The notes beneath the pieces were generated by a model. That model was given only the letters and a program-made list of their open reading frames with translations, did not search any database and had not been told where the DNA came from. Positions 1-64,000 of a stretch of 64,000 nucleotides of DNA are shown piece after piece. The translations under genes were made by a program, and so were the position numbers. The stretch spans positions 1 to 64,000 of the forward strand of contig NIVC01001366.1 in assembly GCA_002269645.1 (NCBI GenBank), in the 5' to 3' direction. This DNA comes from Macrostomum lignano. Lineage: Eukaryota. Positions within the stretch are counted from its first letter, which is position 1. Every line of letters starts with the position of its first letter.

Positions 1-270
1 CACTGGCAAACTGCCGACTCGATGCTTTCCTGGACGAAACAGCAACAGGCCCAGTCTACCCGTGTTGTGCTGCAGCCAAGAAACACATTGCTGGTGCCGG
101 CAGGGTGGATCCATGCAGTCTTCACACCCAGGACTCAGTGGCATTTGTGCAACTTCCTTAGCGTCATGGCACGAATACGCACATTGCCGTGACTCAATCA
201 GAGGAGAGCACCAAAGTCGCAGAGCAGTTTCGATTTCGGAATTTAAAATTTATCCTATGGCACTTTCTGA
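1..270 (+). pseudogene. JmjC histone-demethylase domain fragment (KDM2/KDM7-like), frameshifted; continues beyond the window start
   Basis: Frame 1 reads RVVLQPRNTLLVPAGWIHAVFTP. After frameshifts come DSVAF, CNFL and EESTKVAEQFRFRNLKFILW. This matches the TLxIPxGWIHAVxTPxDSxxFGGNFL...FRFP pattern of KDM2/7 JmjC domains. Confidence 0.7.
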
Positions 271-469
271 TTGGCTTCTTAATACTGGAAATTTAGAAAA
301 AATGAAACTTACTAGGTTAAGGAAACCTATCGAAATGGAGAAACAATGCGCCGGACGAGCTCGCTGAACGATTGCAAAACATATTGCAAGGACTTTCGGA
401 GTTGAAGGAAAAAAACTATGCCAACAAGGCGTGCGTTGAAGCGAAAGTGACCGATTTGATTGATTTCAA

Positions 470-880
470 ACAATTAACAGATAACCTATCGAAATTACAA
501 TTACTGTTTTATAGTTAATAGTTCTTTAATTGTTATAGTTGTTATAAGCTATAACCAGGGGCGGCGGAGCCTAACATTTTTGGGGGGGGGGGGCACTGGG
601 CACAGGGCAAAGGGGCACAGGTACCTTTGTAACTGCTAATTAGGGCCTAAAATCAGAAAAGCACAACAAATTGGACTCATTTTCTGGGGGGGGCACAAGC
701 TCCCGCCGCCCATGGCTATAACTATAGATATAAGCTACAACTATAAGCTATAATTGATAGATTATAGTTGCTATAATTTTTAATACTTGATATACTTGAT
801 ATAGTTGTTATAGTTGTTATAGTTGTTATAGTTGTTATTGTTTTACAGTCAATAGTTTTTATAGTTATACAATTATTGTT
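470..880. repeat. Low-complexity (GTTATA/CTATA)n tract
   Basis: Degenerate gttata/ctata units on both sides of the MITE at 556-714. Confidence 0.7.
556..714. mobile_element. hAT-type MITE, 159 bp, 8-bp TSD
   Basis: Termini CAGGGGCGGCGGAGC and (reverse complement) CATGGGCGGCGGGAGC. Direct repeat GCTATAAC at 548-555 and 715-722. Confidence 0.8.
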
Positions 881-1146
881 AGTTTGTTACAGGAACAAAA
901 AGGAACACTAAGTTTCGTTAACTTAATAAGGTGATCAATGTCATGATTCATCACCAGGATTTGGCCGGATAATAATTTTATCTGTAGCTAACCTATTCCG
1001 AATTAGGAACCCTCTCACCCAATTGATGTAGTCTGATGTAGACTGATCCTGCGTCTCCTACGTCTCCTGCGGCTGCTCCTGCTGCTGCTCCAGCTCGGCT
1101 GGTCGTAGCGCCTGCTGCTGCTGCTCGCGCTCGGCCGGTTGTAGCG

Positions 1147-1149
<3 letters not shown>

Positions 1150-1180
<31 letters not shown>

Positions 1181-2090
1181 TTGTTGTTGTTGTTGTTGTT
1201 GTAGATGTCTAGCTGCTTTCCGGTGGTTTCCTCTTCCACCACTCCCACATCTTCAGCGCTTCCTCCGCCTTCATGCAAACCTCACTCAGAACTCCGCTCC
1301 TCCATCCCCTCCAGCAGCTGTCCAGAACCGGGCAGGCCACCATGTGCTCGATGGTCTCCTCCTCCATGCCACACTGCCTGCAATTTCCATCCTGCTGCAG
1401 CCCGATTCTCTTTCTAAACGCTGCCAGCTCCAGCGAGTGTCCCGTACGCCATCTTGTAAAACTAACCTCCTCCTTCCTGCTCGTGAACTCCGGATCTTTC
1501 CTTGGTCCCTCCGAGCCGCCGTACGTCGCCCTCATCCTCTCGTGCCTCCACACCTTCCTTCTACACCGCCTCCTCGCCATCCTCGCCATCGTGCTCGCCA
1601 TGACTCCAATTCCTTCATTGCTCACTTCCCTGACCGCCCGAATAGCCCATTCGTCCGCCACTTCGTTCCCTACGATCCCGCAGTGGCTCGGTATCCACAG
1701 CATCACCATCTCTCGCCCTTCCATCTCGCTCAGCGCTTTTCTAATGCTGCAGACGATCGGGTTCTTGCTGGTCTTTTTAATAGCTTTTGCTGTCTGTCGC
1801 AATCACAGCTTTGTGCCAGTTGTTGTTAATCGCCAGCCACCTGATTGCCGCCTTCAACGCGTAAAGCTCCGCCTGCATCGAGGACGCGAGCTGTCCGCCG
1901 GCCACCATTTGCCTTTCGACCACCGCGCCGTTATCGTACTTCCCCCTCCTTTGCCTCCCTTATCAACCGAAACATCCGTGAAGATCAATTTGTCCGCTCC
2001 GTCGCAAGCCGCTCTTATCCTGCTCTCTCCCATCCTCCTGCATTCCTGCTTCGTGTCTGGCCTTCCTCCCTCGTCATCGAATACTACGTG
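1150..2090 (-). mobile_element. 5'-truncated, frameshifted non-LTR retrotransposon (RNase H-bearing LINE, I/R1-like) with (CAA)n tail
   Basis: RNase H motifs IFTDVS, QAELYAL, IATDSKS and LWIPSHCGIVGNEVAD, then RWRTGH...CRQC..EETIEHMVAC (C-terminal Cys-His motif). Stop at 1209 followed by a (CAA)n(CAG)n tail. Confidence 0.85.
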
Positions 2091-2867
2091 AGAGACTTGA
2101 CAAAATTGACTAAACCTGACCGGCTTTCCTATTCTAACTGAGGGAGGGATGTTGTGTCTGAGACTAAAGTTATCTGTGGCCTTAGCTCGTGAAACATTCT
2201 AAATGTTATAAGAGTAATAATTAAAGCTCACGGCACAAAACGGGCTTCTTCAAGTTTATGTTGATAAAATACTTCCGATTTTCCAATTTTTCTGAAACTT
2301 GCGGTAGACACTTATGGGGCAACCAAAATTACAAAAACGCAACAAAAAGCGTAGAGAATTACCTGTACGGTTGATAGGATGATAATTTACTTAATTCCTA
2401 TTCTCTTAATGATGATCGGTGACAAAAAGTTTCTAGGAATACATATTCAAAAGTGTATCCACTAGACTTTTAAACCAGTAGCACATGTGCTAGAAGTTCA
2501 TTAGGCCAATGAAAATTGAATGTTACTATCTACAAATTTATACGCAATTGTCTGTTAAGTTCCCCAATAATAGTTTTTCAATTTAGTTTTAATGCATGTA
2601 CAATTTGCCACGTCACTGTTCGTTTTTTAAAAACTGCCACGTCACGACCCGCTCGATTTTTTGCACTTGCGCACTTTCACTTGCACCTAGCCAAAGCTAC
2701 CTTCCAACATTCGCACTTCGCACCTTTGCACCTGTCAACTCCCAGCCAGTAACCGTACAAGACTATATTACTCATTCTAGTGTATTAAGGCAGTAGCAGC
2801 ACTTGATTTCGGTAAGCAAATTCATTCGAGATTTAGTTATAGACTTCAACCAAGGTCTGATATAATT

Positions 2868-4046
2868 ATGTTGACTCTTTGGTGGATTCTCTCGTTTCTC
2901 GTGTCGTCTGATTCAGATGACTTGTTTGAGGAAGACGTCCAAGGGTTCGAGGAGCAATGGAACCAACTTATGGACAATCAAGCTGCTCGTGGTGCTGACC
3001 GAGAGGCTGTACCAGGGGGAGCTTGTGCGGCCAATAATGCGGACTCCAAAGCTTCTACGAAATCCAAAGATGTTGTCAAACAAGCTTCTGGTAAGCGTCG
3101 TGGGCGACCGGCAGCATCTACTAAAATGTTCAATGTAAATATTGAGGAAGCTCGGTATGTTCTAGATTATAATCCGACACACACCGCATTCATTACTCAA
3201 TTTCACGAAAGTGAGACTGAGGTTTTGCAATTCTTGGTTAGAATCGGACTAATCGCCAATACCATGTTGTGTTCGTCATGCTCGGGTCCAATGGGATTAG
3301 TCAAAAGATCAAGTGTGGCGGACAAATCAACATGGTATTGCAAGAGTTGCCGAACCAATACCTCAATTCGCACAAAATCGTTTTTTGAGCGGTCTCATCT
3401 TAGTTTGTTTCAGTGCCTTCATATCATCTTTTGGTGGGCTGCTGATATTGGTGACTTTGATTTTATTGCAGCAGAGACTAAGGTGTCCCAACAAACGCTA
3501 GTGGACTGGTTCAATTTCTGCCGTGAAATTTGTACCAAATATCTTGAAGACCATCCCTTCAAGTTAGGCGGTCCAAATAAAATAGTGGAAATTGACGAGT
3601 CCCTGTACTTCAAGCGTAAGTACAACAAAGGCCGTCAGCGTGAGCAGAAGTGGGTGTTTGGCATGGTTGAACGTGGTTCTACTCATATCTTTCTAATACC
3701 GGTAAAAGATTGTTCTGCAGCGACTCTTTTACCCATAATAGAAGAGCGAGTGGAGCCTGGCACAATCATTATGTCAGATGAATGGCAAGCTTATAATAGG
3801 TTGTCAAATCATCGGACTGTGAACCACTCACTTAACTTCGTCTCTCCTGCTGATCGTGATGTGCATACGCAATCAGTGGAATCCATGTGGTGTCACTGTA
3901 AAAAGAAGTACAAGCGTATGCATCGGACATCTGAGGAACTGTTTCAATCTTATCTGAATGAGTTCCAATTTCGACGGCTGCACAAAAAGAGTGTTATGGG
4001 GTCTCTTCTGTATTGGATTCGACACTACTATTCCTTCAAGGATTAG
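2868..4046 (+). CDS. Merlin/ISXO2-like DDE transposase, intact ORF (true start may be a downstream Met)
   Basis: Zn-ribbon CSSC...WYCKSC; DWFNFCRE; GPNKIVEIDES (D1); KRKYNKGR; WVFGMVERG; IMSDEW (D2); HRTVNHS; VHTQSVESMW (E); YLNEFQFRR. Confidence 0.93.
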   Translation: MLTLWWILSFLVSSDSDDLFEEDVQGFEEQWNQLMDNQAARGADREAVPGGACAANNADSKASTKSKDVVKQASGKRRGRPAASTKMFNVNIEEARYVLDYNPTHTAFITQFHESETEVLQFLVRIGLIANTMLCSSCSGPMGLVKRSSVADKSTWYCKSCRTNTSIRTKSFFERSHLSLFQCLHIIFWWAADIGDFDFIAAETKVSQQTLVDWFNFCREICTKYLEDHPFKLGGPNKIVEIDESLYFKRKYNKGRQREQKWVFGMVERGSTHIFLIPVKDCSAATLLPIIEERVEPGTIIMSDEWQAYNRLSNHRTVNHSLNFVSPADRDVHTQSVESMWCHCKKKYKRMHRTSEELFQSYLNEFQFRRLHKKSVMGSLLYWIRHYYSFKD

Positions 4047-4544
4047 TAACTTCTAATCCAATCCTGTCGTACTCAGCCTAGGTTCAGTTAGCAATCAGTT
4101 AATAATACTCAATGTAATATAAATTCAAAATTTGCGAAAGTTAAAAGACAACAGCACAGAAATAGAGGTTGAGGAAAAAATGTTCTGATTGATATCTGTT
4201 CGAATTCAGTTTGAAGAAATTCAAAAAGAAAAAATTAGTCTTCATCTTCTGCTGGTGATGTCAAAAATTCTTGATTTCGAGTGCTCGAGTCACCAGTGTA
4301 CGGAGTTCTAGGTGTAGAGCCTGTGGGTACCTGCTGATTCCAGCTGTTCTGCTGAGACATGTCACTCGTGTACAGACAGGCCTAGGTGTAGAGCCTGTGG
4401 GCATCTGCTGATTCCAGCTGTTCGAATCTCGTGAAAATGTTACCTGTGAAGTGGGATTCGGTTTGAAAAGTATATAATTATAACTGTCTTTGATTAAATT
4501 GAAGTGAACACTCATAAGAAGTATACAATAATAACTGCCTTTGA

Positions 4545-5858
4545 TTAAACTAAAGTGAACACACATTTTCGAAATAAACTAACCTCTTTGCTTCCGAAAC
4601 GCAGTCTTATTCTTCGCATGTTGTTAAACTGGTGAAACATTCGTTCGGGGTAGTGTAATGTCATTTCTTCATCATGTGATGCTTGCTGCTCAGGTGGTGG
4701 AATCTGTGTCGCTCGCACAGCCTCGAAATGCTGCTGGCTAGCTGTGGCGCCGTTGTACCACTCGGTTAGGTCGGAGAACTCTTGCGAATTTTCTGGCCAG
4801 TGATGTACTTCTGCTTGCGAACAGCCGAGGCTTATCATCTGGGCGTACTCTTGGACTTGAGAGCCATGAATCGCGAGAATGTCGCCGATAGACCAATTAT
4901 TCACCTGCGCAGAAGAACTGGCCCAAAAAGTGCAGGACACAGAGGACCCGGACCGATCAACGATGGTAACTTTTGCTAAATCGACGAGCTTTCCGGCACC
5001 AGTTTTTACTTCCTTTGGCTTCTCAACTGCAGAAATGATGCCACGAACGTCAACTTTCCTGTCGTACGGTGAAAGTTTTTGAGTAGGGCAAATTTAGCTG
5101 AATGACTAGCAATCAGCGCCCCCGTTGGGCAGCCAAAAAATGCATTACAAGTTTTTTAATAAACTACATGTAGCGTCTCTTTGCAATACCTCAGCAGTCC
5201 CTTGTAAGCCTTGGCATGTTAGCAATTCCCCCCACAAGCCTTAGCATATCAATTTCCCCCCTTGACATCTCATCGATGCCCCCCTCCCCATTAAGCCTTG
5301 AAATCTTAAAAAATCGGTCAAGCTTTTAACCCTAACCTCAGCCTAACTCTAACCGTAACCCTAAAGTAAAGCAAAGCACGAGGAAATGTATAAAAGAAAA
5401 TAAAGGCACAAAGTGCAAGATATTTACGTTTTCATTTGGCATGCAGAAATTTCCGATATCCTCCTGTAGTCCCGGGGACGCCTGTTGACCGTCTCGTTTG
5501 AAGTCATGATGGTGCCGCTTTTGTCAACTGAGACGCTCATCTCATACTCGTTTTCCGTAGTGTTGTACCTTGGGTCAGCCTTTTTGATCCAGCCTCCAGA
5601 AATGCGCACTGTCTCGACCGTTTGGCACATTTCCAGCAATGACTTCAGGTCCTTGCCAAAAACGCTCACTCTGATGTCTGCAGTCTCGTCAGTCAAAGTG
5701 AAGGAGAACACTTGGCCTGATCCAGCTTTGTTGTTCTCGTAGGCGTGGATTTTTGTCAGTCTCGTTATCAGACCAACGACCGGTGAATCCATCAAGCCGG
5801 GCAGAAGAGCAGAGATGCCGAATTTGACCTTCTGGGCTGGCGTAGGGTTTGATTCCAT
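4545..5858 (-). CDS. RPA70-like ssDNA-binding protein (OB folds A and B only), 2 exons 5858-5428 and 5058-4545, about 314 aa; transposon cargo
   Basis: Exon 1 has GSGQVFSFTLTDETADIRVSVF...ADPRY...EYEM (DBD-A-like). A phase-2 intron (AC|GTAAAT...GACAG|G) joins in frame to KVDVRGIISAVE...IVDRSGSSVSCTFW...ILAIHGSQVQEY...DLTEWY (DBD-B-like). A possible extra donor GAG|GTTAGT near 4583 could lead to a third exon around 4440-4230. Confidence 0.82.
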
Positions 5859-6787
5859 TTCTCTTCGTTACTTAAAGAATCTAAGTTAAAAGTAGATAAA
5901 AGTGATGCTTGACTTGAAACAGTTGAGGCGAAAAGTTTACTGCATTTACAGTTTGTTTTTATTATATATTGCAGCCCTGCAGCCACCCCTTCGTCCCAAA
6001 ACAACTCTCAATATTTTCTCGCTGCCGTCTGATTGGTCAGCATCTCGACTTTCTGTTATAGCCTTTTTCTTACCGTCCACTCTATTCTATTTTTTAGTCA
6101 CCCCTGTTTGTAAATTTTAGCCACCTTTATAATTTTGGTGGCCTCTGATTGGTCCGCTGGTTTAGGCTGGGGTCGATTGGGGGCTGCAGTCAGCGCCAAC
6201 CCCTCCGCTGGGTCGAACTGGATCGCTGAGACTTTTTTCATGCAATTACTTTATTTGGGCTGTTTACGCGTGCCGCGGAAAGTTATTGATTTTTTGGACT
6301 ACAAGAACAAATACTAACAGATATAATATCAAATTATATAATAATAACTTTTGTTATTTTTTACAAAACAAAACTGAAACTTACACTTAAACTTAAAAGT
6401 GCATTTTGTAGCTAAATTTTCACGACAGAGGTAGAGAGACACCAGATAAAATCAATAATGAGGTGATTAAGTATGATGTCTCACCCTCATTGTCCACTGA
6501 AAACAAAATATAGGCTTATTAGGCTGGGCTGGGGAGTTAGGTGATTGGTTAGAAATAACTCAGGAATCAAAAGCCGACAGGGTGAGCCAATCATTGCTAG
6601 AGATAACAAGAGATTTGGGGGTGAAAAAACAGCAAATTTGGGGTGGTGGAGCAGGCAGCCATTATCTGGTTTTGGCCACTGTACACTATAGTATATATAA
6701 CCAACTCTGTTCTTAACAATTTCACTATACGCCCGAACAAAATAAAAAATAAGTTTAAAAGCCCACGCCAGTCTTTTTTCCAGTACT
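5859..6787. promoter_or_regulatory. Divergent promoter region between the two cargo genes
   Basis: ATTGG at 6032 and 6148, CCAAT at 6587, and TATATATAA at 6692-6700, about 90 bp upstream of ATG 6788. Confidence 0.5.
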
Positions 6788-7380
6788 ATGAATCCGTACC
6801 TAAGTAATCCCTACCTAAGTTATCCCAATCCCTATCCGTATCCCTATCCCTATCCCTATCCCTATCCATTTCCTGGTGTATTTTATCCCCCCCATCTACT
6901 GGGATGCCCTATCCCAACCCATACCCACCCCCTATTCTCCCACCGGCACCCTGGCCGATGCAGCAACAGCAGCAACAGCAAGAGGAGCAGCAACAACAAC
7001 AGCAACAACAACAACTGCAACAACAACAACAGCAACAACAACAACCGCAACAGCAACAGCAACAGCATCAACTGCAGCTACACTCGCGCTCAGCGCGAAC
7101 TCGATTTGTGAGAGACGAAATGCGCGCACGTAAGTTAATTGTATTACGAGTTTGTTTAGAGGGGTAGTTTTGACTAAATCAGTTTTCGTTTGACCACTCA
7201 TTTCGTGTGAAGTGAATATACGTCAAAACTAATATTGACAAATCTAATCGCTTTCTTTTCACAGTTGGACTCTGCAGATTCTGCCTGCGGCGCGGCCACA
7301 TTGCGGCAGAGTGCAGAGACCTACCTCGCCGCCGCAGCCGCAGCCGCAGCCGCAGCCGCAGCACTGTCGTTGAAGAATGA
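6788..7380 (+). CDS. Tyr/Pro-rich + polyQ + CCHC zinc-knuckle + RS-repeat protein, 2 exons (6788-7129, 7265-7380); about 152 aa with one G restored at 6901-6903, or 113 aa from ATG 6904; transposon cargo
   Basis: Donor C|GTAAGT at 7130, branch-like CTAAT near 7244, acceptor TTTCTTTTCACAG at 7264. The spliced product ends EMRALGLCRFCLRRGHIAAECRDLPRRRSRSRSRSRSTVVEE*, containing a CX2CX4HX4C knuckle. Confidence 0.75.
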
Positions 7381-7659
7381 ATCATTTTTTTAATTTCTGT
7401 GCTGTTAACTATTTGACTATTTGTATTTTGACTATTTATAACTATTTTTGCTGTTAACTAGGTTAAGTATTTGATTAAGTAAAAAATGGATTAAAAAATA
7501 AATAAAAATTTGATTAAGTGATTAAGTAAGTTAAACTACGACTAAAATGCTGAGTTAGGAGCACCTTAGGAGCACTTTACCAATTTAAGTAAAGTAAAGC
7601 TCTTTGTCTTATGATAAATCCGTTTTAATAATGAGTCTTTTGGTTTTTTTGGTTCTTCA

Positions 7660-7785
7660 AACAAAAGGAGCCACAATGTCATACATTAAAGAGGCACCAT
7701 GTAAAACATAAAAGAGCCGCCATGTCAAACACTAAAGAGCCACCATGTCGTACATAAAACAGCCACCGCGTCAAACATAAACATG
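7660..7785. repeat. Degenerate ~25-bp tandem repeat, about 5 copies
   Basis: Units of the form aaagagccaccatgtc..acat. Confidence 0.6.
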
Positions 7786-9197
7786 TCAAAACAGATAATT
7801 AAATGTAATAAATCACCAAAATAATTAAATGTATATAAATTGTGCAATGGGCTATCTTGTTGGTAAGCCTTTTGCAAGAAAATCATACAAGGCATGTGTG
7901 CAAAGAAATATTGTGCTAAATATTCGGAGTTGTCTTGTTGGTGAATGTAATTTAACGAAATTCACTCTTCATTTCGGCCTTCGTTCACAAGAATTCTATT
8001 TATTTATTGGCCAAAACTATACATTTACTATAATAATATATAAAAAACTGCCGAAATTTACTTTTTGTTTCTCATGCATTTTTTGTGTTAATAGTTTATT
8101 CTGATTCGGACACTACTAATAAGTAATAACTTTGGAAGTCACTTTTATTGGTATTCGCAGGAATGGACTGCGATAGCTTAATTATCGCATAAAGACTTTA
8201 AATTTTGGTGTATGTATTTTTTATGGAAAATATAATCTATAAGTAGAATAATCAATGAAATAAGGGCAGAGAAAATGGACGAATTCAACATTTTGGTGGT
8301 ACTGTTTAACAATGTATTAGTAAAGCAGCATAGTTGATATGAGTATGTATTCAATAAAGTCAAATTGAGCTGTTGAATGGATAATATTCCCATAAAAATA
8401 CACCAATTAATATTCTTTTGCTGCTGCACATTTTTGAAATTATAAAACCAATAAAAGATAACAGTCAACAGTGAGAAATAATCGAGGCCCTTTTAAGTCC
8501 TTCATTACTGATATAAGTTTTCGTACGATTTGCAGTCACCACTGAATTTAGCTACTAGGCTTATCCATTATTAACTTGACTTAAAATGGAGATTTGATAT
8601 GTAAAGTGAAAGACACTTTGAAGATTTTTATGTATATGTATTAAATCAAGATTCAAGAAGCAACATCTATTTGTTCTTGCCATTGTAACTTTTCATAAAA
8701 TCTGTTTTAAGGACCACTGCAGTACAAATATTGTTCGTTTTAGTACGCGTCATGCAGTTTATTCTGTATGTATGGTCATAGTAGGGCATTATTATAAAAA
8801 CAACAATTTTCGGCTCAAATTAATTTCAGTGCGAGTTGTCATCAACCAATGTGTATGTAAAAAAATGACTAATCTCTAGGTTACTGTTTAAAAATGCCTT
8901 AACTTATCATTTTTATTTCTTCACAGATAAACCTTACTTTCTGTGTGGCAAGTCTATTTATCTTTGTTTAAATACTAATACTGCATTCTTACGGATGTTA
9001 CATTGCTTTGTACAAATGTGCATGAAATGCGTAATTTTTATGCTATATAATTCTAATAAAAATCACAAAGAGATAATAGCAACCAAGAATCGCAGAGATA
9101 ATAGCAATACTTTTGTGAGTACAAACATATTTAATATGTAACAATAGAAAAATTTAGGAAAACCGTTTCAATTTGTCCCTTGCTTATTCGGCTTATT

Positions 9198-9312
9198 CTT
9201 GCTATCTGGGGGATGCTTGCTATCTGGGGGATGCTTGCTATCTGGGGGATGCTTGCTATTCGGGGGATGCTTGCAATCTGGGGGATGCTTGCTATGTGGG
9301 GGATGCTTGCTG
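9198..9312. repeat. 18-bp minisatellite CTTGCTATCTGGGGGATG, about 6 copies
   Basis: Direct reading of the sequence. Confidence 0.9.
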
Positions 9313-9687
9313 TCTTGCGATGATTTCTTTTTGCATTGCACTTCATTTGAGTATTTTGTCTGTTTTCTTTGTGAAGGCTTTATTTCGCTATCTTTTTGTT
9401 ACTTGTAGAGAACAGAGATTCTATACAGATGTCCCCCAACGGGGGGCGAAGATTGCTAGTTTGCCTCTGAAATTGAGTGTTGCTGTTGCCAAAATATGTT
9501 ACTATAAATTGTATCTTAGAGTATAAGTTATCTATATACTAAGCTATTTATTGAACCCCGGTGTCCGTTTGTCTAATTTGTCAATTGAGGATCAACATAT
9601 AAGATGCATTTAATAAAGGTGAGTGTTTCATTTAAGTCTTTTTCTTATATGCTATTTGTTGTAATACGGCGGAATTCATCAACACAT

Positions 9688-10290
9688 TTTTGAGTAGGTC
9701 TCCATGCCCTCTATTCAAGTTTATGTTGATAAAATCAATCCCCATGAAGAATCTCCCCACTCTAAAACCCCCCATTCCCCATGCCCCGGTGGTCGGTTTT
9801 GAGCTACGACCCCCCCCCCCTATTAGGATGGGAATAAATCAACACAATCTTGAATAGGTCTCCATGCCTCTATTCAAGTTTATGTTGATAAAATCAATCC
9901 CCATGAAGAATCTCCCCACTCTAAAACCCCCCATTCCCCATGCCCCGGTGGTCGGTTTTGAGCTACGACCCCCCCCCCCCCTATTAGGATGGGAATAAAT
10001 CAACACAATCTTGAATAGGTCTCCATGCCTCTATTCAAGTTTATGTTGATAAAATCAATCCCCATGAAGAATCTCCCCACTCTAAAACCCCCCATTCCCC
10101 ATGCCCCGGTGGTCGGTTTTAAGCTACGACCCCCCCCCCCCCCTATTAGGATGGGAATAAATCAACACAATCTTGAATAGGTCTCCATGCCTCTATTCAA
10201 GTTTATGTTGATAAAATCAATCCCCATGAAGAATCTCCCCACCCTAAAACCCCCCATTCCCCATGCCCCGGTGGTTGGTTTTAAGCTACA
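9688..10290. repeat. ~160-bp subterminal tandem array (about 3.7 copies) inside the Merlin element; each unit carries the TIR core
   Basis: Units start near 9690, 9851, 10012 and 10175, and each contains TTCAAGTTTATGTTGATAAAAT. Confidence 0.9.
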
Positions 10291-12044
10291 TATAATTGGG
10301 TTAAAGCTACCAAAAAATGGATCTCAAATTTGAAATCAGCACCATCAAAAACCCTTATAGAGACAAATTTATGATCCTATCAAAATTGCAACTATTTTAT
10401 CAACATAAACTTGAAGAAGTCCCACAAAACTTCTCAAGCGTAGTTTTGGGCCACTTGCCATCAAGTAAAACATTTGATTTCTAACCTTATGTTTGAGATC
10501 TCGGAGACTCAACAAACAGTAAATAGAGAGCATTAGACTGCTGCTGCTGCTGCTACAGCAAATTTAAATTGAAAAAGCAAGAAGTCGAAATAAAGAATGA
10601 CATGACAGATAGGCTGTCACGATGACAGAGTTCTCTTAATCTATATTGCTTTTATATAACATAGAACAAAAACTGTAAAGCATTGCCATCTAAACTGTAC
10701 GTCAAGTCTCTACTTTAAAGCTATGCTATGCAATAAAATAGGTCCCTATGGAATCTCTTTGCGAACAAATATTCCATATAGCTCCTATTAGGCATAGCAG
10801 AATCTGTCAGAAGTTGAACTTACCCAGTCAGGTCCTTTGCTAAAAAAAAACAAAGCCTCAGATTTGCTCGCTGCTCGCTCGCCTCTGCTGAATACAAGCT
10901 GGGGAAAGGCGCTCAGAATGAACTGCACTGCAACTGAGCCCACAGATCATAGGCTAAACTGGGGAGATTGCGAAAGCTGCTAAAATCAAAATTCTCAATA
11001 CAGGGCGCTAAAATCATAGTCTATGGCCGAGCTTCGCAACTAACCGAATTGAGCTAAGCAAATGATTAAGCGATAGGCTGTGTAAAGCGGTCAGTGTAGA
11101 GAAATAAGGTGGGGCGCCGGGCCCAAATTGGTATTTATGACATTGAATTGGAGGGGAGGGTTGAGTCCATGAGGCAGCGTTTGAGCCTGCCGCTGTACTT
11201 GCGCTAAATGACTAATTAAATGACTATTATTGAGTTATTGATTGCGTACATCTAGTGTGCACACCACCCCATTTAGTCCACGTGCGCCCCGCCACCGCCC
11301 CGCCAATAATTATTTTTTGTATCGATTTTGTTAGCATCGTTTATGACTAATAATATATCGAAACAGAGACATCGTTTATTTTACCAAATCATCGTGCTTA
11401 CTTAGTTGAACTCCTAAACAACGCGACAGTCCTAATAATAAACGGAGGGGTGGAATGCGCGGCTAAGGAAAGAGGCGAGATTGAGGAGCCAATCAGAAGG
11501 CAGCTAGGGAGAAAAAGATAAGAATAACAAGATTGAATTGGACAGAGAGGTCCAGAGAGAACGGGTCCATGAGAATTGGCCGCAGACAGGACGAACTGGC
11601 CGCCCAGATTTGCCGCAGTGCATTGTGCCCGTAAGCGAAAAGTTTTTCTCGCTGATGAATATTCTATAATATATCGTTAAAATACACTCAGCAACTTTGA
11701 AAAAGTCGACAATTCTATGCGCCAGTGAGCAATTTCTCTTGGACTTGGACTTTTATTCTGAAATAAAAGACATGAGAAAAGTGATCGGGGTAGCTTTAAT
11801 CCGCCCAACCCTCTCACATCGCTGCTCCACTTCATTCCTCAACTCAAGTCTGCCGCGGCGTAGCTGAGTTGCGACACTCGCAAAGATTGAGAGACTTTAC
11901 CTGCACTCTCAAAAGTGGCGACCACAGACGGAATCTTATGTGATTGCGACTTTTCGATGTTGCTGAGTGATATTTCCCGTAATGCTTAGCAAGTCCTAAT
12001 AAAGAGATTTAAAGAGATTTACCAGATCCAACAGCTGGCAACAG

Positions 12045-12220
12045 CTGCTAACGCTGCAGGCACCCTACCGGCGGGGCAGGCGCGCACTCTGCGTTTCGTC
12101 GACTGCCTGCTGGCTGACGCCGGCGCCCCGGATTCGGCCGGTGGTGTGGCGTTCGTTCGCGACCTGGCCTTGAAGCGCGCCCTGTGACGCTAATTGCGTA
12201 TTTTGTTGTTTGTTGTTGTT
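12045..12220 (+). mobile_element. 3' end of an RTE-like LINE with (GTT)n tail
   Basis: Encodes LLTLQAPYRRGQARTLRFVDCLLADAGAPDSAGGVAFVRDLALKRAL* followed by a TTGTTG tail. Nearly identical to 60045-60221. Confidence 0.8.
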
Positions 12221-12735
12221 ACGCCTACCATTTCTCTCCTGATTTCTAAATTGCCCAATGTCTAGATTGCTGTGCTCTTTTACGCCGCGGAGAGCGAAGT
12301 GCAACCCACTTACGCATTTGCGAAGAAGCTGCATTGGAGAACTGTTGCCCAGCACAGGTTCCCAGAGTTTTTTTCTTCATTGTCACTGATCACGCTTCAA
12401 TGATCAATGCAACATGATTAAAGTCAATTGAACCTAACCAACTCACCAACCCCAATAGACGGAATCTCTACCGAACAATTATTTTATTTATTTAACGATT
12501 TCATTGTCTTGATTTAGACTTTACTGGTTTAGCAACTGCAGACTAGTACAAACTGTAGTGTTAGTATTAGTAGTATTGTGAGTTTAATTTGTAGTGCTTA
12601 GTAGTAATGACTTAAGATGAGCCGCTAGATGCAGAATTTTCATGAGCAAAAAGTAAGATGTAAGGAGGTGTTAGAATTGATTATTAAGCCTACTGGCCTA
12701 AGGACACATTCGAGTTAGCGATCTCAAGGCTGAAT

Positions 12736-13128
12736 GATGCCCAACGATACTCAATGATACTCAACGATACTCAATGACACTCAAAGATACTAAATGATAC
12801 TCAATGATACTCAATGATACTCGATATCATTCAATGATCAATTCCACTGCGCAATAATACTTAATGATAGCCAATGATGCTCAATGATACTCAATGACAC
12901 TCAGTGACACTCAGTGACACTCAACGATACTCAATGATACTAAATGATACTCAATGATACTCAATGACACTCAGTGACACTCAGTGACACTCAACGATAC
13001 TCAATGATACTAAATGATACTCAATGATACTCAATGACACTCAGTGACACTCAGTGACACTCAACGATACTCAATGATACTCAATGATACTCAATGATAC
13101 TCAATGACACTCAGAGATACTCAGTGAT
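12736..13128. repeat. 10-bp minisatellite GATACTCAAT, about 39 copies
   Basis: Direct reading. The paralogous locus near 18020 has only about 2 copies. Confidence 0.9.
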
Positions 13129-13777
13129 ATTCAACCGGGACGAGCTCGTCTCCATAATTTTCGCCTGTCTCTACACCCTGTCCCTTTTCTCCCCTCCCAG
13201 TTATTATCCTTCTCCCCTATCCTCCACTTCCGTATCGCCCCAGAAGCCGCACTCAGCGGTCCCCCAAGCCCCGCAAGCCTCATGCTGCCAGGCAGGCGCA
13301 GAGCTTCTATGCAAAAGCCCTGGATTTGCTCATTGAAGTGAGACAATGTGCGTGCTCACCCTCTATTTGCTAAATCTCAGACGGATAAATAAACTTATTT
13401 TGCACTGAGCGAACACTTAGACAGGGAGAAGTTCGAGAACGTACTGTGCATAGGAGTAGCTCACAACTACCAGTATGTACTCGAAAGCTTGCATTCAATG
13501 GCCTAGCCGAGGCAAAAATGGAAGTTCTGTTTTATTGAGTACACTCTGAGCAACACTTACTGCTGCTTAATCGATTTTAGCTATCTCTCTCATGTCTGCT
13601 GCTCAGACGCTGAGCCCCGCCTCAAGACAATTCAAGGCTTAAATGACTGGCCAACGATGCGGCTAAATTAGTACACTTGAACTCCATTTGTGTTCCATCC
13701 TCTGCTTCACTCAACGGGTTGAAGGATTAATTCATATGCTTGTCTGTGCTTTCGCCAAGCAGAAAGTGTAGAAAACC

Positions 13778-14734
13778 ATGGCTGAGCTTGCATATTTTGC
13801 ATCGCGAATTTTCAGGACGTCAACATCTAATGGATGCAGTTATGAGCTGCACTGTCTTATCGAGGAGACGAATCACCTGGCCACACAAATGGAAGAAATA
13901 AGACTGACTGATGAGCCGAAGTCAGAGAAACTGAGACGGGCACTGCAGAGCGTATGCGATATTGGATACGAGCTCATGTCGTGGTGTCGGTACTCGGAAG
14001 TAAAAGAATTGTTCAACCATTTTCAACGACTGTTTCCCGTCTCTAGCGAGTTTACTCGTGAAGCAAAGAGAGAGTTTTGTGAAAAGGTGCAGCAATCAAT
14101 TCGGAGTCTCAGAGACTCGCGTGAAGCTCTTGGAAGATTCAACGACGGACTGAATGACTCGCATCGGCTCGCAAAGAAGCTCTGTGAGAGGCTCACACAG
14201 AAGGCGGAGGAGCTCAAGCGGCAAAAGCACCAGACGAGAATCCGAGGGGCGGCAGGAGCAGCCGGTCTGGCTGTTGGAGGAGCCGGGCTCGCGGCCGTCA
14301 GTTTATTTACTGGAGGAGCTGCCCTGGTGGCCGCTGCAGCCGCAGCTGCCGCCGCTACCGCTGGAGCCACCTCTAGTGTCGCTGCCGGTGCCGTTGCTGC
14401 AACCACTGTCGCTAACGCAAAAACAAAACAACGGCAGGTTGAGAACATGCGAAATTGCTCAATGAAACTAGCTGTTATAGCAAGGAATATTGAGAGCATT
14501 CTCGACAAGGCCGGACGCATCCGACTAGACGAGGACATCGAGGCGCTGCAGACACTGTTGGAGCTGCTCAGCAGGGATGAAAGCCCGGACGAAGGCGGTG
14601 GCGAAGCAAGTGGAGCTGGATTTCTACTTCTGGGCCAGGACGGCCGCATCGCTCGGCAGCAGGAGCAGCGCGATGCAATGGATGCAGAGATTGCTGAGTT
14701 GGAGGCCAAGATGAGGATGTACGGCATCAAATAG
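13778..14734 (+). CDS. Coiled-coil protein with central Gly/Ala hydrophobic hairpin (ApoL/ClyA-like architecture), paralogue 1, 318 aa
   Basis: Intact intronless ORF. Helical N-half, then RGAAGAAGLAVGGAGLAAVSLFTGGAALVAAAA, then a C-terminal coil ending AEIAELEAKMRMYGIK. Confidence 0.75.
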   Translation: MAELAYFASRIFRTSTSNGCSYELHCLIEETNHLATQMEEIRLTDEPKSEKLRRALQSVCDIGYELMSWCRYSEVKELFNHFQRLFPVSSEFTREAKREFCEKVQQSIRSLRDSREALGRFNDGLNDSHRLAKKLCERLTQKAEELKRQKHQTRIRGAAGAAGLAVGGAGLAAVSLFTGGAALVAAAAAAAAATAGATSSVAAGAVAATTVANAKTKQRQVENMRNCSMKLAVIARNIESILDKAGRIRLDEDIEALQTLLELLSRDESPDEGGGEASGAGFLLLGQDGRIARQQEQRDAMDAEIAELEAKMRMYGIK

Positions 14735-15175
14735 ATAAAATTTTCTTATCTTTTCATTAAAAAACTAACTTCAAATTTATTGTAATGTTTCTTTGGTTTC
14801 ATTTAGGCAGAAGCAGGAAGAACTCAGAGTAGTTCTACAATAGTTTCGATTTACTATTTACACCAGACTTAAAATAAATGTAATTTTTCTCGAAGTGGTA
14901 CTTCAATCATTGAGCTGGTATTGTAGCTTATGTTAGTATGTTAGTATACTGCTTTTATTACCATCCTTTACAGCTATACTGAGTACTATTGAAGTAGTAT
15001 TTTAAATACGAGTGGTACTTTTGAAGGTGTATTATACGAAGTTTAATTCGAAAATGATTGCTTAAATATCACATCTCCGTGCCAAGATTTGGACACCAAC
15101 ATTTTAACGACACAGAAAGTGAAATACCAATGTCTGATCTTGCTTCGATTTCGGTCTCGGAGTTGCCCCGGAGAG

Positions 15176-15445
<270 letters not shown>

Positions 15446-16359
15446 GGGTTCGGTTGGACACAGTAGGAATTTTGTGTGACAATTGGGAACATTTAATCGC
15501 ACTTTAATTTTCTTTGATTTGTCTGCTTGGTAGAAATGACTGTTTGGAAGCAGCAAGTAAAAGTCATATGTTTGAATATTTACAGACAAGAAGTGAAAAT
15601 TCTACCTGAAAGTAATTCATTGATAGATTAAGCAAGTGGCATGCAAAAGTATTAGGCTTCAATATTTTCGAACAAAGTTGACCCCACTTTTTATCGATTG
15701 CTTCGGGAATAATATAGATAGAACTTTTGGGATTTCGGTGAAAGAGAGAATTTTTTTACCTAAAAACCTCATGACTAATCAACTGTTGAGGTCGGCCAGA
15801 GCTCTGACGATTCCAGTCTCTTTTTTGTTGTCTTCGCACCCAGAAAGCCTTCATTTTACCCAATAAAGTCCTTACTGATCGTAGTTTTTCAAAAGCAAGT
15901 CTGAATGTGGCACTGCGATGCAAAATGCTGAGACGTCAGCGTTCAGTATGATGATTCTTAATGACTCAGCACAAGTCGGAAAAATGCACCAAGCTATCAG
16001 TGTACCTGGCCGCTGCTCCAGGTGGTTCAGATTTGAGCAGAAAAATGATGAGTTCGGTTTTGACAATTCTGAGACTCTCGGGGATAGCATACGAGTAGGC
16101 AGCACTGCATTTCTGCAGTTTCAATGGCAAACGGAGGGCAAATAGGGGCCAATGGTCATCGCATTGTACTTAGGCTGCAAACGGCTTATCATTGGCGAAT
16201 TCTCTGCCTCACACTCAAACCATCACTGTACATCTGTGCGAATGGTCACATCAGCCTGCGCTTTGAACAACAATGCTCAGATGAGTATAATTACATTGGA
16301 ATTCAAATCTTATACTGAAATAACTGAACCAAATAGATCGAAACCAACAACCCTTGAAA

Positions 16360-17385
16360 ATGGTAGAACGGCTGGGTGAGGTCGGTCAAGGCCTGAAAGA
16401 CATCGGCGATGCCGTCAAATTGATAAAGCAGATCCAAAAGAAAGAATCGTTGCTGATCGAATTTACCGAAGAAATAAAAAACCAAGCCAGCAAATTGGTG
16501 AAAATCAGCCTCCCAGATCATCCGCGGCTAAAGCGTCTTGAGCCTCAGCTACAACATCTAAGGGAAAATTTTATTTTTTTAATTAATTCCGAAGGTGACC
16601 TGGAGAACTGGCTCGAAGCTTTTTTCAAAAAGCTTACCAGATGTAACGAATTTATAAATTCCCAAATTCAGAACGGCAGCATCCCCCCTGAAGCAACTAA
16701 AGAAATCTATAAAGCGCTAATGTATCTGAACAACATGGTAAATGACTTCTTCAAATATTTTGAGAAATTCATCACCAATTTGAACGAATCGCAGCATATT
16801 GCGGAGGAGCTCAAGTGCCAGCTAGAAGAGACGGCAAAAGAGATTGAGGAGGAAGCGACAGAGGCAGAACAGGCCGAACTGAAACGACAAGCTGAGATAA
16901 AGCAGCAAACCGAAATGGGACGTCAAGCTGAAGTGAAGCAAAAAAGGTGGACCATTGGCAGTACCTTGGGTCTGCTTGTTGGAGGCGCCAGTCTCGCGGC
17001 TCTCGGCTTCTTCACAGGCGGGGCTGCCTTCGCTGCTGCAGGCGCAATCGTGGGAGCCGTCGGTTACTCCTACTACCCCTCTAACGACTCTAATGACTCG
17101 CAGGTCGGAGCAGACTCGAGGTCTATACAGTCTGACTTAGGCGCGATGCGACACCTAGCTGAGAATATCAAGGCCACGTCTAACCAGCTGGGCGTCATCG
17201 CGACGAGACTGAAGTACAGCTGCAACGAGGCCAGCAAAATTCATCTGAGCGAAACAGACAAAGAAGCACTGCAGACCGCATTGGAATTCCTTCAAAAAGA
17301 CCAGGCGAAGGACGACCGCATCAATCAACAGCAGGCAGAGATTAATGAGTTAAAGGCCAAGATGAGGAGGCATGGCATCGAATAG
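16360..17385 (+). CDS. Coiled-coil/hydrophobic-hairpin protein, paralogue 2 (about 341 aa from ATG 16360)
   Basis: GSTLGLLVGGASLAALGFFTGGAAFAAAG hairpin. C-terminus AEINELKAKMRRHGIE matches paralogue 1. Confidence 0.75.
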   Translation: MVERLGEVGQGLKDIGDAVKLIKQIQKKESLLIEFTEEIKNQASKLVKISLPDHPRLKRLEPQLQHLRENFIFLINSEGDLENWLEAFFKKLTRCNEFINSQIQNGSIPPEATKEIYKALMYLNNMVNDFFKYFEKFITNLNESQHIAEELKCQLEETAKEIEEEATEAEQAELKRQAEIKQQTEMGRQAEVKQKRWTIGSTLGLLVGGASLAALGFFTGGAAFAAAGAIVGAVGYSYYPSNDSNDSQVGADSRSIQSDLGAMRHLAENIKATSNQLGVIATRLKYSCNEASKIHLSETDKEALQTALEFLQKDQAKDDRINQQQAEINELKAKMRRHGIE

Positions 17386-17849
17386 ACAATGTCGACCTCT
17401 ATAGGCCGTTTTCAAAGACTATGAGAAACCGTTTGATATGTTCGATCCGATTAGAATTGTAAAATCGTATTATAACAAAAGTTTAAAATTTATCAAAACG
17501 CTTAGGCAACCTTTCCCCTCCTCATGCGATTTTTAAAAAATCTAGTGATGGAGACTAATTTATTAATTTGATATTGACAGTATTTTCTCTTATATTCTCA
17601 ATAGTTGTCAATATTTTATATACATTCACTTTAAAATATTCTCTCGTTCTCCCGTACATACGTACGGCCATATGTTCCGAAAAATCTTTCCAAAAGCTAA
17701 TTTTAACAATGCTACATATCTAAACTTAAATTAACCTATAATTACCAACCCCAATAAATTAAAACTTCAACAATTTTTTAATTAATTAAAGAACTACCTA
17801 TCTTAAATTCGACTTCACAGCTAGGTCTAGCATCTGTGGACCTAAATTT

Positions 17850-18615
17850 GCGTTGAATTAGTATGAATATTGTGAGTTTACTTTGTAGTATATATGATTT
17901 AAAATGAGCTGCCAGATGCAGAACTCTCAGGAGCAATAAGTAAGCCTGGAGGCGTTAAATCGAAGTATTAAGGCTGCTGCGCTAAAGGTAAATTCGAATT
18001 GGTGATCTCAATTCAGCTAAATGATACTCAATGATAACTCAGTGATATACATTCTGCCCCTTTTCTCACCACTCAGTTCTTTTCCTTCTCTCCTGCCCTT
18101 ACTTTCGCCCTGCCCCCAGAAGCTGCAAGCAGCGGTCCCCCACGCAAGCCCCATGTTGCCACAGGCAGGCACAGAGCTTCTATTCAAACCCCAGATCTGC
18201 TCCATTCGCACAATAGAAGTGAGACAAAGCGCATTGCTCACCCACGTATTGGTTAAATCTCAGATGAATAAATAAATTTATTGTGCACTGAGCGAACACT
18301 TTGACAGGGAGAAGTTCGAGACCGCACTGTGTGCATTGAGTAGCTCACTACTCTGTACAAAAAAGCCTGTATTCAATGGCCCAGTCGAAGCAAGCAAAAA
18401 GGGAAGTTCAATTTTGATCGAGTACACTCTGAGCGCACTTGCAGCTGCTCAACTTTTTAACTGCTCAACTATCTATCTTCTCTCTTTAAATGACTCCGCT
18501 GCACAGAAGCTGCGCCTCTCCTCGCGACAATTCAAGGCTTAAATGACTGGCCAACCATGCAACAAAATATTTAGTACACTTGAACTCCATTGTGTTCCAG
18601 CCTCTGCTTCACTCA
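17850..18615 (+). repeat. Duplicate of the upstream region of paralogue 1 (about 12570-13715) with no adjacent ORF
   Basis: Colinear blocks, e.g. ATTGTGAGTTTA..TTTGTAGT, GGGAGAAGTTCGAGA and GTACACTTGAACTCCATT. Homology stops about 65 bp before the position of the ATG. Confidence 0.8.
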
Positions 18616-20759
18616 ATGATAGTTTGTTTTTCTCTGAAAAAACATCTCCGAACAATTTTATATCTTTGTAATCAATAGTATTTTGCTTCTCTAATTAACC
18701 ATGTAATACCCTTTAGATGCGAGGTACTCGCATTCTGCTAACCTCATAATCTCGTTCTTGTAATCTCTGAGCGATTTATTCGTTACAGAAAATCGAAACT
18801 GCGATTTTGAAATTGCTCCAAAGTACCTTTTTATCGATTTATATAATACATTACATAGTCTGTGTAATTCTGAGAAGACAAGTTCTCTCGTCTTCTGACT
18901 CGCTGACTCGCTATACTCATATATTAGTCAAGGACCACTGGAATAGTCTAGTAGTCCTTGATAATAGCCGCATTTGGTTTCTTTTTCTTTTTCTTACACA
19001 ATACAAATGCATTGGAGAGAGGGCAAGATTTCAAATATAATACTTCATCGATAAATGCTCCAACCCAGGTGAGACACTCCCTGCGAGCCGTCAATATCAA
19101 CTGGTATTGCACCTGATACACATTAAAAAAATCTGGAAAATAGAAATTTAAACACGAAAAAATTGCTTAAACATAACTTTTTACTTTAAATTTTTTTTAC
19201 CCGATAGACCGGAGGAACTTCACAGCAGTGCAAAAACAAGACAGCTGCTTGAAAGAGAGTTGAGAGACTGTGCAGTGTGACTGGAGTGCGCACCTATCAG
19301 AGTACTCTGGAGTTTGTTTGCAATTTTGTGCAGGTGCTGCTGCACCGAGCATGGGTGCAGTTGAAAATTGAGGGAACTTCAGTTTTTTGCATTCAGATTA
19401 CCCTCTGACTACAATGGCTGCTCCAGCATAGTAGGGCGAAGTAAAGGGGCGCCACAATGCGTCTTAGAATTTTTTATTATGAATAGTTTTGCAGCAAACT
19501 TCAACGATGCCCCACAGAGGAGCGGCAAAAGAAATGCACAGCAGACTGCGGAGCAAACACTTTTTTATATAGACTAATCTATGTGCAAGAGGTAGCAGAC
19601 GTAGCGCCTACCCGTGACACTGAACAGATGAGACAGGTTTTCATACTCAGACTTGATTTCAAACCTAAATTTGTGCAGTAAAGTTTCTACAGCAGCGATG
19701 CACTGCGCGCGAGTCTTCTGCGGGGCCCTGACTGCCGCTCAATGTTTTCTCTTGCCTCTGCACAAGCATTTTGCATTCTGCAGCAAGAATGTTTTCGGCA
19801 GTGACAGCAATGCATACGATTACTACAAGAGTAGCTTCAAATATTTGTTTTTTTTATATTTTCGACACAAGTCTATACAAATTACAATTACTGTTTAAGA
19901 ATTGTCATCTTCTCTCATGTGAATATTCGGTGTGGATAATTCGCTTAGTTGGTCCTCGACCATATGGCAAAGCTGAAATGCCGCACGACGATGCGGCTCA
20001 CAATCTACTCTCACTTTCTTTTCTCCACTTCATCCCTTCCCTTTTGTCATTCTAAATCCTTCTTCGCCCATCGATTATCCTGCTCTGCTCTCCTTTCCTG
20101 TCTTTTCTCCGTTGGTCTCCTTCTCTTCCATCCGTGCGCACGCAGCCCAGCCACTCAAACCCAGGAAGATCCAATGAGATACGAGCTAAATGATAACCGA
20201 GTCTTCTACGACTACTCTGACCCTGGGAGTTTTCTATGTTGAATACAATGCCTGGTCTTCATCAGTCCCATACAATAGAAGCTAGTGAGACATCGCGCAC
20301 AGTAACTGCACCTCACTCAGTGCAGTTTGCCGCCGGTGTGAAACTCGGACGAGTAAACAAAGTGAAAGCGAAACGAACCCAGACAGGGAGAAGTTCAGAA
20401 CACACTGCGTACAGTGGAGTAGCCTGCTGTAACTCGCAACCTGCAATGAATTTTTACAGCTGAAAAAAAGTGGAAGTTCAGTTTTTGTGAGCGCATTCAG
20501 GCCAAGCTGCTGCTAAACTGTGCTCAAATACTTTCTCACTCCAAATATGCCTGCCTATCTGCTGCGCAGACAATTTTCTGGGCGAAAATTATTTTCTCAA
20601 CCATACACTCGAGATACTACTTAGGATATTCTGTTTATTCGAGCCATCGCCAATTAACGAAGCGCATTTGCGCAACGAGATTCGAACCATGGGTAGGCCT
20701 TCTCTTCCTCACCTGCCGGAAATTTTCAGCATGTTCAAGTCTCTCCAACACCTGACAGA

Positions 20760-21996
20760 AGAGGCTTACTGAGACGGTGAATCCGCTGGTCCCACAGGTG
20801 CAGGAAATACAGCTGACTGAGATGAGGTGCTCTCCGAGGAGATGAAGCAGGAACTGAGGCGGGGACTGCAGAAGATGCGCGACATTGCATGCGATCTGAA
20901 TCCGTGGCAACGTCATTTAGAAGTAGAAAGCTTGATTAATTTTGCTAGGAAGTATTTTGCTGCTCAAGAGCATACCCATGAAGCAACAGAAGAATTCCGT
21001 CAAATAATCCAGCATACAGTAGGAAGCCTCAGGGAGTGCTGCAAGCGGCTCAGTAGTTTCACTGATATACTGAGTAAGTTTCGTCGGATCGTAAAAGTGC
21101 TCGACGAGACGCTCACACAGAAGGCGGAGGAGCTGGAGCGTAGGGATCGCAAAATCCCGGTTTTTTGCCATCTCGGGATCCCGGGATTTAATCCCGGAAT
21201 TTCGCCAATCCCGGGATCAGAAAAATACAGATTTTTAAGCATCTGGGTTGACATTTTAAGGCAAAATATGCGCTAAACGTTCTTGCTTCCATTTTTGATT
21301 GTTTTAGAGTTAATGATCTATTTTTAGATGAAAAAACAGCATTATCTTGTGACGAATTGAAGCAAGTAGTATAAAATTACTAATTAGTAGTAAAGAAGCA
21401 AATCATATATCAAAAATTTACATTTAATAAATTTCACATTTTAATCTGTGATGCGGAGTTTAAATTAAAAAGGCGCCACGCGACTAACGGAAATTAGCGC
21501 AGTATAATAAACTTGTTGTGGGCCCAATTATGTTAATTTATTATTACAACACTTTCTAAAAATAATAACAAAAATTTCATTTGTCCCGGGATTGGGCCCA
21601 AATTCGGGGTCTCGAATCCCGGGATTTCGGGATCCTGGGATCCCGGGATTGCAATCCCTACGGAGCGGCAAGAGCGCAGAACAAGGACACAGGGGGCGGC
21701 TGGAGCTGTCGGCCTGGCTAATGGCGGTGTCGGGCTCGCAGCCCTTAGTTTACTAACTGGAGGAGCTGCCCTACTTGCCGCTGCCGCTGTCGCAAGCTCT
21801 GTCGGCATCCATGGCGACAGCGATCAGGGATGCAAATGCAACACGACAGCAGGTCGCGGACATGCGAGCTCGCTGCAGAAAGTTGTCTGTTATGGGACAC
21901 AAACTAAAGTACATTCTCGACAAGGCCACATGCATAATCGTACGGCTGGAGGAGGACATTCAAGGACTGCAGTCAGTGCTGTATAGCTTCAGATGA
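20760..21996 (+). pseudogene. Paralogue 3 of the hairpin family, disrupted by a MITE, frameshifts and a stop
   Basis: LTQKAEELER|(MITE)|QERRTRTQGAAGAVGLANGGVGLAALSLLTGGAALL...YILDKA...RLEEDI aligns with paralogue 1. Frameshifts near 20818 and 21805. Confidence 0.8.
21141..21660. mobile_element. hAT-like MITE, 520 bp, inserted in paralogue 3
   Basis: TIRs TAGGGATCGCAAAATCCCGG and (reverse complement) TAGGGATTGCAATCCCGG. Flanks CTGGAGCG and C-GGAGCG form an imperfect TSD. Removing the element and one TSD copy restores the reading frame. Confidence 0.85.
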
Positions 21997-23399
21997 GCTG
22001 ATGACTGGGGAGGAGACGACATCTCGGAAGAAGAGAACTGGCTAATTTGTCTCTAAGGCACTTGGGCTTGGGTTGCACCTGCCGTTTCATATAAAAGAAT
22101 CATATAAAAATATTAAGTTTATGCACTACTATATAAGACTCGTGATTCATTACTTTCTACTGGCTTATACTCGTACGGTTGTACATGAATTGTACATTAC
22201 ATTTTACTTTAACCGAAGTACGAAGTAAGCCGAAATACATACGTAAACTCAAATATAACGTTTAGTTAACCCTCGTGTCACCCATGATATTTTAAAAAAT
22301 GAACTCCGAAGCTTTTACTACTGCCGCCTCTCGTGATTGGTCAGATGCATAAAAGCTGTTCACGTGTTCACTTTCGGTGTCTCTAGCTGTGTGCGCGGTG
22401 TGCGACCTGCTTATCTTAAATAAAAGGAAATATCGATTTTTTCTCTCATTTCTACACCCCCTCTGCGGTAGCCGCCGTGAAACGACCTTGCGCTTATCTC
22501 TGGAATGTACGCTGGTATGAGTACATTGCCGCCTCCCCCAATTCTGTATCTTTAAGGTAATCAACTGCTGACTATAAGGAGGGCGGCCAGGAGGGCCCGC
22601 CCAGGCTCCATTCAGACGATTCCTGACTCTGTTTTCTTGTCTTAGTATCGGGAGCGCATTTTGCATGTTCTGAACTGATCACCGTGATGTGAATTCAGCT
22701 GTAAAATGCTGAGGTCAGCGTGCAAGATCGATTTAACAAGTTGGACAAAATCACCAAAGTAACCTGGAGTGCTCGGGAATCCAATTACCTGGCTGGCTGT
22801 TCCTGCAGGAAAATGGTGAGTTCTGTTGTGAACATTCATTTCATTTAAATGACCAAGAAAATTTACACGTGATAAGCCGAATTCCTAAAATTTCATTGTT
22901 CATTTTCAAACATAATTTCTCAAAATTGCGGCTGGCGTATCCGGACTTTAGTTTGGCCACTGGCTGATGAGCAGAAATCTCCAGAAAAGACACCCTAAAT
23001 TGCCTGATAAAAACTTTTTTGTTCAAACGAAGTGCCGTAAAAACCGGGCGCGGATCAGTTCCGAGAAACTCTGTCGCTATTTCATTTTTTATTTAATCGA
23101 AAAACATGAAATTAAATTAAGTAAAACTATTCTTCAGTACTTAGCAGCAGTAATTTCGCACACATTTGGGAATAAAAATATAGATGGGATAGAAAGGAAG
23201 GGAAAATCCCTACAATGAAGGGATTCTGATAAAAGAGGTAATGAAGAGTAAAAAATAGGCTATTAAGTAAAATATGAAATGAAATGCAATAGCGCATATT
23301 TGAATACAACTGTATAAGTAGTATAAAATGGGTGTAAAAAGTTTTTAGCAATATTTGTAAGACTCTTACAAAGAGTGTAAAAGTGCGCAGGGAGATCAC

Positions 23400-24130
23400 A
23401 GGTCATGGAATCGGTTCTATTGCTGATGAACCGATCTCTGGCTCAGGCAGCATGCTCAGTTTTCAGGGAGACTGCCTGTCAGCCTACCTTGGATTGGGAA
23501 TCCTTGCAGTTTGATTTGATGTTTTCTCCGTAGGCTGTGTACACTGAGGGTAGTGAGCACTACTCAGCTTTGTCATTTTAGCAATTCTGCATAGCGGCAT
23601 TACAATGGCTCTGCTGGTATCTGTCATGGTGTCTTGTGTTGTTTGCTCAGACAGAGGCTTAGGTCAAGGAGGACACCCAGGAATTTCACCTCCTGGCTGT
23701 ACGGAACCTCCGTCCGTCTCCCAGATATTGTTTGGGTCGCAAGTCCATGCGCCTGGTGGGTTTGTAGTTGAAAGCGATTGCTTTGCTCTTCCCAGCATTC
23801 AGTCTGATGGTCTGAAACGTCTGAGATAGCTCTGAAAGGAATGTTCGGAGCCCTACAAAGGTGTCAGCTGAGGCCCAGACGGCCGTGTCGTCTGCAAATT
23901 AACTGCGCAAGTTAAGTTGGCATTGAGCTGACGTAGAAGAGGTGCAGGAGAGGGCTCAGGATGCCTCTCAGAGAGACGCCAGACTGCATGGTGTGGGAAT
24001 CGCTGAGACCCCCTGGACTCGAACCTGAATCTGTCTGTTTCTCAGACAGTCTGTCAGGATTCGGTGAGCTTTGATAGAAAGCCATCAGTGAGCATGCAGT
24101 GTCTGAGCTACATGTCAGTAAGCTTGTCAG
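23400..24130 (-). mobile_element. Decayed LINE reverse-transcriptase fragment
   Basis: Minus strand gives LRNRQIQVRV, SGVSLRGILSPLL (degenerate GVPQG), FADDTAVW, RLNAGKSKAIAF and EVKFLGVLLD, broken by frameshifts and stops. Confidence 0.8.
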
Positions 24131-24899
24131 TAAGCTTGTCCTCAGTGAGCTTGTCATGTCAGGCGGTATCAAAGGCTGCCTCTGCATCTAGGAAAACTGC
24201 AGCGGACTTTTTTGCTTTGCACTTTGCTACCATTATGCCTCATCATAACTTTCATCAAATAGTGATCATTAACTTTAATAATAGACATAGAATATATATT
24301 ATTTTTAATAATTTTTGAAAAAAACTCTGAAATTGTAACATGATTCAATTAGTTGGCTTAGTCTGCAGTGCTTTATCGGGCACATCCAGCATTACGACAG
24401 CCCTAAAAAGACTTGCGACACTATCTACTCACAGTAGTCAAGCGTGCGGGGTTAGGTGCACGAAGCGAGGGATGGAGACTTAGCATTTCTTATTCTTTTG
24501 CACTCTCTAACGGAGACTCCTAAAATTTTCTGGCTAGCCTACCTACAAGCTACTTTGGGAAGACATGAGTTCATTAACCTATCAACCACAGGGCTCACGC
24601 TGAACAATGGAGTAACGAGATTGCTGCAGACACATGCTTGCAGAGTTCAAAGTCACAACAGCCAGTCTGATGGTATGCCGAGTCACACAGCAGGCAGTCC
24701 ACAAATGGACTGGTTCAAGATTTAGCTGCGGCGGGAGCAGTGGGACTTCTCTGCCGCCGACTCGGTCCCAATGCTCTCGTCAGCAAGAAATAGAAACCTG
24801 CTGAGGCAGCCTGCAAGAGTCCAGCTCCATCGAGCGCTACGTCTCTATTGAGCTTCAATTTTGTGTGGTCAGAATAAACTAAACTTACGGGTCGATATC

Positions 24900-25090
24900 C
24901 GTCAAAAACACGACCACGCAATTAAACTTTTAAAGGTCTCGGCGTCTGTATCGCCAACTTCGTCGCACTTGCAGGTCGATGCCGGTTCTTGTAGCAAAAA
25001 AGCTGAGAGTTCCAAAGATAAAGACAAAGGCAACCTGGGAAGCGCGCTTTGATAATGTGTTCTGGTGAAGGGGCGCAACCGGGACTTGGA
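24900..25090. repeat. Segmental duplicate of 27040-27190
   Basis: Shared GCAGGTCGATGC.GGTTCTTG and GCGCGCTTTGATA.TG.GTTCTGGTGAAGGGGCGCAAC.GGGACT. Confidence 0.7.
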
Positions 25091-25867
25091 ATTATAGAAC
25101 CTGGTCCATGTTCGGGTCTTCCTGGCGAGAGTCAACACCTTGGGGGACCCAGCTGGTCCATCCAGACAACGCTGGCAGGATCGAAAATTCCACTGTAGGT
25201 GTGGTGGATTGCATGGTGATCGAGAAGTCTCCGTCCAAGAATGGATGAATTCGACCGAATACTTGGCCAACCTTCTTGCTCGGCGAATGTAAAACCATCG
25301 CCGAGAATGGTCCTCAGCAAGCCCCTGGTAGGCGTATTGATTCCACAGCAGCTCCGAGGGCAAACCTGCACATGCACACACGCAAACACATTAATATAGT
25401 AAATAATGCACTGCTCAGTCTATTTCAATAACACTGATGCACTACATGCTGTATGGGGGTCTCAGCGCCTTCTGAAAAGCCTGTAGCTGCCGTGGTTGCT
25501 GCACCTACTGGCGCGGCATGCCGCAGGCAGGCATAATGATGGAATAGCAGCTCCAAATTAATTGCAGCTAGCAGTGCAATTTAAAACAAATCCTGATTAA
25601 TAAAATTCTAGATGCTTGAACTTGCTTTTTAAGATTATTATACGAGTAAACTGTATTAATAAAATTAACGGGGGTGGATAGAGCGCCAGAGCGGTCATGT
25701 AGTACATGATGCACATAATATGACATATTACACATTCGGGCTCTTGAACACGCCAAAAGACAGTTGGAGCCATTTGCACTAGCAGCAGCTGACCTTGTGC
25801 GATTCTCACCTGCACTTGGCCTTCAGCAGGTTCTCTCCTGAGCTGCTTCCACAGCCGTGACACGGCA

Positions 25868-26829
25868 TCATGCAGCGCGGGCGACTCTGCGCCTCGTGCG
25901 CAACCTTTGAGCATGTAGCATATTAATGCGGTTTAGAATGTCGCCGCGCATCGCCCGCATCTCATTTTGGATGGCGGCCAAGGCTGCGCGATTCTCGGCC
26001 AAGGCTGCGCGATTTTCGGCCGAGGCTGCGCGATTTTCGGCCAAGGCTGCGCAATTTTCGGCCAAGGCTGTGCGATTCTCGGCCAAGGCTGCGCGATTTT
26101 CGGCCAAGCTGCGCGATTTTCGGCCCGGTCGGCCCGCACCTCATCTAAGATGGCGGCCAAGGCGGCTCGATTTTCGGCCAAGGCGGCGCGATTCTCGGCC
26201 AAGGCTGCGCGATTCTCGGCCAAGGCTGCGCGATTTTCGGCCCGGTCGGCCCGCACCTCATCTAAGATGGCGGCCAAGGCGGCTCGATTTTCGGCCAAGG
26301 CGGCGCGATTCTCGGCCAAGGCTGCGCGATTCTCGGCCAAGGCTGCGCGATTTTCGGCCCGGTCGGCCCGCACCTCATCTAAGATGGCGGCCAAGGCGGC
26401 TCGATTTTCGGCCAAGGCGGCGCGATTTTCGGCCAAGGCAGCGCGATTCTCGGCCAAGGCTGCGCGATTCTCGGCCAAGGCTGCGCGATTTTCGGCCCGG
26501 TCGGCCCGCACCTCATCTAAGATGGCGGCCAAGGCGGCTCGATTTTCGGCCAAGACGGCGCGATTCTCGGCCAAGGCTGCGCGATTTTCGGCCAAGGCTG
26601 CGCGATTCTCGGCCAAGGCTGCGCGATTTTCGGCCCGGTCGGCCCGCACCTCATCTAAGATGGCGGCCAAGGCGGCTCGATTTTCGGCCAAGACGGCGCG
26701 ATTCTCGGCCAAGGCCGCGCGATTCTCGGCCCGGTCGGCTCGAATTTCCGCCAAGACCCATGCAGCGGAAACCGCGGACGCAGTGGATGCTACAGCAGCA
26801 GCCGCCACAAGCAGACTCTGATTGCTGTC
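25868..26829 (-). CDS. Heptad-repeat coiled-coil exon, long copy A (about 320 aa): hydrophobic N-segment, (AENRAAL)n rod, Arg-rich tail; 1-nt deletion near 26107
   Basis: Acceptor TTATTTATCTCAG|GAC. Only one frame stays open through the linkers (AAILDEVRADR). Ends RLRTRRRVARAA*. GGCCAAGGCTG is reduced to GGCCAAGCTG at 26107. Confidence 0.55.
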
Positions 26830-28519
26830 CTGAGATAAATAACAGATGCATTTCCATATGTTCACGGCATGTCGGATTTGCAAAGTTCAAGTTAAGAAAC
26901 TGTTCCAGAGGGTCTTAGGGCCTTCTTAATTTCACAACCGAGTCCGGCTGCTGCTCAATCGGGCGCAAAGTCTCTCAGAGCTACTACGGAGCCAGCCTTT
27001 GTTTGAAGGCCGACATCCTACCAGAACGGGATCACACGAAACCGTTGAACATCTCGACGGCGACTGTATCGGCAACTTCCTTCGTTCCTTGCAGGTCGAT
27101 GCTGGTTCTTGTGTAGCGGGCGCACCTAGAACCTGGGGAGCGCGCTTTGATAGTGGGTTCTGGTGAAGGGGCGCAACAGGGACTGGGAGTGGTAGAGGCA
27201 GCTAATCCGTTGACATCGCTGATTTTGGTCAAGGCTGATGCGCAGAGCTTCTCAGGAAAGCAATCAGAAAAGAGGACGTGATGGCTCCAGTGCTCCTTTC
27301 TGCGCCATCGCCTCCAGTCATACGGAATGAAGCATTACGCTTTCCTCGCCTCGGCTCGTAGATGCTGAAGCAGCTTCCGGATGTGTACGTGTACACACTC
27401 AACCCTGTATATGCACACACTCCTCAAATATGTACAGGTACACACGCTAAACTATAAACGCACAAAAAACTGAACACGTCTCTAAACTATAAAGTTGTAA
27501 AGTGAAATAATTGTTATTAAGACTGGTAAACGGCACAGTCAGGCTGCATCCACAATGTCATCGTATATCAGGCAACAGAAATTAGGATCTACTGTCGTAA
27601 AGATGGTAGAAATAGAGCGTGCTTTTTGATACGCTTTCGGTTCAATTACAATTAATTGAAAGCAAAACACGAGTCAGCAGCAACTGTCAGTATCTCTACT
27701 CGTATATCTCTATCACAAGCAATGCTGAGCAGGTTCTCACTCCAAACAGCGTGCAGGATTGTAGATACCGCACACTCTTTTTCATTTTAATTACTTAAAC
27801 TGCTAAAAAATGGGCCTAGTGGGACAGCACATTCACCGCCAGAGCTTGCAAGTCAAGCAGATTCGCCTAAGCAGATTGCAGTGTTGGAGCTGAATAGGCT
27901 TACGTAACACCGTACCTTGTAGGCAGTTACCACAGGTGGTCACTTGTGCTAAGCTCTCTGCTGTGATTGAGTAGCGCCTCTGAGCTTATAATAATAATAA
28001 TATCTGGTCTGATATCTTGTTAATACTAATAATAGTGTCTGGGCCACAGAGACCGACTGCAGCGAGGGACAAAAAGCGACGCAAACCAGCCGGGGACAGG
28101 CCAGACCTCCCAACTCGAACCAAACAGAACCAGGCCAGCCCAGGCAAAACTGCGCACTTCTAGTGTGAAATTTCCCTAAATCATCTCATCAACATAAATG
28201 ACTCAAATGACATCAAATCGCACGACTGATGAATGAACATTTGTACAATACTTTAATTAAACGGAATATGGCCTTATTTGAGCACTGATGCTTTTGACAT
28301 CTGTTTTCATGTTGTCAGCTGCGATGCCGCCTCCTCACTTCATTTTCAGGTCACTCGGCAGCGGGGCTGCAAATCGTGCGCGCAGACCAGCGGCGTCTGC
28401 ACGGCAGTCCCGCGTTCAGCTGGCAGATTCGGGCTGTCCTACCGCAAAACGCTGGGTGCCATGCCAGAGGGGAACTCGCTGCGATGCTGAATCAAAAGTC
28501 ACCACCGGAAGATCTGCAG

Positions 28520-28870
28520 CCTCCTGCGCCGTTGACCCCATCTCCTGCGCCGTTGACCCCATCTCCTGCGCCGTTGACCTCGCCTTCTGCGCCGTTGACC
28601 TCGCAATCTGCGCCGTTGACCTCGCCTTCTGCGCCGTTGACCTCGCCTTCTGCGCCGTTGACCTCGCAATCTTCGCCGTTGACCTCGCCTCCTGCGCCGT
28701 TGATCTCGCCTTCTGCGCCGTTGACCTCGCCTTCTGCGCCGTTGACTTCGCCTTCTGCGCCGTTGACCTCGCCTTCTGCGCCGTTGACCTCGCCTTCTGC
28801 GCCGTTGACTTCGCCTTCTGCGCCGTTGACCTCGCCTTCTGCGCCGTTGACCTCGCCTTCTGCGCTGTTT
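28520..28870. repeat. 21-bp tandem array GCCGTTGACCTCGCCTTCTGC, about 16 copies, stop-free in all three minus-strand frames
   Basis: Minus-strand frames read (AEGEVNG)n, (QKARSTA)n and (RRRRGQR)n. The unit is homologous to 32240-32280. Confidence 0.85.
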
Positions 28871-29643
28871 CGACTGTTAAAATAGTAATTTACCTGTTTA
28901 TATAAAGTAGTTTATCATTAGAAGATTCTAGAATGTTACTTCGAATCCCATGTTCGCGTACAGTGGTCTCCAACAGGTTACTTTGTATAAGAGGGCAACT
29001 GCTGCCCCTGATCTTGTTTACCGTGACTACAAATATACAACTAGACTCGCAGATCAAAATGAAACCTATTTTACTTGAATAGATGAAGCTTAAGCTTGAC
29101 AATTCCGTGGTATCAATGACTGGGTTAAATAGTGAAAAAATCAAAATTCGAATCCACAGGCTTGGAACTGCATGTTGAGCTGTTGAGTGTGTTGTCTCAG
29201 TAATCACATTTACACACTGTGATAAAAGCCCATTTAGTATGCCATTAACTTGAAAACACACTGTAATTTAGCTTGTTTTTAGTCTCTTAAAGTACTTTGA
29301 ATCCTTTTACTTCATCTGTGGATCCATGATCCGTGTAGTGGAGGCGAGTTTTATGCATTACTGAGACTATAATAAGAAAATTAGCAGTATGCAGGCAACT
29401 GTGCAAAGCGTGAAATTCGGGAGACAGGCCAGCACTGTTTGAGCAATGACTACTCAAGTACTCGTACATGTAGGACAACAAAACTTCGTTTTTTGGAAAA
29501 TTTTAGGAGGCAGCTTTTCCAAAAATACACTATGGAGATAGGAAGTTTTGATTTTTAAGCACAAAAAATGTTATTGTTTCGATAGGAGGCAGACCCAATG
29601 TTTCGATATGTTATGCTTTTCTTATACGCTCTTAGCTCTATTA

Positions 29644-30412
29644 TAGCATTTTCCAAGCCAACTGAACCTGGGAGCAAGCAATTTAATCCTTATTGGGAGA
29701 GTCAAGCTGTTGAAGACTTGTTTTCCATTGTCTATGGCCCAATAGGGGGTCTATGGAGCAACCAATTTGAGAATCTGGGCGCGCTATTAATCTTTTTCAC
29801 AGTGCTCGTATATCCTTCACGAATAACTTCACTGAAATAACGTCTGCAAATAGATGGCATATCAAAAAACGATTGACATTAACAATTTGATTTCAGAGAA
29901 ACCAATCAAAACGGGCAAAAGCAAAACAATGGTCGATGCTCGATCACCACCCTGTTCGTGCGCGGTCCCGGCGTCCCGTGATTTCAAAGCAACGCCTGAT
30001 AGAATACACTTTTTCTCTGTACGTCCAGCCATCGCGAAATGTGCTCAGCACTATCACCTCTCTCCATGGCAGCGACAATCAGGTCGTACCTTTCGTTGCT
30101 TATCTTGCGATAGGGTTCTCGCCCTGCAGGATTCTGCTCATCCACTGCATCTTGCATGGGCTGTAGCAAAACTTTCTTCACTGCTCTGCTCGCTAAATTC
30201 TTCGTCTGATAAATCCATGTTTGTCTAATGAAATCTGTTTTTTCTATGGTCTAAGGCTTGCGCAACTGTAGAAAGGATTAATAGCGCGCCCAGATTCTCA
30301 AATTGGTTGCTCCATAGACCCCCTTTTGGTCTTCAATAGCTTGACACTCCCAATAAGGATTAAATTGCTTGCTCCTAGGCTCAATTGGCTTGGAAAATGC
30401 TATATATGATAT
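29644..30412 (-). mobile_element. Non-autonomous Tc1/mariner-like element with ~150-bp TIRs and TA TSD
   Basis: Arms 29644-29803 and 30265-30412 are reverse complements (left arm has about 20 extra nt), with TA on both sides. Internal minus-strand remnant GREPYRKIS...IVAAMERGDSAEHISRWLDVQRKSV resembles a transposase HTH. Confidence 0.82.
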
Positions 30413-30962
30413 TCATAAAGCTTTTCGTTCAGAAAAAAAGGATTCTATGTTAATTATTTATTCTACGTACATTTTCCTGTACCTAAAAATCATAAAAAAT
30501 GCACAGCTCGACTCTTTGGTCTTATAAATCTATTTTATCATACCTGTTACACATATTGTTACAGTCCGCTAAGAGTCCTTGTGTTACTATGTAGTCCTTG
30601 TGTTTGAGTTTCAGATTCACAGAACGCTCGCCTTCACTTTTGCTTCACTTCCTCCATGCGATCCAGCCAGCAATAGCATGTAACAATAGGAATTTAGTGC
30701 GTCATCAAAAAATAAAAAAATTCGTCTTGGTAACAATCGCAATCATTTTTAGTGCGCTGAGTATTTATCCGGTTTAGCGAGAATCAAGAATAGAAAGCAG
30801 TATATTTGCATTTCATAGCGCTGTACAAAGCAGATTAGCAGAGGTACAGTTAATCATTATGACTAAATTAAATAACAACTATGAAAATGGAACCGAAGAA
30901 TGTAACAAAAGTGGCTAGCCAATACTACTACCAGTAGGTCATTCAGACTCAACAAAACAATA

Positions 30963-31128
30963 ATGCTACTGACAGTAGTTCAGTCGGGACTCATGATACT
31001 ACTGACAGTAGTTCAGTCGGGGCTCATGATACTACTGACAGCAGTTCAATCGGGCTCATGATACTACTGACAGTAGTTCAATCGGGGCTCATGATGCTAC
31101 TGACAGTAGTTCAATCGGGGCTCATGAT
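30963..31128. repeat. 33-bp array (5 copies) containing the TRAPPC2L stop codon
   Basis: Minus-strand unit ATCATGAGCCCCGATTGAACTACTGTCAGTAGC. Confidence 0.9.
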
Positions 31129-31551
31129 GTTCGCCACCTCGTCATTAAACAGCCGGGAGACGATCTGCTCGCCAGGCGTGTAGAAGGCGGAGCAGACCAG
31201 CCGGATGTAGGCCGCCTGCAGCCGCTTGAACACGGCGCGCACATCCGCGTCTTTTTGAAGCGCCGGGTTGGCGGCCTCCACCACCAGCACGAGCTTCACC
31301 CGGGTGTTGGTGACGTAGCCGTAGACCCGGAAGTCCTCGCGGAAGTGCAGCAGGCCCAGGTACTGGTCCCAGGGGTCGTGATGGCCGGCCTTGGCCTGGC
31401 CGGCAGTCTGGGCGGCGCTGGCCACCCGCTCCTGGATGATGTCCAGGCTGGTGTGCACCAGGTAGTGGTACTGCAGCGCGTTCTCGTGCGGCAGGGTGCG
31501 CAGGTACAGCGGCTGGTTGTCGCGACCGACCACGGCGACGCAGACTGCCAT
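31111..31551 (-). CDS. TRAPPC2L: Trafficking protein particle complex subunit 2-like, intronless, 146 aa
   Basis: MAVCVAVVGRDNQPLYLR...HYLVHTSLDII.E...YLGLL...YGYVTNTRVKLVLV matches the sedlin-like TRAPPC2L pattern. Confidence 0.93.
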   Translation of the reverse strand: MAVCVAVVGRDNQPLYLRTLPHENALQYHYLVHTSLDIIQERVASAAQTAGQAKAGHHDPWDQYLGLLHFREDFRVYGYVTNTRVKLVLVVEAANPALQKDADVRAVFKRLQAAYIRLVCSAFYTPGEQIVSRLFNDEVANIMSPD

Positions 31552-31557
31552 GTTGAT

Positions 31558-31690
31558 GGAGTGCTCAGCCGCTGTTGCTGGAGTGCTCAGTCGCTGTTGC
31601 TGGAGTGCTCAGCCGCAGTTGCTGGAGTGCTCAGTCGCAGTTGCTGGAGTGCTCAGTCGCAGTTGCTGGAGTGCTCAGTCGCTGCCAGCA
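31558..31690. repeat. 22-bp array immediately upstream of the TRAPPC2L ATG
   Basis: TGGAGTGCTCAGTCGCTGTTGC, about 6 copies. Confidence 0.88.
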
Positions 31691-32213
31691 ACAATCGAGG
31701 CTCTGCAGTGTCGTCTCGCAGCTAATCGAGCGGCTAAACAGCATGAAGTTTTGTAAAAAAATAGTTCAGATCGGTTTCTACGAAATAAGCCATTATCACT
31801 AAGTGCATTCGCTTGCTACTGAGCTCAATTACCAGCAGATGCAAATGACAAAATGGCAAAGCAAGCATTTTACTATAATTCTAATGCTGACACGAACGAT
31901 CAGACAGCCAGAGCATAAATCAAAATATTTATTCACACTTAGAAAACAGCCATCAAGGCTAGCACTAGCGAGTTACAAAATGCAAACGAGTCTTCAAATA
32001 GCCGATAGAGACAGTAAGCGTTTAAGTTATTCTGCAGCATGAAATGCAAAAACTTCTCCGGCGGAAAGCGCAACGAGCATCGAACAAGGCCGAGCGGTGG
32101 CAGCGGCTCAAAACATTTGCTGCATCTGCAATAAAAGGCAAATTATGCAAACAGGTGATGCTGACTCGAAGCGAGGGTAAATTCCAGCAACAGTGAGAAG
32201 ATGAGTTACTCAC

Positions 32214-32297
32214 CGGCTCCAAGGCCAAACCGCCGTTTCCTGCACCGTTGACCCCGCCGTCTGCGCCGTTGACCCCCGCCATCGCTTGATCCGCCAT
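32214..32297 (-). other. Possible small first exon MADQAMAGVNGADGGVNGAGNGGLALEP ending at a GTGAG donor; unexpanded relative of the 28.5-kb repeat
   Basis: ATG at 32297, CCG|GTGAGT at 32213, and two GTCAACGG(C/T)GCAG units. Confidence 0.35.
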
Positions 32298-32957
32298 CGC
32301 TGAACTCGCTCACAGTGGTGATGCCACCAGCGGACATCTGTTGAAAGGGCGGTAAGCAGTCCGGATAGACTTGGAGAGCAAATTGTGCGGATTCAGTGAC
32401 GGCTATAATTTAAAACGGGCCAAAATTTCTCGACAAGAGCAGTTGAGTCCCCTTTGTTAAAATGATCTGCTCAAACTTCAGCACCTCCACCAAACTAAAC
32501 GAGAAGTGTGTAAAATCTGTCGAGAGCAAGACAGCCTCATGCAACAAGGCTGGGAAGCAGCTTTTTAGGACCTGAAAATGAGGAACAAGTGGGCCTGCTT
32601 GATGCTTCAAAATGCTGTGAATAACATATTCAGTAACCATATCAACTATTAATATAGTAACCATATCTACTGTATTATTATAGAAACGGACGTTGACGCA
32701 TTGGAAGGCAGAAGTGCATTTCAAATGCCGTCGGCGGGGTGGGCAATCATGCAGTTCATTATGCACATGTACTGCATGCACATTATAATATGACACATTT
32801 TGCACATTCGGACGAATATTTAAAAACACGCCAGGAGACAGCTGGAGCCATTTGCACTGACGGCAGCTGACCTGAAATGAATATTTGCGTGCGACTCTCA
32901 CCTGCACTTGGCCTTCCGCAGGTCCTCCTGAGCTGCTGCCACAGCCGCGACACGGCA

Positions 32958-33314
32958 TCATGCAGCGCGGGCGACTCTGCGCCTCCTGCGCAACCTTCGA
33001 GCACGTACCATATCAATGCGGTCCAGAATTTCGCCGCGCATTGCCCGCATTTCATTTAAGATGGCGGCGAGGTCGGCGCGATTCGCTCGCATTTCGCCGC
33101 GCATCGCCCGCATTTCGCCGCGCATCGCCCGCATCTCATCTAAGATGGCGGCGAGGTCGGTGCGATTTTCGGCCAAGGCGGCGCGATTCTCGGCTCGATC
33201 GGCGCTATTTTCGGCCCGGTCTGCGCGAATTTCCGCCAAGGCCCATGCAGCGGAAACCGCGGACGCAGCGGATGCCACAGCAGCAGCCGCCACAAGCAGA
33301 CTTTGATTGCTGCC
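32958..33314 (-). CDS. Heptad-repeat coiled-coil exon, short copy B (118 aa)
   Basis: Acceptor TTATTTGTTTCAG|GGC. Reads GSNQSLLVAAAAVASAASAVSAAWALAEIRADRAEN...ILDEMRAMRGE...RARRLRRRRRVARAA*. Flanks are homologous to copy A. Confidence 0.55.
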   Translation of the reverse strand, partial: GSNQSLLVAAAAVASAASAVSAAWALAEIRADRAENSADRAENRAALAENRTDLAAILDEMRAMRGEMRAMRGEMRANRADLAAILNEMRAMRGEILDRIDMVRARRLRRRRRVARAA

Positions 33315-34220
33315 CTGAAACAAATAACAGATGCGTTTCCGTGTGCTCACAGCATGTCTAACTGGTGCAGTCTCCGAATGCAACATCTGCTTGTCTATGC
33401 TGAACTCCCTGCGCGCAGGCAAAAAGCAAAAAGCCAAAGCCAGCACCACTAATTCTAATGCCGAGACGAACAATCAGGCAGCCAGAGTACAAATCAATGT
33501 ATATTTTAAATTTAGAAAACAGCTATCGAAAATGTCTACTATCGGTAGTCAGTCGGCTCTGTGCAACAAGCTGCGAGTGGAAGGGCCGGTGGATCTTGCT
33601 GATTCTCTAGAAATAATAATAATAAGACTAAAAAATCTAACGGAAAGCGAGACAAAGAGGGCGGCGAACTCGTGCAACAAAATCTACGCTACTACAAAAC
33701 GCGAGGCGGACTCAAAGTGAAAGAGAACAACAAAAACGGAGTAGCAGAGTATTGGTTTAATATCTCGGCCTTCTCATAGGAGGCTTTAATAATATTGGTC
33801 AGACATTCTCCATTACTAACAGTAGAGTGAGAAGAAAACGTAGCTATTGAATTCATCTGGAAATCTTCAAATTCTAAACGGAGACAGCGCGGACTGCGGA
33901 GGTTCCAGAAAGCGGCCTGGCTGGCAAGAGGACACGCGTTGAGCACGGGGAAAATAAAAACTCGGGCATCTGCTGCGGCCGCTCGCTGGAACTGAAAGAG
34001 ACGCTTGGGCGCTCGCTAAATAAGGGTGAGCGCGGGGCTAACACAGGGCTACACAAGAGAGATTTCTTAATGTCTGAGTTTGCACTAATACACAAATTCT
34101 ATGGCGGGCTACACAACGGACAGTCTACTACAGATTATGGAGTCATTGTTCTCCAGCCAAATCTAAGAAAATGTTCAAAATGAGCCAAGCTCCAAGTTAA
34201 TCAAAGACCAGCTCGCTTCA

Positions 34221-37200
34221 TCAGGCCAGCGGCTCCAGCTCTACGATCACGTCCTCCTCGTTCACCGTCTCCCCGGCTTTGAAGTGGACGGCTTTCACCT
34301 GCGGGCGAGAGGAGAGACCAATTGTGAGACTAGCTGTGAGCCTGGCTGAGACCGACTGGGACTGGCCATGAGACTGATTGTTGACTGGCCATGAGACTGA
34401 TTGTTAGACTGGCCATGAGACTGATTGTTGACTGGCCATGAGACTGATTGTTGACTGGCCATGAGACTGATTGTTGACTGGCCATGAGACTGATTGTTAG
34501 ACTGGCCATGAGACTGATTGTTGACTGGCCATGAGACTGATTGTTAGACTGGCCATGAGACTGATTGTTGACTGGCCATGAGACTGATTGTTAGACTGGC
34601 CATGAGACTGATTGTTGACTGGCCATGAGACTGATTGTTAGACTGGCCATGAGACTGATTGTTAGACTGGCCATGAGACTGATTGTTGACTGGCCATGAG
34701 ACTGATTGTTAGACTGGCCATGAGACTGATTGTTAGACTGGCCATGAGACTGATTGTTGACTGGCCATGAGACTGATTGTTAGACTGGCCATGAGGCTGT
34801 GAGACTCGATGTGAGACTGGATGTGAGACTGGATGTGAGACCGGATTTGAGACCGGCTGAAAGGAAAGAAAATCCCAAGTGACAAAACTCACCTTCCCAG
34901 CGATGGCGCAGCTCAGGCTGTTCTGCATCTTCATGGCCTCCAGCACGCAAATCTCCTGGCCCTCGGCCACCGTCTGGCCCACCGTGACGCCGACGGACTT
35001 CACCAGGCCGGGCATGGGCGCCTTGATGGTGGTGCTGGTGTCCTTGTCCGAGCGCACCGGCATGAACTTCGACAGATCGTAGGCGCGGGCCGTGCGGACT
35101 ATCGTGGTGCACTGCGGGAGGTGCGAGTTTTGCATAGCGACTCACCTTGGTGCCCATGCACAGCAGACTGACTCACCTTGGTGCCCATGTAATGCAGACT
35201 GACTCACACAGCTCACTCACCTTGTTGCCCATGCACTCCAGACTGACTCACACAGCTCACTCACCTTGTTGCCCATGCACTCCAGACTGACTCACACAGC
35301 TCACTCATCTTGGTGCCCATGTACTGCAGACTGACTCACACAGCTCACTCACCTTGGTGCCCATGCACTGCAGACTGACTCACACAGCTCACTCACCTTG
35401 GTGCCCATGCACTCCAGACTGACTCACACAGCTCACTCACCTTGTTGCCCATGCACTCCAGACTGACTCACACAGCTCACTCACCTTGGTGCCCATGCAC
35501 TCCAGACTGACTCACACAGCTCACTCACCTTGGTGCCCAGGTACTGCAGACTGACTCACACAGCTCACTCACCTTGGTGCCCATGCACTCCAGACTGACT
35601 CACACAGCTCACTCACCTTGGTGCCCATGCACTCCAGACTGACTCACACAGCTCACTCACCTTGTTGCCCATGCACTCCAGACTGACTCACACAGCTCAC
35701 TCACCTTGGTGCCCATGCACTCCAGACTGACTCACACAGCTCACTCACCTTGGTGCCCAGGTACTGCAGACTGACTCACACAGCTCACTCACCTTGGTGC
35801 CCATGCACTCCAGACTGACTCACACAGCTCACTCATCTTGGTGCCCATGTACTGCAGACTGACTCACACAGCTCACTCATCTTGGTGCCCATGCACTGCA
35901 GACTGACTCACACAGCTCACTCACCTTGGTGCCTAGGTACTGCAGACTGACTCACACAGCTCACTCACCTTGGTGCCCATGTACTGCAGACTGACTCACA
36001 CAGCTCACTCACCTTGGTGCCCAGGTACTGCAGACTGACTCACACAGCTCACTCACCTTGGTGCCCAGGTACTGCAGGGTCACGCGCTCATCGAAGCTGC
36101 GGGCCATCATCTGCATGCAGACGGACTCGCCGTTGATGACGGCCGGGATGACCTTGTCGGAGAGGCTGAAGTTGTCCTTGATCTGCAGAGTCTCGCTGCC
36201 CTCGAAGGCCACGGTGAAGCCGCCTTCCTTGTAGCTGACGCGGCACAGCAGGTCCTTGCCGTCCAGGGAGGCGACGATGTCCCAGTCGAAAGACTTCTTG
36301 GCCTCGCCGGCCACAATGTTGGACCGGTCCTTCTTCAGGTATGTCTTGTTGCGCAGGTCGTTCTTGGCGAAGACTACGGCGGACACGGCGGCGATGTTGA
36401 GCCGGTCGCGGTCGCTGAACTGCTTGCCGCGGAAGCCGTCCGGGTACACCTCCGGCAGGTAGTTGGTGGTGATGTCGCCGGACACGAAGCGATTCTCGGT
36501 GACGATGTCGCGCAGCAGGGGGATGTTGTGGGTGACGCCGCGGATCACGTAGTTGTCCAGAGCGTTGACCATGGTGTTGAGGGCGGACTGGCGGTCCTTG
36601 CCGTAGGTGACCAGCTTACAGATCATGGGGTCGTAGTAGATGGAGATTTCACTGCCCTCCTGGATGCCGCTGTCGCAGCGGACGTTCTCCAAGGCGGTGG
36701 GCTCCGAGTAGGTGGTCAGGCGGCCGATGGACGGCAGGCCGAACGCCTTGTAGGGGTCCTCGGCGTACACGCGGCACTCCACGGCCCAGCCTTTCACGCC
36801 GATGTCCTTCTGGGTGAGCAACAGCGGGTGGCCCTTGCCCACGCGGATCATCTGGTGCACAATGTCCACTCCGGTGATGCACTCGGTGATGGGGTGCTCC
36901 ACCTGCAGGCGGGTGTTCATCTCCAGGAAATAGAAGTTCTTCTTCGAGTCCACCAGGAACTCAACGGTGCCGGCGGAATCGTAGCCCACGGCCTTGGCCA
37001 GCGCGGTGGCCTGGGCGCCCATGGCCTTGCGGGTGTCGGGGTCGATGTACACGCTGGGCGCCTCCTCGATTACCTTCTGGTTGCGCCGCTGGATGCTGCA
37101 CTCGCGCTCGTTCAAGTACAGCGCATTGCCGTGGCGGTCGCAGAGCACCTGCACCTCGATGTGGCGCGGCTTGTCGATGAACTTCTCGATCAGCATGCGG

Positions 37201-38914
37201 TCGTCGCCAAAGCTGGACTTGGCCTCCTCCTGCGACAGCCGGTAGCCCTCGCGGGCCTGTTTGTCGTTCCAGGCGATGCGCATGCCCTTGCCGCCTCCTG
37301 CGGGGCGCGGCGAGGATCATTTCCTGGGATCTGACTGAGGGAGTTCCTGCGGATTCTGGTGGGCTATTTGTGGGGATTCTGGTGGGCTGTTTGTGGGGAT
37401 TCTGGTGGGCTGCTTGTGGGGATTCTGGTGGGCTGTTTGTGGGGATTCTGGTGGGCTGTTTGTGGAGATTCTGGTGGGCTGTTTGTGGAGATTCTGGTGG
37501 GCTGTTTGTGGAGATTCTGGTGGGCTGTTTGTGGGCATTCTGGTGGGCTGTTTGTGGAGATTCTGGTGGGCTGTTTGTGGAGATTCTGGTGGGCTGTTTG
37601 TGGAGATTCTGGTGGGCTGTTTGTGGGGATTCTGGTGGGCTGTTTGTGGAGATTCTGGTGGGCTGTTTGTGGGGATTCTGGTGGGCTGTTTGTGGGGATT
37701 CTGGTGGGCTGTTTGTGGGCATTCTGGTGGGCTGTTTGTGGGGATTCTGATGGGCTGTTTGTGGGAATTCTGGTGGGCTGTTTGTGGGGATTCTAATGGG
37801 CTGTTTGTGGGGATTCTGGTGGGCTGTTTGTGGGCATTCTGGTGGGCTGCTTGTGGGGATTCTGGTGGGCTGTTTGTGGGGATTCTGGTGGGCTGCTTGT
37901 GGGGATTCTGGTGAGCTGTTTGTGGGGATTCTGGTGGGCTGTTTGTGGGGATTGTGATGGGCTGTTTGTGGGGATTCTGGTGAGCTGTTTGTGGGGATTT
38001 CGGTAAGGACTTTGTAGGGATCTTACTATAGATTCGTCTGTGCCCTTCGGTTGGTATCTAACAAAGGCTGGAAATGATTAATTGAGCAGAGAAAAAGCAG
38101 CTCCAAAAATCCGGGAGAGTTTCTACGAAACAGCAAGAAATGCAAACTCAAGCATTAAAAATTGAATGCCAACGCGTTTCGTCCAACAGACGTTTTCAGG
38201 ACAGACAATCTTCACTTAATCAGCCATGTTCAATGCGTGCATTCAATATTTAGTGTTTGTGTTGACATTCCTCTCCAGCTCTAAGAAGCCGGGGCACTCA
38301 CCGCCGGCGGAGGCCTTGATCATGACGGGGTAGCCGATGTCGTTGGCGATCTTGACGGCCTCATCAGCGTCCTTGACCTCGCCGTCGAAGCCGGGGATGC
38401 AGTTGACCTTGGCCTTGTTCGCGATGCGCTTGCTCTCGATCTTGTCGCCCATGGCACGGATGGCCTTGGAGTTGGGGCCCAGGAACACCACGTCCAAGTC
38501 CTCCAGGCGCTTGGCGAACACCGTGTTCTCCGACAGGAAGCCGTAGCCCGGGTGCACCGCCTGGGCGCCCGTCTGCTTCACGGCTTGCAGGATGGCCTCC
38601 ATGTTGAGGTAGCTCTTGCTGGTCGGCGCCGGCCCGATGCAAACGGCCTCGTCAGCCAGCTGGACGAACTTGCTGGAGGCGTCGATCTCGCTGTGGACGG
38701 CCACCGACTTGATGCCCAGCCGCTTGCACGAGTTGATGACGCGGCAGGCGATCTCACCGCGGTTGGCGATAAGGATTTTCTCGAAGCGCGACTCGTTGCT
38801 GTCGTGCTTGTCGTTCCAGTAGATGGCCTCGGCTTGCCTGGCGGCAGAGTGCGAGCACAGGGTGCGCATGGCGACTGCGGCCGGGCCGCGGTGGGCGCTC
38901 AGAAGGCTCAGCAT
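34221..38914 (-). CDS. PCCA: Propionyl-CoA carboxylase alpha chain, mitochondrial; exons 38914-38302, 37297-36057, 35111-34893, 34298-34221
   Basis: [36 protein letters not shown] (joined across intron 1), [23 protein letters not shown], biotinylation motif EAMKM and C-terminal VKAVHF...VIVELE. All introns are GT-AG and in phase. Confidence 0.96.
34361..34795. repeat. 23/24-bp array in PCCA intron 3
   Basis: ACTGGCCATGAGACTGATTGTT(A)G, about 18 copies. Confidence 0.92.
35140..36077. repeat. 44-bp array (about 21 copies) in PCCA intron 2, made of the exon-2 end plus its 5' splice site
   Basis: Minus-strand unit CTGCAGTACCTGGGCACCAAG|GTGAGTGAGCTGTGTGAGTCAGT. Confidence 0.95.
37355..37998. repeat. 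23-bp array in PCCA intron 1
   Basis: GTGGGGATTCTGGTGGGCTGTTT, about 28 copies. Confidence 0.92.
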
Positions 38915-38967
38915 GGCAGCGGGGCAAGGGGTTGCAGAGGGGATTGGCGCGCGAGTTTAGCGTTCTA

Positions 38968-39950
38968 CATCTACCTGAAGTGGCTGTCGTCTCAAACCCC
39001 ATCTACCTGAAGTGGCTGCTGTCTCATCTACCTGAGATGGCTGTCGTCTCAAACTCCATCTACCTGAAGTGGCTGTCGTCTCAAACCCCATCTACCGGAG
39101 ATGGCTGTCGTCTCAAACCCCATCTACCTGAAGTGGCTGCTGTCTCATCTACCTGAGATGGCTGCAGTCTCAAATCCCATCTACCTGAAGTGGCTGTCGT
39201 CTCAAATCCTATCTAGCTGAAGTGGCTGCAGTCTCAAATCCCATCTACCTGAAGTAGCTGTTGTCTCAAATCCTATCTACCTGAAGTGGCTGTCGTCTCA
39301 AACCCCATCTAGCTGAAGTGGCTGCAGTCTCAAATCCCATCTACCTGAAGTGGCTGTCGTCTCAAACCCCATCTACCTGAAGTGGCTGTCGTCTCAAACC
39401 CCATCTACCTGAAGTGGCTATCGTCTCAAATCCCATCTACCTGAAGTGGCTGCTGTCTCATCTACCTGAGATGGCTGTCGTCTCAAACCCCATCTACCTG
39501 AAGTGGCTGCAGTCTCAAATCCCATCTACCTGAAGTGGCTGCTGTCTCATCTACCTGAAGTGGCTGCTGTCTCATCTACCTGAGATGGCTGTCGTCTCAA
39601 ACCCCATCTACCTGAAGTGGCTGTCGTCTCAAACCCCATCTAGCTGAAGTGGCTGCAGTCTCAAATCCCATCTACCTGAAGTGGCTGTCGTCTCAAACCC
39701 CATCTACCTGAAGTGGCTGTCGTCTCAAACCCCATCTACCTGAAGTGGCTATCGTCTCAAATCCCATCTACCTGAAGTGGCTGCTGTCTCATCTACCTGA
39801 GATGGCTGTCGTCTCAAACCCCATCTACCTGAAGTGGCTGCAGTCTCAAATCCCATCTACCTGAAGTGGCTGTCGTCTCAAATCCCATCTACCTGAAGTG
39901 GCTGCAGTCTCAAATCCCATCTACCTGAGGTGGCTGCAGTCTCAAATCCC
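38968..39950. repeat. 25/32-bp array immediately upstream of PCCA
   Basis: CATCTACCTGAAGTGGCTGTCGTCTCAAACCC and a shorter variant. Confidence 0.92.
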
Positions 39951-40231
39951 CTCTCATTAGCGGCAGCTCAACATCGCTATCCAGTGAACGAGTGCAGCTA
40001 AAAGCTAATTAATCTATAGTCGCAAAGATTGAACGAAAATAATCAAGTTGAAGCGCAGGAGAAGGCGGTACGGTTGGCACGCCATTTCATCGATGCAATT
40101 ATGTTTAGAAACAGCAAAATAAAATAGAAATCAGCTACTCACAAGTAGCAACAGGATAAATGAAATAAACTCTATGAACAGAGAACTCAATAGACTCAAA
40201 GAGCAATCGGGAATTTTCTGCAAAAGAATGT

Positions 40232-41416
40232 CTAGACCGGCCGCGCTGCGTGCCCGTCGCCCTTGCTGTGGCCCTTGCGGAAGCAGCGCCGGCAGTACAG
40301 GTCCCCCATGCACTGCGGGCAGCGGACCTCGGCATCCGCGTTGCAGATGCAGCACCAGCGCTCGCTGTCCGAGCCGGTGGAAACGTCCTCGTCGTCTGTG
40401 AAGTCTTCGTCTGGCGCGGCCAGGGCATCCCGGATGGCCGCTTCTACCTGGCTGTCGCTGACCTGTTCCGGCTGTGCCGGCTTTGCCTGTGCCGGAGGGT
40501 CGGCTGCCGCTGCGTCTGCCTTGCCTTTTTTCTGCTTCTGCTGCCGGCGCTGCAGGTGCGCCGCCAGTTCCGGGTCCGCCTGCAGTGCTCGGACCTCAGC
40601 CTCCGCGCTGCGCATCAGCTCGGCTGTCTCGCGGCTCAGCGCGTCCGCGTCTTCGGCATCTGCATCAGCTGATCCTGCCGCGGCTCCCTCGGCCGAAGCG
40701 GTCGCCGCTGCCGACTTGGCATCGGAGGCCTCAGCGGCAGCGGCGGTGTCCGCATCGACTCCCCGCAGGGCGGCCAGCCGCTCTCCCAGTCGCCGATCGC
40801 GAGAGGCGGCCTCGCGCTCCCGCTGCTGGTCGATGCGGGCCCGGGCTTGCGCCGACTCCATGAGCGCTGCCACCTGCTCCGCCTCTGACAGCTGCGGGCG
40901 CGGAGCCTCGACGGCCGGTGCAGCCAATCCAGGTTCCGTCTCGGCCGTCCGGCCCTGCAAGGCTTCTAGGCGAGATCGGAGGTCCTGGTCAGAGGGCGGC
41001 GGTGCCTGGCCAGGCCGCTGCTTCAGCCGCTCCAGGCGTTCCCGCGCGTCCCGGTCCGGGTCGGCCGCCCTGGAGCCACCGCTGCCTCCGCCGCCGCCCC
41101 TCTTTGCCGGCCCCGTCTGCCGTGCCTCCAGGGCCTCCACCCGCTTGACGAAGTTGGCGGGCGGCTCGATTGGCTGCTTGGCGGCAGGCGGCTGGGCCTG
41201 CTGGCGGAGGCACTTGGCGCACATTTTGCCCAGCTTGCCGTTCAGCTTGGGCACCGGCTTCTTGGTCTGCAGGCAGCGCGAGCAGTAGGAGAAGCCGCAG
41301 TTGTCGCAGCCGTACTTCCGCCGCAGCAGGGAATACTCGCTGCCGCAGCCGTAGCAGAACATGCGGGCGCCGGCTGCGGGTGGCATCGCTATTCGCTTAG
41401 TTACTCTGGTTACCAT
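40232..41416 (-). CDS. ZFYVE19: Abscission/NoCut checkpoint regulator (FYVE-type zinc finger + C-terminal B-box-like finger), intronless
   Basis: CYGCGSEYSLLRRKYGCDNCGFSYCSRCL; PPANFVKRVEALE; WCCICNADAEVRCPQCMGDLYCRRCFRKGH. Start could be 41416, 41386 or 41362. Confidence 0.88.
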   Translation of the reverse strand: MVTRVTKRIAMPPAAGARMFCYGCGSEYSLLRRKYGCDNCGFSYCSRCLQTKKPVPKLNGKLGKMCAKCLRQQAQPPAAKQPIEPPANFVKRVEALEARQTGPAKRGGGGGSGGSRAADPDRDARERLERLKQRPGQAPPPSDQDLRSRLEALQGRTAETEPGLAAPAVEAPRPQLSEAEQVAALMESAQARARIDQQREREAASRDRRLGERLAALRGVDADTAAAAEASDAKSAAATASAEGAAAGSADADAEDADALSRETAELMRSAEAEVRALQADPELAAHLQRRQQKQKKGKADAAAADPPAQAKPAQPEQVSDSQVEAAIRDALAAPDEDFTDDEDVSTGSDSERWCCICNADAEVRCPQCMGDLYCRRCFRKGHSKGDGHAARPV

Positions 41417-41479
41417 GGTTACTGTGTTTAACCGAAGCTATCGTTGTAATTACCCTCTACCATGACTGTCCCATCTTCT

Positions 41480-41825
41480 ACTATTACTACCCCATCCTCT
41501 GCCATCACTGCCACATCCTCTGCCATCACTACCCCATCCTCTGCCAGCACTACCATCCTCTGCCAGCACTACCCCATCCTCTGTCAGCACTACCCCATCC
41601 TCTGTCAGCACTACCCCATCCTCTGCCAGCACTACCCCATCCTCTGCCAGCACTACCCCATCCTCTGTCAGCACTACCCCATCCTCTGTCAGCACTACCC
41701 CATCCTCTGCCATCACTACCCCATCCTCTGCCATCACTGCCACATCCTCTTCCATCACTGCTTCATCCTCTACCAGCATTGCTTCATCCTCTACCATCAT
41801 TTCTTCATCTACCATCACTGCTTCA
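41480..41825. repeat. 21-bp array upstream of ZFYVE19
   Basis: CCATCCTCTGCCAGCACTACC and variants. Confidence 0.88.
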
Positions 41826-42205
41826 TGCTTTTGTACCGCTAATTTTATTATTTCGAAATCCAATTAACTGGGCCGAAGAATGAAAAATGAACCGCAAAGA
41901 AAGACAGTGAGTCAAATCCTTTTAACATAGAGCAGCAGATTATATTAAAATTTAGTGAATCAAAACGTTCAATAAACGAACATGCAGGTAGCGTCCAAAT
42001 CGAGGGAATTAAACAAACTGTACAGAATAAAAAGGCGGCATGCCGAGATACGCAGGGCAGTCTGGAGTACAAGCCAGGCGCAGCTGGCCACCGCTCCGGT
42101 TAAATAAAAACTGATAAATGTGGTATTCAGCCTACTGAAAGTAGCCGCTAGCGCATTCTTATTGAACAATCAGCTAAAGAGAAGGGCAATTGGAAGCAGG
42201 CGGTC

Positions 42206-42475
42206 TCAGTTAGCCGGGTCGCCGGGCGCGGCCTGCTTGCCCGCGGCCACCAGCTCGTCCCGTTTGATGCGCGCCTCGATGAAGTCCACCTTGCGCTCCA
42301 GCAGCGTCAGCTTCTCGTTCAGCTGGGCGATCTTGCTGCGGCAGGACACGTCGAACTGGTTCAGGAAGTCCGTCATGCGCTTCAGGGTGAACCCGATCAG
42401 GTCGATGTACTCCCGCTGGTTCCAGTCCAGCTGCACATCCTGCTGCACCTGGTCCATGTAGTTCGTGTGCGACAT
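42206..42475 (-). CDS. BRK1: BRICK1/HSPC300, SCAR/WAVE complex subunit, intronless
   Basis: VQQDVQLDWNQREYI...DFLNQFDVSCRSKIAQLNEKLTLLERKVDFIEAR. Confidence 0.94.
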   Translation of the reverse strand: MSHTNYMDQVQQDVQLDWNQREYIDLIGFTLKRMTDFLNQFDVSCRSKIAQLNEKLTLLERKVDFIEARIKRDELVAAGKQAAPGDPAN

Positions 42476-42505
42476 GGCGGCATCGGACGGAGGGTTGGTG
42501 TTTTT

Positions 42506-43090
42506 ACTGCTCCTGACACTGCTGCTCCTGACACTGCTGTTCCTGACTCTGCTGTTCCTGACTCTGCTGTTCCTGACCCTGCTGCTCCTGACTCTGCTGT
42601 TCCTGACTCTGCTGTTCCTGACCCTGCTGCTCCTGACACTGCTGCTCCTGACCCTGCTGCTCCTGACACTGCTGCTCCTGACTCTGCTGTTCCTGACTCT
42701 GCTGTTCCTGACTCTGCTGTTCCTGACCCTGCTGCTCCTGACTCTGCTGTTCCTGACTCTGCTGTTCCTGACACTGCTGCTCCTGACTCTGCTGTTCCTG
42801 ACACTGCTGCTCCTGACTCTGCTGCTCCTGACTCTGCTGTTCCTGACTCTGCTGTTCCTGACACTGCTGTTCCTGACTCTGCTGTTCCTGACCCTGCTGC
42901 TCCTGACCCTGCTGCTCCTGACTCTGCTGTTCCTGACTCTGCTGTTCCTGACCCTGCTGCTCCTGACTCTGCTGTTCCTGACTCTGCTGTTCCTGACCCT
43001 GCTGCTCCTGACACTGCTGCTCCTGACCCTGCTGCTTCTGACACTGCTGTTCCTGACCCTGCTGCTCCCCTGACACTACTGCTCCTGACC
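42506..43090. repeat. 15-bp array immediately upstream of BRK1
   Basis: CCTGACTCTGCTGTT and variants, about 38 copies. Confidence 0.92.
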
Positions 43091-43635
43091 CTACTGCTCA
43101 TTGCACTTGAGCAAGTTGCAACACCTGAACCTAAGCAGACTACCTTTCTAGTCCCAGATCTAAAGCTTTATGTAGCCTCGCAAAAGAAAACTACAAAAAA
43201 CTGCAGGGTCTCCGCGCTTCTCCGGTCAAAGCATCTGAATTTTTACTTCCAGGAGTTGAAAACAAAATCAAACAACTGGGGATCTATACAGCAGAAGCTC
43301 CATTAGAATCAATAAAACAGTCAAAAGCTTTTGCTTCAAGCGATAAATAACAATGACAAGAAAAAACAAGGCAGCACAGGCAATACGCTTTAACCGATCA
43401 GGACCAACAAGGAAAAAGGAGTGAAGGAAACAAACAACTGGCCTTATAAACACTAATAATAGTCTATACTGGTATAGTTGTGTCCGCTCAGGCAACTCAA
43501 GTTGAGGTTTGAAAGGAAACAAACAGGCCTTTTGGCACAGCTACAGGAGGCCGGGGACCGGGACATTGCGGGTGCCAATTCTCTGTGAGCAGGGAGTGCT
43601 CGGCAGGTAAACAAAGAGCCAATAAGCAAACCGGG

Positions 43636-43788
43636 CAGCATGATGAATATTGAGTGCCTCATCAGCCCTTGCGAATTCACACAGCCTCAGAGGGACAGCA
43701 TGATGAATATTGAATGCCTCATCAGCCCTTGCGAATTCACACAGCCTCAGAGGGACAGCATGATGAATATTGAATGCCTCATCAGCCC
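43636..43788. repeat. 60-bp array (about 2.5 copies) containing the MAN2A stop codon
   Basis: Minus-strand unit begins GGGCTGATGAGGCATTCAATATTCATCATGCTG. Confidence 0.88.
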
Positions 43789-46700
43789 AGCTCCACCTCG
43801 GCCGTCTCAATCTCCATGGGCGGCACCGCCAGCGCCTCGGCGACGGGCCCGTAGTCGTACATCAGGCTGAGCGACTTTCGCCTGGCGGACAGCAGCGACA
43901 GGTCGGCGAAGAGGCCGGACAGCGGCACGGAGGCGGAGGCGGACACGCGGCACTCGTCGGTGGTGAGCGGGAAGGCGCAGGAGACGCCCGGCGGTGCAGG
44001 CTGAGCTGAGCGGTGCGCTCATTGTGCAGGGTGCGCAGGTTCAGCAGGTGCAGGTCGCAGGCGAGGCCGGCGGGGGGCGCCAGCGACAGGCGGGCGGGGA
44101 CGCCGGCCAGGTCGGAGTCGGCAGCGAGCCTTGCGGAGGGCATCGCCACAGGCGGGTGCAGCAGGGAGTCCAGGCTGAGGGTGGCCAGGCCGCTGGGGAA
44201 GCCGAGGTCGCCGTCGGCGTCGGCGGGGCCGGAGGCGGCCTCCAGCAGCAGGCGGAAGGTGCTGGGAGTTGGCCGATTGTCGAGGACGCCCTGCGCCAGG
44301 CCGAGGCCATCGTCCTGGGCCAGGGTGCGGTCCAGGAACAGCTCCAGGCTGCCGCTGGCCGGGCTGTGCACCCCCATGGGCTGGGCCGCCACCACGGACA
44401 GGCGCACGCCGTTAGACTGCAGGGACGAAGGAAATTGTGCAAATGTACTTTTGCTGATCAGTCTTGGAGCTTGGATAGAACTAAAGGATTATGGCAACGC
44501 CTGGCCTGCTACTTTAAAAAACCCCCACTTGGGCTGATTTCACAGAGTGACGGTGACTAATTGATAAGTGACAGTGACTATTTGACAAGTGACAGTGGCC
44601 ATATGACAAGTGACAGTGATTATTTGACAAGTGACAGTGGCCATTTGACAAGTGACAGTGACTATTTGACAAGTGACAGTGACAATTTTACAAGTGACAG
44701 TGACTATTTGACAAGTGACAGTGGCCATTTGACAAGTGACAGTGACTATTTGACAAGTGACAGTGACAATTTTACAAGTGACAGTGACTATTTGACAAGT
44801 GACAGTGGCCATTTGACAAGTGACAGTGACTATTTGACAAGTGACAGTGACTATTCGACAAGTGACAGTGACTACTTGACAAGTGACAGTGGCCTTTGAC
44901 AAGTGACAGTGGCCATTTGACAAGTGACAGTGACTATTTGACAAGTGACAGTGATTATTTGACAAGTGACAGTGACTATTTGACAAGTGACAGTGATTTT
45001 TTGACAAGTGACAGTGGCCTTTGACAAGTGACAGTGACTATTTGACAAGTGACAGTGGCCATTTGACAAGTGACAGTGACTATCTGACAAGTGACAGTGA
45101 TTATTTGACAAGTGACAGTGACTATTTGACAAGTGACAGTGATTTTTTGACAAGTGACAGTGGCCTTTGACAAGTGACAGTGACTATTTGACAAGTGACA
45201 GTGATTACTTCTTGACAAGTGACTGTGACTATTTGACAAGTGACAGGGATTACTTCTTGACAAGTGACTGTGACTAGTGACAATTGTGACCGTTTGAAGA
45301 AATTTTAATTGAGCTACCGATGTATAAACAGTTATCAAATGCTGGAGACCAGACGGCAGCGGTTAGCTCTACCTGCATGAAGGCCTGGCAGGGCATGGGA
45401 TACACGTTGGCCTGCAGAGGCAGCTTCTCCCAGTAGGTCCGCTTGGCCAGCTGCAGGCAGTTGATGTCCGAGTAGAAATTCCTCTGTCCGAGCCCGGTGT
45501 CCAGCCGCACGGCCACCTCCAGGTTGGAGTTGCCGCGCACGTTGGCGAGGCTCTCGATCTCCAGGCCGGCACCCTGCGCGGAGTCCAGGCTGGCGTACAG
45601 CCGCGTCACGGTGCGGGCGAACTGGCCGCCCCGGTGCACCTCGGACACGAGCGGGCCGGACACCCGGGTGACGGGTCCGGGCTGGTCGGAGGCTGGCCGG
45701 CCGGGCCCGTCCGGCAGGAACAAGTAGGCGCCGCTGCGCTCCCCGCCAGGCCGCGCTCCGTAGGTGTAAAACTTCACGTTCAGCGGCATGCGGCGGCCGC
45801 CCAGCTTTTTGTTGGTGAGGCCGGTGGGCAGGCCGCTGGTGGGGTCGAACTCCACGCTGAGGTGCTCCGACTCCAGCGCCAGCTTGGCCGGCCGGCTGGC
45901 CGCAGCGAATGGGGCGGGCGCGGGCAGGGGGGCTCCGGCGCCGGTGTGGGCGAGAGCGGAGACGGAGAGGCTGGCGCTGGGGCCGCGGCTGACGGCCAGG
46001 CGGGTGAGGGACAGCGGCTCCAGACGCAGCAGCACGGCCACGCCGAAGCAGTCGGTGCGGATGTCCTTCCAGTCCGCGGTGAACTGCGGCAGCAGCTGAG
46101 CCGGCAGCTCCTTTCCTTCGTGGTCCTTGACAATCACCTGGGCGTCGTTGACAACCAGCCGTATGACCTCCTTGCGAGCTCTGGCCAGCGGGTTGAAGAT
46201 GACAACGTAGCGGGCGGCGGCGCCGGAACGGATGTCGATGACGCTTGGCGTCGGCAGCGAGTCGTGCCGGTCGCGGGACTCAAAGTCAGCCAGCAGCTCG
46301 CCAGCATCGGAGCTGTAGGTGGCGGGCAGCAGCAGGAACTGGGCGGAGCGGCGCATCACCAGGCGGGCGCTGAACAGCGCGGCCAGCAGCTTCTGCCCGT
46401 AGTCTATGACCACGTGGTCCTTGGCTGTGCCCGTGATGCCGTCATGGTGCTGGAAGAGGCCCAGGCTGCGTCTGGGGTGCGGGGTGGCGGCGGGTCGTTT
46501 TGGTGCGCACATTTTATGGCAAGCTGGGGATTCTGCGGTGGTGAGGAGGGGATTCTGTGGTGGTGAGGAGGGGATTCTGCGGTGGTGAGGAGGGGATTCT
46601 ACGGTGGTGAGGAGGGGATTCTGCGGTGGTGAGGAGGGGGTTCTGCGGTGGTGAGGAGGGGATTCTGCGGTGGTGAGGAGGGGATTCTACGGTGGTGAGG

Positions 46701-49646
46701 AGGGGATTCTGCGGTGGTGAGGAGGGGGTTCTGCGGTGGTGAGGAGGGGATTCTGCGGTGGTGAGGAGGGGATTCTGCGGTGGTGAGGAGGGGGTTCTGC
46801 GGTGGTGAGGAGGGGGTTCTGCGGTGGTCTGGGGATTTTCCTTGGTAAGGATGGACTTCTTATTCAGGTGGTCAGGGATTCATGAATCGGCTATGGTAGT
46901 CTCAGGCTTACCTGGCGGTGGTGAGCGACTCAAACAGGTGCGCGGGTTTCAGCGCAGACCGTCGGTGAGTTTGCTGGGCGCGGCCAACAGCGTAGGAGAA
47001 GAGCAGCTCAGCGGAGCGCAGCGAGTGCTCCAGGGTCCGCTCCAGGCGCTTGTGGAAGGGCCGGCTGGTGTAGTAGCCGCTCCAGTAGTGGTCGTCCCGG
47101 TCCGAGTAGGTGAAGAAGTCGCCTGAAGGGTTGGCGGGCGTAAAGTTAGGTAGAAAATTCCCGCTGGTCTAGAACTCCATGACCAGACTAGACCAGTGGG
47201 TTTCCACTCCAGGTTCGGAGTCTAGAACTCCATGACCAGACTCGACCAGTGGGTTTCCACTCCAGTTTCAGAGTCTAGAACTCCATGGCCAGACTAGACC
47301 AGTGGGTTTCCCTCCAGGTTCGGAGTCTAGAACTCCATGGCCAGACTAGACCAGTGGGTTTCCACTCCAATTTCAGAGTCTAGAACTCCATGGTTAACAG
47401 TTAGAGCAATGGCTCACCTGTGAGCGAAGGAAAGCTGGCATTCTGCTTAGCCAGCAGGTCAAAGTACTCGGACAGGGTGCCGAACTTCACATTGGCATTC
47501 CAGTCGGCCCTGCTGTTGATGTAGGCCATGAGCTTGTCGTAGTTCTCGTACTGCCTGGTCCACTCGTTGCCCTGGTAACGGAAGTCGTCGCCCAGCGGCA
47601 CCAGCAGGACGTTGGTGCCGAACAGGCTGGCCTTCTTCTTGTACTGGTCCAGCAGCAGCTCCGCCCTGGCCGCCACGTTGGCATCGCTGATTGGCTGCGG
47701 CGGCACGCGCCACGGACAGGTGACGGCGCTGCCGGGCAGGCGGTGGAAGTCGAACTGGCAGCAGATTTTGGGGTCGGGGCCGCAGGTGTGCGGAATGTCG
47801 TAGCTGTAGAAGGGCATCATGTGGCACAGCATGTCGCTGCCCGGCTCCGCAACCTGCGGGTCCCACAGCTGCTTCCAGCGGAATTCCAGCTGGCGCTGCC
47901 GGGCCAGCCGCTTCTTCACCGAGTAGTGCACCCGCTGGACCAGCTGGCGCCGGAAGCCGGCCTTCCGGTAGATGTAGGACAGGCTGCTGGAGTGGCCGAA
48001 CGGGTCGATCTGCCAGGACGAGTTGGGCCGCACGCCGATGTGCTTCTCCAGCCACTGGTGGCCCTCCACCAGCTGGTCCACCAGGGCGAAGTAGTGGCTG
48101 TTGGCCTCGTCCGGCATCACCCAGCCGCCGCTGACGATCTCCAGCCGGCCGGAGCCGATCAGCTGCTTGGCGGTGTCCCGCTGCTGGTTGGACAGCTCCG
48201 ACCACCACATGGACAGGAAGGACACCTCGGCGTAGATGAAGGTCATGCGGGGTAAGGTGGGCAGGCTGCTCAGCATGCCATTGAGCAGGTTAACGGTCTC
48301 CGTGCGGTAATACTCATCCAGGGTCTTGCGCCAGCCGGGGTCATTGTGGCTGTGCGGCACCACAATGACTTGCAGCTTGTTGGCGGGGGTGAACCGCTGA
48401 GGATCGAAGGTCACCTGCCAGCCCTGCGGAGTTCATGGCGAGCAGCGAGTGGTTCATGTTTAGCGACTGGTGGCTTGAGTTTCTGCTCATCGATGTCTGT
48501 AACCCACCGACTGACAATGCTCATCGATACCTGTAACCCACCGACTGACAATGCTCATCAATACCTGTAACCCACCGACTGACAATGCTCATCGATACCT
48601 GTAACCCACCGACTGACAATGCTCATCGATACCTGAAACCCACCGACTGACAATGCTCATCGATACCTGTAATCTACAGACTGACAATTCTCATCAATAC
48701 CTGTAACCCACCGACTGACAATTCTCATCAATACGTGTAACCTACAGACTGACAATTCTCATCAATACGTGTAACCCACCGACTGACAATTCTCATCAAT
48801 ACGTGTAACCCACCGACTGACAATTCTCATCAATACGTGTAACCCACCGACTGACAATTCTCATCAATACCTGTAACCCACCGACTGACAATTCTCATCA
48901 ATACGTGTAACCCACCGACTGACAATTCTCATCAATACGTGTAACCTACAGACTGACAATTCTCATCGATACCTGTAACCCACCGACTGACAATTCTCAT
49001 CAATACGTGTAACCTACAGACTGACAATACCTGTAGAGCGCTCCGCCACTAAGTATTCTCAAAGCTGTGGAGTCGTGGACTCTCAAACCGCAGCTGGACA
49101 GAAAATGCTCACCTGCTTCCACGGACCGCCGTCGGGATTGTCGAAGCTGATCTCGCTGTACAGTCGGGACATCGGCAGGTCCGCCCGGTGCTGTCGGTTC
49201 AGCAGCGCCGACCAGGGCGCCGGGCAGGTGCGCAACGCGTTGACCGCCAGCTGCGGCACGGGAATTTGCTGCTGCTGCTGGCCGGCTGCTGCAACGCCAG
49301 GCGGCGGCTGCAGGGCGCCCTTGAGCGCGCCGTGCAGATCAGCGAGGGCGGCGTTGCCCGCCCCCAGCTGGCCGTTGGCGTTGAGGTGCGCCAGCAGGCT
49401 GTCGATCTTGGCGTTGCCGGACCGGCCGGCCGTGATCTCCTGCACTGCCTCCCGGATGAGGCGCAGCGCCTCGCGAGTCAGCTTGAGCTGCGACTCAAAC
49501 TTGCGCACCTGCTCCTCCATGGCGGCCAGGTCCGACTGCGAGATCTGACCGGGTTCGGGCGAGGCCGTCCGGTCCAGCATGTTGTAGAACAGGAAGAGCA
49601 ACAGGAAGAAGACGGCCAAGTAGTACTTGAGGTAGCGCCAGCGCAT
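43782..49646 (-). CDS. MAN2A1: Golgi alpha-mannosidase II (GH38); exons 49646-49113, 48423-47418, 47122-46912, 46471-45373, 44416-43782; 1-nt deletion at 43987-43989
   Basis: Type II N-terminal TM; GGPWKQ|GW; [11 protein letters not shown]; WQIDPFGHS; VPLGDDFRY; [23 protein letters not shown]; [11 protein letters not shown]; [22 protein letters not shown]-terminal PPMEIET is reached only after restoring one G. MAN2A1 versus MAN2A2 cannot be resolved here. Confidence 0.93.
44545..45280. repeat. 20-bp array in MAN2A intron 4
   Basis: GTGACTATTTGACAAGTGACA-type units. Confidence 0.92.
46527..46825. repeat. 22-bp array in MAN2A intron 3
   Basis: GGGGATTCTGCGGTGGTGAGGA, about 13 copies. Confidence 0.92.
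47169..47395. repeat. 53-bp array in MAN2A intron 2 (about 4.3 copies)
   Basis: Units start at 47169, 47222, 47275, 47327 and 47380. Confidence 0.9.
48495..49035. repeat. 34-bp array in MAN2A intron 1
   Basis: TGTAACCCACCGACTGACAATTCTCATCAATACC, about 16 copies. Confidence 0.92.
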
Positions 49647-49715
49647 GGTGGCTGCCGGCGCTGCAATGGGTGCGGATTTGGCTGGACTCAACTGGCAAGG
49701 GCGGCTGGGGTGGCT

Positions 49716-50110
49716 GCTCAGCCTGAGGATCTGGGAGGCTGGCTGCTCAGTCTGAGGATCTGGTAGGGCCGCTGCTCAGCCTGAGGATCTGGTAGGGCCG
49801 CTGCTCAGCCTGAGGATCTGGGAGGGCCGCTGCTCAGCCTGAGGATCTGGGAGGCTGGCTGCTCAGCCTGAGGATCTGGGAGGCTGGCTGCTCAGCCTGA
49901 GGATCTGGGAGGGCCGCTGCTCAGCCTGAGGATCTGGGAGGCTGGCTGCTCAGCCTGAGGATCTGTAGGGCCGCTGCTCAGCCTGAGGATCTGGGAGGGC
50001 CGCTGCTCAGCCTGAGGATCTGGTAGGGCCGCTGCTCAGCCTGAGGATCTGGTAGGGCTGCTGCTCAGCCTGAGGATCTGGGAGGGCCGCTGCTCAGCCT
50101 GAGGATCTGG
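49716..50110. repeat. 29/30-bp array upstream of MAN2A
   Basis: CTCAGCCTGAGGATCTGGGAGGGCCGCTG and variants. Confidence 0.9.
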
Positions 50111-50757
50111 AAGGGTAGCCTGAGGACTCATAGAGCTAACAGACGTGACAGCTTCCAGCTTCGGCAGGCACAGAGCAAATGGGTCAGTGACGAGAGCAGC
50201 GACTGGGATTTGTGTAAAAGCCAGCAGTAACAGGGGATGGAGGGGACCAGAGCTCGGGGAACTGAACAGCTAGATAAAAGGCCGGACAAATCTAGACTGT
50301 GGGGAGAGTTAAGGCACAACGGCTGCCCTCTGATTGCTAGGAAAACAGGCCTGTCTTTTATTAGAGAATTCGGTGGCGTGAGCCCAGATACATTCTATGA
50401 ATATACTGTCAGAAAAATAATGAACAAGAACTCAACGTTATGGCTGCGTCAGAGATGCCTCTGAGCACATGAGCGCCGGGAACTCAGCATTAGGCATTTA
50501 TATAAGCACTATCATGTACACAGAAAGTCCAGAGTAATAAACAGATCATGCTAAGCAACCACAAAGGACCGATTTGCGCCAGATTTGTATGAGCGTTGCA
50601 CAGAAGCACAAAAGCTGCATGCAGTCAACAGCAGTAGCTTCGAGGCAACAAGCAATGCACTTTAATAGAAATGCACATTTTTTCTGTTCATAGCATACTG
50701 ATAATTTGTCTACCAATCAGACCGTCGCAGAATCCACAGTCGGTTGTCCGAGCTTCA

Positions 50758-52192
50758 TCAGCTCTCCACGGCAACGCTAAACGTCTTGACGCAGGCGGCG
50801 TCCCTGGCGTCGTGGTATTTGTCCCGGTCGGCGCCGTAGGCCAGCAGGTAGCAGCGGGGGTGCCAGGCCAGAGTGAAGGAGGAGTTGTTAGTGGCGTGCT
50901 GCAGCACCTGCTCGCCTGTGGCCGAGTGCGAGATGTCGATGAAGTGGTCCTCGGAGCCGGCGGCCAGCAGCTGGCCATCGTGGCTGAAGCTGATGGTGCG
51001 CACCGGCCACTCCAGCCGGCCGGAGGCGGCCAGCGGCGCCAGTTCGGTGGCGGACCAGATCGTCACCAGGGCGTCCGCGGCTCCAGTGGCGAAGTAGCGG
51101 CCGGTGCGGTCGAAGTCCAGACAGATGCAGTTGGTGGGGTGTGCCTGGAGGGCGGGGCGGCGATGGGGCCAATAATGAGCGATTCGAACAGCCATTGAAG
51201 CCATTGAGATCAGACTGGCAGCTCGGCAGGGGCGTAGCCAGGAGTTTTCATTGGGTGTCTTTGGGGACCAAAGGCGCCAGCACCAAAGGCACCAGCACCA
51301 AAGGCGCCAGCACCAAAGGCGCCAGCACCAAAGGCGCCAGCACCAAAGGCGCCAGCACCAAAGGCGCCAGCACCAAAGGCGCCAGCACCAAAGGCACCAC
51401 GCGCTCGATGTTGTATTTTAACTATCAGTGCGCAAGCTTTTTGCACACATTATAAAAGAGATTTGCTTCATATTCTTTCCATGCTACTCATCAGTAGGCA
51501 GTATCGTAATTTCAAGCCAAAATCTTCCAGAAATGGCAATGGCAGCCGGGAAAGACAGAAGCAGTAAAACTGCCGATCAGCAGTTGCGAACCCACCTGCA
51601 GGGTGGTCTCCAGCTGCATGTCCGGATACGAGAACACCTGCACGCTGCCAAGCCCGGTTGTCATGAAGAAGGCGTCCCCGGTGCAGTTCCAGGACACCTC
51701 GTTCACCTCCAGCTTGAACTGCTCCTCGCGGGCCACCTTGCGCGTCTTCACGTCAACAAAGGAGACGAGGTCCTCCTTGTTGCCCACGGCGATGCACTCG
51801 CCATTGGGCGACCAGGTCACGTTGATGTTCTCGCCGCGGAGCACCAGCGTGGCGACCGAGTGCTGCGTGCGGGCGTCCCACAGGCGCAGCGACTTGTCCG
51901 AGCTGGCGGTGGCCAGCAGGCTGGGGTGGCGAGGGTTCCAGCACAGCTGGTCCACGCTGCCCGTGTGGCCCTTGAAGGTGACGTCCTTGGACAGACGGCC
52001 GGAGTCCAGGGAGAACAGGTTGACGACGCGGTCAACGGAGCCGGTGGCCAGCCGGGAGCCGTCGCTGCTCCACTTGAGGGTGTGGATCTTGCCGGAGTAG
52101 GAGTTGTACTCCCGGCTGCGGCTGGGGCCGCGCAGCAGGGCGCGCAGGCCTGCCAGGGAGTCCACTGTGGGCGGTGGCGGCGGCGGCGACAT
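50758..52192 (-). CDS. THOC3: THO complex subunit 3 (TEX1, WD40); exons 52192-51596 and 51144-50758
   Basis: SREYNSYSGKIHTLKWSSDGSRLATGS; KGHTGSVDQLCWNP; GENINVTWSP; LQ|AHPTNCICLDFD; RLEWPVRTISFSHDGQLLAAGSED; AWHPRCYLLAYG. Confidence 0.93.
51227..51398. mobile_element. MITE-like left end (CAGGGGCGTAGCCAGG) followed by a 15-bp array (ACCAAAGGCGCCAGC, about 9 copies) in the THOC3 intron
   Basis: The terminus resembles the hAT MITE at 556. No matching right end was found. Confidence 0.55.
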
Positions 52193-52927
52193 GGAGGGCT
52201 GGAGGCCGCTGGGCTGCGGGGTGGGAGAAATGCCAGGCTTAGTGTAGGATTGTTGAGCCAGCATACACTCTACACTTTACATAACAATGGTCTATGTCCT
52301 GGCCTAGGCCTTTTTAATAATTTTGATATACATATGTTGTCTATGTTCTCCAAGTTATATTGCACAAATTATTTTAAAACAGAATATTTAGGCCACAATG
52401 ATTATGCTTATTGATATATTTTTTCCAAAATTCTTTATAAAAAACATGGAAAAATACCTAGTAGTCCATAAGCAATAACCTGCTAAGAGAACCCAAGACC
52501 ATAAATTTCTATATACAAGTATGAGAAACTAAGAGTAGCAATTGAAGTACCCAAATTAGCGTCTCATTTTATTATATTAATTGTCTCTGGTCCAAAAGTA
52601 GCTTAGAATTACTTTTCCGAATTCTAAGCCTAAATGTTTCTATTGTGAAATGCATTCTAATGTCATGTTCAATATAATAAAAGACAAGAAGACCCACATC
52701 AGTGTGCCACCATTTGTCACCTGGCAATTGCTGGCAAGAGGTTTAAGAGGTGGTTGATGCTGTCCACAGAGCCAAGACTTTCTCTGACAGTCACATTCGA
52801 AAGCTCATTGGCATGGTAATAGAGGCTGGAAAGGATACCAGATCAGACACCAAGCCAGATGGGAGGGTAGTCCATCTAAATAGCCACTCTAAATGTATGA
52901 AAATTGGAGCTTTGTGGACATGCTTGG

Positions 52928-53079
52928 GCGCAACCTAGGGATTCACCCGGCCGTTTCTATTGGCAACACACATGTAAGTCGCTATTGGACGGAAAAGTAG
53001 TCATGTGACTGCTCTCAGCCAATAGCGACTTACGTGTATGTTGCCAATAGAAACAGCCGAGTGATTCCCAAGGTTGTGC
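52928..53079. mobile_element. Fold-back (hairpin) MITE with 61-bp arms, upstream of THOC3
   Basis: 52928-52988 is the reverse complement of 53019-53079, with a few mismatches. Confidence 0.75.
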
Positions 53080-53159
53080 ATATATGTTTGTGGAGTGTGA
53101 CAAGGTGTGTAAAGAAGCAGTTTGGATAATTGGGCTCTACTCAATTGCACGATCTCCCT

Positions 53160-56100
53160 CAGCCTGGCATATCAATGTATGCCCTTGTCAACTGTCATAG
53201 TGACCTGTTTTGCTGGCTTAGCTGGAGTGTGTCACTGTTTAGAAGGAGCAGCTGCGCCACTGCTTATTTGTAGCCCAGTGACAACTTGGAGCTAGCTTTG
53301 AAGCATGGCCTAAAGCTCCTAACAATCAAGGCATGGTGAAAAATCTTAGCATTTTTCAATCCACAATGCCTAGTAGCAATATAAGCAAATGCCTTTGAAG
53401 ACTGCTAGACTAGCATGCAAATCTTATATTCAGTTATTCTGGTATATGTCATGGCCTTCTTGGGGCTTAATTTGAAGTTAATTACCAAACAGAAAAAGTT
53501 CTAAAAACAGTGAAGATATTTTTGTAGCTATGGAAACCAAATAAGGCAACCAATGCAACAGTAAAAAACTTAGTTTCCTTTATAATTTTTATCTGCAATA
53601 ACCTGTGCTAAACACAAGCATATTGCTAAAGCTGATAGTAGTATAAGTAAGTGTGACAAAATCATAGAGTCCAACCAAGCTTAGATGATTTTGGATGTCA
53701 AGAACTTTGTTGAGCATAGAGTTTTTTCAACTGATTCAAATAATACCAATATATTATTTTTATACAATTTATTTCAAATTTTATACTTCATAACTGCATG
53801 TAGATTTGTTGTTTAGTATATTATTAAACTTATGTAGGATGGTTTTGTTTAGTTGATTGCATGTGCGCAAGTTTACTAGCCCATATATACATTTGCTTGC
53901 TGTACAATCATAATATATAAGTGAGTACTTGGTGCCCTGGGCAGCCAAGAGTCAGTCTACACCTTAAGCCTATTCTTGTCTTGGCTTGTTCTTACACTTG
54001 AAAATTTTGAAAAAAAATGAAGACTGATCCTTATATCTAAAGATGCAATTTTAACTTAATAGTGCACTTCATAGTTAACTTTTTTATAATTTATATCAAT
54101 TGTATTACAATCATGACATAACAAAACAATAATGTCAATGGCATGAAATTTCATTAATATTAAATTAAGTTTGAGTGTTTAATAAAGCATATTATAAATA
54201 TGCTTTAAAAATATGAATAAATAAGATGCATTCTTATTTACATATATAAATTGAAGACTTTAGCTAAAAGAAGTAATTAGCTAACAGCTAGTATTAATAT
54301 ATAATATTAGCTAGCTATACTGTTTCAGCCCACTATTACTTTATTATCCTAAAATTGTTCCATAACTAACTATTATCAAAATTGCTCTTCAAAGTTCAAA
54401 ACTTTTAATTAAGTATATAGATTCTTTTACTTTAAACTTGAGAGTTTTTAATTTTTTAAATACATGCTATATAAGTACTCAAACAACTATTCAATGAAAA
54501 TCATTAGTCTAAAATCTCACTTAAATTGAGCATTAAAAACTCAATTCCTTGGCTTTATTAGGATGATAAAAAAGAAGCTATTGTCTACCTGCCATGTCAC
54601 AATGTCCATATATTATGTTTATTAAAGTTTAGCTCCAGACTAGAGCTTTTATTTTATAATGAACTTCAAAAATAGAAAGACCTAAATAGTGACTTCATAA
54701 TCCATTAGAAGTTGTTCCAACATTGAGAATCTATTAAAAGTGAATTTATCATAGAAGAGGCCAGAATATCAAGGCTTAGTTAGACTATTAAATGAGACAG
54801 GACCTGTTTGCCAACTAAGCAACACTATAGGCCTTGGCAATTGTTATATTGCTGCAATATCTAGGTAAACAAGGTTTAAGTATGAGAGGATATAAATCAA
54901 ATGAAAGATTTTTTGACAAATCTTAAATTAAAAGCTTTGAATAAAAAAGGCTTAAAATAATTAATGCAAAGACTTTATCATCATAAATCTTTGAATCATG
55001 ATATTCAAAATAAGCTATTATAATTATGAGCTATTTATAATATTTTATTTATAATATAAAAGATACCAAGTATGTTTTGATCCTTGCAAATAAAACAATA
55101 GACTACAAAGATATCTAGCAGCTATATAGGCCCATTGCCCTATATTAGATAAATTCCAAATTTAATATTATTGACTCTAAAGTAAAGACTTTGCAGGCTT
55201 TTATGAATATCAAATATCTTTGCCAATAGAATTTACTATCTTTGTTAGACATATGGAAGGCCTAGCCTTTTTATTCTTTATTTGTATGCAAAAACAAACT
55301 TTCTTTGCCATTTTGAAATCTGCATGTTTTTAAGAAAACAATTTGTTTTAATAGTTGTATCTCTCAAAATATTTTTATGATTTATTTTTTGTTATAAATG
55401 AACGAAATTTTGGTATAAATAGATGCAAATTTTGGGCGAGAAGAAGCATACTCTCTTGTTCAAGCTTTGAATCAGCCTTTAACTCTTTAACTTTAGTTGA
55501 GAAATCTCTTAGTGAGTTCCAAAGAAATATTTTAAGAAGTGTATTTCCATGTTAATTCATTTTCTAAATGAAGTGAGAGAAGGAAATGTATACAGTATAT
55601 ATACTACTAAGAAGTAGAACATTGGAAGAAAAAATATGACATATATCTTGAAATATATAAGGGCTATGACCCTCTGATCCTAGTAATGCTTAGGACTAGA
55701 GAGAACATACATATAGTATATATACCAATATACCACATACTACTTAGGCCAGGATAACAAAAGAACATTACCAAAATAACAGTAGAATGCTACCTGTAAG
55801 AGTTTAATTAATACTTAGATCAATACTCAGAATAATTCTTAGACAAATACTTAGACCTATGTTTAGTTTTTAGATAAATATATTCAAATAAATACTCAAA
55901 TATATATATATATACATATACTGATTTTAAGAAATTTTCTTTAACTTAGCCTAGGCCTATTCTAGGATAATAAATTTATAATAGAATGGAATAGTCTTGG
56001 TGGTAGCTACCAGCATTAGGAAATTAATAGAGAGAAGTTAAAGCCCTATATAGTAATAATACTTTTGTCTAATACATAGCCATAAGCCCATAGGCCTACT

Positions 56101-56880
56101 AGGCCTAGCCTATTTAATAAATATTTGTTTAAAAGATTATAAATTATAATATCTATTCCAATCATTTGTTAAAACATGTTTATTAGGTCTATAGCCTAAA
56201 AGCCTATATTGAGTCCTAGGCCTATCATAAATTACAAAAATACCAAGGTCCAAATAAAAGCATTTTCTTACAAAAAATATTGTATAAATAAAAAAATTAT
56301 ATTAGGTTTAAAATGTTAGGGTCTAGTGCCCTAGTCGAGGTCTAGGCCTAATGAATTCTTAAGCTCTTTATAGTCTTAGGCTCTTATTAGACATAAGGTA
56401 TTTAACAAGTAGGCCTAGGCCTATGGCTAAAGCCTTTGAAACTAGGCTAGCCTATAAATAGTATAATTTACCTTTATAATTATAGCTATAGGCCTAGGCT
56501 ATAAAGAATGCCCCATCCTAAAATGCACAATTTCCCATGCCCTGGTTGTTGGCTTTAAGCTAAATATGAGGCTAGTCGATTTAAATTAGACCCCTAAAGC
56601 TAAACCAAGAATGTCATGACTCAATCAGGCTAAAATTTAAAATTAGGCTAGCATTATCAAACAAAAGCCCCCAAACCCAAAGATATAAAATTATATTATC
56701 CTATCAAAAATGCCACTATTTTTATTAACCTAAAGTTCAAGAAGTTCATTGACATCAAAGTATCATAGACACTACTTCACAAGGTATCTTGACAAGTAAA
56801 GCAAAAACTTATAAGATTGACCTTCATATGTTATCTAACCTTTAAATTAAACTAATCAATACTAGACTCACAAGTCACAA
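53160..56880. other. AT-rich, almost CpG-free block with excess CTAG/AGGCCT; probably an old, hypermutated repeat
   Basis: About 6 CG dinucleotides counted by eye in 3.7 kb. No ORF longer than about 66 aa. Confidence 0.7.
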
Positions 56881-58176
56881 CAATCGTAAATATTTTCAAC
56901 ATAGGTAATAAATATACGTAATATGTTATTGTTTTAATATGCTTTTTGTTCTCATTGCTGAATGCAGAAAGACAAACCCATATGGCAAAGCAACATTACA
57001 TACATTACAGCTTTTGCTTGACGGAGGTATCTTTTTCCGGTTTATTTCAGAAAGTTCATTTTAAACAAATTTCACTGTCACTATTAAAATTTTTTACATT
57101 ATTCTAAATATAAACGCTCATCGAACAAAAAATAAATATAAAAAATAATTTAATAATTAAATACACTTTCTTGTAGATAAGCAATTATCGTGTTACCAAA
57201 AAACGTTAAAAACGCTGAAGCAGTCCTGCTTTGAGCGCTTGAGCTCGGGTATCGAATCATTTCCCTACATGCCAATATAATATAAATTGCTAACCAGTGA
57301 TATCAGGAATATTTTCTATCATCAAAAACGAAATTCTTTTAGCCTGTGCAATCACAGAAAATGTTGCATATATGCACGCTATGCCAATAGCTGGGAGCTA
57401 GGATTGATTAGACAACAGACCATCAAGACCATTTTTGTGGAGACCCTCTTCGGGTCATAAATTAAGGGGTGCAGCAGTCGGCGGTTTGTTGGTGTAGTAT
57501 GGGTTGGGAGGTCTGTTTTTCGCTTTCGCTAATTGCAGGGCAATTTTACAAGTTTTAGCCAAAATACTGACAGTAATTTCGGGCCCTATCAGAGTTCGAC
57601 AGCTGCCTTTATTATACAATATCCAAAAGAGAAATACGCTCGTACTCAGTACCGGGCCTCAATAGCAAATTGCGCAGACTCCAGTATTTAGACGGGGACC
57701 CAGTTAATTTACAGTAAACAATCCAGAATGCAATTGTCCAGAGGCTTCATATTATGGTACGGGAAAAAGTAATATAGAGCCCAATAATAATAAATAATAA
57801 TAATAACAATGATAATCATATAATCATAATATGCTATGGCAATATCTTTCACGTCCTTACTTCCAAATCCGAGGCGCTGTCTCCCTATCAATCCAAGCAG
57901 TAACTTTTTGTCTGAATAGAATAATCAATCAAGTGTTTAAGTAGTGTACCAATGGAGCGTTAAATCGATTTCGTCAATTATTGTTCAATAGTTGTGATGC
58001 GTTAAAATCAGAAGAATTATTGTTTTTTTCGATAAGATAGCTCCTAAAAACTAGCGAAATATCATAAAAACACTAGCGATATATTAGATCGTCATTGAGC
58101 TCGGTTAAGCAGCTAAAATTGTTTTTGTCTTTAGTTAAATTTTCAACAGGCAGGTCTGCTGCGGGCTTCAATCTGG

Positions 58177-59119
58177 TCAGTAGCCTGAAAATATCGGGTG
58201 CCGCAGCAGTTCCCGCACCGGAGGACGCCTTCCTGGGTCCAAGGCTGTGCAGCTGCTGTAGAAATCTGACAGCTGCTCAGAACAATTGACAGGCAGTCCC
58301 GGAGCTCCGCTACCAGTGACAGTACCGGAAAATGGCACGGCACCGCTGATCATCTGGTAGACTGTGATGCCGAGGGCCCACACATCGGACTTTACGCTGA
58401 AGCGAGCACCAGTGAACACTTCGGGGGCCATAAACGGTAGAGTGCCGCAGGCGTTGGTGCAGGTCATGAGTATATCAGTAGCCTGCATTCCCCTTTTCAT
58501 TTCCATGTTTAGTTTGATAGAGAGGCCGAAGTCAATGATCTTCACAATGCCTTCCCGAGTCACCATGATGTTCTCGCCCTTGAGATCGCGATGCAGCACC
58601 GGGGGGTTCCGGGTGTGCAAGTACAGGAGGCCCTTGCAGATCTGAATTTAGGAATAATAAAGTTGCTTCATTAAAAATCAGCATAGCTTATATATACTTC
58701 CTAAATTTGTTAATAAAACAAGACTGGTATGGTTAGTTAATTTTCAGGTTACTGCACAGGACTGAGACTATTGCTTCACCATTTCAAATACTCACTTGAT
58801 GCAAGAAGCCGACAGTCCTTTGCTCGTCGAGTTTTCCTAGCCGTGACAGGTCGCTACCCTCAATCAACTCGGTAAACACAACCAGCTTGTTGCCCTGATG
58901 CTTTGCGGTAACGAAGCAAACGATATTGGGATGGTCCAGCTGCCGAAGAGTTGATACTTCATTCTGGACCTCTCTCTGGCTGTCTGCACTCATCGCGCTG
59001 GTCTCAATGTACTTGGCAGCCAATATTGAGCCGGTGTCAGTGCACACTTTCCACACCTCTCCGAAGCCACCACTTCCAAGAATGCTGATGTCTGTCCAGC
59101 TTTGAAAATTGTCAGACAT
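58177..59119 (-). CDS. Minimal Ser/Thr kinase (STE11/MAP3K-like), exons 59119-58796 and 58641-58177, about 262 aa
   Basis: LGSGGFGEVW, AAKYI, EVSTL, HPNIV, HQ|ICKGLLYLH, HRDLKGEN, DFG, GTLPFMAPE, SDVWALG. Phase-0 GT-AG intron. Confidence 0.88.
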
Positions 59120-59978
59120 ATTGTTAAGTTTTTCGTTGGGATTGAAACCTGACAACAGTAAAGAAGAAAATGAAGAGCCTGAGTGCACGCGGAATTCCGG
59201 CAGTTTTTCATTGTTATCTCTTTTATACTGTGGGAAAGAATCTGTACTGAAAGCGAACTGAGCTTGTACAGCTACATGTCAATTGTACTGTCTCTGGCAG
59301 TGCATCAAGATTATTTAGTTGAAAGAAAGAGAACTATACCTGGGTTTCAAAACATGTGTACATTCTCTCTACCCCAAGCAGTCCAGCAAAATGCCAGTGT
59401 CGCTATAGAAAATTTGTTCTCATAAAAGGGAACTTCCTCGGTTAGGTGTACTCAATAATTTCCTGGAAACCGCTCAATTGAGCTGAATATGCATAGACAT
59501 ATTGCTGTACCTTGAAAACACCCAGAACAAAAGGGAACTTCCAACTAGTCGCTTTGAAACCGAAAGTAGGAGTACAAGTCTTCCATGCATAAAGCATTTT
59601 TGCTCGGAATCTAGCTGAGCAGCCACAGCGAATTTAGCTACAATAAATGACTCCCATGACACACTCGATGCCAGAGACCGATTCCTAAACAAATCCCTAA
59701 ATGTGGAAAATTACGTTTGCGAGGTAGGATCTGCCAAGATGATGCTGAGGTATTACTAAGAGGACTGGGGAACATCTAAAATTGAAGTACATAGCGATCG
59801 GTACGAGTATATTCTAAGATTCCCCGAAGTTCTAAAAGAGAGTCCCTTAGAAAAAGTGCTCGTAAAAGCTACTCTTACTTATCAAATTTCCCTAGCAATA
59901 AAAGGAATCATAAAATGGGCGCAACTATATGTACTTAAATTCATACTTTACACCCATTTGACACCCATTTACACCCAT

Positions 59979-60221
59979 CGGAGACCCCAGCTGGCAGGCC
60001 ACATCATCCGCGCCGAGTCGTACTGCCCAGAGCCGGTGCAGGAGGTGCTGCTGCTGACGCTGCAGGCACCCTACCGGCGGGGGCAGGCGCGCACTCGGCG
60101 TTTCGTCGACTGCCTGCTGGCTGACGCCGGCGCCCCGGATTTGGCTGACGGCGTGGCGTTCGTTCGCGACCTGGCCTTGAAGCGCACCCTGTGACGCTAA
60201 CTGCGTATTCTGTTGTTGTTG
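59979..60221 (+). mobile_element. 5'-truncated RTE-like LINE with (GTT)n tail and 11-bp TSD
   Basis: RRPQLAGHIIRAESYCPEPVQEVLLLTLQAPYRRGQARTRRFVDCLLADAG...KRTL*. Flanks TTTACACCCAT (59968-59978) and TTTACACTCAT (60222-60232). Confidence 0.85.
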
Positions 60222-60879
60222 TTTACACTCATAGGATATTTTTAGCGAAAATTAGACTCGTTTGAGCTGGAAGATCTGGAAAGGTCTATAGCTAAAGTGC
60301 TCAAAATCACCAGACGTTTTTGCGTATTTTAAATTAAAGAGCTGCTCTAACGCCAGCAAATTTGCAGAGCATAACTAATAGGTAGAACATAAACTAAGAA
60401 CGGTCTCGAATAGAGACGAGAAAACTGCGGTATCTTGCGTCAGAACCCGTCTACCATTATTGTCCACAAATGGAGAGCGGACATGCATGTATTGAAGCGT
60501 GCTGTGCTGGAGATGTTCTCAGTGACACTGATTCACTCTAGTGCCCCTGCTCGGCTGGGATGTATTTAGATTCCGGCACAGACACGTAAATCTATGTAAA
60601 GCAGGATGATGCCAGACAGACTCAGTGTAAAGCCGCCGCTGTCATCTCTGTCCAGAACTCTTTTACCGTCAGAACACTTACAGAAGCCGATCCTGTGCCA
60701 AGCTGGTGCGTATGGAGAGATGGGTTTGAGGAGAGGACTGCCTGTTCTGCGTGCTCCATTGTTGCCTGTCAGGTACTGAAACAAACTGGATTGACTGGAG
60801 AGCTCAGAGGGACTCAGTTGGGATCTCTTACCATGTCCGTTGTGTGCCGTACATTGTACGTGTACGTTGGTGATAGATT

Positions 60880-62110
60880 GCTGATCAACCTGCTATTCGA
60901 GCGAGTCTGTCAGAGTTTAACTCTCGGCTTCGTACAGCGAACACCACCTGATACAGTGCGGTCCCTCGGTGGCCAAGTGAGGCCTCGGAGTGCAGGTAGG
61001 GATTCGGACTGCAGGTAGGGATTCGGACTGCAGGTAGGGATTCGGACTGCAGGTAGGGATTCGGACTGCAGGTAGGGATTCGGACTGCAGGTAAGGCATC
61101 GGACTGCAGGTAAGGCATCGGACTGCAGGTAAGGCATCGGACTGCAGGTAAGGCATCGGACTGCAGGTAGGGATTCGGACTGAAGGTAGGGATTCGGACT
61201 GAAGGTAGGGATTCGGACTGCAGGTAAGGCATCGGACTGCAGGTAAGGCATCGGACTGCAGGTAAGGCATCGGACTGCAGGTAAGGCATCGGACTGCAGG
61301 TAAGGCATCGGACTGCAGGTAAGGCATCGGACTGCAGGTAAGGCATCGGGCTGCAGGTAGGGATTCGGACTGAAGGTAGGGATTCGGACTGCAGGTAGGG
61401 ATTCGGACTGCAGGTAGGGATTTGGACTGCAGGTAAGGCATCGGACTGCAGGTAAGGCATCGGACTGCAGGTAAGGCATCGGACTGCAGGTAAGGCATCG
61501 GGCTGCAGGTAAGGCATCGGACTGCAGGTAAGGCATCGGACTGCAGGTAAGGCATCGGGCTGCAGGTAAGGCATCGGACTGCAGGTAAGGCATCGGACTG
61601 CAGGTAAGGCATCGGACTGCAGGTAGGGATTCGGACTGAAGGTAGGGATTCGGACTGAAGGTAGGGATTCGGACTGCAGGTAGGGATTCGGACTGCAGGT
61701 AAGGCATCGGACTGCAGGTAAGGCATCGGACTGCAGGTAAGGCATCGGACTGCAGGTAAGGCATCGGACTGCAGGTAAGGCATCGGACTGCAGGTAAGGC
61801 ATCGGACTGCAGGTAGGGATTCGGACTGAAGGTAGGGATTCGGACTGCAGGTAGGGATTCGGACTGCAGGTAAGGCATCGGACTGCAGGTAAGGCATCGG
61901 ACTGCAGGTAAGGCATCGGACTGCAGGTAAGGCATCGGACTGCAGGTAAGGCATCGGACTGCAGGTAGGGCCTTGGACGGCAGAATGGAACCTCCGCGTC
62001 ATTCACAGAATGGAAGGCAGCCCAGACAAGCAGATCCTCGCGGACGACGGGAAACAGACCGCCGAGGTAGACGAACCGCTGACATTGCGGAAGTTCCCTC
62101 AGCTTTTCGT
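60880..62110 (-). mobile_element. Decayed RTE-like LINE fragment split by an internal minisatellite
   Basis: LPQCQRFVYLGG (post-RT FxYLG motif)...WAAF before the array, and LYEAES*TLTDSLE*QVD (degenerate LYxxExWTL motif) after it. Confidence 0.65.
60990..61968. repeat. 19-bp array GTAAGGCATCGGACTGCAG / GTAGGGATTCGGACTGCAG, about 51 copies
   Basis: Direct reading; the two variants alternate in blocks. Confidence 0.95.
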
Positions 62111-63257
62111 TAGTGGCTTTTGGCTCAAAAATGCAGCGAAACCAAAAGACCAAACTAAACCAAACAAACCAAGCCTGAAATATTTCAGAAGAAATGAAGA
62201 GAGTTCACTTTTCACCTACGTCAGCGTACCAGCATACCCAATGTGCACACACCAGACATTTACCCCTGCATGCGTTGAAATTATACCAATTTCCGTACCA
62301 AAGTAGGTGTTGGGACTCAAGTTTTAAACCAAATTTAAGGACAAATTCGTTTATAACAAAAGCGCATTTCAATTAGACAAAGAAATTATCACAATCTTAA
62401 TATTACGCTCGTATTTAGAGTAAAGAAAGAAAATTATCTGAGCATGGTCAAGGAATAAAAAGAATTAGTTTAAATGCGTCAAATTTCCGTGAGTACCGCA
62501 AAAACGCACCGTTTTAAAAACTGCTTTGGCTTCGAACAATGGAAAGCTTGCTTTATCTTATTTTCAGTTCGGGAGTTTCTGAGTTGTGCATGCGCGAACA
62601 GAAAGAATTGAGACTTGAAAAAAGGTTGAGTTTTTTCGAAGTTTTAATACTAATAATTTAATTATTGATTACACCTGACCCAATGGGTAGCTGTGCAACC
62701 GACAGCTCAGCCGCAGCTATTGCGTCTATTTATTTATTATTCCATTATTCATTTATTTATTTGAAGTTTTGTACATCCATAGCTGTAGCTCGTACAGAAT
62801 TTATTTCTTTTGCGGTAAAATTTTGACCGCTAATTTGATTGTTCTATTCGCTTTTAAACATTGAACTATGCGTTGTTCGACGAATATCGTATCATGAACG
62901 AGAGTTAGCTATATCCAACATGTAATCGACAGCTTGAATCTAGCAGAATATGCGACGATACTTGATTGAAATTCATAGGGCTCAGGGCTGTAACTTTTGC
63001 ATACTAAAAATTAATTAATATACTAGATGAGATATAATTAAAACTCGCCTATATTGTCTGTTGTGTTCATCTTCTATATTTCTGTTGCCGCAATCTTTAT
63101 GTTCCTTTGACTAAGGCTTATCATTTTTATCAATAAGCAGTCAAATATGCTAATAGAATTCATATGCGATTTGTTATTGAAATGGCAAACATTTTCATAA
63201 ATCTATTGAAACTGTTAAAGCATCCTTCATAGCCCTGGCAATTGCTTAACTTTGCAG

Positions 63258-64000
63258 GAGGCTGAAACGCCACCTGACGCGGAGGCTGAAGCACAGCCTG
63301 AAGCGGAGGCTGAAGCACCACCTGAAGCGGAGGCTGAAGCATCGCCTGAAGCGGAGGCTGAAGCACCGCCTGAAGCGGAGGCTGGAGCACCGCCTGAAGC
63401 GGAGGCTGGAGCACCGCCTGAAGCGGAGGCTGAAACACCACCTGAAGCGAAGGCTGAAGCATCGCCTGAAGCGGAGGCTGAAGCCCCGCCTGAAGCGGAG
63501 GCTGGAGCACCGCCTGAAGCGGAGGCTGAAACACCACCTGAAGTGGAGGCTGAAGCCCCGCCTGAAGCGGAGGCTGGAGCACCGCCTGAAGCGGAGGCTG
63601 AAACACCACCTGAAGCGGAGGCTGAAGCACCACCTGAAGCGGAGGCTGGAGCACCACCTGAAGCGGAGGCTGAAGCACCGCCTGAAGCGGAGGCTGAAGC
63701 ACCACCTGAAGCGGAGGCTGAAGCACCACCTGAAGCGGAGGCTGGAGCACCACCTGAAGCGGAGGCTGGAGCACCACCTGAAGCGGAGGCTGAAGCACCG
63801 CCTGAAGCGGAGGCTGAAGCACCACCTGAAGCGGAGGCCAGCCCAGCAAGGTCGGTGTTGACTGGAGTGCTGCTGGACGTGTCGGGGTCGATGAAAGAAA
63901 TCGTCAGCTCGGAGAAGGCTGCCGAGGCAGTGGGATACGTAGTTCGCGACAAGTGGATTCGCTCCATCTTCAGAGTTGCTGATCAGCTGATCGAGAAAGA
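63258..64000 (+). CDS. Exon with (PPEAEAEA)n acidic repeat (about 24 copies) followed by the start of a von Willebrand A domain; runs off the window
   Basis: Acceptor TTAACTTTGCAG|GAG at 63257. The frame is open to the window end. VLTGVLLDVSGSM contains a MIDAS DxSxS motif (63876-63890). Confidence 0.72.

Follow-up and report, generated by a model that had tools for sequence, protein, structure and literature searches.

The window analysed, 64,000 nucleotides of the Macrostomum lignano contig NIVC01001366.1, includes a genuine member of the Merlin superfamily, with both ends intact, a TSD and a transposase gene that appears intact; between its termini lies a block with two further genes, one related to RPA70 and one encoding a putative CCHC zinc knuckle (Table 1).

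Table 1. Features of the Merlin element and of its inner block, with positions in the window
Feature	Position	Strand	Remarks
Left TSD	2234-2241	none	CACAAAAC; directly abuts the left TIR; read from the sequence
Merlin left TIR (TIR-L)	2242-2282	+	Starts with GG; repeat search
Merlin transposase ORF	2868-4046	+	392 aa, uninterrupted; Pfam DDE_Tnp_IS1595 (PF12762)
5'-truncated Helitron fragment, probably nested	4121-9459	+	5.34 kb; contains both "cargo" genes; blastn against L008-L011
Helitron RPA70-like gene	4235-5858	-	Exons 5858-5428, 5058-4584 and 4443-~4235; GT-AG junctions
Helitron CCHC zinc-knuckle gene	6788-7380	+	Exon 1 6788 or 6904-7129, exon 2 7265-7380
Helitron 3' terminus	9433-9459	+	Hairpin CCCCC-AAC-GGGGG(G), 9-nt spacer, CTAG; T at 9460
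Merlin 3' subterminal region	9460-10381	+	Includes 161-bp tandem repeat, ~3.8 copies, 9651-10293
Merlin right TIR (TIR-R)	10382-10422	-	Repeat search
Right TSD	10423-10430	none	CACAAAAC; directly abuts the right TIR; identical to the left TSD

Structure of the Merlin element

Both Merlin termini open with GG, as read directly from the sequence (left GGGCTTCTTCAAG..., right, in reverse complement, GGACTTCTTCAAG...), and agree at 29/30 of their first 30 nucleotides, the terminal letters being GGGCTTC... and GGACTTC..., respectively; a repeat search extends the pair to a 41-nt inverted repeat with 90% complementarity. The octamer that flanks the element is perfectly duplicated, and an 8/8 match at such fixed positions is expected by chance with a probability of ~1.5e-5. 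A 22-mer core of the TIR occurs six times in the window, against none expected from shuffled sequences, and 6/6 occurrences lie within the element, the terminal GGGCTTC/GGACTTC being present in the two outermost copies only. In the subterminal tandem array (TRF period 161, 97% matches), every 161-bp unit holds one exact 22-nt core in the orientation of the left TIR, without the terminal GGGCTTC. These copies are probably transposase-binding sites.

The predicted transposase combines an N-terminal Cys4 zinc finger with a DDE_Tnp_IS1595 domain (PF12762; E = 4.1e-25, 89 bits against a cut-off of 27 bits). Its 312 homologues are all metazoan Merlin-type proteins that contain PF12762, and the window ORF spans them end to end in the alignment, C-termini included. 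Invariant columns of the alignment hold the catalytic residues D243, D304 and E338 as well as C135, C158 and C161, and C138 is nearly invariant. Since the closest transposases found are just 42-47% identical, the Merlin of the window represents a distinct family, which appears to be intact and is possibly active. In sea slug, octopus and further ENA assemblies, no RPA-like or CCHC gene was found within 10 kb of related Merlin loci.

When the inner block is subtracted, the element (2242-4120 plus 9460-10422) measures 2,841 bp and is a typical single-gene Merlin; no ORF with a domain match other than the transposase was found in these two segments, and the transposase is therefore the only gene of its own. 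The GG-initiated ends, the perfect 8-bp duplication and the uninterrupted ISXO2-type DDE frame that the first-pass annotation had described were all recovered at the positions it gave, and two spliced genes do lie between the termini.

The inner block at other loci

A blastn comparison with four other loci of the M. lignano assembly GCA_002269645.1 (L008-L011) aligned exactly the span of the inner block, at 96.2-98.9% identity. At these loci, which represent at least three independent insertions (two of the Helitron-bearing contigs have one flank in common), the block is the 3' portion of an autonomous Helitron family of ~13-14 kb, in which a Rep/Pif1-helicase gene is followed downstream by the RPA-like and CCHC genes. 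A Helitron_like_N gene is found 5-6 kb past the RPA-like gene at each of the four, and the ORFs of L009 match STPRs, Helitron_like_N (6e-46), PIF1 (1e-19) and Pif1_2B (1e-16)/UvrD_C. Comparison of both DNA and protein revealed no Merlin TIR, Merlin DNA or Merlin transposase at L008-L011, and the Merlin 3' subterminal region was not found there either. Only nine substitutions separate the window block from L011, a divergence of 0.13-0.19%, and the RPA- and CCHC-encoding Helitron family is very young.

The window fragment contains no Rep/Hel gene and is consequently non-autonomous. Moreover, the homology shared by L008-L011 does not stop at the equivalent of window 4121 but runs on toward the Rep/Pif1 gene, from which it follows that the window copy is truncated at its 5' end. 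The insertion point lies 74 bp past the stop codon of the Merlin transposase.

Genes of the Helitron fragment

The three-exon model of the RPA-like gene is confirmed by an annotated 370-aa protein (P0121), which is 99% identical to it over residues 1-302; the model matches PAA48194.1 of M. lignano at 99% identity, and the cluster of RPA-like proteins comprises at least six members from different contigs. The gene encodes two OB folds (DBD-A and DBD-B) and a conserved C-terminal region, with matches to PDB entry 1jmc (RPA70 DBD-A/B; E = 1.2e-14, residues 15-219) and to the Pfam families REPA_OB_2 (3.8e-12) and tRNA_anti-codon OB fold (2e-10). Of the residues that align with human F238, W361 and F386, the first two are conserved and the third is replaced by tyrosine. 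Neither the N-terminal DBD-F nor the DBD-C zinc finger was found in the 370-aa protein, the C-terminal region of which is short and unrelated; because it has two OB domains only and the full RPA70 architecture is absent, it is RPA-like and not an orthologue of cellular RPA1. The OB-fold protein presumably binds ssDNA, in the service of the single-stranded rolling-circle intermediate. In the window copy a private 2-nt GT insertion at ~4376-4377 shifts the frame of the last ~45 codons. A more diverged RPA-like gene at another M. lignano locus (L012) directly follows a Pif1-helicase fragment, which is 65% identical to the Helitron helicase of L009.

The CCHC protein displays a Pro/Tyr-rich stretch, polyQ, a knuckle motif that reads CRFCLRRGHIAAEC (C-X2-C-X4-H-X4-C) and an RS repeat. 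It matches Pfam zf-CCHC only weakly, with 15.1 bits where the cut-off is 20.8 bits, and the motif is kept in all four copies aligned, with synonymous changes only inside it. The same alignment shows C7/C8/C9 length variation and in-frame indels, and in the window copy the first ATG is out of frame owing to the C7 run at ~6887-6893.

Junctions between the block and the Merlin

Canonical Helitrons end at the 3' side in CTRR, with a hairpin ~10-12 nt upstream and a T directly after the junction (PMC5148889, PMC4778049). The 3' end of the block fits this published terminus, with a hairpin, CCCCCAACGGGGG(G), followed by 9 nt and by CTAG at 9456-9459, and the same end is found in L008, L010 and L011. 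The window and these three loci, which retain that end, all finish in ...CCCCCAACGGGGGGCGAAGATTGCTAG followed directly by T, and then split into three different flanks.

At the 5' junction, the candidate A may be any of 4121-4123; the copy is truncated, so that the canonical A/TC junction is not readable. The homology among L008-L010 begins ~250-320 bp before the start codon of Rep, and no clean A/TC boundary was found in these loci, which provide just two independent flanks for comparison. The letters AAAT/AAATTC are common to the Merlin flank and to Helitron positions 4121-4126, a possible microhomology of 4-6 nt. Transposition of Helraiser needs the left terminal sequence (PMC4778049). A simple canonical Helitron insertion fails to explain the 5' junction, because the fragment is without this essential end, and aberrant initiation, later deletion or repair-mediated capture must therefore be invoked.

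Comparison with known elements

The Merlin superfamily is the eukaryotic counterpart of the related bacterial IS1595/IS1016 elements (Feschotte, 2004, as summarised in PMC8101967), and the window element shares with it an IS1595 DDE transposase with an N-terminal zinc finger, GG TIRs, an 8-bp TSD and, after removal of the block, a single transposase gene in ~2.8 kb. A Merlin family of Symbiodinium has tandem repeats near one end (PMC8101967), as does the element described here. On the other hand, an array of 161 bp x 3.8 with an exact 22-nt TIR core in each unit, as well as the interruption by a Helitron fragment, sets it apart from known Merlins.

In HLE1 Helitrons, RPA genes lie downstream of RepHel and STPR domains have been reported (PMC11417382). 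The full-length relatives of the window fragment resemble those of plants, cnidarians and fish in combining STPR, Helitron_like_N and Pif1 with a downstream RPA-like gene, and the short GC hairpin, CTAG and T at the 3' end are like those of Helraiser/Helibat. They differ from known HLE1 Helitrons in their flatworm host, in an RPA-like gene that is antisense to RepHel and encodes DBD-A/B with a novel conserved C-terminal region and no DBD-C zinc finger, and in an extra spliced CCHC/RS gene, while the window copy departs from the full-length elements in being without RepHel and the 5' terminus. It is similar to Mothra as a Helitron-derived unit that has lost the Rep/helicase gene and retains the 3' end together with the RPA-like gene; however, the mother element of Mothra has kept the two Helitron ends and can be mobilised in trans, whereas the window fragment has no recognizable 5' terminus and lies inside a transposon. 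The presence of foreign coding DNA between TIRs, with one TSD around the whole, also recalls Pack-MULE-type capture and nested insertions, although the insert is a discrete mobile-element piece with its own terminus, in contrast to the host gene fragments of Pack-MULEs.

Origin of the composite

Since the block matches Helitron copies and has a Helitron 3' terminus, and its removal leaves a typical Merlin, the locus is best read, with a probability of roughly 0.85, as a 2,841-bp Merlin with a nested, 5'-truncated Helitron fragment, and not as a gene module that evolved within a Merlin. An autonomous Merlin would have inserted by cut-and-paste at an CACAAAAC target in M. lignano, duplicating the 8 bp, and, before or after that step, a truncated piece of a young Helitron of the canonical HLE1 type would have entered it just past the transposase gene, bringing its own accessory genes, RPA70-like and CCHC/RS, and leaving out Rep/helicase and the 5' end. 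The piece may have arrived by Helitron integration or by an aberrant integration into the Merlin.

Some TIR elements gain filler DNA by repair-associated template switching, and the Helitron DNA might have been picked up in the same way while a double-strand break or gap was being repaired, through a template switch once the Merlin had excised or broken. The absent 5' end, which transposition would have needed, and the possible microhomology at the 5' junction are in keeping with such a capture, which we nevertheless consider unlikely: the 3' junction falls exactly at CTAG followed by T, as in independent genomic insertions, and random template switching would need to land there by chance.

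It is quite unlikely that the Helitron piece entered a Merlin earlier and that the composite then moved to this site, and possibly elsewhere, as a functional element with its passengers. A single perfect TSD does bracket all 8.2 kb, the TIRs and transposase are intact, the insertion falls outside the transposase ORF and both inner genes are mostly still readable; yet the inner block has a Helitron terminus of its own and is linked to Rep/Hel, not to Merlin, at 4/4 other loci, a second composite copy was not seen among these four Helitron loci sampled, the frameshift in the RPA-like gene is private to the window, and nine substitutions in 5.3 kb relative to the genomic Helitron copy L011 mean that the composite can hardly have existed for long. 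A chance pairing of the ends of two independent Merlins or of two MITEs, or a misassembly of unrelated pieces, could draw on the local repetition of Merlin-end sequences in the TIR-core array at the right end, on the presence of the Helitron on several contigs, two with the same flank, and on homopolymer lengths that differ between copies, but is very improbable in view of the perfect 8-bp TSD exactly outside both GG termini, the terminal heptamers confined to the two outermost core copies and an inner junction that falls right on a Helitron terminus, a position that makes biological sense.

The first-pass annotation had interpreted the locus as a giant cargo-carrying Merlin of 8.2 kb with a gene module of its own, to be sought with its TIRs at other loci, and had named cargo genes without TIR linkage elsewhere as the outcome that would speak against it. 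This is what was found: the genes are present at four other loci at 96-99% identity, with a Merlin TIR in 0/4, and both belong to a Helitron 3' part that is linked to Rep/Hel at those loci. A real Merlin with two inner genes is retained from that reading; the giant element is rejected in favour of an ordinary 2.8-kb Merlin plus a 5.3-kb Helitron piece, the "passengers" being Helitron genes.

Implications

The nested reading resolves an apparent multi-gene Merlin into two known kinds of transposon, one inside the other, and removes a false lead. It also bears on PAA48194.1 and the other M. lignano proteins of its cluster, which are annotated as "Replication factor A protein 1" or "Replication protein A OB domain-containing protein"; their genes are Helitron-borne, not cellular RPA1, and are therefore unfit to be treated as host replication genes. 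For a flatworm that serves as a model of regeneration, the window further documents this Merlin family and a very young RPA/CCHC Helitron family. It is decidedly unlikely, though conceivable with an intact transposase and TIRs, that the Merlin/Helitron chimera is itself mobile and can move the largely intact Helitron accessory genes. If it is, these genes, one for an RPA-like SSB and one for a CCHC protein, would gain a cut-and-paste means of spread without Rep/Hel, or a Merlin lineage would gain an ssDNA-binding partner, and a truly multi-gene Merlin would have its beginning here.

The Merlin transposon and its surroundings

On sequence grounds the element is a Merlin by the published definition, which comprises TIRs with a terminal 5'-GG, an 8-9-bp target-site duplication (TSD) and a DDE_Tnp_IS1595 domain (PMC8101967), and its transposase is apparently intact; each Merlin feature that was looked for was found. 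As the first-pass annotation had described, the outer 30 nt of the TIRs are identical at 29 positions and carry GG at both termini (the left TIR reads GGGCTTCTTCAAG... and the reverse complement of the right end GGACTTCTTCAAG...), and the perfect 8-bp TSD CACAAAAC abuts both termini. The ISXO2-type DDE ORF that it had called uninterrupted is indeed open over 392 codons and matches Pfam DDE_Tnp_IS1595 with E = 4e-25 (see the table for coordinates). A database search returned 312 transposase homologues, all with PF12762, the best being 42-47% identical and the named ones coming from molluscs, arthropods, cnidarians and other animals; no exact-sequence record for the transposase exists in the database. 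In an alignment with ten homologues, Cys135, Cys138, Cys158 and Cys161 and the catalytic residues Asp243, Asp304 and Glu338 are invariant or nearly so, and the ORF extends to the C-termini of the homologues. The element moved into CACAAAAC by DDE cut-and-paste.

Main features of the window
Feature	Position	Strand	Description
ORF left of Merlin	1209-1802	-	weak RNase H and zf-RVT matches
TSD copies	2234-2241 and 10423-10430		8 bp
TIR pair	2242-2282 and 10382-10422		41-nt inverted repeat, 90% complementary
Transposase ORF	2868-4046	+	
RPA-like gene	exons 5858-5428, 5058-4584, 4443-~4235	-	modelled, GT-AG junctions
CCHC gene	exons 6788/6904-7129, 7265-7380	+	Pro/Tyr-rich and polyQ region, one knuckle, RS repeat
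Tandem array	9651-10293		161-bp units, ~3.8 copies, 97% identical, just inside right Merlin TIR
Intronless ORF	13778-14734	+	318 aa
Intronless ORF	16354-17385	+	343 aa
Propionyl-CoA carboxylase alpha	34.6-38.9 kb	-	host gene
ANCHR/FYVE protein	40.2-41.4 kb	-	host gene
Alpha-mannosidase II	45.3-48.4 kb	-	host gene
THOC3	51.5-52.3 kb	-	host gene

Without the inner block that holds the other two genes, the Merlin element measures 2,841 bp and consists of a TIR, a leader of ~600 bp, the transposase gene, 74 bp, and ~960 bp that include the tandem array and the right TIR. Every unit of the array contains an exact 22-nt TIR core in the orientation of the left TIR, without the terminal GGGCTTC, and at a distance of 12 nt each core is paired with an imperfect inverted copy of 20 nt. 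The window contains six copies of the core, all inside the element, against none in 100 shuffles; the core was found in none of the 11 other loci searched (L001-L011). This search and the exact look-ups of the transposase and of the ORF at 13778-14734 yielded neither a further copy of the Merlin nor an empty site. We infer that the array cores are putative additional transposase-binding sites, and the 161-bp array as a whole may represent either subterminal transposase-binding sites or a MITE-like array.

The ORF ~430 bp to the left of the element, in which zf-RVT denotes a reverse-transcriptase zinc-binding domain, is probably a non-LTR retrotransposon remnant, and the surroundings of the Merlin may therefore be regarded as transposon-rich DNA. 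The two intronless ORFs to the right are paralogous: in each, a hydrophobic segment rich in Gly and Ala separates coiled-coil-like halves, and their C-termini resemble one another (...AKMRMYGIK and ...AKMRRHGIE); neither belongs to a Pfam family, and no homologue of the first was found in the database by word-indexed protein search or exact look-up. Many long GC-rich minisatellite arrays, open in several frames, lie between and within host-gene exons (15.1-15.6, 25.9-26.9, 28.3-28.9, 36.9-37.9, 42.4-43.3, 44.5-45.0, 60.9-62.2 and 63.2-64.0 kb). An Rfam search of the window gave no match.

The RPA-like and CCHC genes

The two spliced genes reported inside the Merlin boundaries, one RPA-like and one encoding a candidate CCHC zinc knuckle, are both real. 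An exhaustive HMMER search with the model of exons 1 and 2 of the RPA-like gene retrieved the 370-residue M. lignano protein P0121 (PAA48194.1), which is 99% identical to the model over residues 1-302 and runs on into the modelled third exon, thereby confirming the splicing; a word-indexed protein search with exon 1 gave no match. The protein contains two OB folds, matches DBD-A/B of human RPA70 (PDB entry 1jmc; E = 1.2e-14) and the Pfam families REPA_OB_2 and tRNA_anti-codon, but, in contrast to cellular RPA70, lacks the remaining RPA70 architecture. The 90% cluster of P0121 has at least six members on separate contigs, all from M. lignano (P0121 and P0271-P0275, corresponding to PAA48194.1, PAA84280.1, PAA80343.1, PAA49042.1, A0A1I8J998 and A0A1I8G617), publicly named 'Replication factor A protein 1' or 'Replication protein A OB domain-containing protein'. 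M. lignano and read assemblies also have more diverged paralogues (34-66% identity). In the trematode Calicophoron daubneyi, 26 separate stretches of a 4022-residue protein (P0122, CAL8082275.1) match the RPA-like query. Either this protein consists of a very long series of RPA-type OB folds, or its gene model has run together several tandem Helitron RPA genes.

The knuckle of the CCHC protein reads CRFCLRRGHIAAEC, with sub-threshold Pfam support. A poly-C run in this gene has seven residues in the window (6887-6893), eight in L008 and L010 and nine in L011, three of the other M. lignano loci that carry both genes; the first ATG is in frame only with eight and is out of frame in the window copy. 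A private 2-nt GT insertion in the window copy (~4376) shifts the frame in the tail of the RPA-like protein, and single-base gaps are present in RPA exon 2 of L010 and L011. Either of the window indels could be a long-read homopolymer error, and the poly-C variation and the exon 2 gaps look like such error mixed with real variation. Purifying selection was sought among the near-identical copies and rejected as a conclusion, the divergence of coding (0.83%) and non-coding (1.2%) DNA being too close and the substitutions too few. Evidence pointing to functional genes comes from the intact paralogues at 34-66% identity and the synonymous-only changes within the knuckle.

The inner block and its relatives

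Four loci of cluster members were compared with the window (L008-L011, all from GCA_002269645.1). By blastn, window 4121-9460, which holds both genes, is 96.2-98.9% identical to these loci, as one continuous segment in L008, L010 and L011 and as an interrupted match ending at window 8329 in L009. The Merlin parts on either side (2242-4120 and 9461-10422) matched none of the four, at the DNA level or in a tblastn search using the transposase. All four loci have a Helitron_like_N gene at a distance of 5-6 kb past the RPA-like gene. Outside the block, the ORFs of L009 encode STPRs, Helitron_like_N (6e-46), PIF1 (1e-19) and Pif1_2B/UvrD_C, and its Rep/helicase gene lies on the strand terminating at the far boundary of the block. 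The window, L008, L010 and L011 have the same 3' boundary, ...TGTCCCCCAACGGGGGGCGAAGATTGCTAG followed by T, and beyond it lie three different flanks, one in the window, one common to L008 and L010, and one in L011. At the 3' end of canonical Helitrons, a short GC hairpin precedes the terminal CTAG by about a dozen bases, and T comes next (PMC5148889; PMC4778049 for Helraiser), and HLE1 Helitrons have an RPA gene downstream of RepHel, with STPR domains also reported (PMC11417382). A Helitron 3' end and an RPA-like gene were both found in the block, and Rep/Hel in its relatives. In L012, another M. lignano locus, a diverged RPA-like gene directly follows a fragment of a Pif1 helicase with 65% identity to the Helitron helicase of L009.

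Beyond the equivalent of window 4121 the other loci share a ~90-bp duplicated unit and continue to the helicase, whereas the window sequence abruptly becomes Merlin DNA at this position; the copy in the window, 5.34 kb long and devoid of Rep/Hel, is therefore a Helitron fragment truncated at its 5' end. In the 74 bp that separate the transposase stop codon from 4121, a short-word search for a Helitron 5' terminus gave only noise. For the full-length Helitron, whose STPR coding repeats vary and for which just two independent flanks were available, no clean 5'-TC boundary was found. The window copy differs from L011 by nine substitutions (0.13-0.19%) and from L008 by ~1%, which indicates a recent event. 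L008 has a second Helitron Rep segment further upstream (1-2441, ~82-89% identical to L011 17768-20095), so related Helitron subfamilies cluster within one region.

Origin and significance of the probable nested arrangement

The first-pass annotation had proposed a single 8.2-kb Merlin carrying the two genes as passengers. This did not hold: at none of the four other loci bearing these genes are they tied to the same TIRs. Nor did tblastn with both proteins detect an RPA-like or CCHC gene in seven loci around related Merlin transposases outside M. lignano (L001-L007, from sea slug, octopus and ENA contigs). No TIRs were recognisable around the sea-slug (L001) and octopus (L002) Merlin copies, probably because these copies are old. 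One of the ENA contigs (L007, ERZ26859052, 5408 bp) has a Merlin transposase 46% identical to that of the window (2027-2626) and, ~700 bp away, an ORF with a Pif1_2B helicase domain (3338-4210), and may be another Merlin adjoining a Helitron remnant. Given the missing linkage between genes and TIRs and the presence of both Merlin and Helitron hallmarks, we conclude, with a probability of roughly 0.85, that the finding is a nested transposon, bringing new family members of two known kinds rather than a new kind of Merlin. That the Merlin/Helitron chimera is mobile as a unit is very improbable.

Two accounts of how the Helitron piece came to lie in the Merlin can be argued for. Helitron-mediated joining of a 5'-truncated copy is favoured by the precise Helitron 3' end with T directly after it. 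The missing 5' end of the window copy and possible microhomology of 4-6 nt at 4121-4126 speak for aberrant initiation, a deletion at a later time or copying during repair as the source of the truncated insertion; in Helraiser the left terminal sequence is essential (PMC4778049). Because the Helitron piece sits in non-coding Merlin DNA, it leaves the transposase ORF and the two TIRs undisturbed.

Judging from domain homology, the Helitron genes would be accessory factors of a rolling-circle element, the RPA-like product being a predicted ssDNA-binding protein for the single-stranded intermediate and the CCHC product a predicted nucleic-acid-binding knuckle protein of the Helitron. The M. lignano entries of the P0121 cluster, whichever of the two public names they bear, are to be read as Helitron genes and not as cellular RPA1.

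Follow-up and report, generated by a model that had tools for sequence, protein, structure and literature searches.

A stand-alone RPA70-like gene between Merlin terminal repeats in Macrostomum lignano as a probable accessory gene of a nested Helitron fragment

A gene for an RPA70-like protein lies between the TIRs of a cut-and-paste DDE transposon in a 64,000-nucleotide stretch of Macrostomum lignano DNA (assembly GCA_002269645.1, contig NIVC01001366.1, positions 1–64,000), hereafter the window. Does this gene belong to the DDE element that surrounds it, as an earlier note on the sequence had proposed, to another mobile element, or to the host? Our analysis indicates, with a probability of about 0.9, that it is an accessory gene of a canonical (HLE1-type) Macrostomum Helitron, and that the window holds a 3' fragment of such a Helitron nested in a Merlin element.

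Structure of the RPA-like gene and predicted fold of its product

The gene is encoded on the reverse strand and comprises the following features, listed from the promoter side:

5960–6160, reverse strand: putative promoter, with two CCAATCAG boxes and a TATA-like ATATATAAT stretch 5' of the ATG (repeated motif; sequence reading)
5428–5858, reverse strand: exon 1, start codon and DBD-A-equivalent OB fold (ORF and splice reading, Pfam, phmmer, AlphaFold2)
5059–5427, reverse strand: intron 1, GT..AG, 369 nt (same splice in the annotated protein P0001, locus L002)
4584–5058, reverse strand: exon 2, DBD-B-equivalent OB fold and family-specific C-terminal region (Pfam, phmmer, AlphaFold2)
4444–4583, reverse strand: intron 2, GAG/GTTAGT ... 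CACAG/GT, 140 nt (comparison with P0001)
4235–4443, reverse strand: exon 3, frameshifted in the window; in intact copies, a predicted disordered tail with the end SPAEDED (copy comparison)

The start codon is the ATG at 5858; intron 1 has its GT donor at 5427/5426 and its AG acceptor at 5060/5059, and the frame is preserved over the splice between exons 1 and 2. The read-through product of 314 aa with two OB folds, described in the earlier note, was thus reproduced, in agreement with Pfam and with the phmmer match to 1JMC. The span that had been assigned to the gene, down to position 4545, holds for exons 1 and 2; its 3' end is a read-through into the second intron (donor 4583, acceptor 4444), and a third exon exists at 4443–4235. 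The annotated Macrostomum lignano protein P0001 (locus L002; 370 aa, 99% identical protein, gene copy 96% identical) continues after ...RLRFGSKE with one more exon, ending ...SPAEDED, and the product length of 370 aa recurs under several database accessions.

Two extra nucleotides at 4378–4377 are private to the window copy, being absent from all four other genomic copies, and move the frame of exon 3 to a stop at 4263–4261. Deletion of the two extra nucleotides in silico restored a protein of 370 aa with two residue differences from P0001; the insertion may be an assembly indel error. Both OB exons are intact in the window copy, and the frameshift hits a low-confidence tail that is probably disordered in the predicted structure. 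The sequence 3' of the gene ends 114 nt past the normal stop codon.

Pfam models recognized an OB fold of the tRNA_anti-codon type at aa 29–109 (E 1.2e-10) and REPA_OB_2 at aa 134–217 (E 2.3e-12), and a phmmer search against the PDB aligned aa 15–219 with DBD-A/B of human RPA70 (1JMC, E 1.1e-14). An AlphaFold2 model built from a 5-sequence alignment was unusable (pLDDT 40); the model from a 95-sequence alignment, used instead, had a mean pLDDT of 82.9, with values above 90 at approximately aa 10–260, and contained two beta-barrels. Its best PDB match in Foldseek was 1jmc_A (E 2.8e-18, target-normalised TM 0.79), and the structural comparison with RPA1 suggested in the earlier note therefore returned predicted OB folds. 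Residues 261–370 were modeled as a short beta-hairpin and then a tail of low confidence that is probably disordered; at approximately aa 280–310, with moderate model confidence, lies a short conserved C-terminal module.

The aromatic residues that had been placed at ssDNA-stacking positions (in VFSF, PRY, TFW, and QEY) correspond to F51, Y98, W189, and Y215, and the columns are conserved among the canonical RPA70 relatives of the 95-sequence alignment: F in 79/88 at F51, F/Y in 83/88 at Y98, W in 88/88 at W189, and F/Y/W in 88/88 at Y215. Like human RPA70 (1JMC), the protein has tandem OB folds and keeps aromatics at the positions of F238, W361, and F386; it differs in its low identity (approximately 21%), in having Ile (I86) at the position of F269, and in lacking DBD-F, DBD-C, and the zinc ribbon. 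The absence of the N-terminal OB fold and of the Zn-containing DBD-C agrees with the earlier note: DBD-A begins at approximately residue 15, Pfam gave no Rep_fac-A_C match in the protein, and no Cys4 motif was found in its sequence. DUF223 likewise had no Pfam match in the protein. Since DBD-C and the zinc ribbon are missing, there is no obvious route to a trimer with RPA32 and RPA14.

A Helitron fragment within a Merlin element

The surroundings of the gene comprise two nested elements, with the following features:

2234–2241, no strand: left copy of the 8-bp TSD, CACAAAAC, identical to 10423–10430
2242–2282, forward strand: Merlin left TIR, starting GGGCTTCTTCAAG..., 41 nt, 90% complementary to 10382–10422
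2868–4046, forward strand: Merlin/IS1595-type DDE transposase ORF, 392 aa, uninterrupted (Pfam)
4121–9459, forward strand by its 3' terminus: 5'-truncated 3' part, 5.3 kb, of a canonical Helitron of about 14.4 kb or longer (copy comparison)
5106–5129, reverse strand: second Helitron 3'-terminus motif, CCCAACGGGGGCGCTGATTGCTAG followed by T, inside intron 1 (also at the same place in loci L002, L005, and L006)
9433–9459, forward strand: Helitron 3' terminus, a 5-bp GC hairpin (CCCCC-AAC-GGGGG) and then GCGAAGATTGCTAG, with T at 9460 (motif recurrence)
9460–10381, forward strand: Merlin right internal part, with four 161-nt subterminal tandem repeats at 9651–10293 (repeat analysis)
10382–10422, reverse strand: Merlin right TIR, forming an inverted-repeat pair with 2242–2282
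10423–10430, no strand: right copy of the 8-bp TSD, CACAAAAC (sequence reading)

The RPA-like gene is physically within a genuine Merlin element. Terminal GG in the TIRs and a TSD of 8 or 9 bp are the published marks of Merlin (PMC8101967). The TIRs of the element in the window begin GGGCTTC and GGACTTC, with the terminal GG, the TSD is 8 bp long, and the DDE transposase is intact. The transposase belongs to DDE_Tnp_IS1595 (Pfam, E 4.1e-25), and three candidate catalytic residues were picked by eye: D in the motif EIDES (starting at aa 241), D in MSDEW (starting at aa 302), and E in SVESMW (starting at aa 336). The closest relatives in the protein collection search were animal Merlin transposases with 44–47% identity; neither a Macrostomum relative nor any protein more than 47% identical was found in that collection, and no database record of the exact protein was found, nor of three host-looking ORFs looked up in the same way. 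A 22-mer internal to both TIRs occurs six times in the window against zero expected, and each 161-nt repeat also carries it. For a Merlin-like relic at 56.5–56.7 kb of the window, a partner TIR was looked for and none was found. When the Helitron block is taken out, the Merlin sequence comprises 2242–4120 and 9460–10422 (1,879 + 963 bp), or approximately 2.8 kb, the typical size of an autonomous Merlin. Merlin/IS1595 elements have been described with a single transposase gene, whereas the extra gene here comes from the nested Helitron fragment.

Within the Helitron fragment at 4121–9459, the RPA-like gene is antisense. The end of the fragment at 9433–9459 reads CCCCCAACGGGGGGCGAAGATTGCTAG and has the form of an HLE1 3' terminus, that is, CTRR with a short GC-rich hairpin about 10 nt upstream. 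Homology with the other copies described below stops exactly after ...GTCCCCCAACGGGGGGCGAAGATTGCTAG at 9433–9459, and T is the next nucleotide; the same hairpin and GCTAG, followed by T, also end the elements in loci L001, L002, L005, L006, L007, and L008. The folding energy of the 5-bp stem is ordinary (z = -0.92 against shuffled sequence), and as it is indistinguishable from that background, the terminus call rests on the recurrence of the motif at element ends. The second terminus motif, at 5106–5129, may belong to a short Helitron nested there.

The 5'-TC typical of HLE1 is present in the full-length copies and missing from the window copy, which is truncated at 4121. RepHel was not detected by tblastn anywhere in the window. 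Without its left end and RepHel, the fragment is unable to move as a Helitron; the loss of the 5' end makes it a truncated remnant and not a mobilisable non-autonomous element. The rice Mothra 'mother element' is a Helitron that carries an RPA gene and lacks RepHel (PMC4683698). The window fragment resembles Mothra as Helitron-derived DNA keeping an RPA-like gene without RepHel and differs from it in having no Helitron 5' end.

Copies of the gene and related lineages in Macrostomum

The lineage of the window gene was found again at four more loci of GCA_002269645.1 (L002, L004, L005, and L006). Three of them (L002, L005, and L006) are 96.2–98.9% identical to the window over the whole of 4121–9459, and L004 matches only 4121–8329, with 97.8% and then 89.7% identity; within window positions 1–12000, no other match to these loci was found. 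At all four, the RPA-containing unit is contiguous with RepHel on the opposite strand, and the homology that the loci share with each other runs well past the window breakpoint, through to RepHel. Neither Merlin transposase (tblastn) nor the Merlin arms (blastn) had a match in L001–L006, and the TIR-internal 22-mer was absent from all eight loci (L001–L008). As the block has a Helitron terminus at its end and recurs with RepHel and never with Merlin, the link of the gene to the DDE element is one of nesting. The claim that a cut-and-paste DDE element had acquired a novel kind of cargo is not supported. What survives of the description as transposon-borne is a stand-alone DBD-A/B RPA70-like gene in a transposon, with a Helitron in the place of the DDE element.

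These copies also bear on the proposal that the gene is functional Merlin cargo, with the 8.2-kb composite moving as a unit and the protein serving cut-and-paste transposition or donor-site repair. The gene does lie between two 41-nt TIRs flanked by a perfect 8-bp TSD, adjoins an uninterrupted transposase ORF, and retains both OB exons; with the gene between the TIRs, mobilisation of the whole composite by the Merlin transposase is conceivable in principle. However, the block terminates at a Helitron terminus, the four other copies lie in Helitrons without Merlin sequence, no second Merlin copy was found (the transposase itself being represented in the protein collection by relatives of at most 47% identity), and the window copy is marked by a frameshift of its own and a truncated downstream sequence. 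We consider a role as Merlin cargo very unlikely, and it is just as improbable that an 8.2-kb Merlin incorporated the RPA module of a Helitron and, as a unit, moved in the past or is still mobile.

The complete Helitron was measured in the two copies with both ends in the retrieved DNA and spans 14.4 kb from 5'-TC to CTAG-3' (L002, 20797 to 6418; L005, 14600 to 235). Both copies begin TCCTATATACTAAAAATG (L002 20797, L005 14600), and in both the 3' terminus abuts the identical 5' end of a next element, which results in head-to-tail arrays. They share a 1.17-kb internal deletion of the helicase, which is whole in L004 and L006; with this segment restored, the intact element would be approximately 15.5 kb long. 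The 3' flanks are of three kinds, those of the window, of L006, and of L002/L005; the 3' unit is present in five copies, and the same termini thus occur at different sites, as in HLE1 elements. L002 and L005 need not be separate insertion events; they may stem from the duplication of one locus in a polyploid genome. Published HLE1 insertions fall between A and T (PMC11417382). T follows CTAG at all 3' junctions of the Macrostomum copies, and A precedes the 5' TC in L001; the 5' junction is lost in the window, and those of L002 and L005 lie in arrays.

The RepHel of L001, apparently full-length and pieced together from a row of neighbouring ORFs, matched Helitron_like_N (E 2.8e-47), PIF1 (E 1.1e-62), and Pif1_2B in Pfam. 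RepHel matches in L002 were 75–86% identical (tblastn), nucleotide matches of L006 to the L001 RepHel region were 73–78% identical, and called genes with Helitron_like_N and STPRs were found in L004–L006. RepHel with Helitron_like_N and a PIF1-type helicase, as expected of HLE1, is therefore encoded in autonomous copies. For the ORF that precedes Rep in L001, an OTU label given on visual inspection was dropped, as Pfam did not support it at E ≤ 0.001.

Other lineages of the RPA-like gene were found in comparable surroundings. P0002, 44% identical to the window protein, is encoded in L001 directly downstream of RepHel, on the same strand, and before the hairpin and GCTAG followed by T. A third lineage (P0272 and P0129, in L007 and L008) lies between a PIF1-helicase remnant and the same type of 3' end; both loci consist of the helicase remnant, the RPA gene, and the 3' end, a 5' end motif is present in L007, and both resemble genuine short derivatives. 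Relative to RepHel, the RPA gene runs antisense in the window lineage and sense in the two other lineages. All three lineages whose genomic context was examined are Helitron genes.

The Macrostomum RPA-like lineages, of which at least four are diverged and have open reading frames, share 33–55% identity among themselves. All 10 representatives at E ≤ 1e-30 are Macrostomum or Logan sequences, bar one trematode protein of 4022 aa; the next matches (E 1e-25 and weaker) are canonical RPA70 proteins, which align only via DBD-A/B, from approximately residue 170–230 onward. Judging by these matches, the family appears to be restricted to Macrostomum plus the one trematode sequence.

The same comparison addresses the reading in which the exons are part of the canonical host RPA1, or of an RPA1 pseudogene, with its other exons elsewhere. 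The nearest characterised relatives by sequence and fold are indeed RPA70 DBD-A/B, but identity to canonical RPA70 relatives is only about 17–26%, against the values among the Macrostomum lineages, and the match is confined to the DBD-A/B region. Moreover, the gene is bounded by start and stop codons of its own and has a product recorded repeatedly at full length, it is located within Helitron termini, and copies with 96–99% DNA identity occupy at least five loci. The gene is not host RPA1, and we regard an origin of these exons as part of RPA1 as practically negligible. There is also no sign that the gene was captured recently from host RPA1.

It is also conceivable that one or more Helitron RPA-like copies were domesticated as a host ssDNA-binding protein, with the window copy a host gene that retains transposon flanks. 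The persistence of the diverged lineages with open reading frames, the gene models in public annotation, and the promoter-like CCAAT and TATA motifs would be compatible with this. Against it, the window copy and another transposon copy share 98.9% identity along 5.3 kb that takes in non-coding sequence, which argues for recent transposon amplification and not for a conserved host locus; three copies (window, L005, and L006) each carry a different private frameshift. Domestication is accordingly a most improbable account of this gene.

The gene as a Helitron accessory gene: proposed role and significance

As an accessory gene of an HLE1-type Helitron, the RPA-like gene would be part of an element organized as 5'-TCCTATATAC ... 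RepHel ... RPA-like gene (opposite strand) ... GC hairpin-GCTAG-3'. RPA homologues have been reported in Helitrons of plants, zebrafish, and sea anemone and in Helentrons of Drosophila (PMC4683698); in the HELIANO survey, the RPA domain was stably included in HLE1 and enriched downstream of RepHel, and STPRs domains were almost exclusive to HLE1 (PMC11417382). The remark in the earlier note that some Helitrons are known to carry RPA-like genes thus turned out to be the actual explanation, this being a published feature of HLE1 (PMC4683698, PMC11417382). The Macrostomum family resembles HLE1 Helitrons in its 5'-TC, its 3' hairpin with CTAG, and the T that follows its 3' end, in RepHel products with STPRs and Helitron_like_N, and in having an RPA70-derived OB-fold gene beside RepHel in the 3' part of the element. 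It differs from them in that the RPA-like protein consists only of DBD-A/B and a short lineage-specific C-terminal module, and in that the gene of the window lineage is antisense to RepHel. The antisense orientation might conceivably have arisen by an internal rearrangement or by nesting inside the Helitron.

Most likely, a Helitron inserted into the Merlin and the 5' part of the Helitron was then lost; we infer this order of events (Merlin, Helitron, deletion) from a single copy. The window gene would then be a passenger in a dead Helitron fragment, with its OB exons and promoter-like CCAAT/TATA motifs kept and its tail frameshifted.

In intact elements, the 370-aa protein could coat the strand that is nicked by Rep and displaced by the Pif1-type helicase. 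Such coating would protect or organise the single-stranded intermediate in rolling-circle transposition. As DBD-C, which serves trimerisation, is absent, the protein is proposed to act without RPA32/RPA14.

RPA-like genes downstream of RepHel have already been published for canonical Helitrons; in this respect, the finding is ordinary and does not represent a new kind of DDE cargo. If a Merlin did move the RPA module, it would be the first cut-and-paste DDE transposon known with an expressed RPA-like gene, obtained second-hand from a Helitron. The locus is a caution that a gene between the TIRs of a DDE transposon need not be the cargo of that transposon, since nesting explains this case. It also defines a well-delimited, young Helitron family of a flatworm, with elements of 14.4 kb or longer, head-to-tail arrays, several RPA-like lineages, and some intact copies. 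With this Macrostomum family, the role of a Helitron RPA-like protein could be examined biochemically, to our knowledge for the first time.

Surroundings of the Merlin element and host exons

The genes of the Merlin transposase (plus strand) and the RPA-like protein (minus strand) were convergent, with stop codons just 188 nt apart (window 4047-4235); therefore, their transcripts could overlap in antisense. Three other features were related to the Merlin ends or located beside the element:

Window 9651-10293: tandem array of four 161-nt repeats, immediately internal to the right TIR
Window 56501-56745: diverged relic of a Merlin right end (80-84% identity), made up of a portion of the 161-nt repeat plus the TIR
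Window 1209-1802, minus strand: ORF matching RNase H and zf-RVT weakly (E about 3e-4, which does not reach the Pfam cut-offs)

The 22-mer TTCAAGTTTATGTTGATAAAAT was present in each of the four repeats as well as within both Merlin TIRs, and the repeats possibly represent additional, putative transposase-binding sites. The relic was located in an AT-rich stretch; a partner TIR for it was searched for and not found. The ORF at 1209-1802, just beyond the Merlin element, is probably a remnant of a non-LTR retrotransposon.

GC-rich host exons, with long coding-frame tandem repeats in between, occupied the window at about 34600-52300. The following candidate genes were judged by eye:

Window 36009-38914, minus strand: candidate biotin-carboxylase-type carboxylase
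Window 45274-48414, minus strand: candidate alpha-mannosidase-like gene
Window 51512-52264, minus strand: candidate WD-repeat gene

Regarding the exact products of these host-looking ORFs, no identical entry was found in the protein collection.

Additional features inside the Helitron fragment

Two further features were found inside the Helitron fragment that is nested in the Merlin element:

Window 5106-5129, minus strand: second Helitron 3'-terminus motif (hairpin plus GATTGCTAG, followed by T), within the RPA-like gene (intron 1)
Window 6788-7170, plus strand (L002 8696-9082): low-complexity ORF

The intronic motif had the same orientation as the RPA-like gene and was present in every copy checked (loci L002, L005, and L006). 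Intron 1 was 369 nt long versus roughly 100 nt in the paralogue P0002; thus, intron 1 may harbour a short non-autonomous Helitron as a nested insertion. The low-complexity ORF—proline/tyrosine-rich, then glutamine-rich—was kept between Helitron copies and may be a captured host fragment.

Relatives, arrays and short derivatives

The top non-Macrostomum match to the RPA-like family profile (E 1.4e-195) was CAL8082275.1 (P0125) of the trematode Calicophoron daubneyi: 4022 aa with 26 REPA_OB_2 repeats, representing either one giant protein with multiple OB folds or a tandem array fused in the gene model. Head-to-tail junctions and a short derivative of Helitrons were found at other Macrostomum lignano loci:

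L002 6418/6417 and 20798/20797: head-to-tail junctions
L005 235/234 and 14601/14600: head-to-tail junctions
L007 8245-11768: derivative of about 3.5 kb, bounded 5' by TC and 3' by hairpin-GCTAG

At the L002 and L005 junctions, the CTAG 3' end was joined straight to the 5' end of the next element, TCCTATATAC, with 0 host bases between them. The 5' end motif of the L007 derivative occurred again at L007 4815; a similar derivative was present in L008, but this motif was not found there. Only a helicase C-terminal remnant and an RPA-like gene were contained in the L007 derivative, which is similar to rice Mothra's 'mother element', an RPA-only Helitron.

Follow-up and report, generated by a model that had tools for sequence, protein, structure and literature searches.

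The 64,000-nucleotide stretch of Macrostomum lignano DNA analysed here (the window) carries an 8,181-bp Merlin DNA transposon at positions 2242–10422, and the best-supported novelty of this element is a spliced helper gene resembling RPA70. Back to back with that gene, and enclosed by the same transposon, lies a candidate gene at 6788–7380. Its sequence makes it likely that this candidate is a real two-exon gene, unannotated and broken by one base in the window copy. The initial annotation, which described the candidate, is partly confirmed in its observation and partly supported in its interpretation; the RPA70-like gene, absent from that annotation, is the better supported cargo of the two.

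The ends of the element, its transposase and its subterminal repeat are as follows.

2234–2241, no strand assigned: left target-site duplication, CACAAAAC, an exact 8-bp match to 10423–10430
2242–2282, plus strand: left terminal inverted repeat, 41 nt, beginning with GG and 90% complementary to 10382–10422
2781–4046, plus strand: Merlin/IS1595-type DDE transposase frame, stop to stop, with its first ATG at 2871
9671–10289, no strand assigned: subterminal repeat of 161 bp in 3.8 copies, every copy containing 22 nt that duplicate the core of the inverted repeat
10382–10422, minus strand: right terminal inverted repeat, 41 nt, beginning with GG
10423–10430, no strand assigned: right target-site duplication, CACAAAAC, an exact 8-bp copy of the left one

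By all three sequence criteria, namely an IS1595 DDE domain, inverted ends that start with GG and an 8-bp target duplication (among lengths of 4–11 bp the match is at 8 only), this segment is a Merlin element, and the carrier proposed in the initial annotation is upheld. The transposase matches PF12762 (DDE_Tnp_IS1595) of Pfam with an E value of 4.8e-25 and 88.8 bits, against a cut-off of 27. Its triad, D242, D303 and E337, is kept at each position in 30 of the 30 top relatives aligned, and its N-terminal four-Cys motif in 27–29 of the same 30. In the 5' region of the frame (2781–2916), 105 nt could be spliced out in frame between a GTAAGC donor at 2812 and an acceptor at 2916; this putative intron (2812–2916) has no preceding ATG, and many variants in the DNA-like run described below fall across the region.

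Sequencing data took the form of contigs only, which are strandless and whose RNA or DNA nature is guessed. A run search found the stretch in 20 of 24 listed runs, from eight studies; four of the 24 were aligned, three RNA-like (X12, X17 and X20) and one DNA-like (X2), with 6818–7082 and 7320–7369 skipped as repeats. As to mobility, at least one X12 contig has another flank before position 2241 (contig data, four runs), and six database proteins are at least 90% identical to the RPA-like cargo, in an assembly that is partly duplicated according to the available text of PMC5730564. In X2 the transposase has a depth of about 81 and the cargo one of about 250, contig depth being no measure of copy number. 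All four runs show very high depth over a 23-bp repeat at 7657–7781 and over a short repeat at 5105–5315, in the first intron of the RPA-like gene; each is therefore common in other parts of the genome too. An 18-bp repeat at 9198–9315 (6.6 copies) is open on both strands, with all Pfam matches below cut-off, and its frames are probably non-coding. Rfam gave no match over 2200–10500.

The RPA70-like gene lies between the transposase and the candidate gene.

4235–5858, minus strand: RPA70-like gene of three exons, encoding two OB folds and an acidic C-terminus
5858–5428, 5058–4584 and 4443–4235, minus strand: its exons, with introns at 5059–5427 and 4444–4583

Both introns are skipped in all three RNA-like runs and retained in the sole DNA-like run. 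The first exon is 99% identical to P0123, a 370-residue protein annotated in M. lignano, and the 90% cluster of the product has six members, four of them NCBI gene models from contigs that differ in length; P0125 (49%) and P0126 (48%) form a second RPA-like family in the same species. Residues 14–225 match residues 186–396 of RPA70, which span DBD-A and DBD-B, with an E value of 9.5e-14. Four aromatic residues, F67, Y98, W189 and Y215, align with RPA70 F238, F269, W361 and F386, which we take to be those that stack on DNA. The protein has neither the N-terminal OB domain of RPA70 nor its C-terminal zinc-binding trimerisation domain: the match begins at residue 14, and beyond about residue 247 of the 370 there is none. 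We infer from this alignment that the protein binds single-stranded DNA. Against metagenome contigs, the RPA-like alignment matched 0 of 233 stretches.

The window copy of this gene has two extra bases near 4376 that are absent from all four runs and from P0123, P0275 and P0276. Because of them the frame ends at 362 residues; once they are removed it runs to 370, as in the database proteins. At least one indel is thus private to the window copy, and a one-base slip in the neighbouring candidate gene, at 6887–6903, would be no surprise, though it is unproven.

The two cargo genes are separated by 929 bp that may serve as a common control region.

5859–6787, no strand assigned: predicted divergent promoter common to both cargo genes, with TATA and CCAAT boxes, its function being a prediction

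A TATATAA motif lies 110 nt before the ATG of the RPA-like gene on the minus strand, and another 94 nt before ATG 6788 on the plus strand; a third TATA-like site is found at 6334–6341. Four NF-Y-like CCAAT boxes occur in this region, compared with 0.17 expected (0 of 500 shuffles). A strong, pyrimidine-rich acceptor at 6769–6783 lies 5 nt upstream of ATG 6788, and 6582 is a possible donor. The acceptor might receive a spliced leader, trans-splicing affecting 38.8% of M. lignano genes in the available text of PMC5730564; the X17 and X20 contigs cross it unspliced.

The candidate gene on the far side of this region has the following predicted parts.

6788–7129, plus strand: predicted exon 1, encoding NPYLS/(YP)n repeats, a Pro-rich linker, polyQ and a basic linker, as read from the sequence
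6887–6903, plus strand: one-base frame break of the window copy, at a C7 run (6887–6893) or a G3 run (6901–6903)
7130–7264, plus strand: predicted 135-nt intron, GTAAGT...TTTCTTTTCACAG, with an in-frame stop inside
7265–7380, plus strand: predicted exon 2, with a CCHC knuckle at 7273–7314, an RS tail at 7327–7362 and a stop
7381–9080, plus strand: possible long 3' untranslated region, from strandless X17 and X20 contigs, with an AATAAA at 9055

Exon 2 reads CRFCLRRGHIAAEC (the knuckle) and then RRRSRSRSRSRS (the RS tail), up to a TGA at 7378–7380, and joining 7129 to 7265 places the knuckle in frame with the polyQ. The spacing of the knuckle is exactly CX2CX4HX4C, with Gly before the His and basic flanks, as the initial annotation described; the Pfam model zf-CCHC (PF00098) matches exon 2 below its cut-off (E = 0.012, 16.1 bits compared with 20.8). 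The Arg/Ser tail does follow the knuckle and is short, with five RS pairs in 10 residues. It had been claimed that both motifs appear only after removal of the intron. This is not the case: they lie entirely within exon 2 and can be read unspliced in a stop-to-stop frame at 7216–7380, which has 54 residues and no ATG. Splicing thus supplies the start, not the motif.

The low-complexity N-terminus was correctly identified, the NPYLS/(YP)n codons and the polyQ being present in the sequence. As a single gene running from 6788 to 7380, however, the candidate is interrupted as assembled: all its parts are present and a two-exon gene is the likeliest reading, but the frame opened by ATG 6788 is shifted by one base from that of the polyQ. 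This ATG, with A at −3, opens a frame of 107 residues that stops at 7111 and lacks the knuckle, and ATG 6904 opens an intact spliced frame of 113 residues. One base is indeed missing, as had been proposed for the GGG at 6901–6903; the C7 run at 6887–6893 is an equally good site, and restoring a base at either run gives 152 residues. Excision of the frame break as part of a small intron was rejected by eye, no acceptor having a fitting phase and none being listed between 6783 and 7264.

The 152-residue product would contain 33 Gln, 25–26 Pro and 12 Tyr. Such a composition might mark an activation domain in a protein that prevents closure of the element, in the manner of VANC in VANDAL elements, and tandem repeats, which VANC targets often form according to the available text of PMC5735166, occur in this element also. 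Pfam scans of the exon frames detected no double-stranded-DNA-binding domain, however, and no RRM, and the likeness to VANC is one of analogy; a role in transcription appears improbable to us. We tentatively prefer to see in the product a small RNA-binding protein of the nucleus that would assist the transcripts of the element itself.

Several features argue that the candidate is a gene and not a chance arrangement, although the knuckle patterns and the tests applied to them were chosen post hoc, with the sequence already seen. The codon pattern CX2CX3GHX4C occurs once in the 64-kb window, against 0.01 expected, and 1 of 100 shuffles reached one; the looser CX2CX4HX4C occurs three times in the six frames of the window. 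Among 3000 simulated elements, 44 had a knuckle anywhere and none had one within 30 nt of a strict acceptor. GTAAGT donors number six on the plus strand of the 64 kb, and strict acceptors like that at 7264 number eight in the 64 kb. A putative branch site, CTAAT, lies 20 nt upstream of the AG, and with the donor and the acceptor it fits the predicted 135-nt intron. GC content steps from 0.58 at the end of exon 1 to 0.33 in the intron, 0.66 in exon 2 and 0.19 in the downstream DNA.

Two further observations concern the coding frame. The sequence YPNPYP is encoded at 6821 in one frame and again at 6910 in the other; between the two 18-mers there are four differences, every one a synonymous third-position change. 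This suggests that the halves flanking the frame break have been translated together as one protein. The polyQ alone is weak evidence, because plain CAA/CAG microsatellites lie nearby (1148–1202).

These signs bear on the view that 6788–7380 does nothing for the element, being either low-complexity DNA that is transcribed or a captured exon in decay. The frame break favours this view, but the four zinc ligands, both splice sites, the branch site, the GC steps and the stop are intact together, the YPNPYP repeats keep their synonymous pattern, and the candidate has its own TATA box. We consider this view unlikely, and return to it below with the evidence in its favour; a functional RNA-binding helper is the reading we continue with.

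Contigs across the candidate are compatible with its transcription. X17 covers 6526–6817 and X20 covers 6516–6814; the two runs come from two studies, and both carry the RPA-like gene in spliced form. Their contigs start within 10 nt of each other at a place where the DNA-like run continues, a weak hint at a 5' end. Downstream of the stop, X17 contigs cover 7370–7724 and 7721–8702, and X20 contigs cover 7449–7755, 7901–8861 and 8860–9080, the last X20 contig ending 20 nt past an AATAAA. This cover is consistent with a single plus-strand transcript that has a long 3' tail, the contigs themselves being strandless. Cover in X17 and X20 is zero at 7051–7281 and 7282–7319 (by bin arithmetic) and over the transposase, with gaps at 6370–6525 and 6328–6515; these gaps were not counted as evidence.

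The splice joint 7129–7265 is absent among the joints listed, but the unmasked exon sequence flanking the intron amounts to only 47 and 55 letters, and a hole in such cover is no proof of absence. In X12 the intron 7130–7264 is covered by unspliced contigs, one of them with a 41-nt skip inside. Outside the RPA-like gene, X12 cover is flat, at 0.085–0.164 of that in the DNA-like run (contig depth being a poor measure), so the unspliced intron in X12 may be DNA in the library. At least one X12 contig that spans the spliced RPA-like gene departs from the window at 6743 into 187 other letters, and the best match of this loose end within the window is only 19 of 30. We read the sequence past 6743 as another version of the element, or as an insertion at the 5' end of the candidate. 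Some copies that bear the RPA-like gene may consequently lack the start of the candidate gene.

Relatives of the candidate were sought with each exon. Exon 2, with five intron codons, gave 0 of 193 candidates at E ≤ 10 among proteins of 75–2000 residues, and exon 1 gave 0 of 7041 at E ≤ 1 among proteins of 133–2000 residues; exact look-ups of six frames (two unspliced frames of the candidate and four of the transposase) found none. The initial annotation had pointed to other Merlin copies as a place for homologues. The transposase alignment kept 80 loci of 489, only 15 of the 80 being at least 5 kb long, and near these 80 transposases no convincing RPA-like or knuckle-RS neighbour was found. 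What did appear there was one weak tblastn match (E = 0.29), one weak HMM match, to the transposase itself, and one knuckle within a coiled-coil frame that is unrelated. One metagenome locus with a Merlin-type transposase (L029) has a long frame on the opposite strand, in which a coiled coil follows a CCHC-like motif. In viral contigs, related transposases numbered 0 of 56. On this thin sample of 80 loci the cargo looks lineage-specific.

The missing homologues of either exon, the absence of the two unspliced frames from the collection, the lack of cargo-like neighbours at loci of which so few reach 5 kb, and the variant diverging at 6743 are each what the view of the candidate as passenger or dead DNA would lead one to expect. 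Were that view true, an RPA-carrying Merlin would remain.

The nearest structural matches of exon 2 are retroviral. Its best PDB matches are nucleocapsids, at weak E values of 0.013–0.54, and the Atlas search likewise gave retroviral nucleocapsid-like leads, which are leads only, the best score being 0.81 (below 0.9). As to origin, these leads could mean that the knuckle exon derives from a Merlin that once carried gag/pol, or from a captured piece of a retrotransposon, either of which is compatible with the functional readings. The frames of the element, however, contain no capsid, protease, reverse transcriptase or polymerase, and no LTR was found (frames of at least 50 residues in 5870–10422, read by eye, are short or repeat-derived, and two of them were scanned with Pfam). 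With the knuckle in a spliceosomal exon of its own and the Atlas scores below 0.9, a gag remnant seems very improbable.

Single-stranded nucleic acid is the established ligand of CCHC knuckles, and an RS stretch is the mark of nuclear proteins that process RNA, as with SRSF7 (PMC9022966). On this background, a small nuclear helper that binds RNA made by the element is a possible, and still tentative, account of the candidate when taken as a whole mechanism. One divergent TATA/CCAAT region would drive both cargo genes. Removal of the intron 7130–7264 would give 152 residues in intact copies, the frame break representing an assembly slip or a private mutation of the window copy. The single knuckle would bind zinc and single-stranded RNA; the short Arg/Ser tail would provide charge, nuclear import and control by phosphorylation; and the Tyr/Pro and polyQ region may concentrate the protein in nuclear granules. 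There it could aid the splicing, the export or the shielding from host surveillance of the element's intron-containing RNAs, and the RPA-like protein would cover single-stranded DNA at the excision break.

A different use of the same parts is the annealing of DNA: a nucleocapsid-like factor and the RPA-like protein together would steer the excision break to templated gap repair, so that the donor element is restored and copies increase. The RS tail, typical of RNA-processing proteins, is out of place here, and there is one knuckle only. The arrangement of the candidate back to back with a gene resembling RPA70 DBD-A/B that keeps four aromatic positions does suit such a partnership, as do the nucleocapsids among the best PDB matches of exon 2, although these matches are weak and generic for any knuckle, and a common promoter need not mean a common step. 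Gap repair by strand annealing multiplies cut-and-paste elements in the available text of PMC3878927. We regard this explanation as unlikely, although it is the main rival, and stay with the RNA-binding helper.

In its sequence the candidate resembles two known kinds of protein, as the initial annotation proposed, and the likeness holds for parts of each. The spacing from knuckle to RS tail is, we presume, close to that of SRSF7. In SRSF7/9G8 and the plant RSZ proteins a CCHC knuckle is likewise followed closely by an Arg/Ser run (available text of PMC9022966 and PMC3173450), whereas the candidate has a Tyr/Pro and polyQ N-terminus and no sequence match to an SR protein. Since SR proteins are defined by one or two N-terminal RRMs (PMC3173450) and the RS domain by at least 50 residues with more than 40% RS dipeptides (PMC9022966), again in the parts of these sources available, the lack of an RRM and the five RS pairs rule out that identity. 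With Gag nucleocapsids the candidate shares CX2CX4HX4C, the Gly before the His, the basic flanks and the weak PDB matches; it differs in being a stand-alone spliced gene with one knuckle in a DNA transposon, and the absence of a capsid, pol frame or LTR from the element excludes Gag identity. The candidate product is neither of these, though its mode of action may resemble that of a nucleocapsid or of the knuckle-RS half of SRSF7.

The carrier itself can be compared with described Merlin elements, which form the IS1016 group of the IS1595 family, with inverted ends of 24–462 bp starting with GG and an 8- or 9-bp duplication (available text of PMC8101967). The present element is alike in its GG inverted ends, 8-bp duplication, DDE_Tnp_IS1595 D-D-E and internal tandem repeats. 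Merlin elements are described there with a single transposase, one family having a C-terminal ZZ finger and one overlapping ORF being thought due to chance; the window element, in contrast, measures 8.2 kb and has two extra intron-containing genes, and its transposase also has the N-terminal four-Cys motif. No Merlin in the parts of the literature covered, PMC5730564 included, was found to carry an RPA-like or knuckle gene, and the main texts of PMC12730594 and PMC3627910 contain none of the key terms; such families may nevertheless be described in Repbase or Dfam, in the original Merlin paper, in subscription journals or in bioRxiv supplements.

Helitrons of plants, cnidarians and fish are known to carry RPA-like helper genes (available text of PMC6431247); like this Merlin, they are transposons with their own gene for an RPA-like single-stranded-DNA-binding protein. 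Helitrons differ in their rolling-circle replication, Rep/helicase and obvious single-stranded intermediate, and Helitron identity is ruled out here by the DDE transposase, the inverted ends and the 8-bp duplication. Helper genes beside a DDE transposase are also found in KolobokD/E/H/P (PMC9587614) and in VANDAL with VANC (PMC5735166); in the available parts of these sources, the elements belong to other superfamilies and the helpers are of other kinds (nucleases and a helicase, and an anti-silencing protein, respectively).

Thus far, RPA-like helpers have been described as a Helitron trait tied to rolling-circle replication, and Merlin elements as having a single transposase. Here a DDE element has kept a spliced RPA-like gene, and the species has a second family about 49% identical. 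This suggests that selection favours control of single-stranded DNA once the element has been excised, which is when cut-and-paste elements gain copies. With a small knuckle-RS partner, the element would also help itself at the level of RNA. Both genes might even define a Merlin subfamily with a repair-and-RNA kit, in which a monomeric mini-RPA and a nucleocapsid- or SR-like knuckle protein, expressed from one CCAAT-rich promoter in dividing cells, would steer the element's own excision repair and RNA handling, so that it copies rather than merely moves; this broader proposal is speculative, and we think it rather doubtful. M. lignano is a free-living laboratory model open to transgenesis, so every proposed step can be tested directly.

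The remainder of the window contains further coding and repetitive sequence. To the left of the Merlin element, 1209–1802 on the minus strand holds an RNase H and zf-RVT-like fragment of a non-LTR retrotransposon beside a CAG/CAA microsatellite. Three similar-looking single-exon frames, at 13772–14734, 16324–17385 and 20821–21276, encode helical proteins with a Gly/Ala-rich hydrophobic segment, and we read them as a local gene family; Pfam gave nothing above cut-off for the first two, which were the two scanned. Related repeat-rich frames, built of 21-bp units, occur at 25911–26918 and 32876–33473 and resemble coiled coils when read on the minus strand; one of them includes, at 32978, a looser CCHC-like match that has no Pfam hit. 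From 31111 to 58647 lie what are presumably host genes, judged by eye from their translations: TRAPPC2L-like, propionyl-CoA carboxylase alpha-like, a FYVE/B-box protein, BRICK1-like, alpha-mannosidase II-like, THOC3-like and a protein kinase. Their introns are full of minisatellites.
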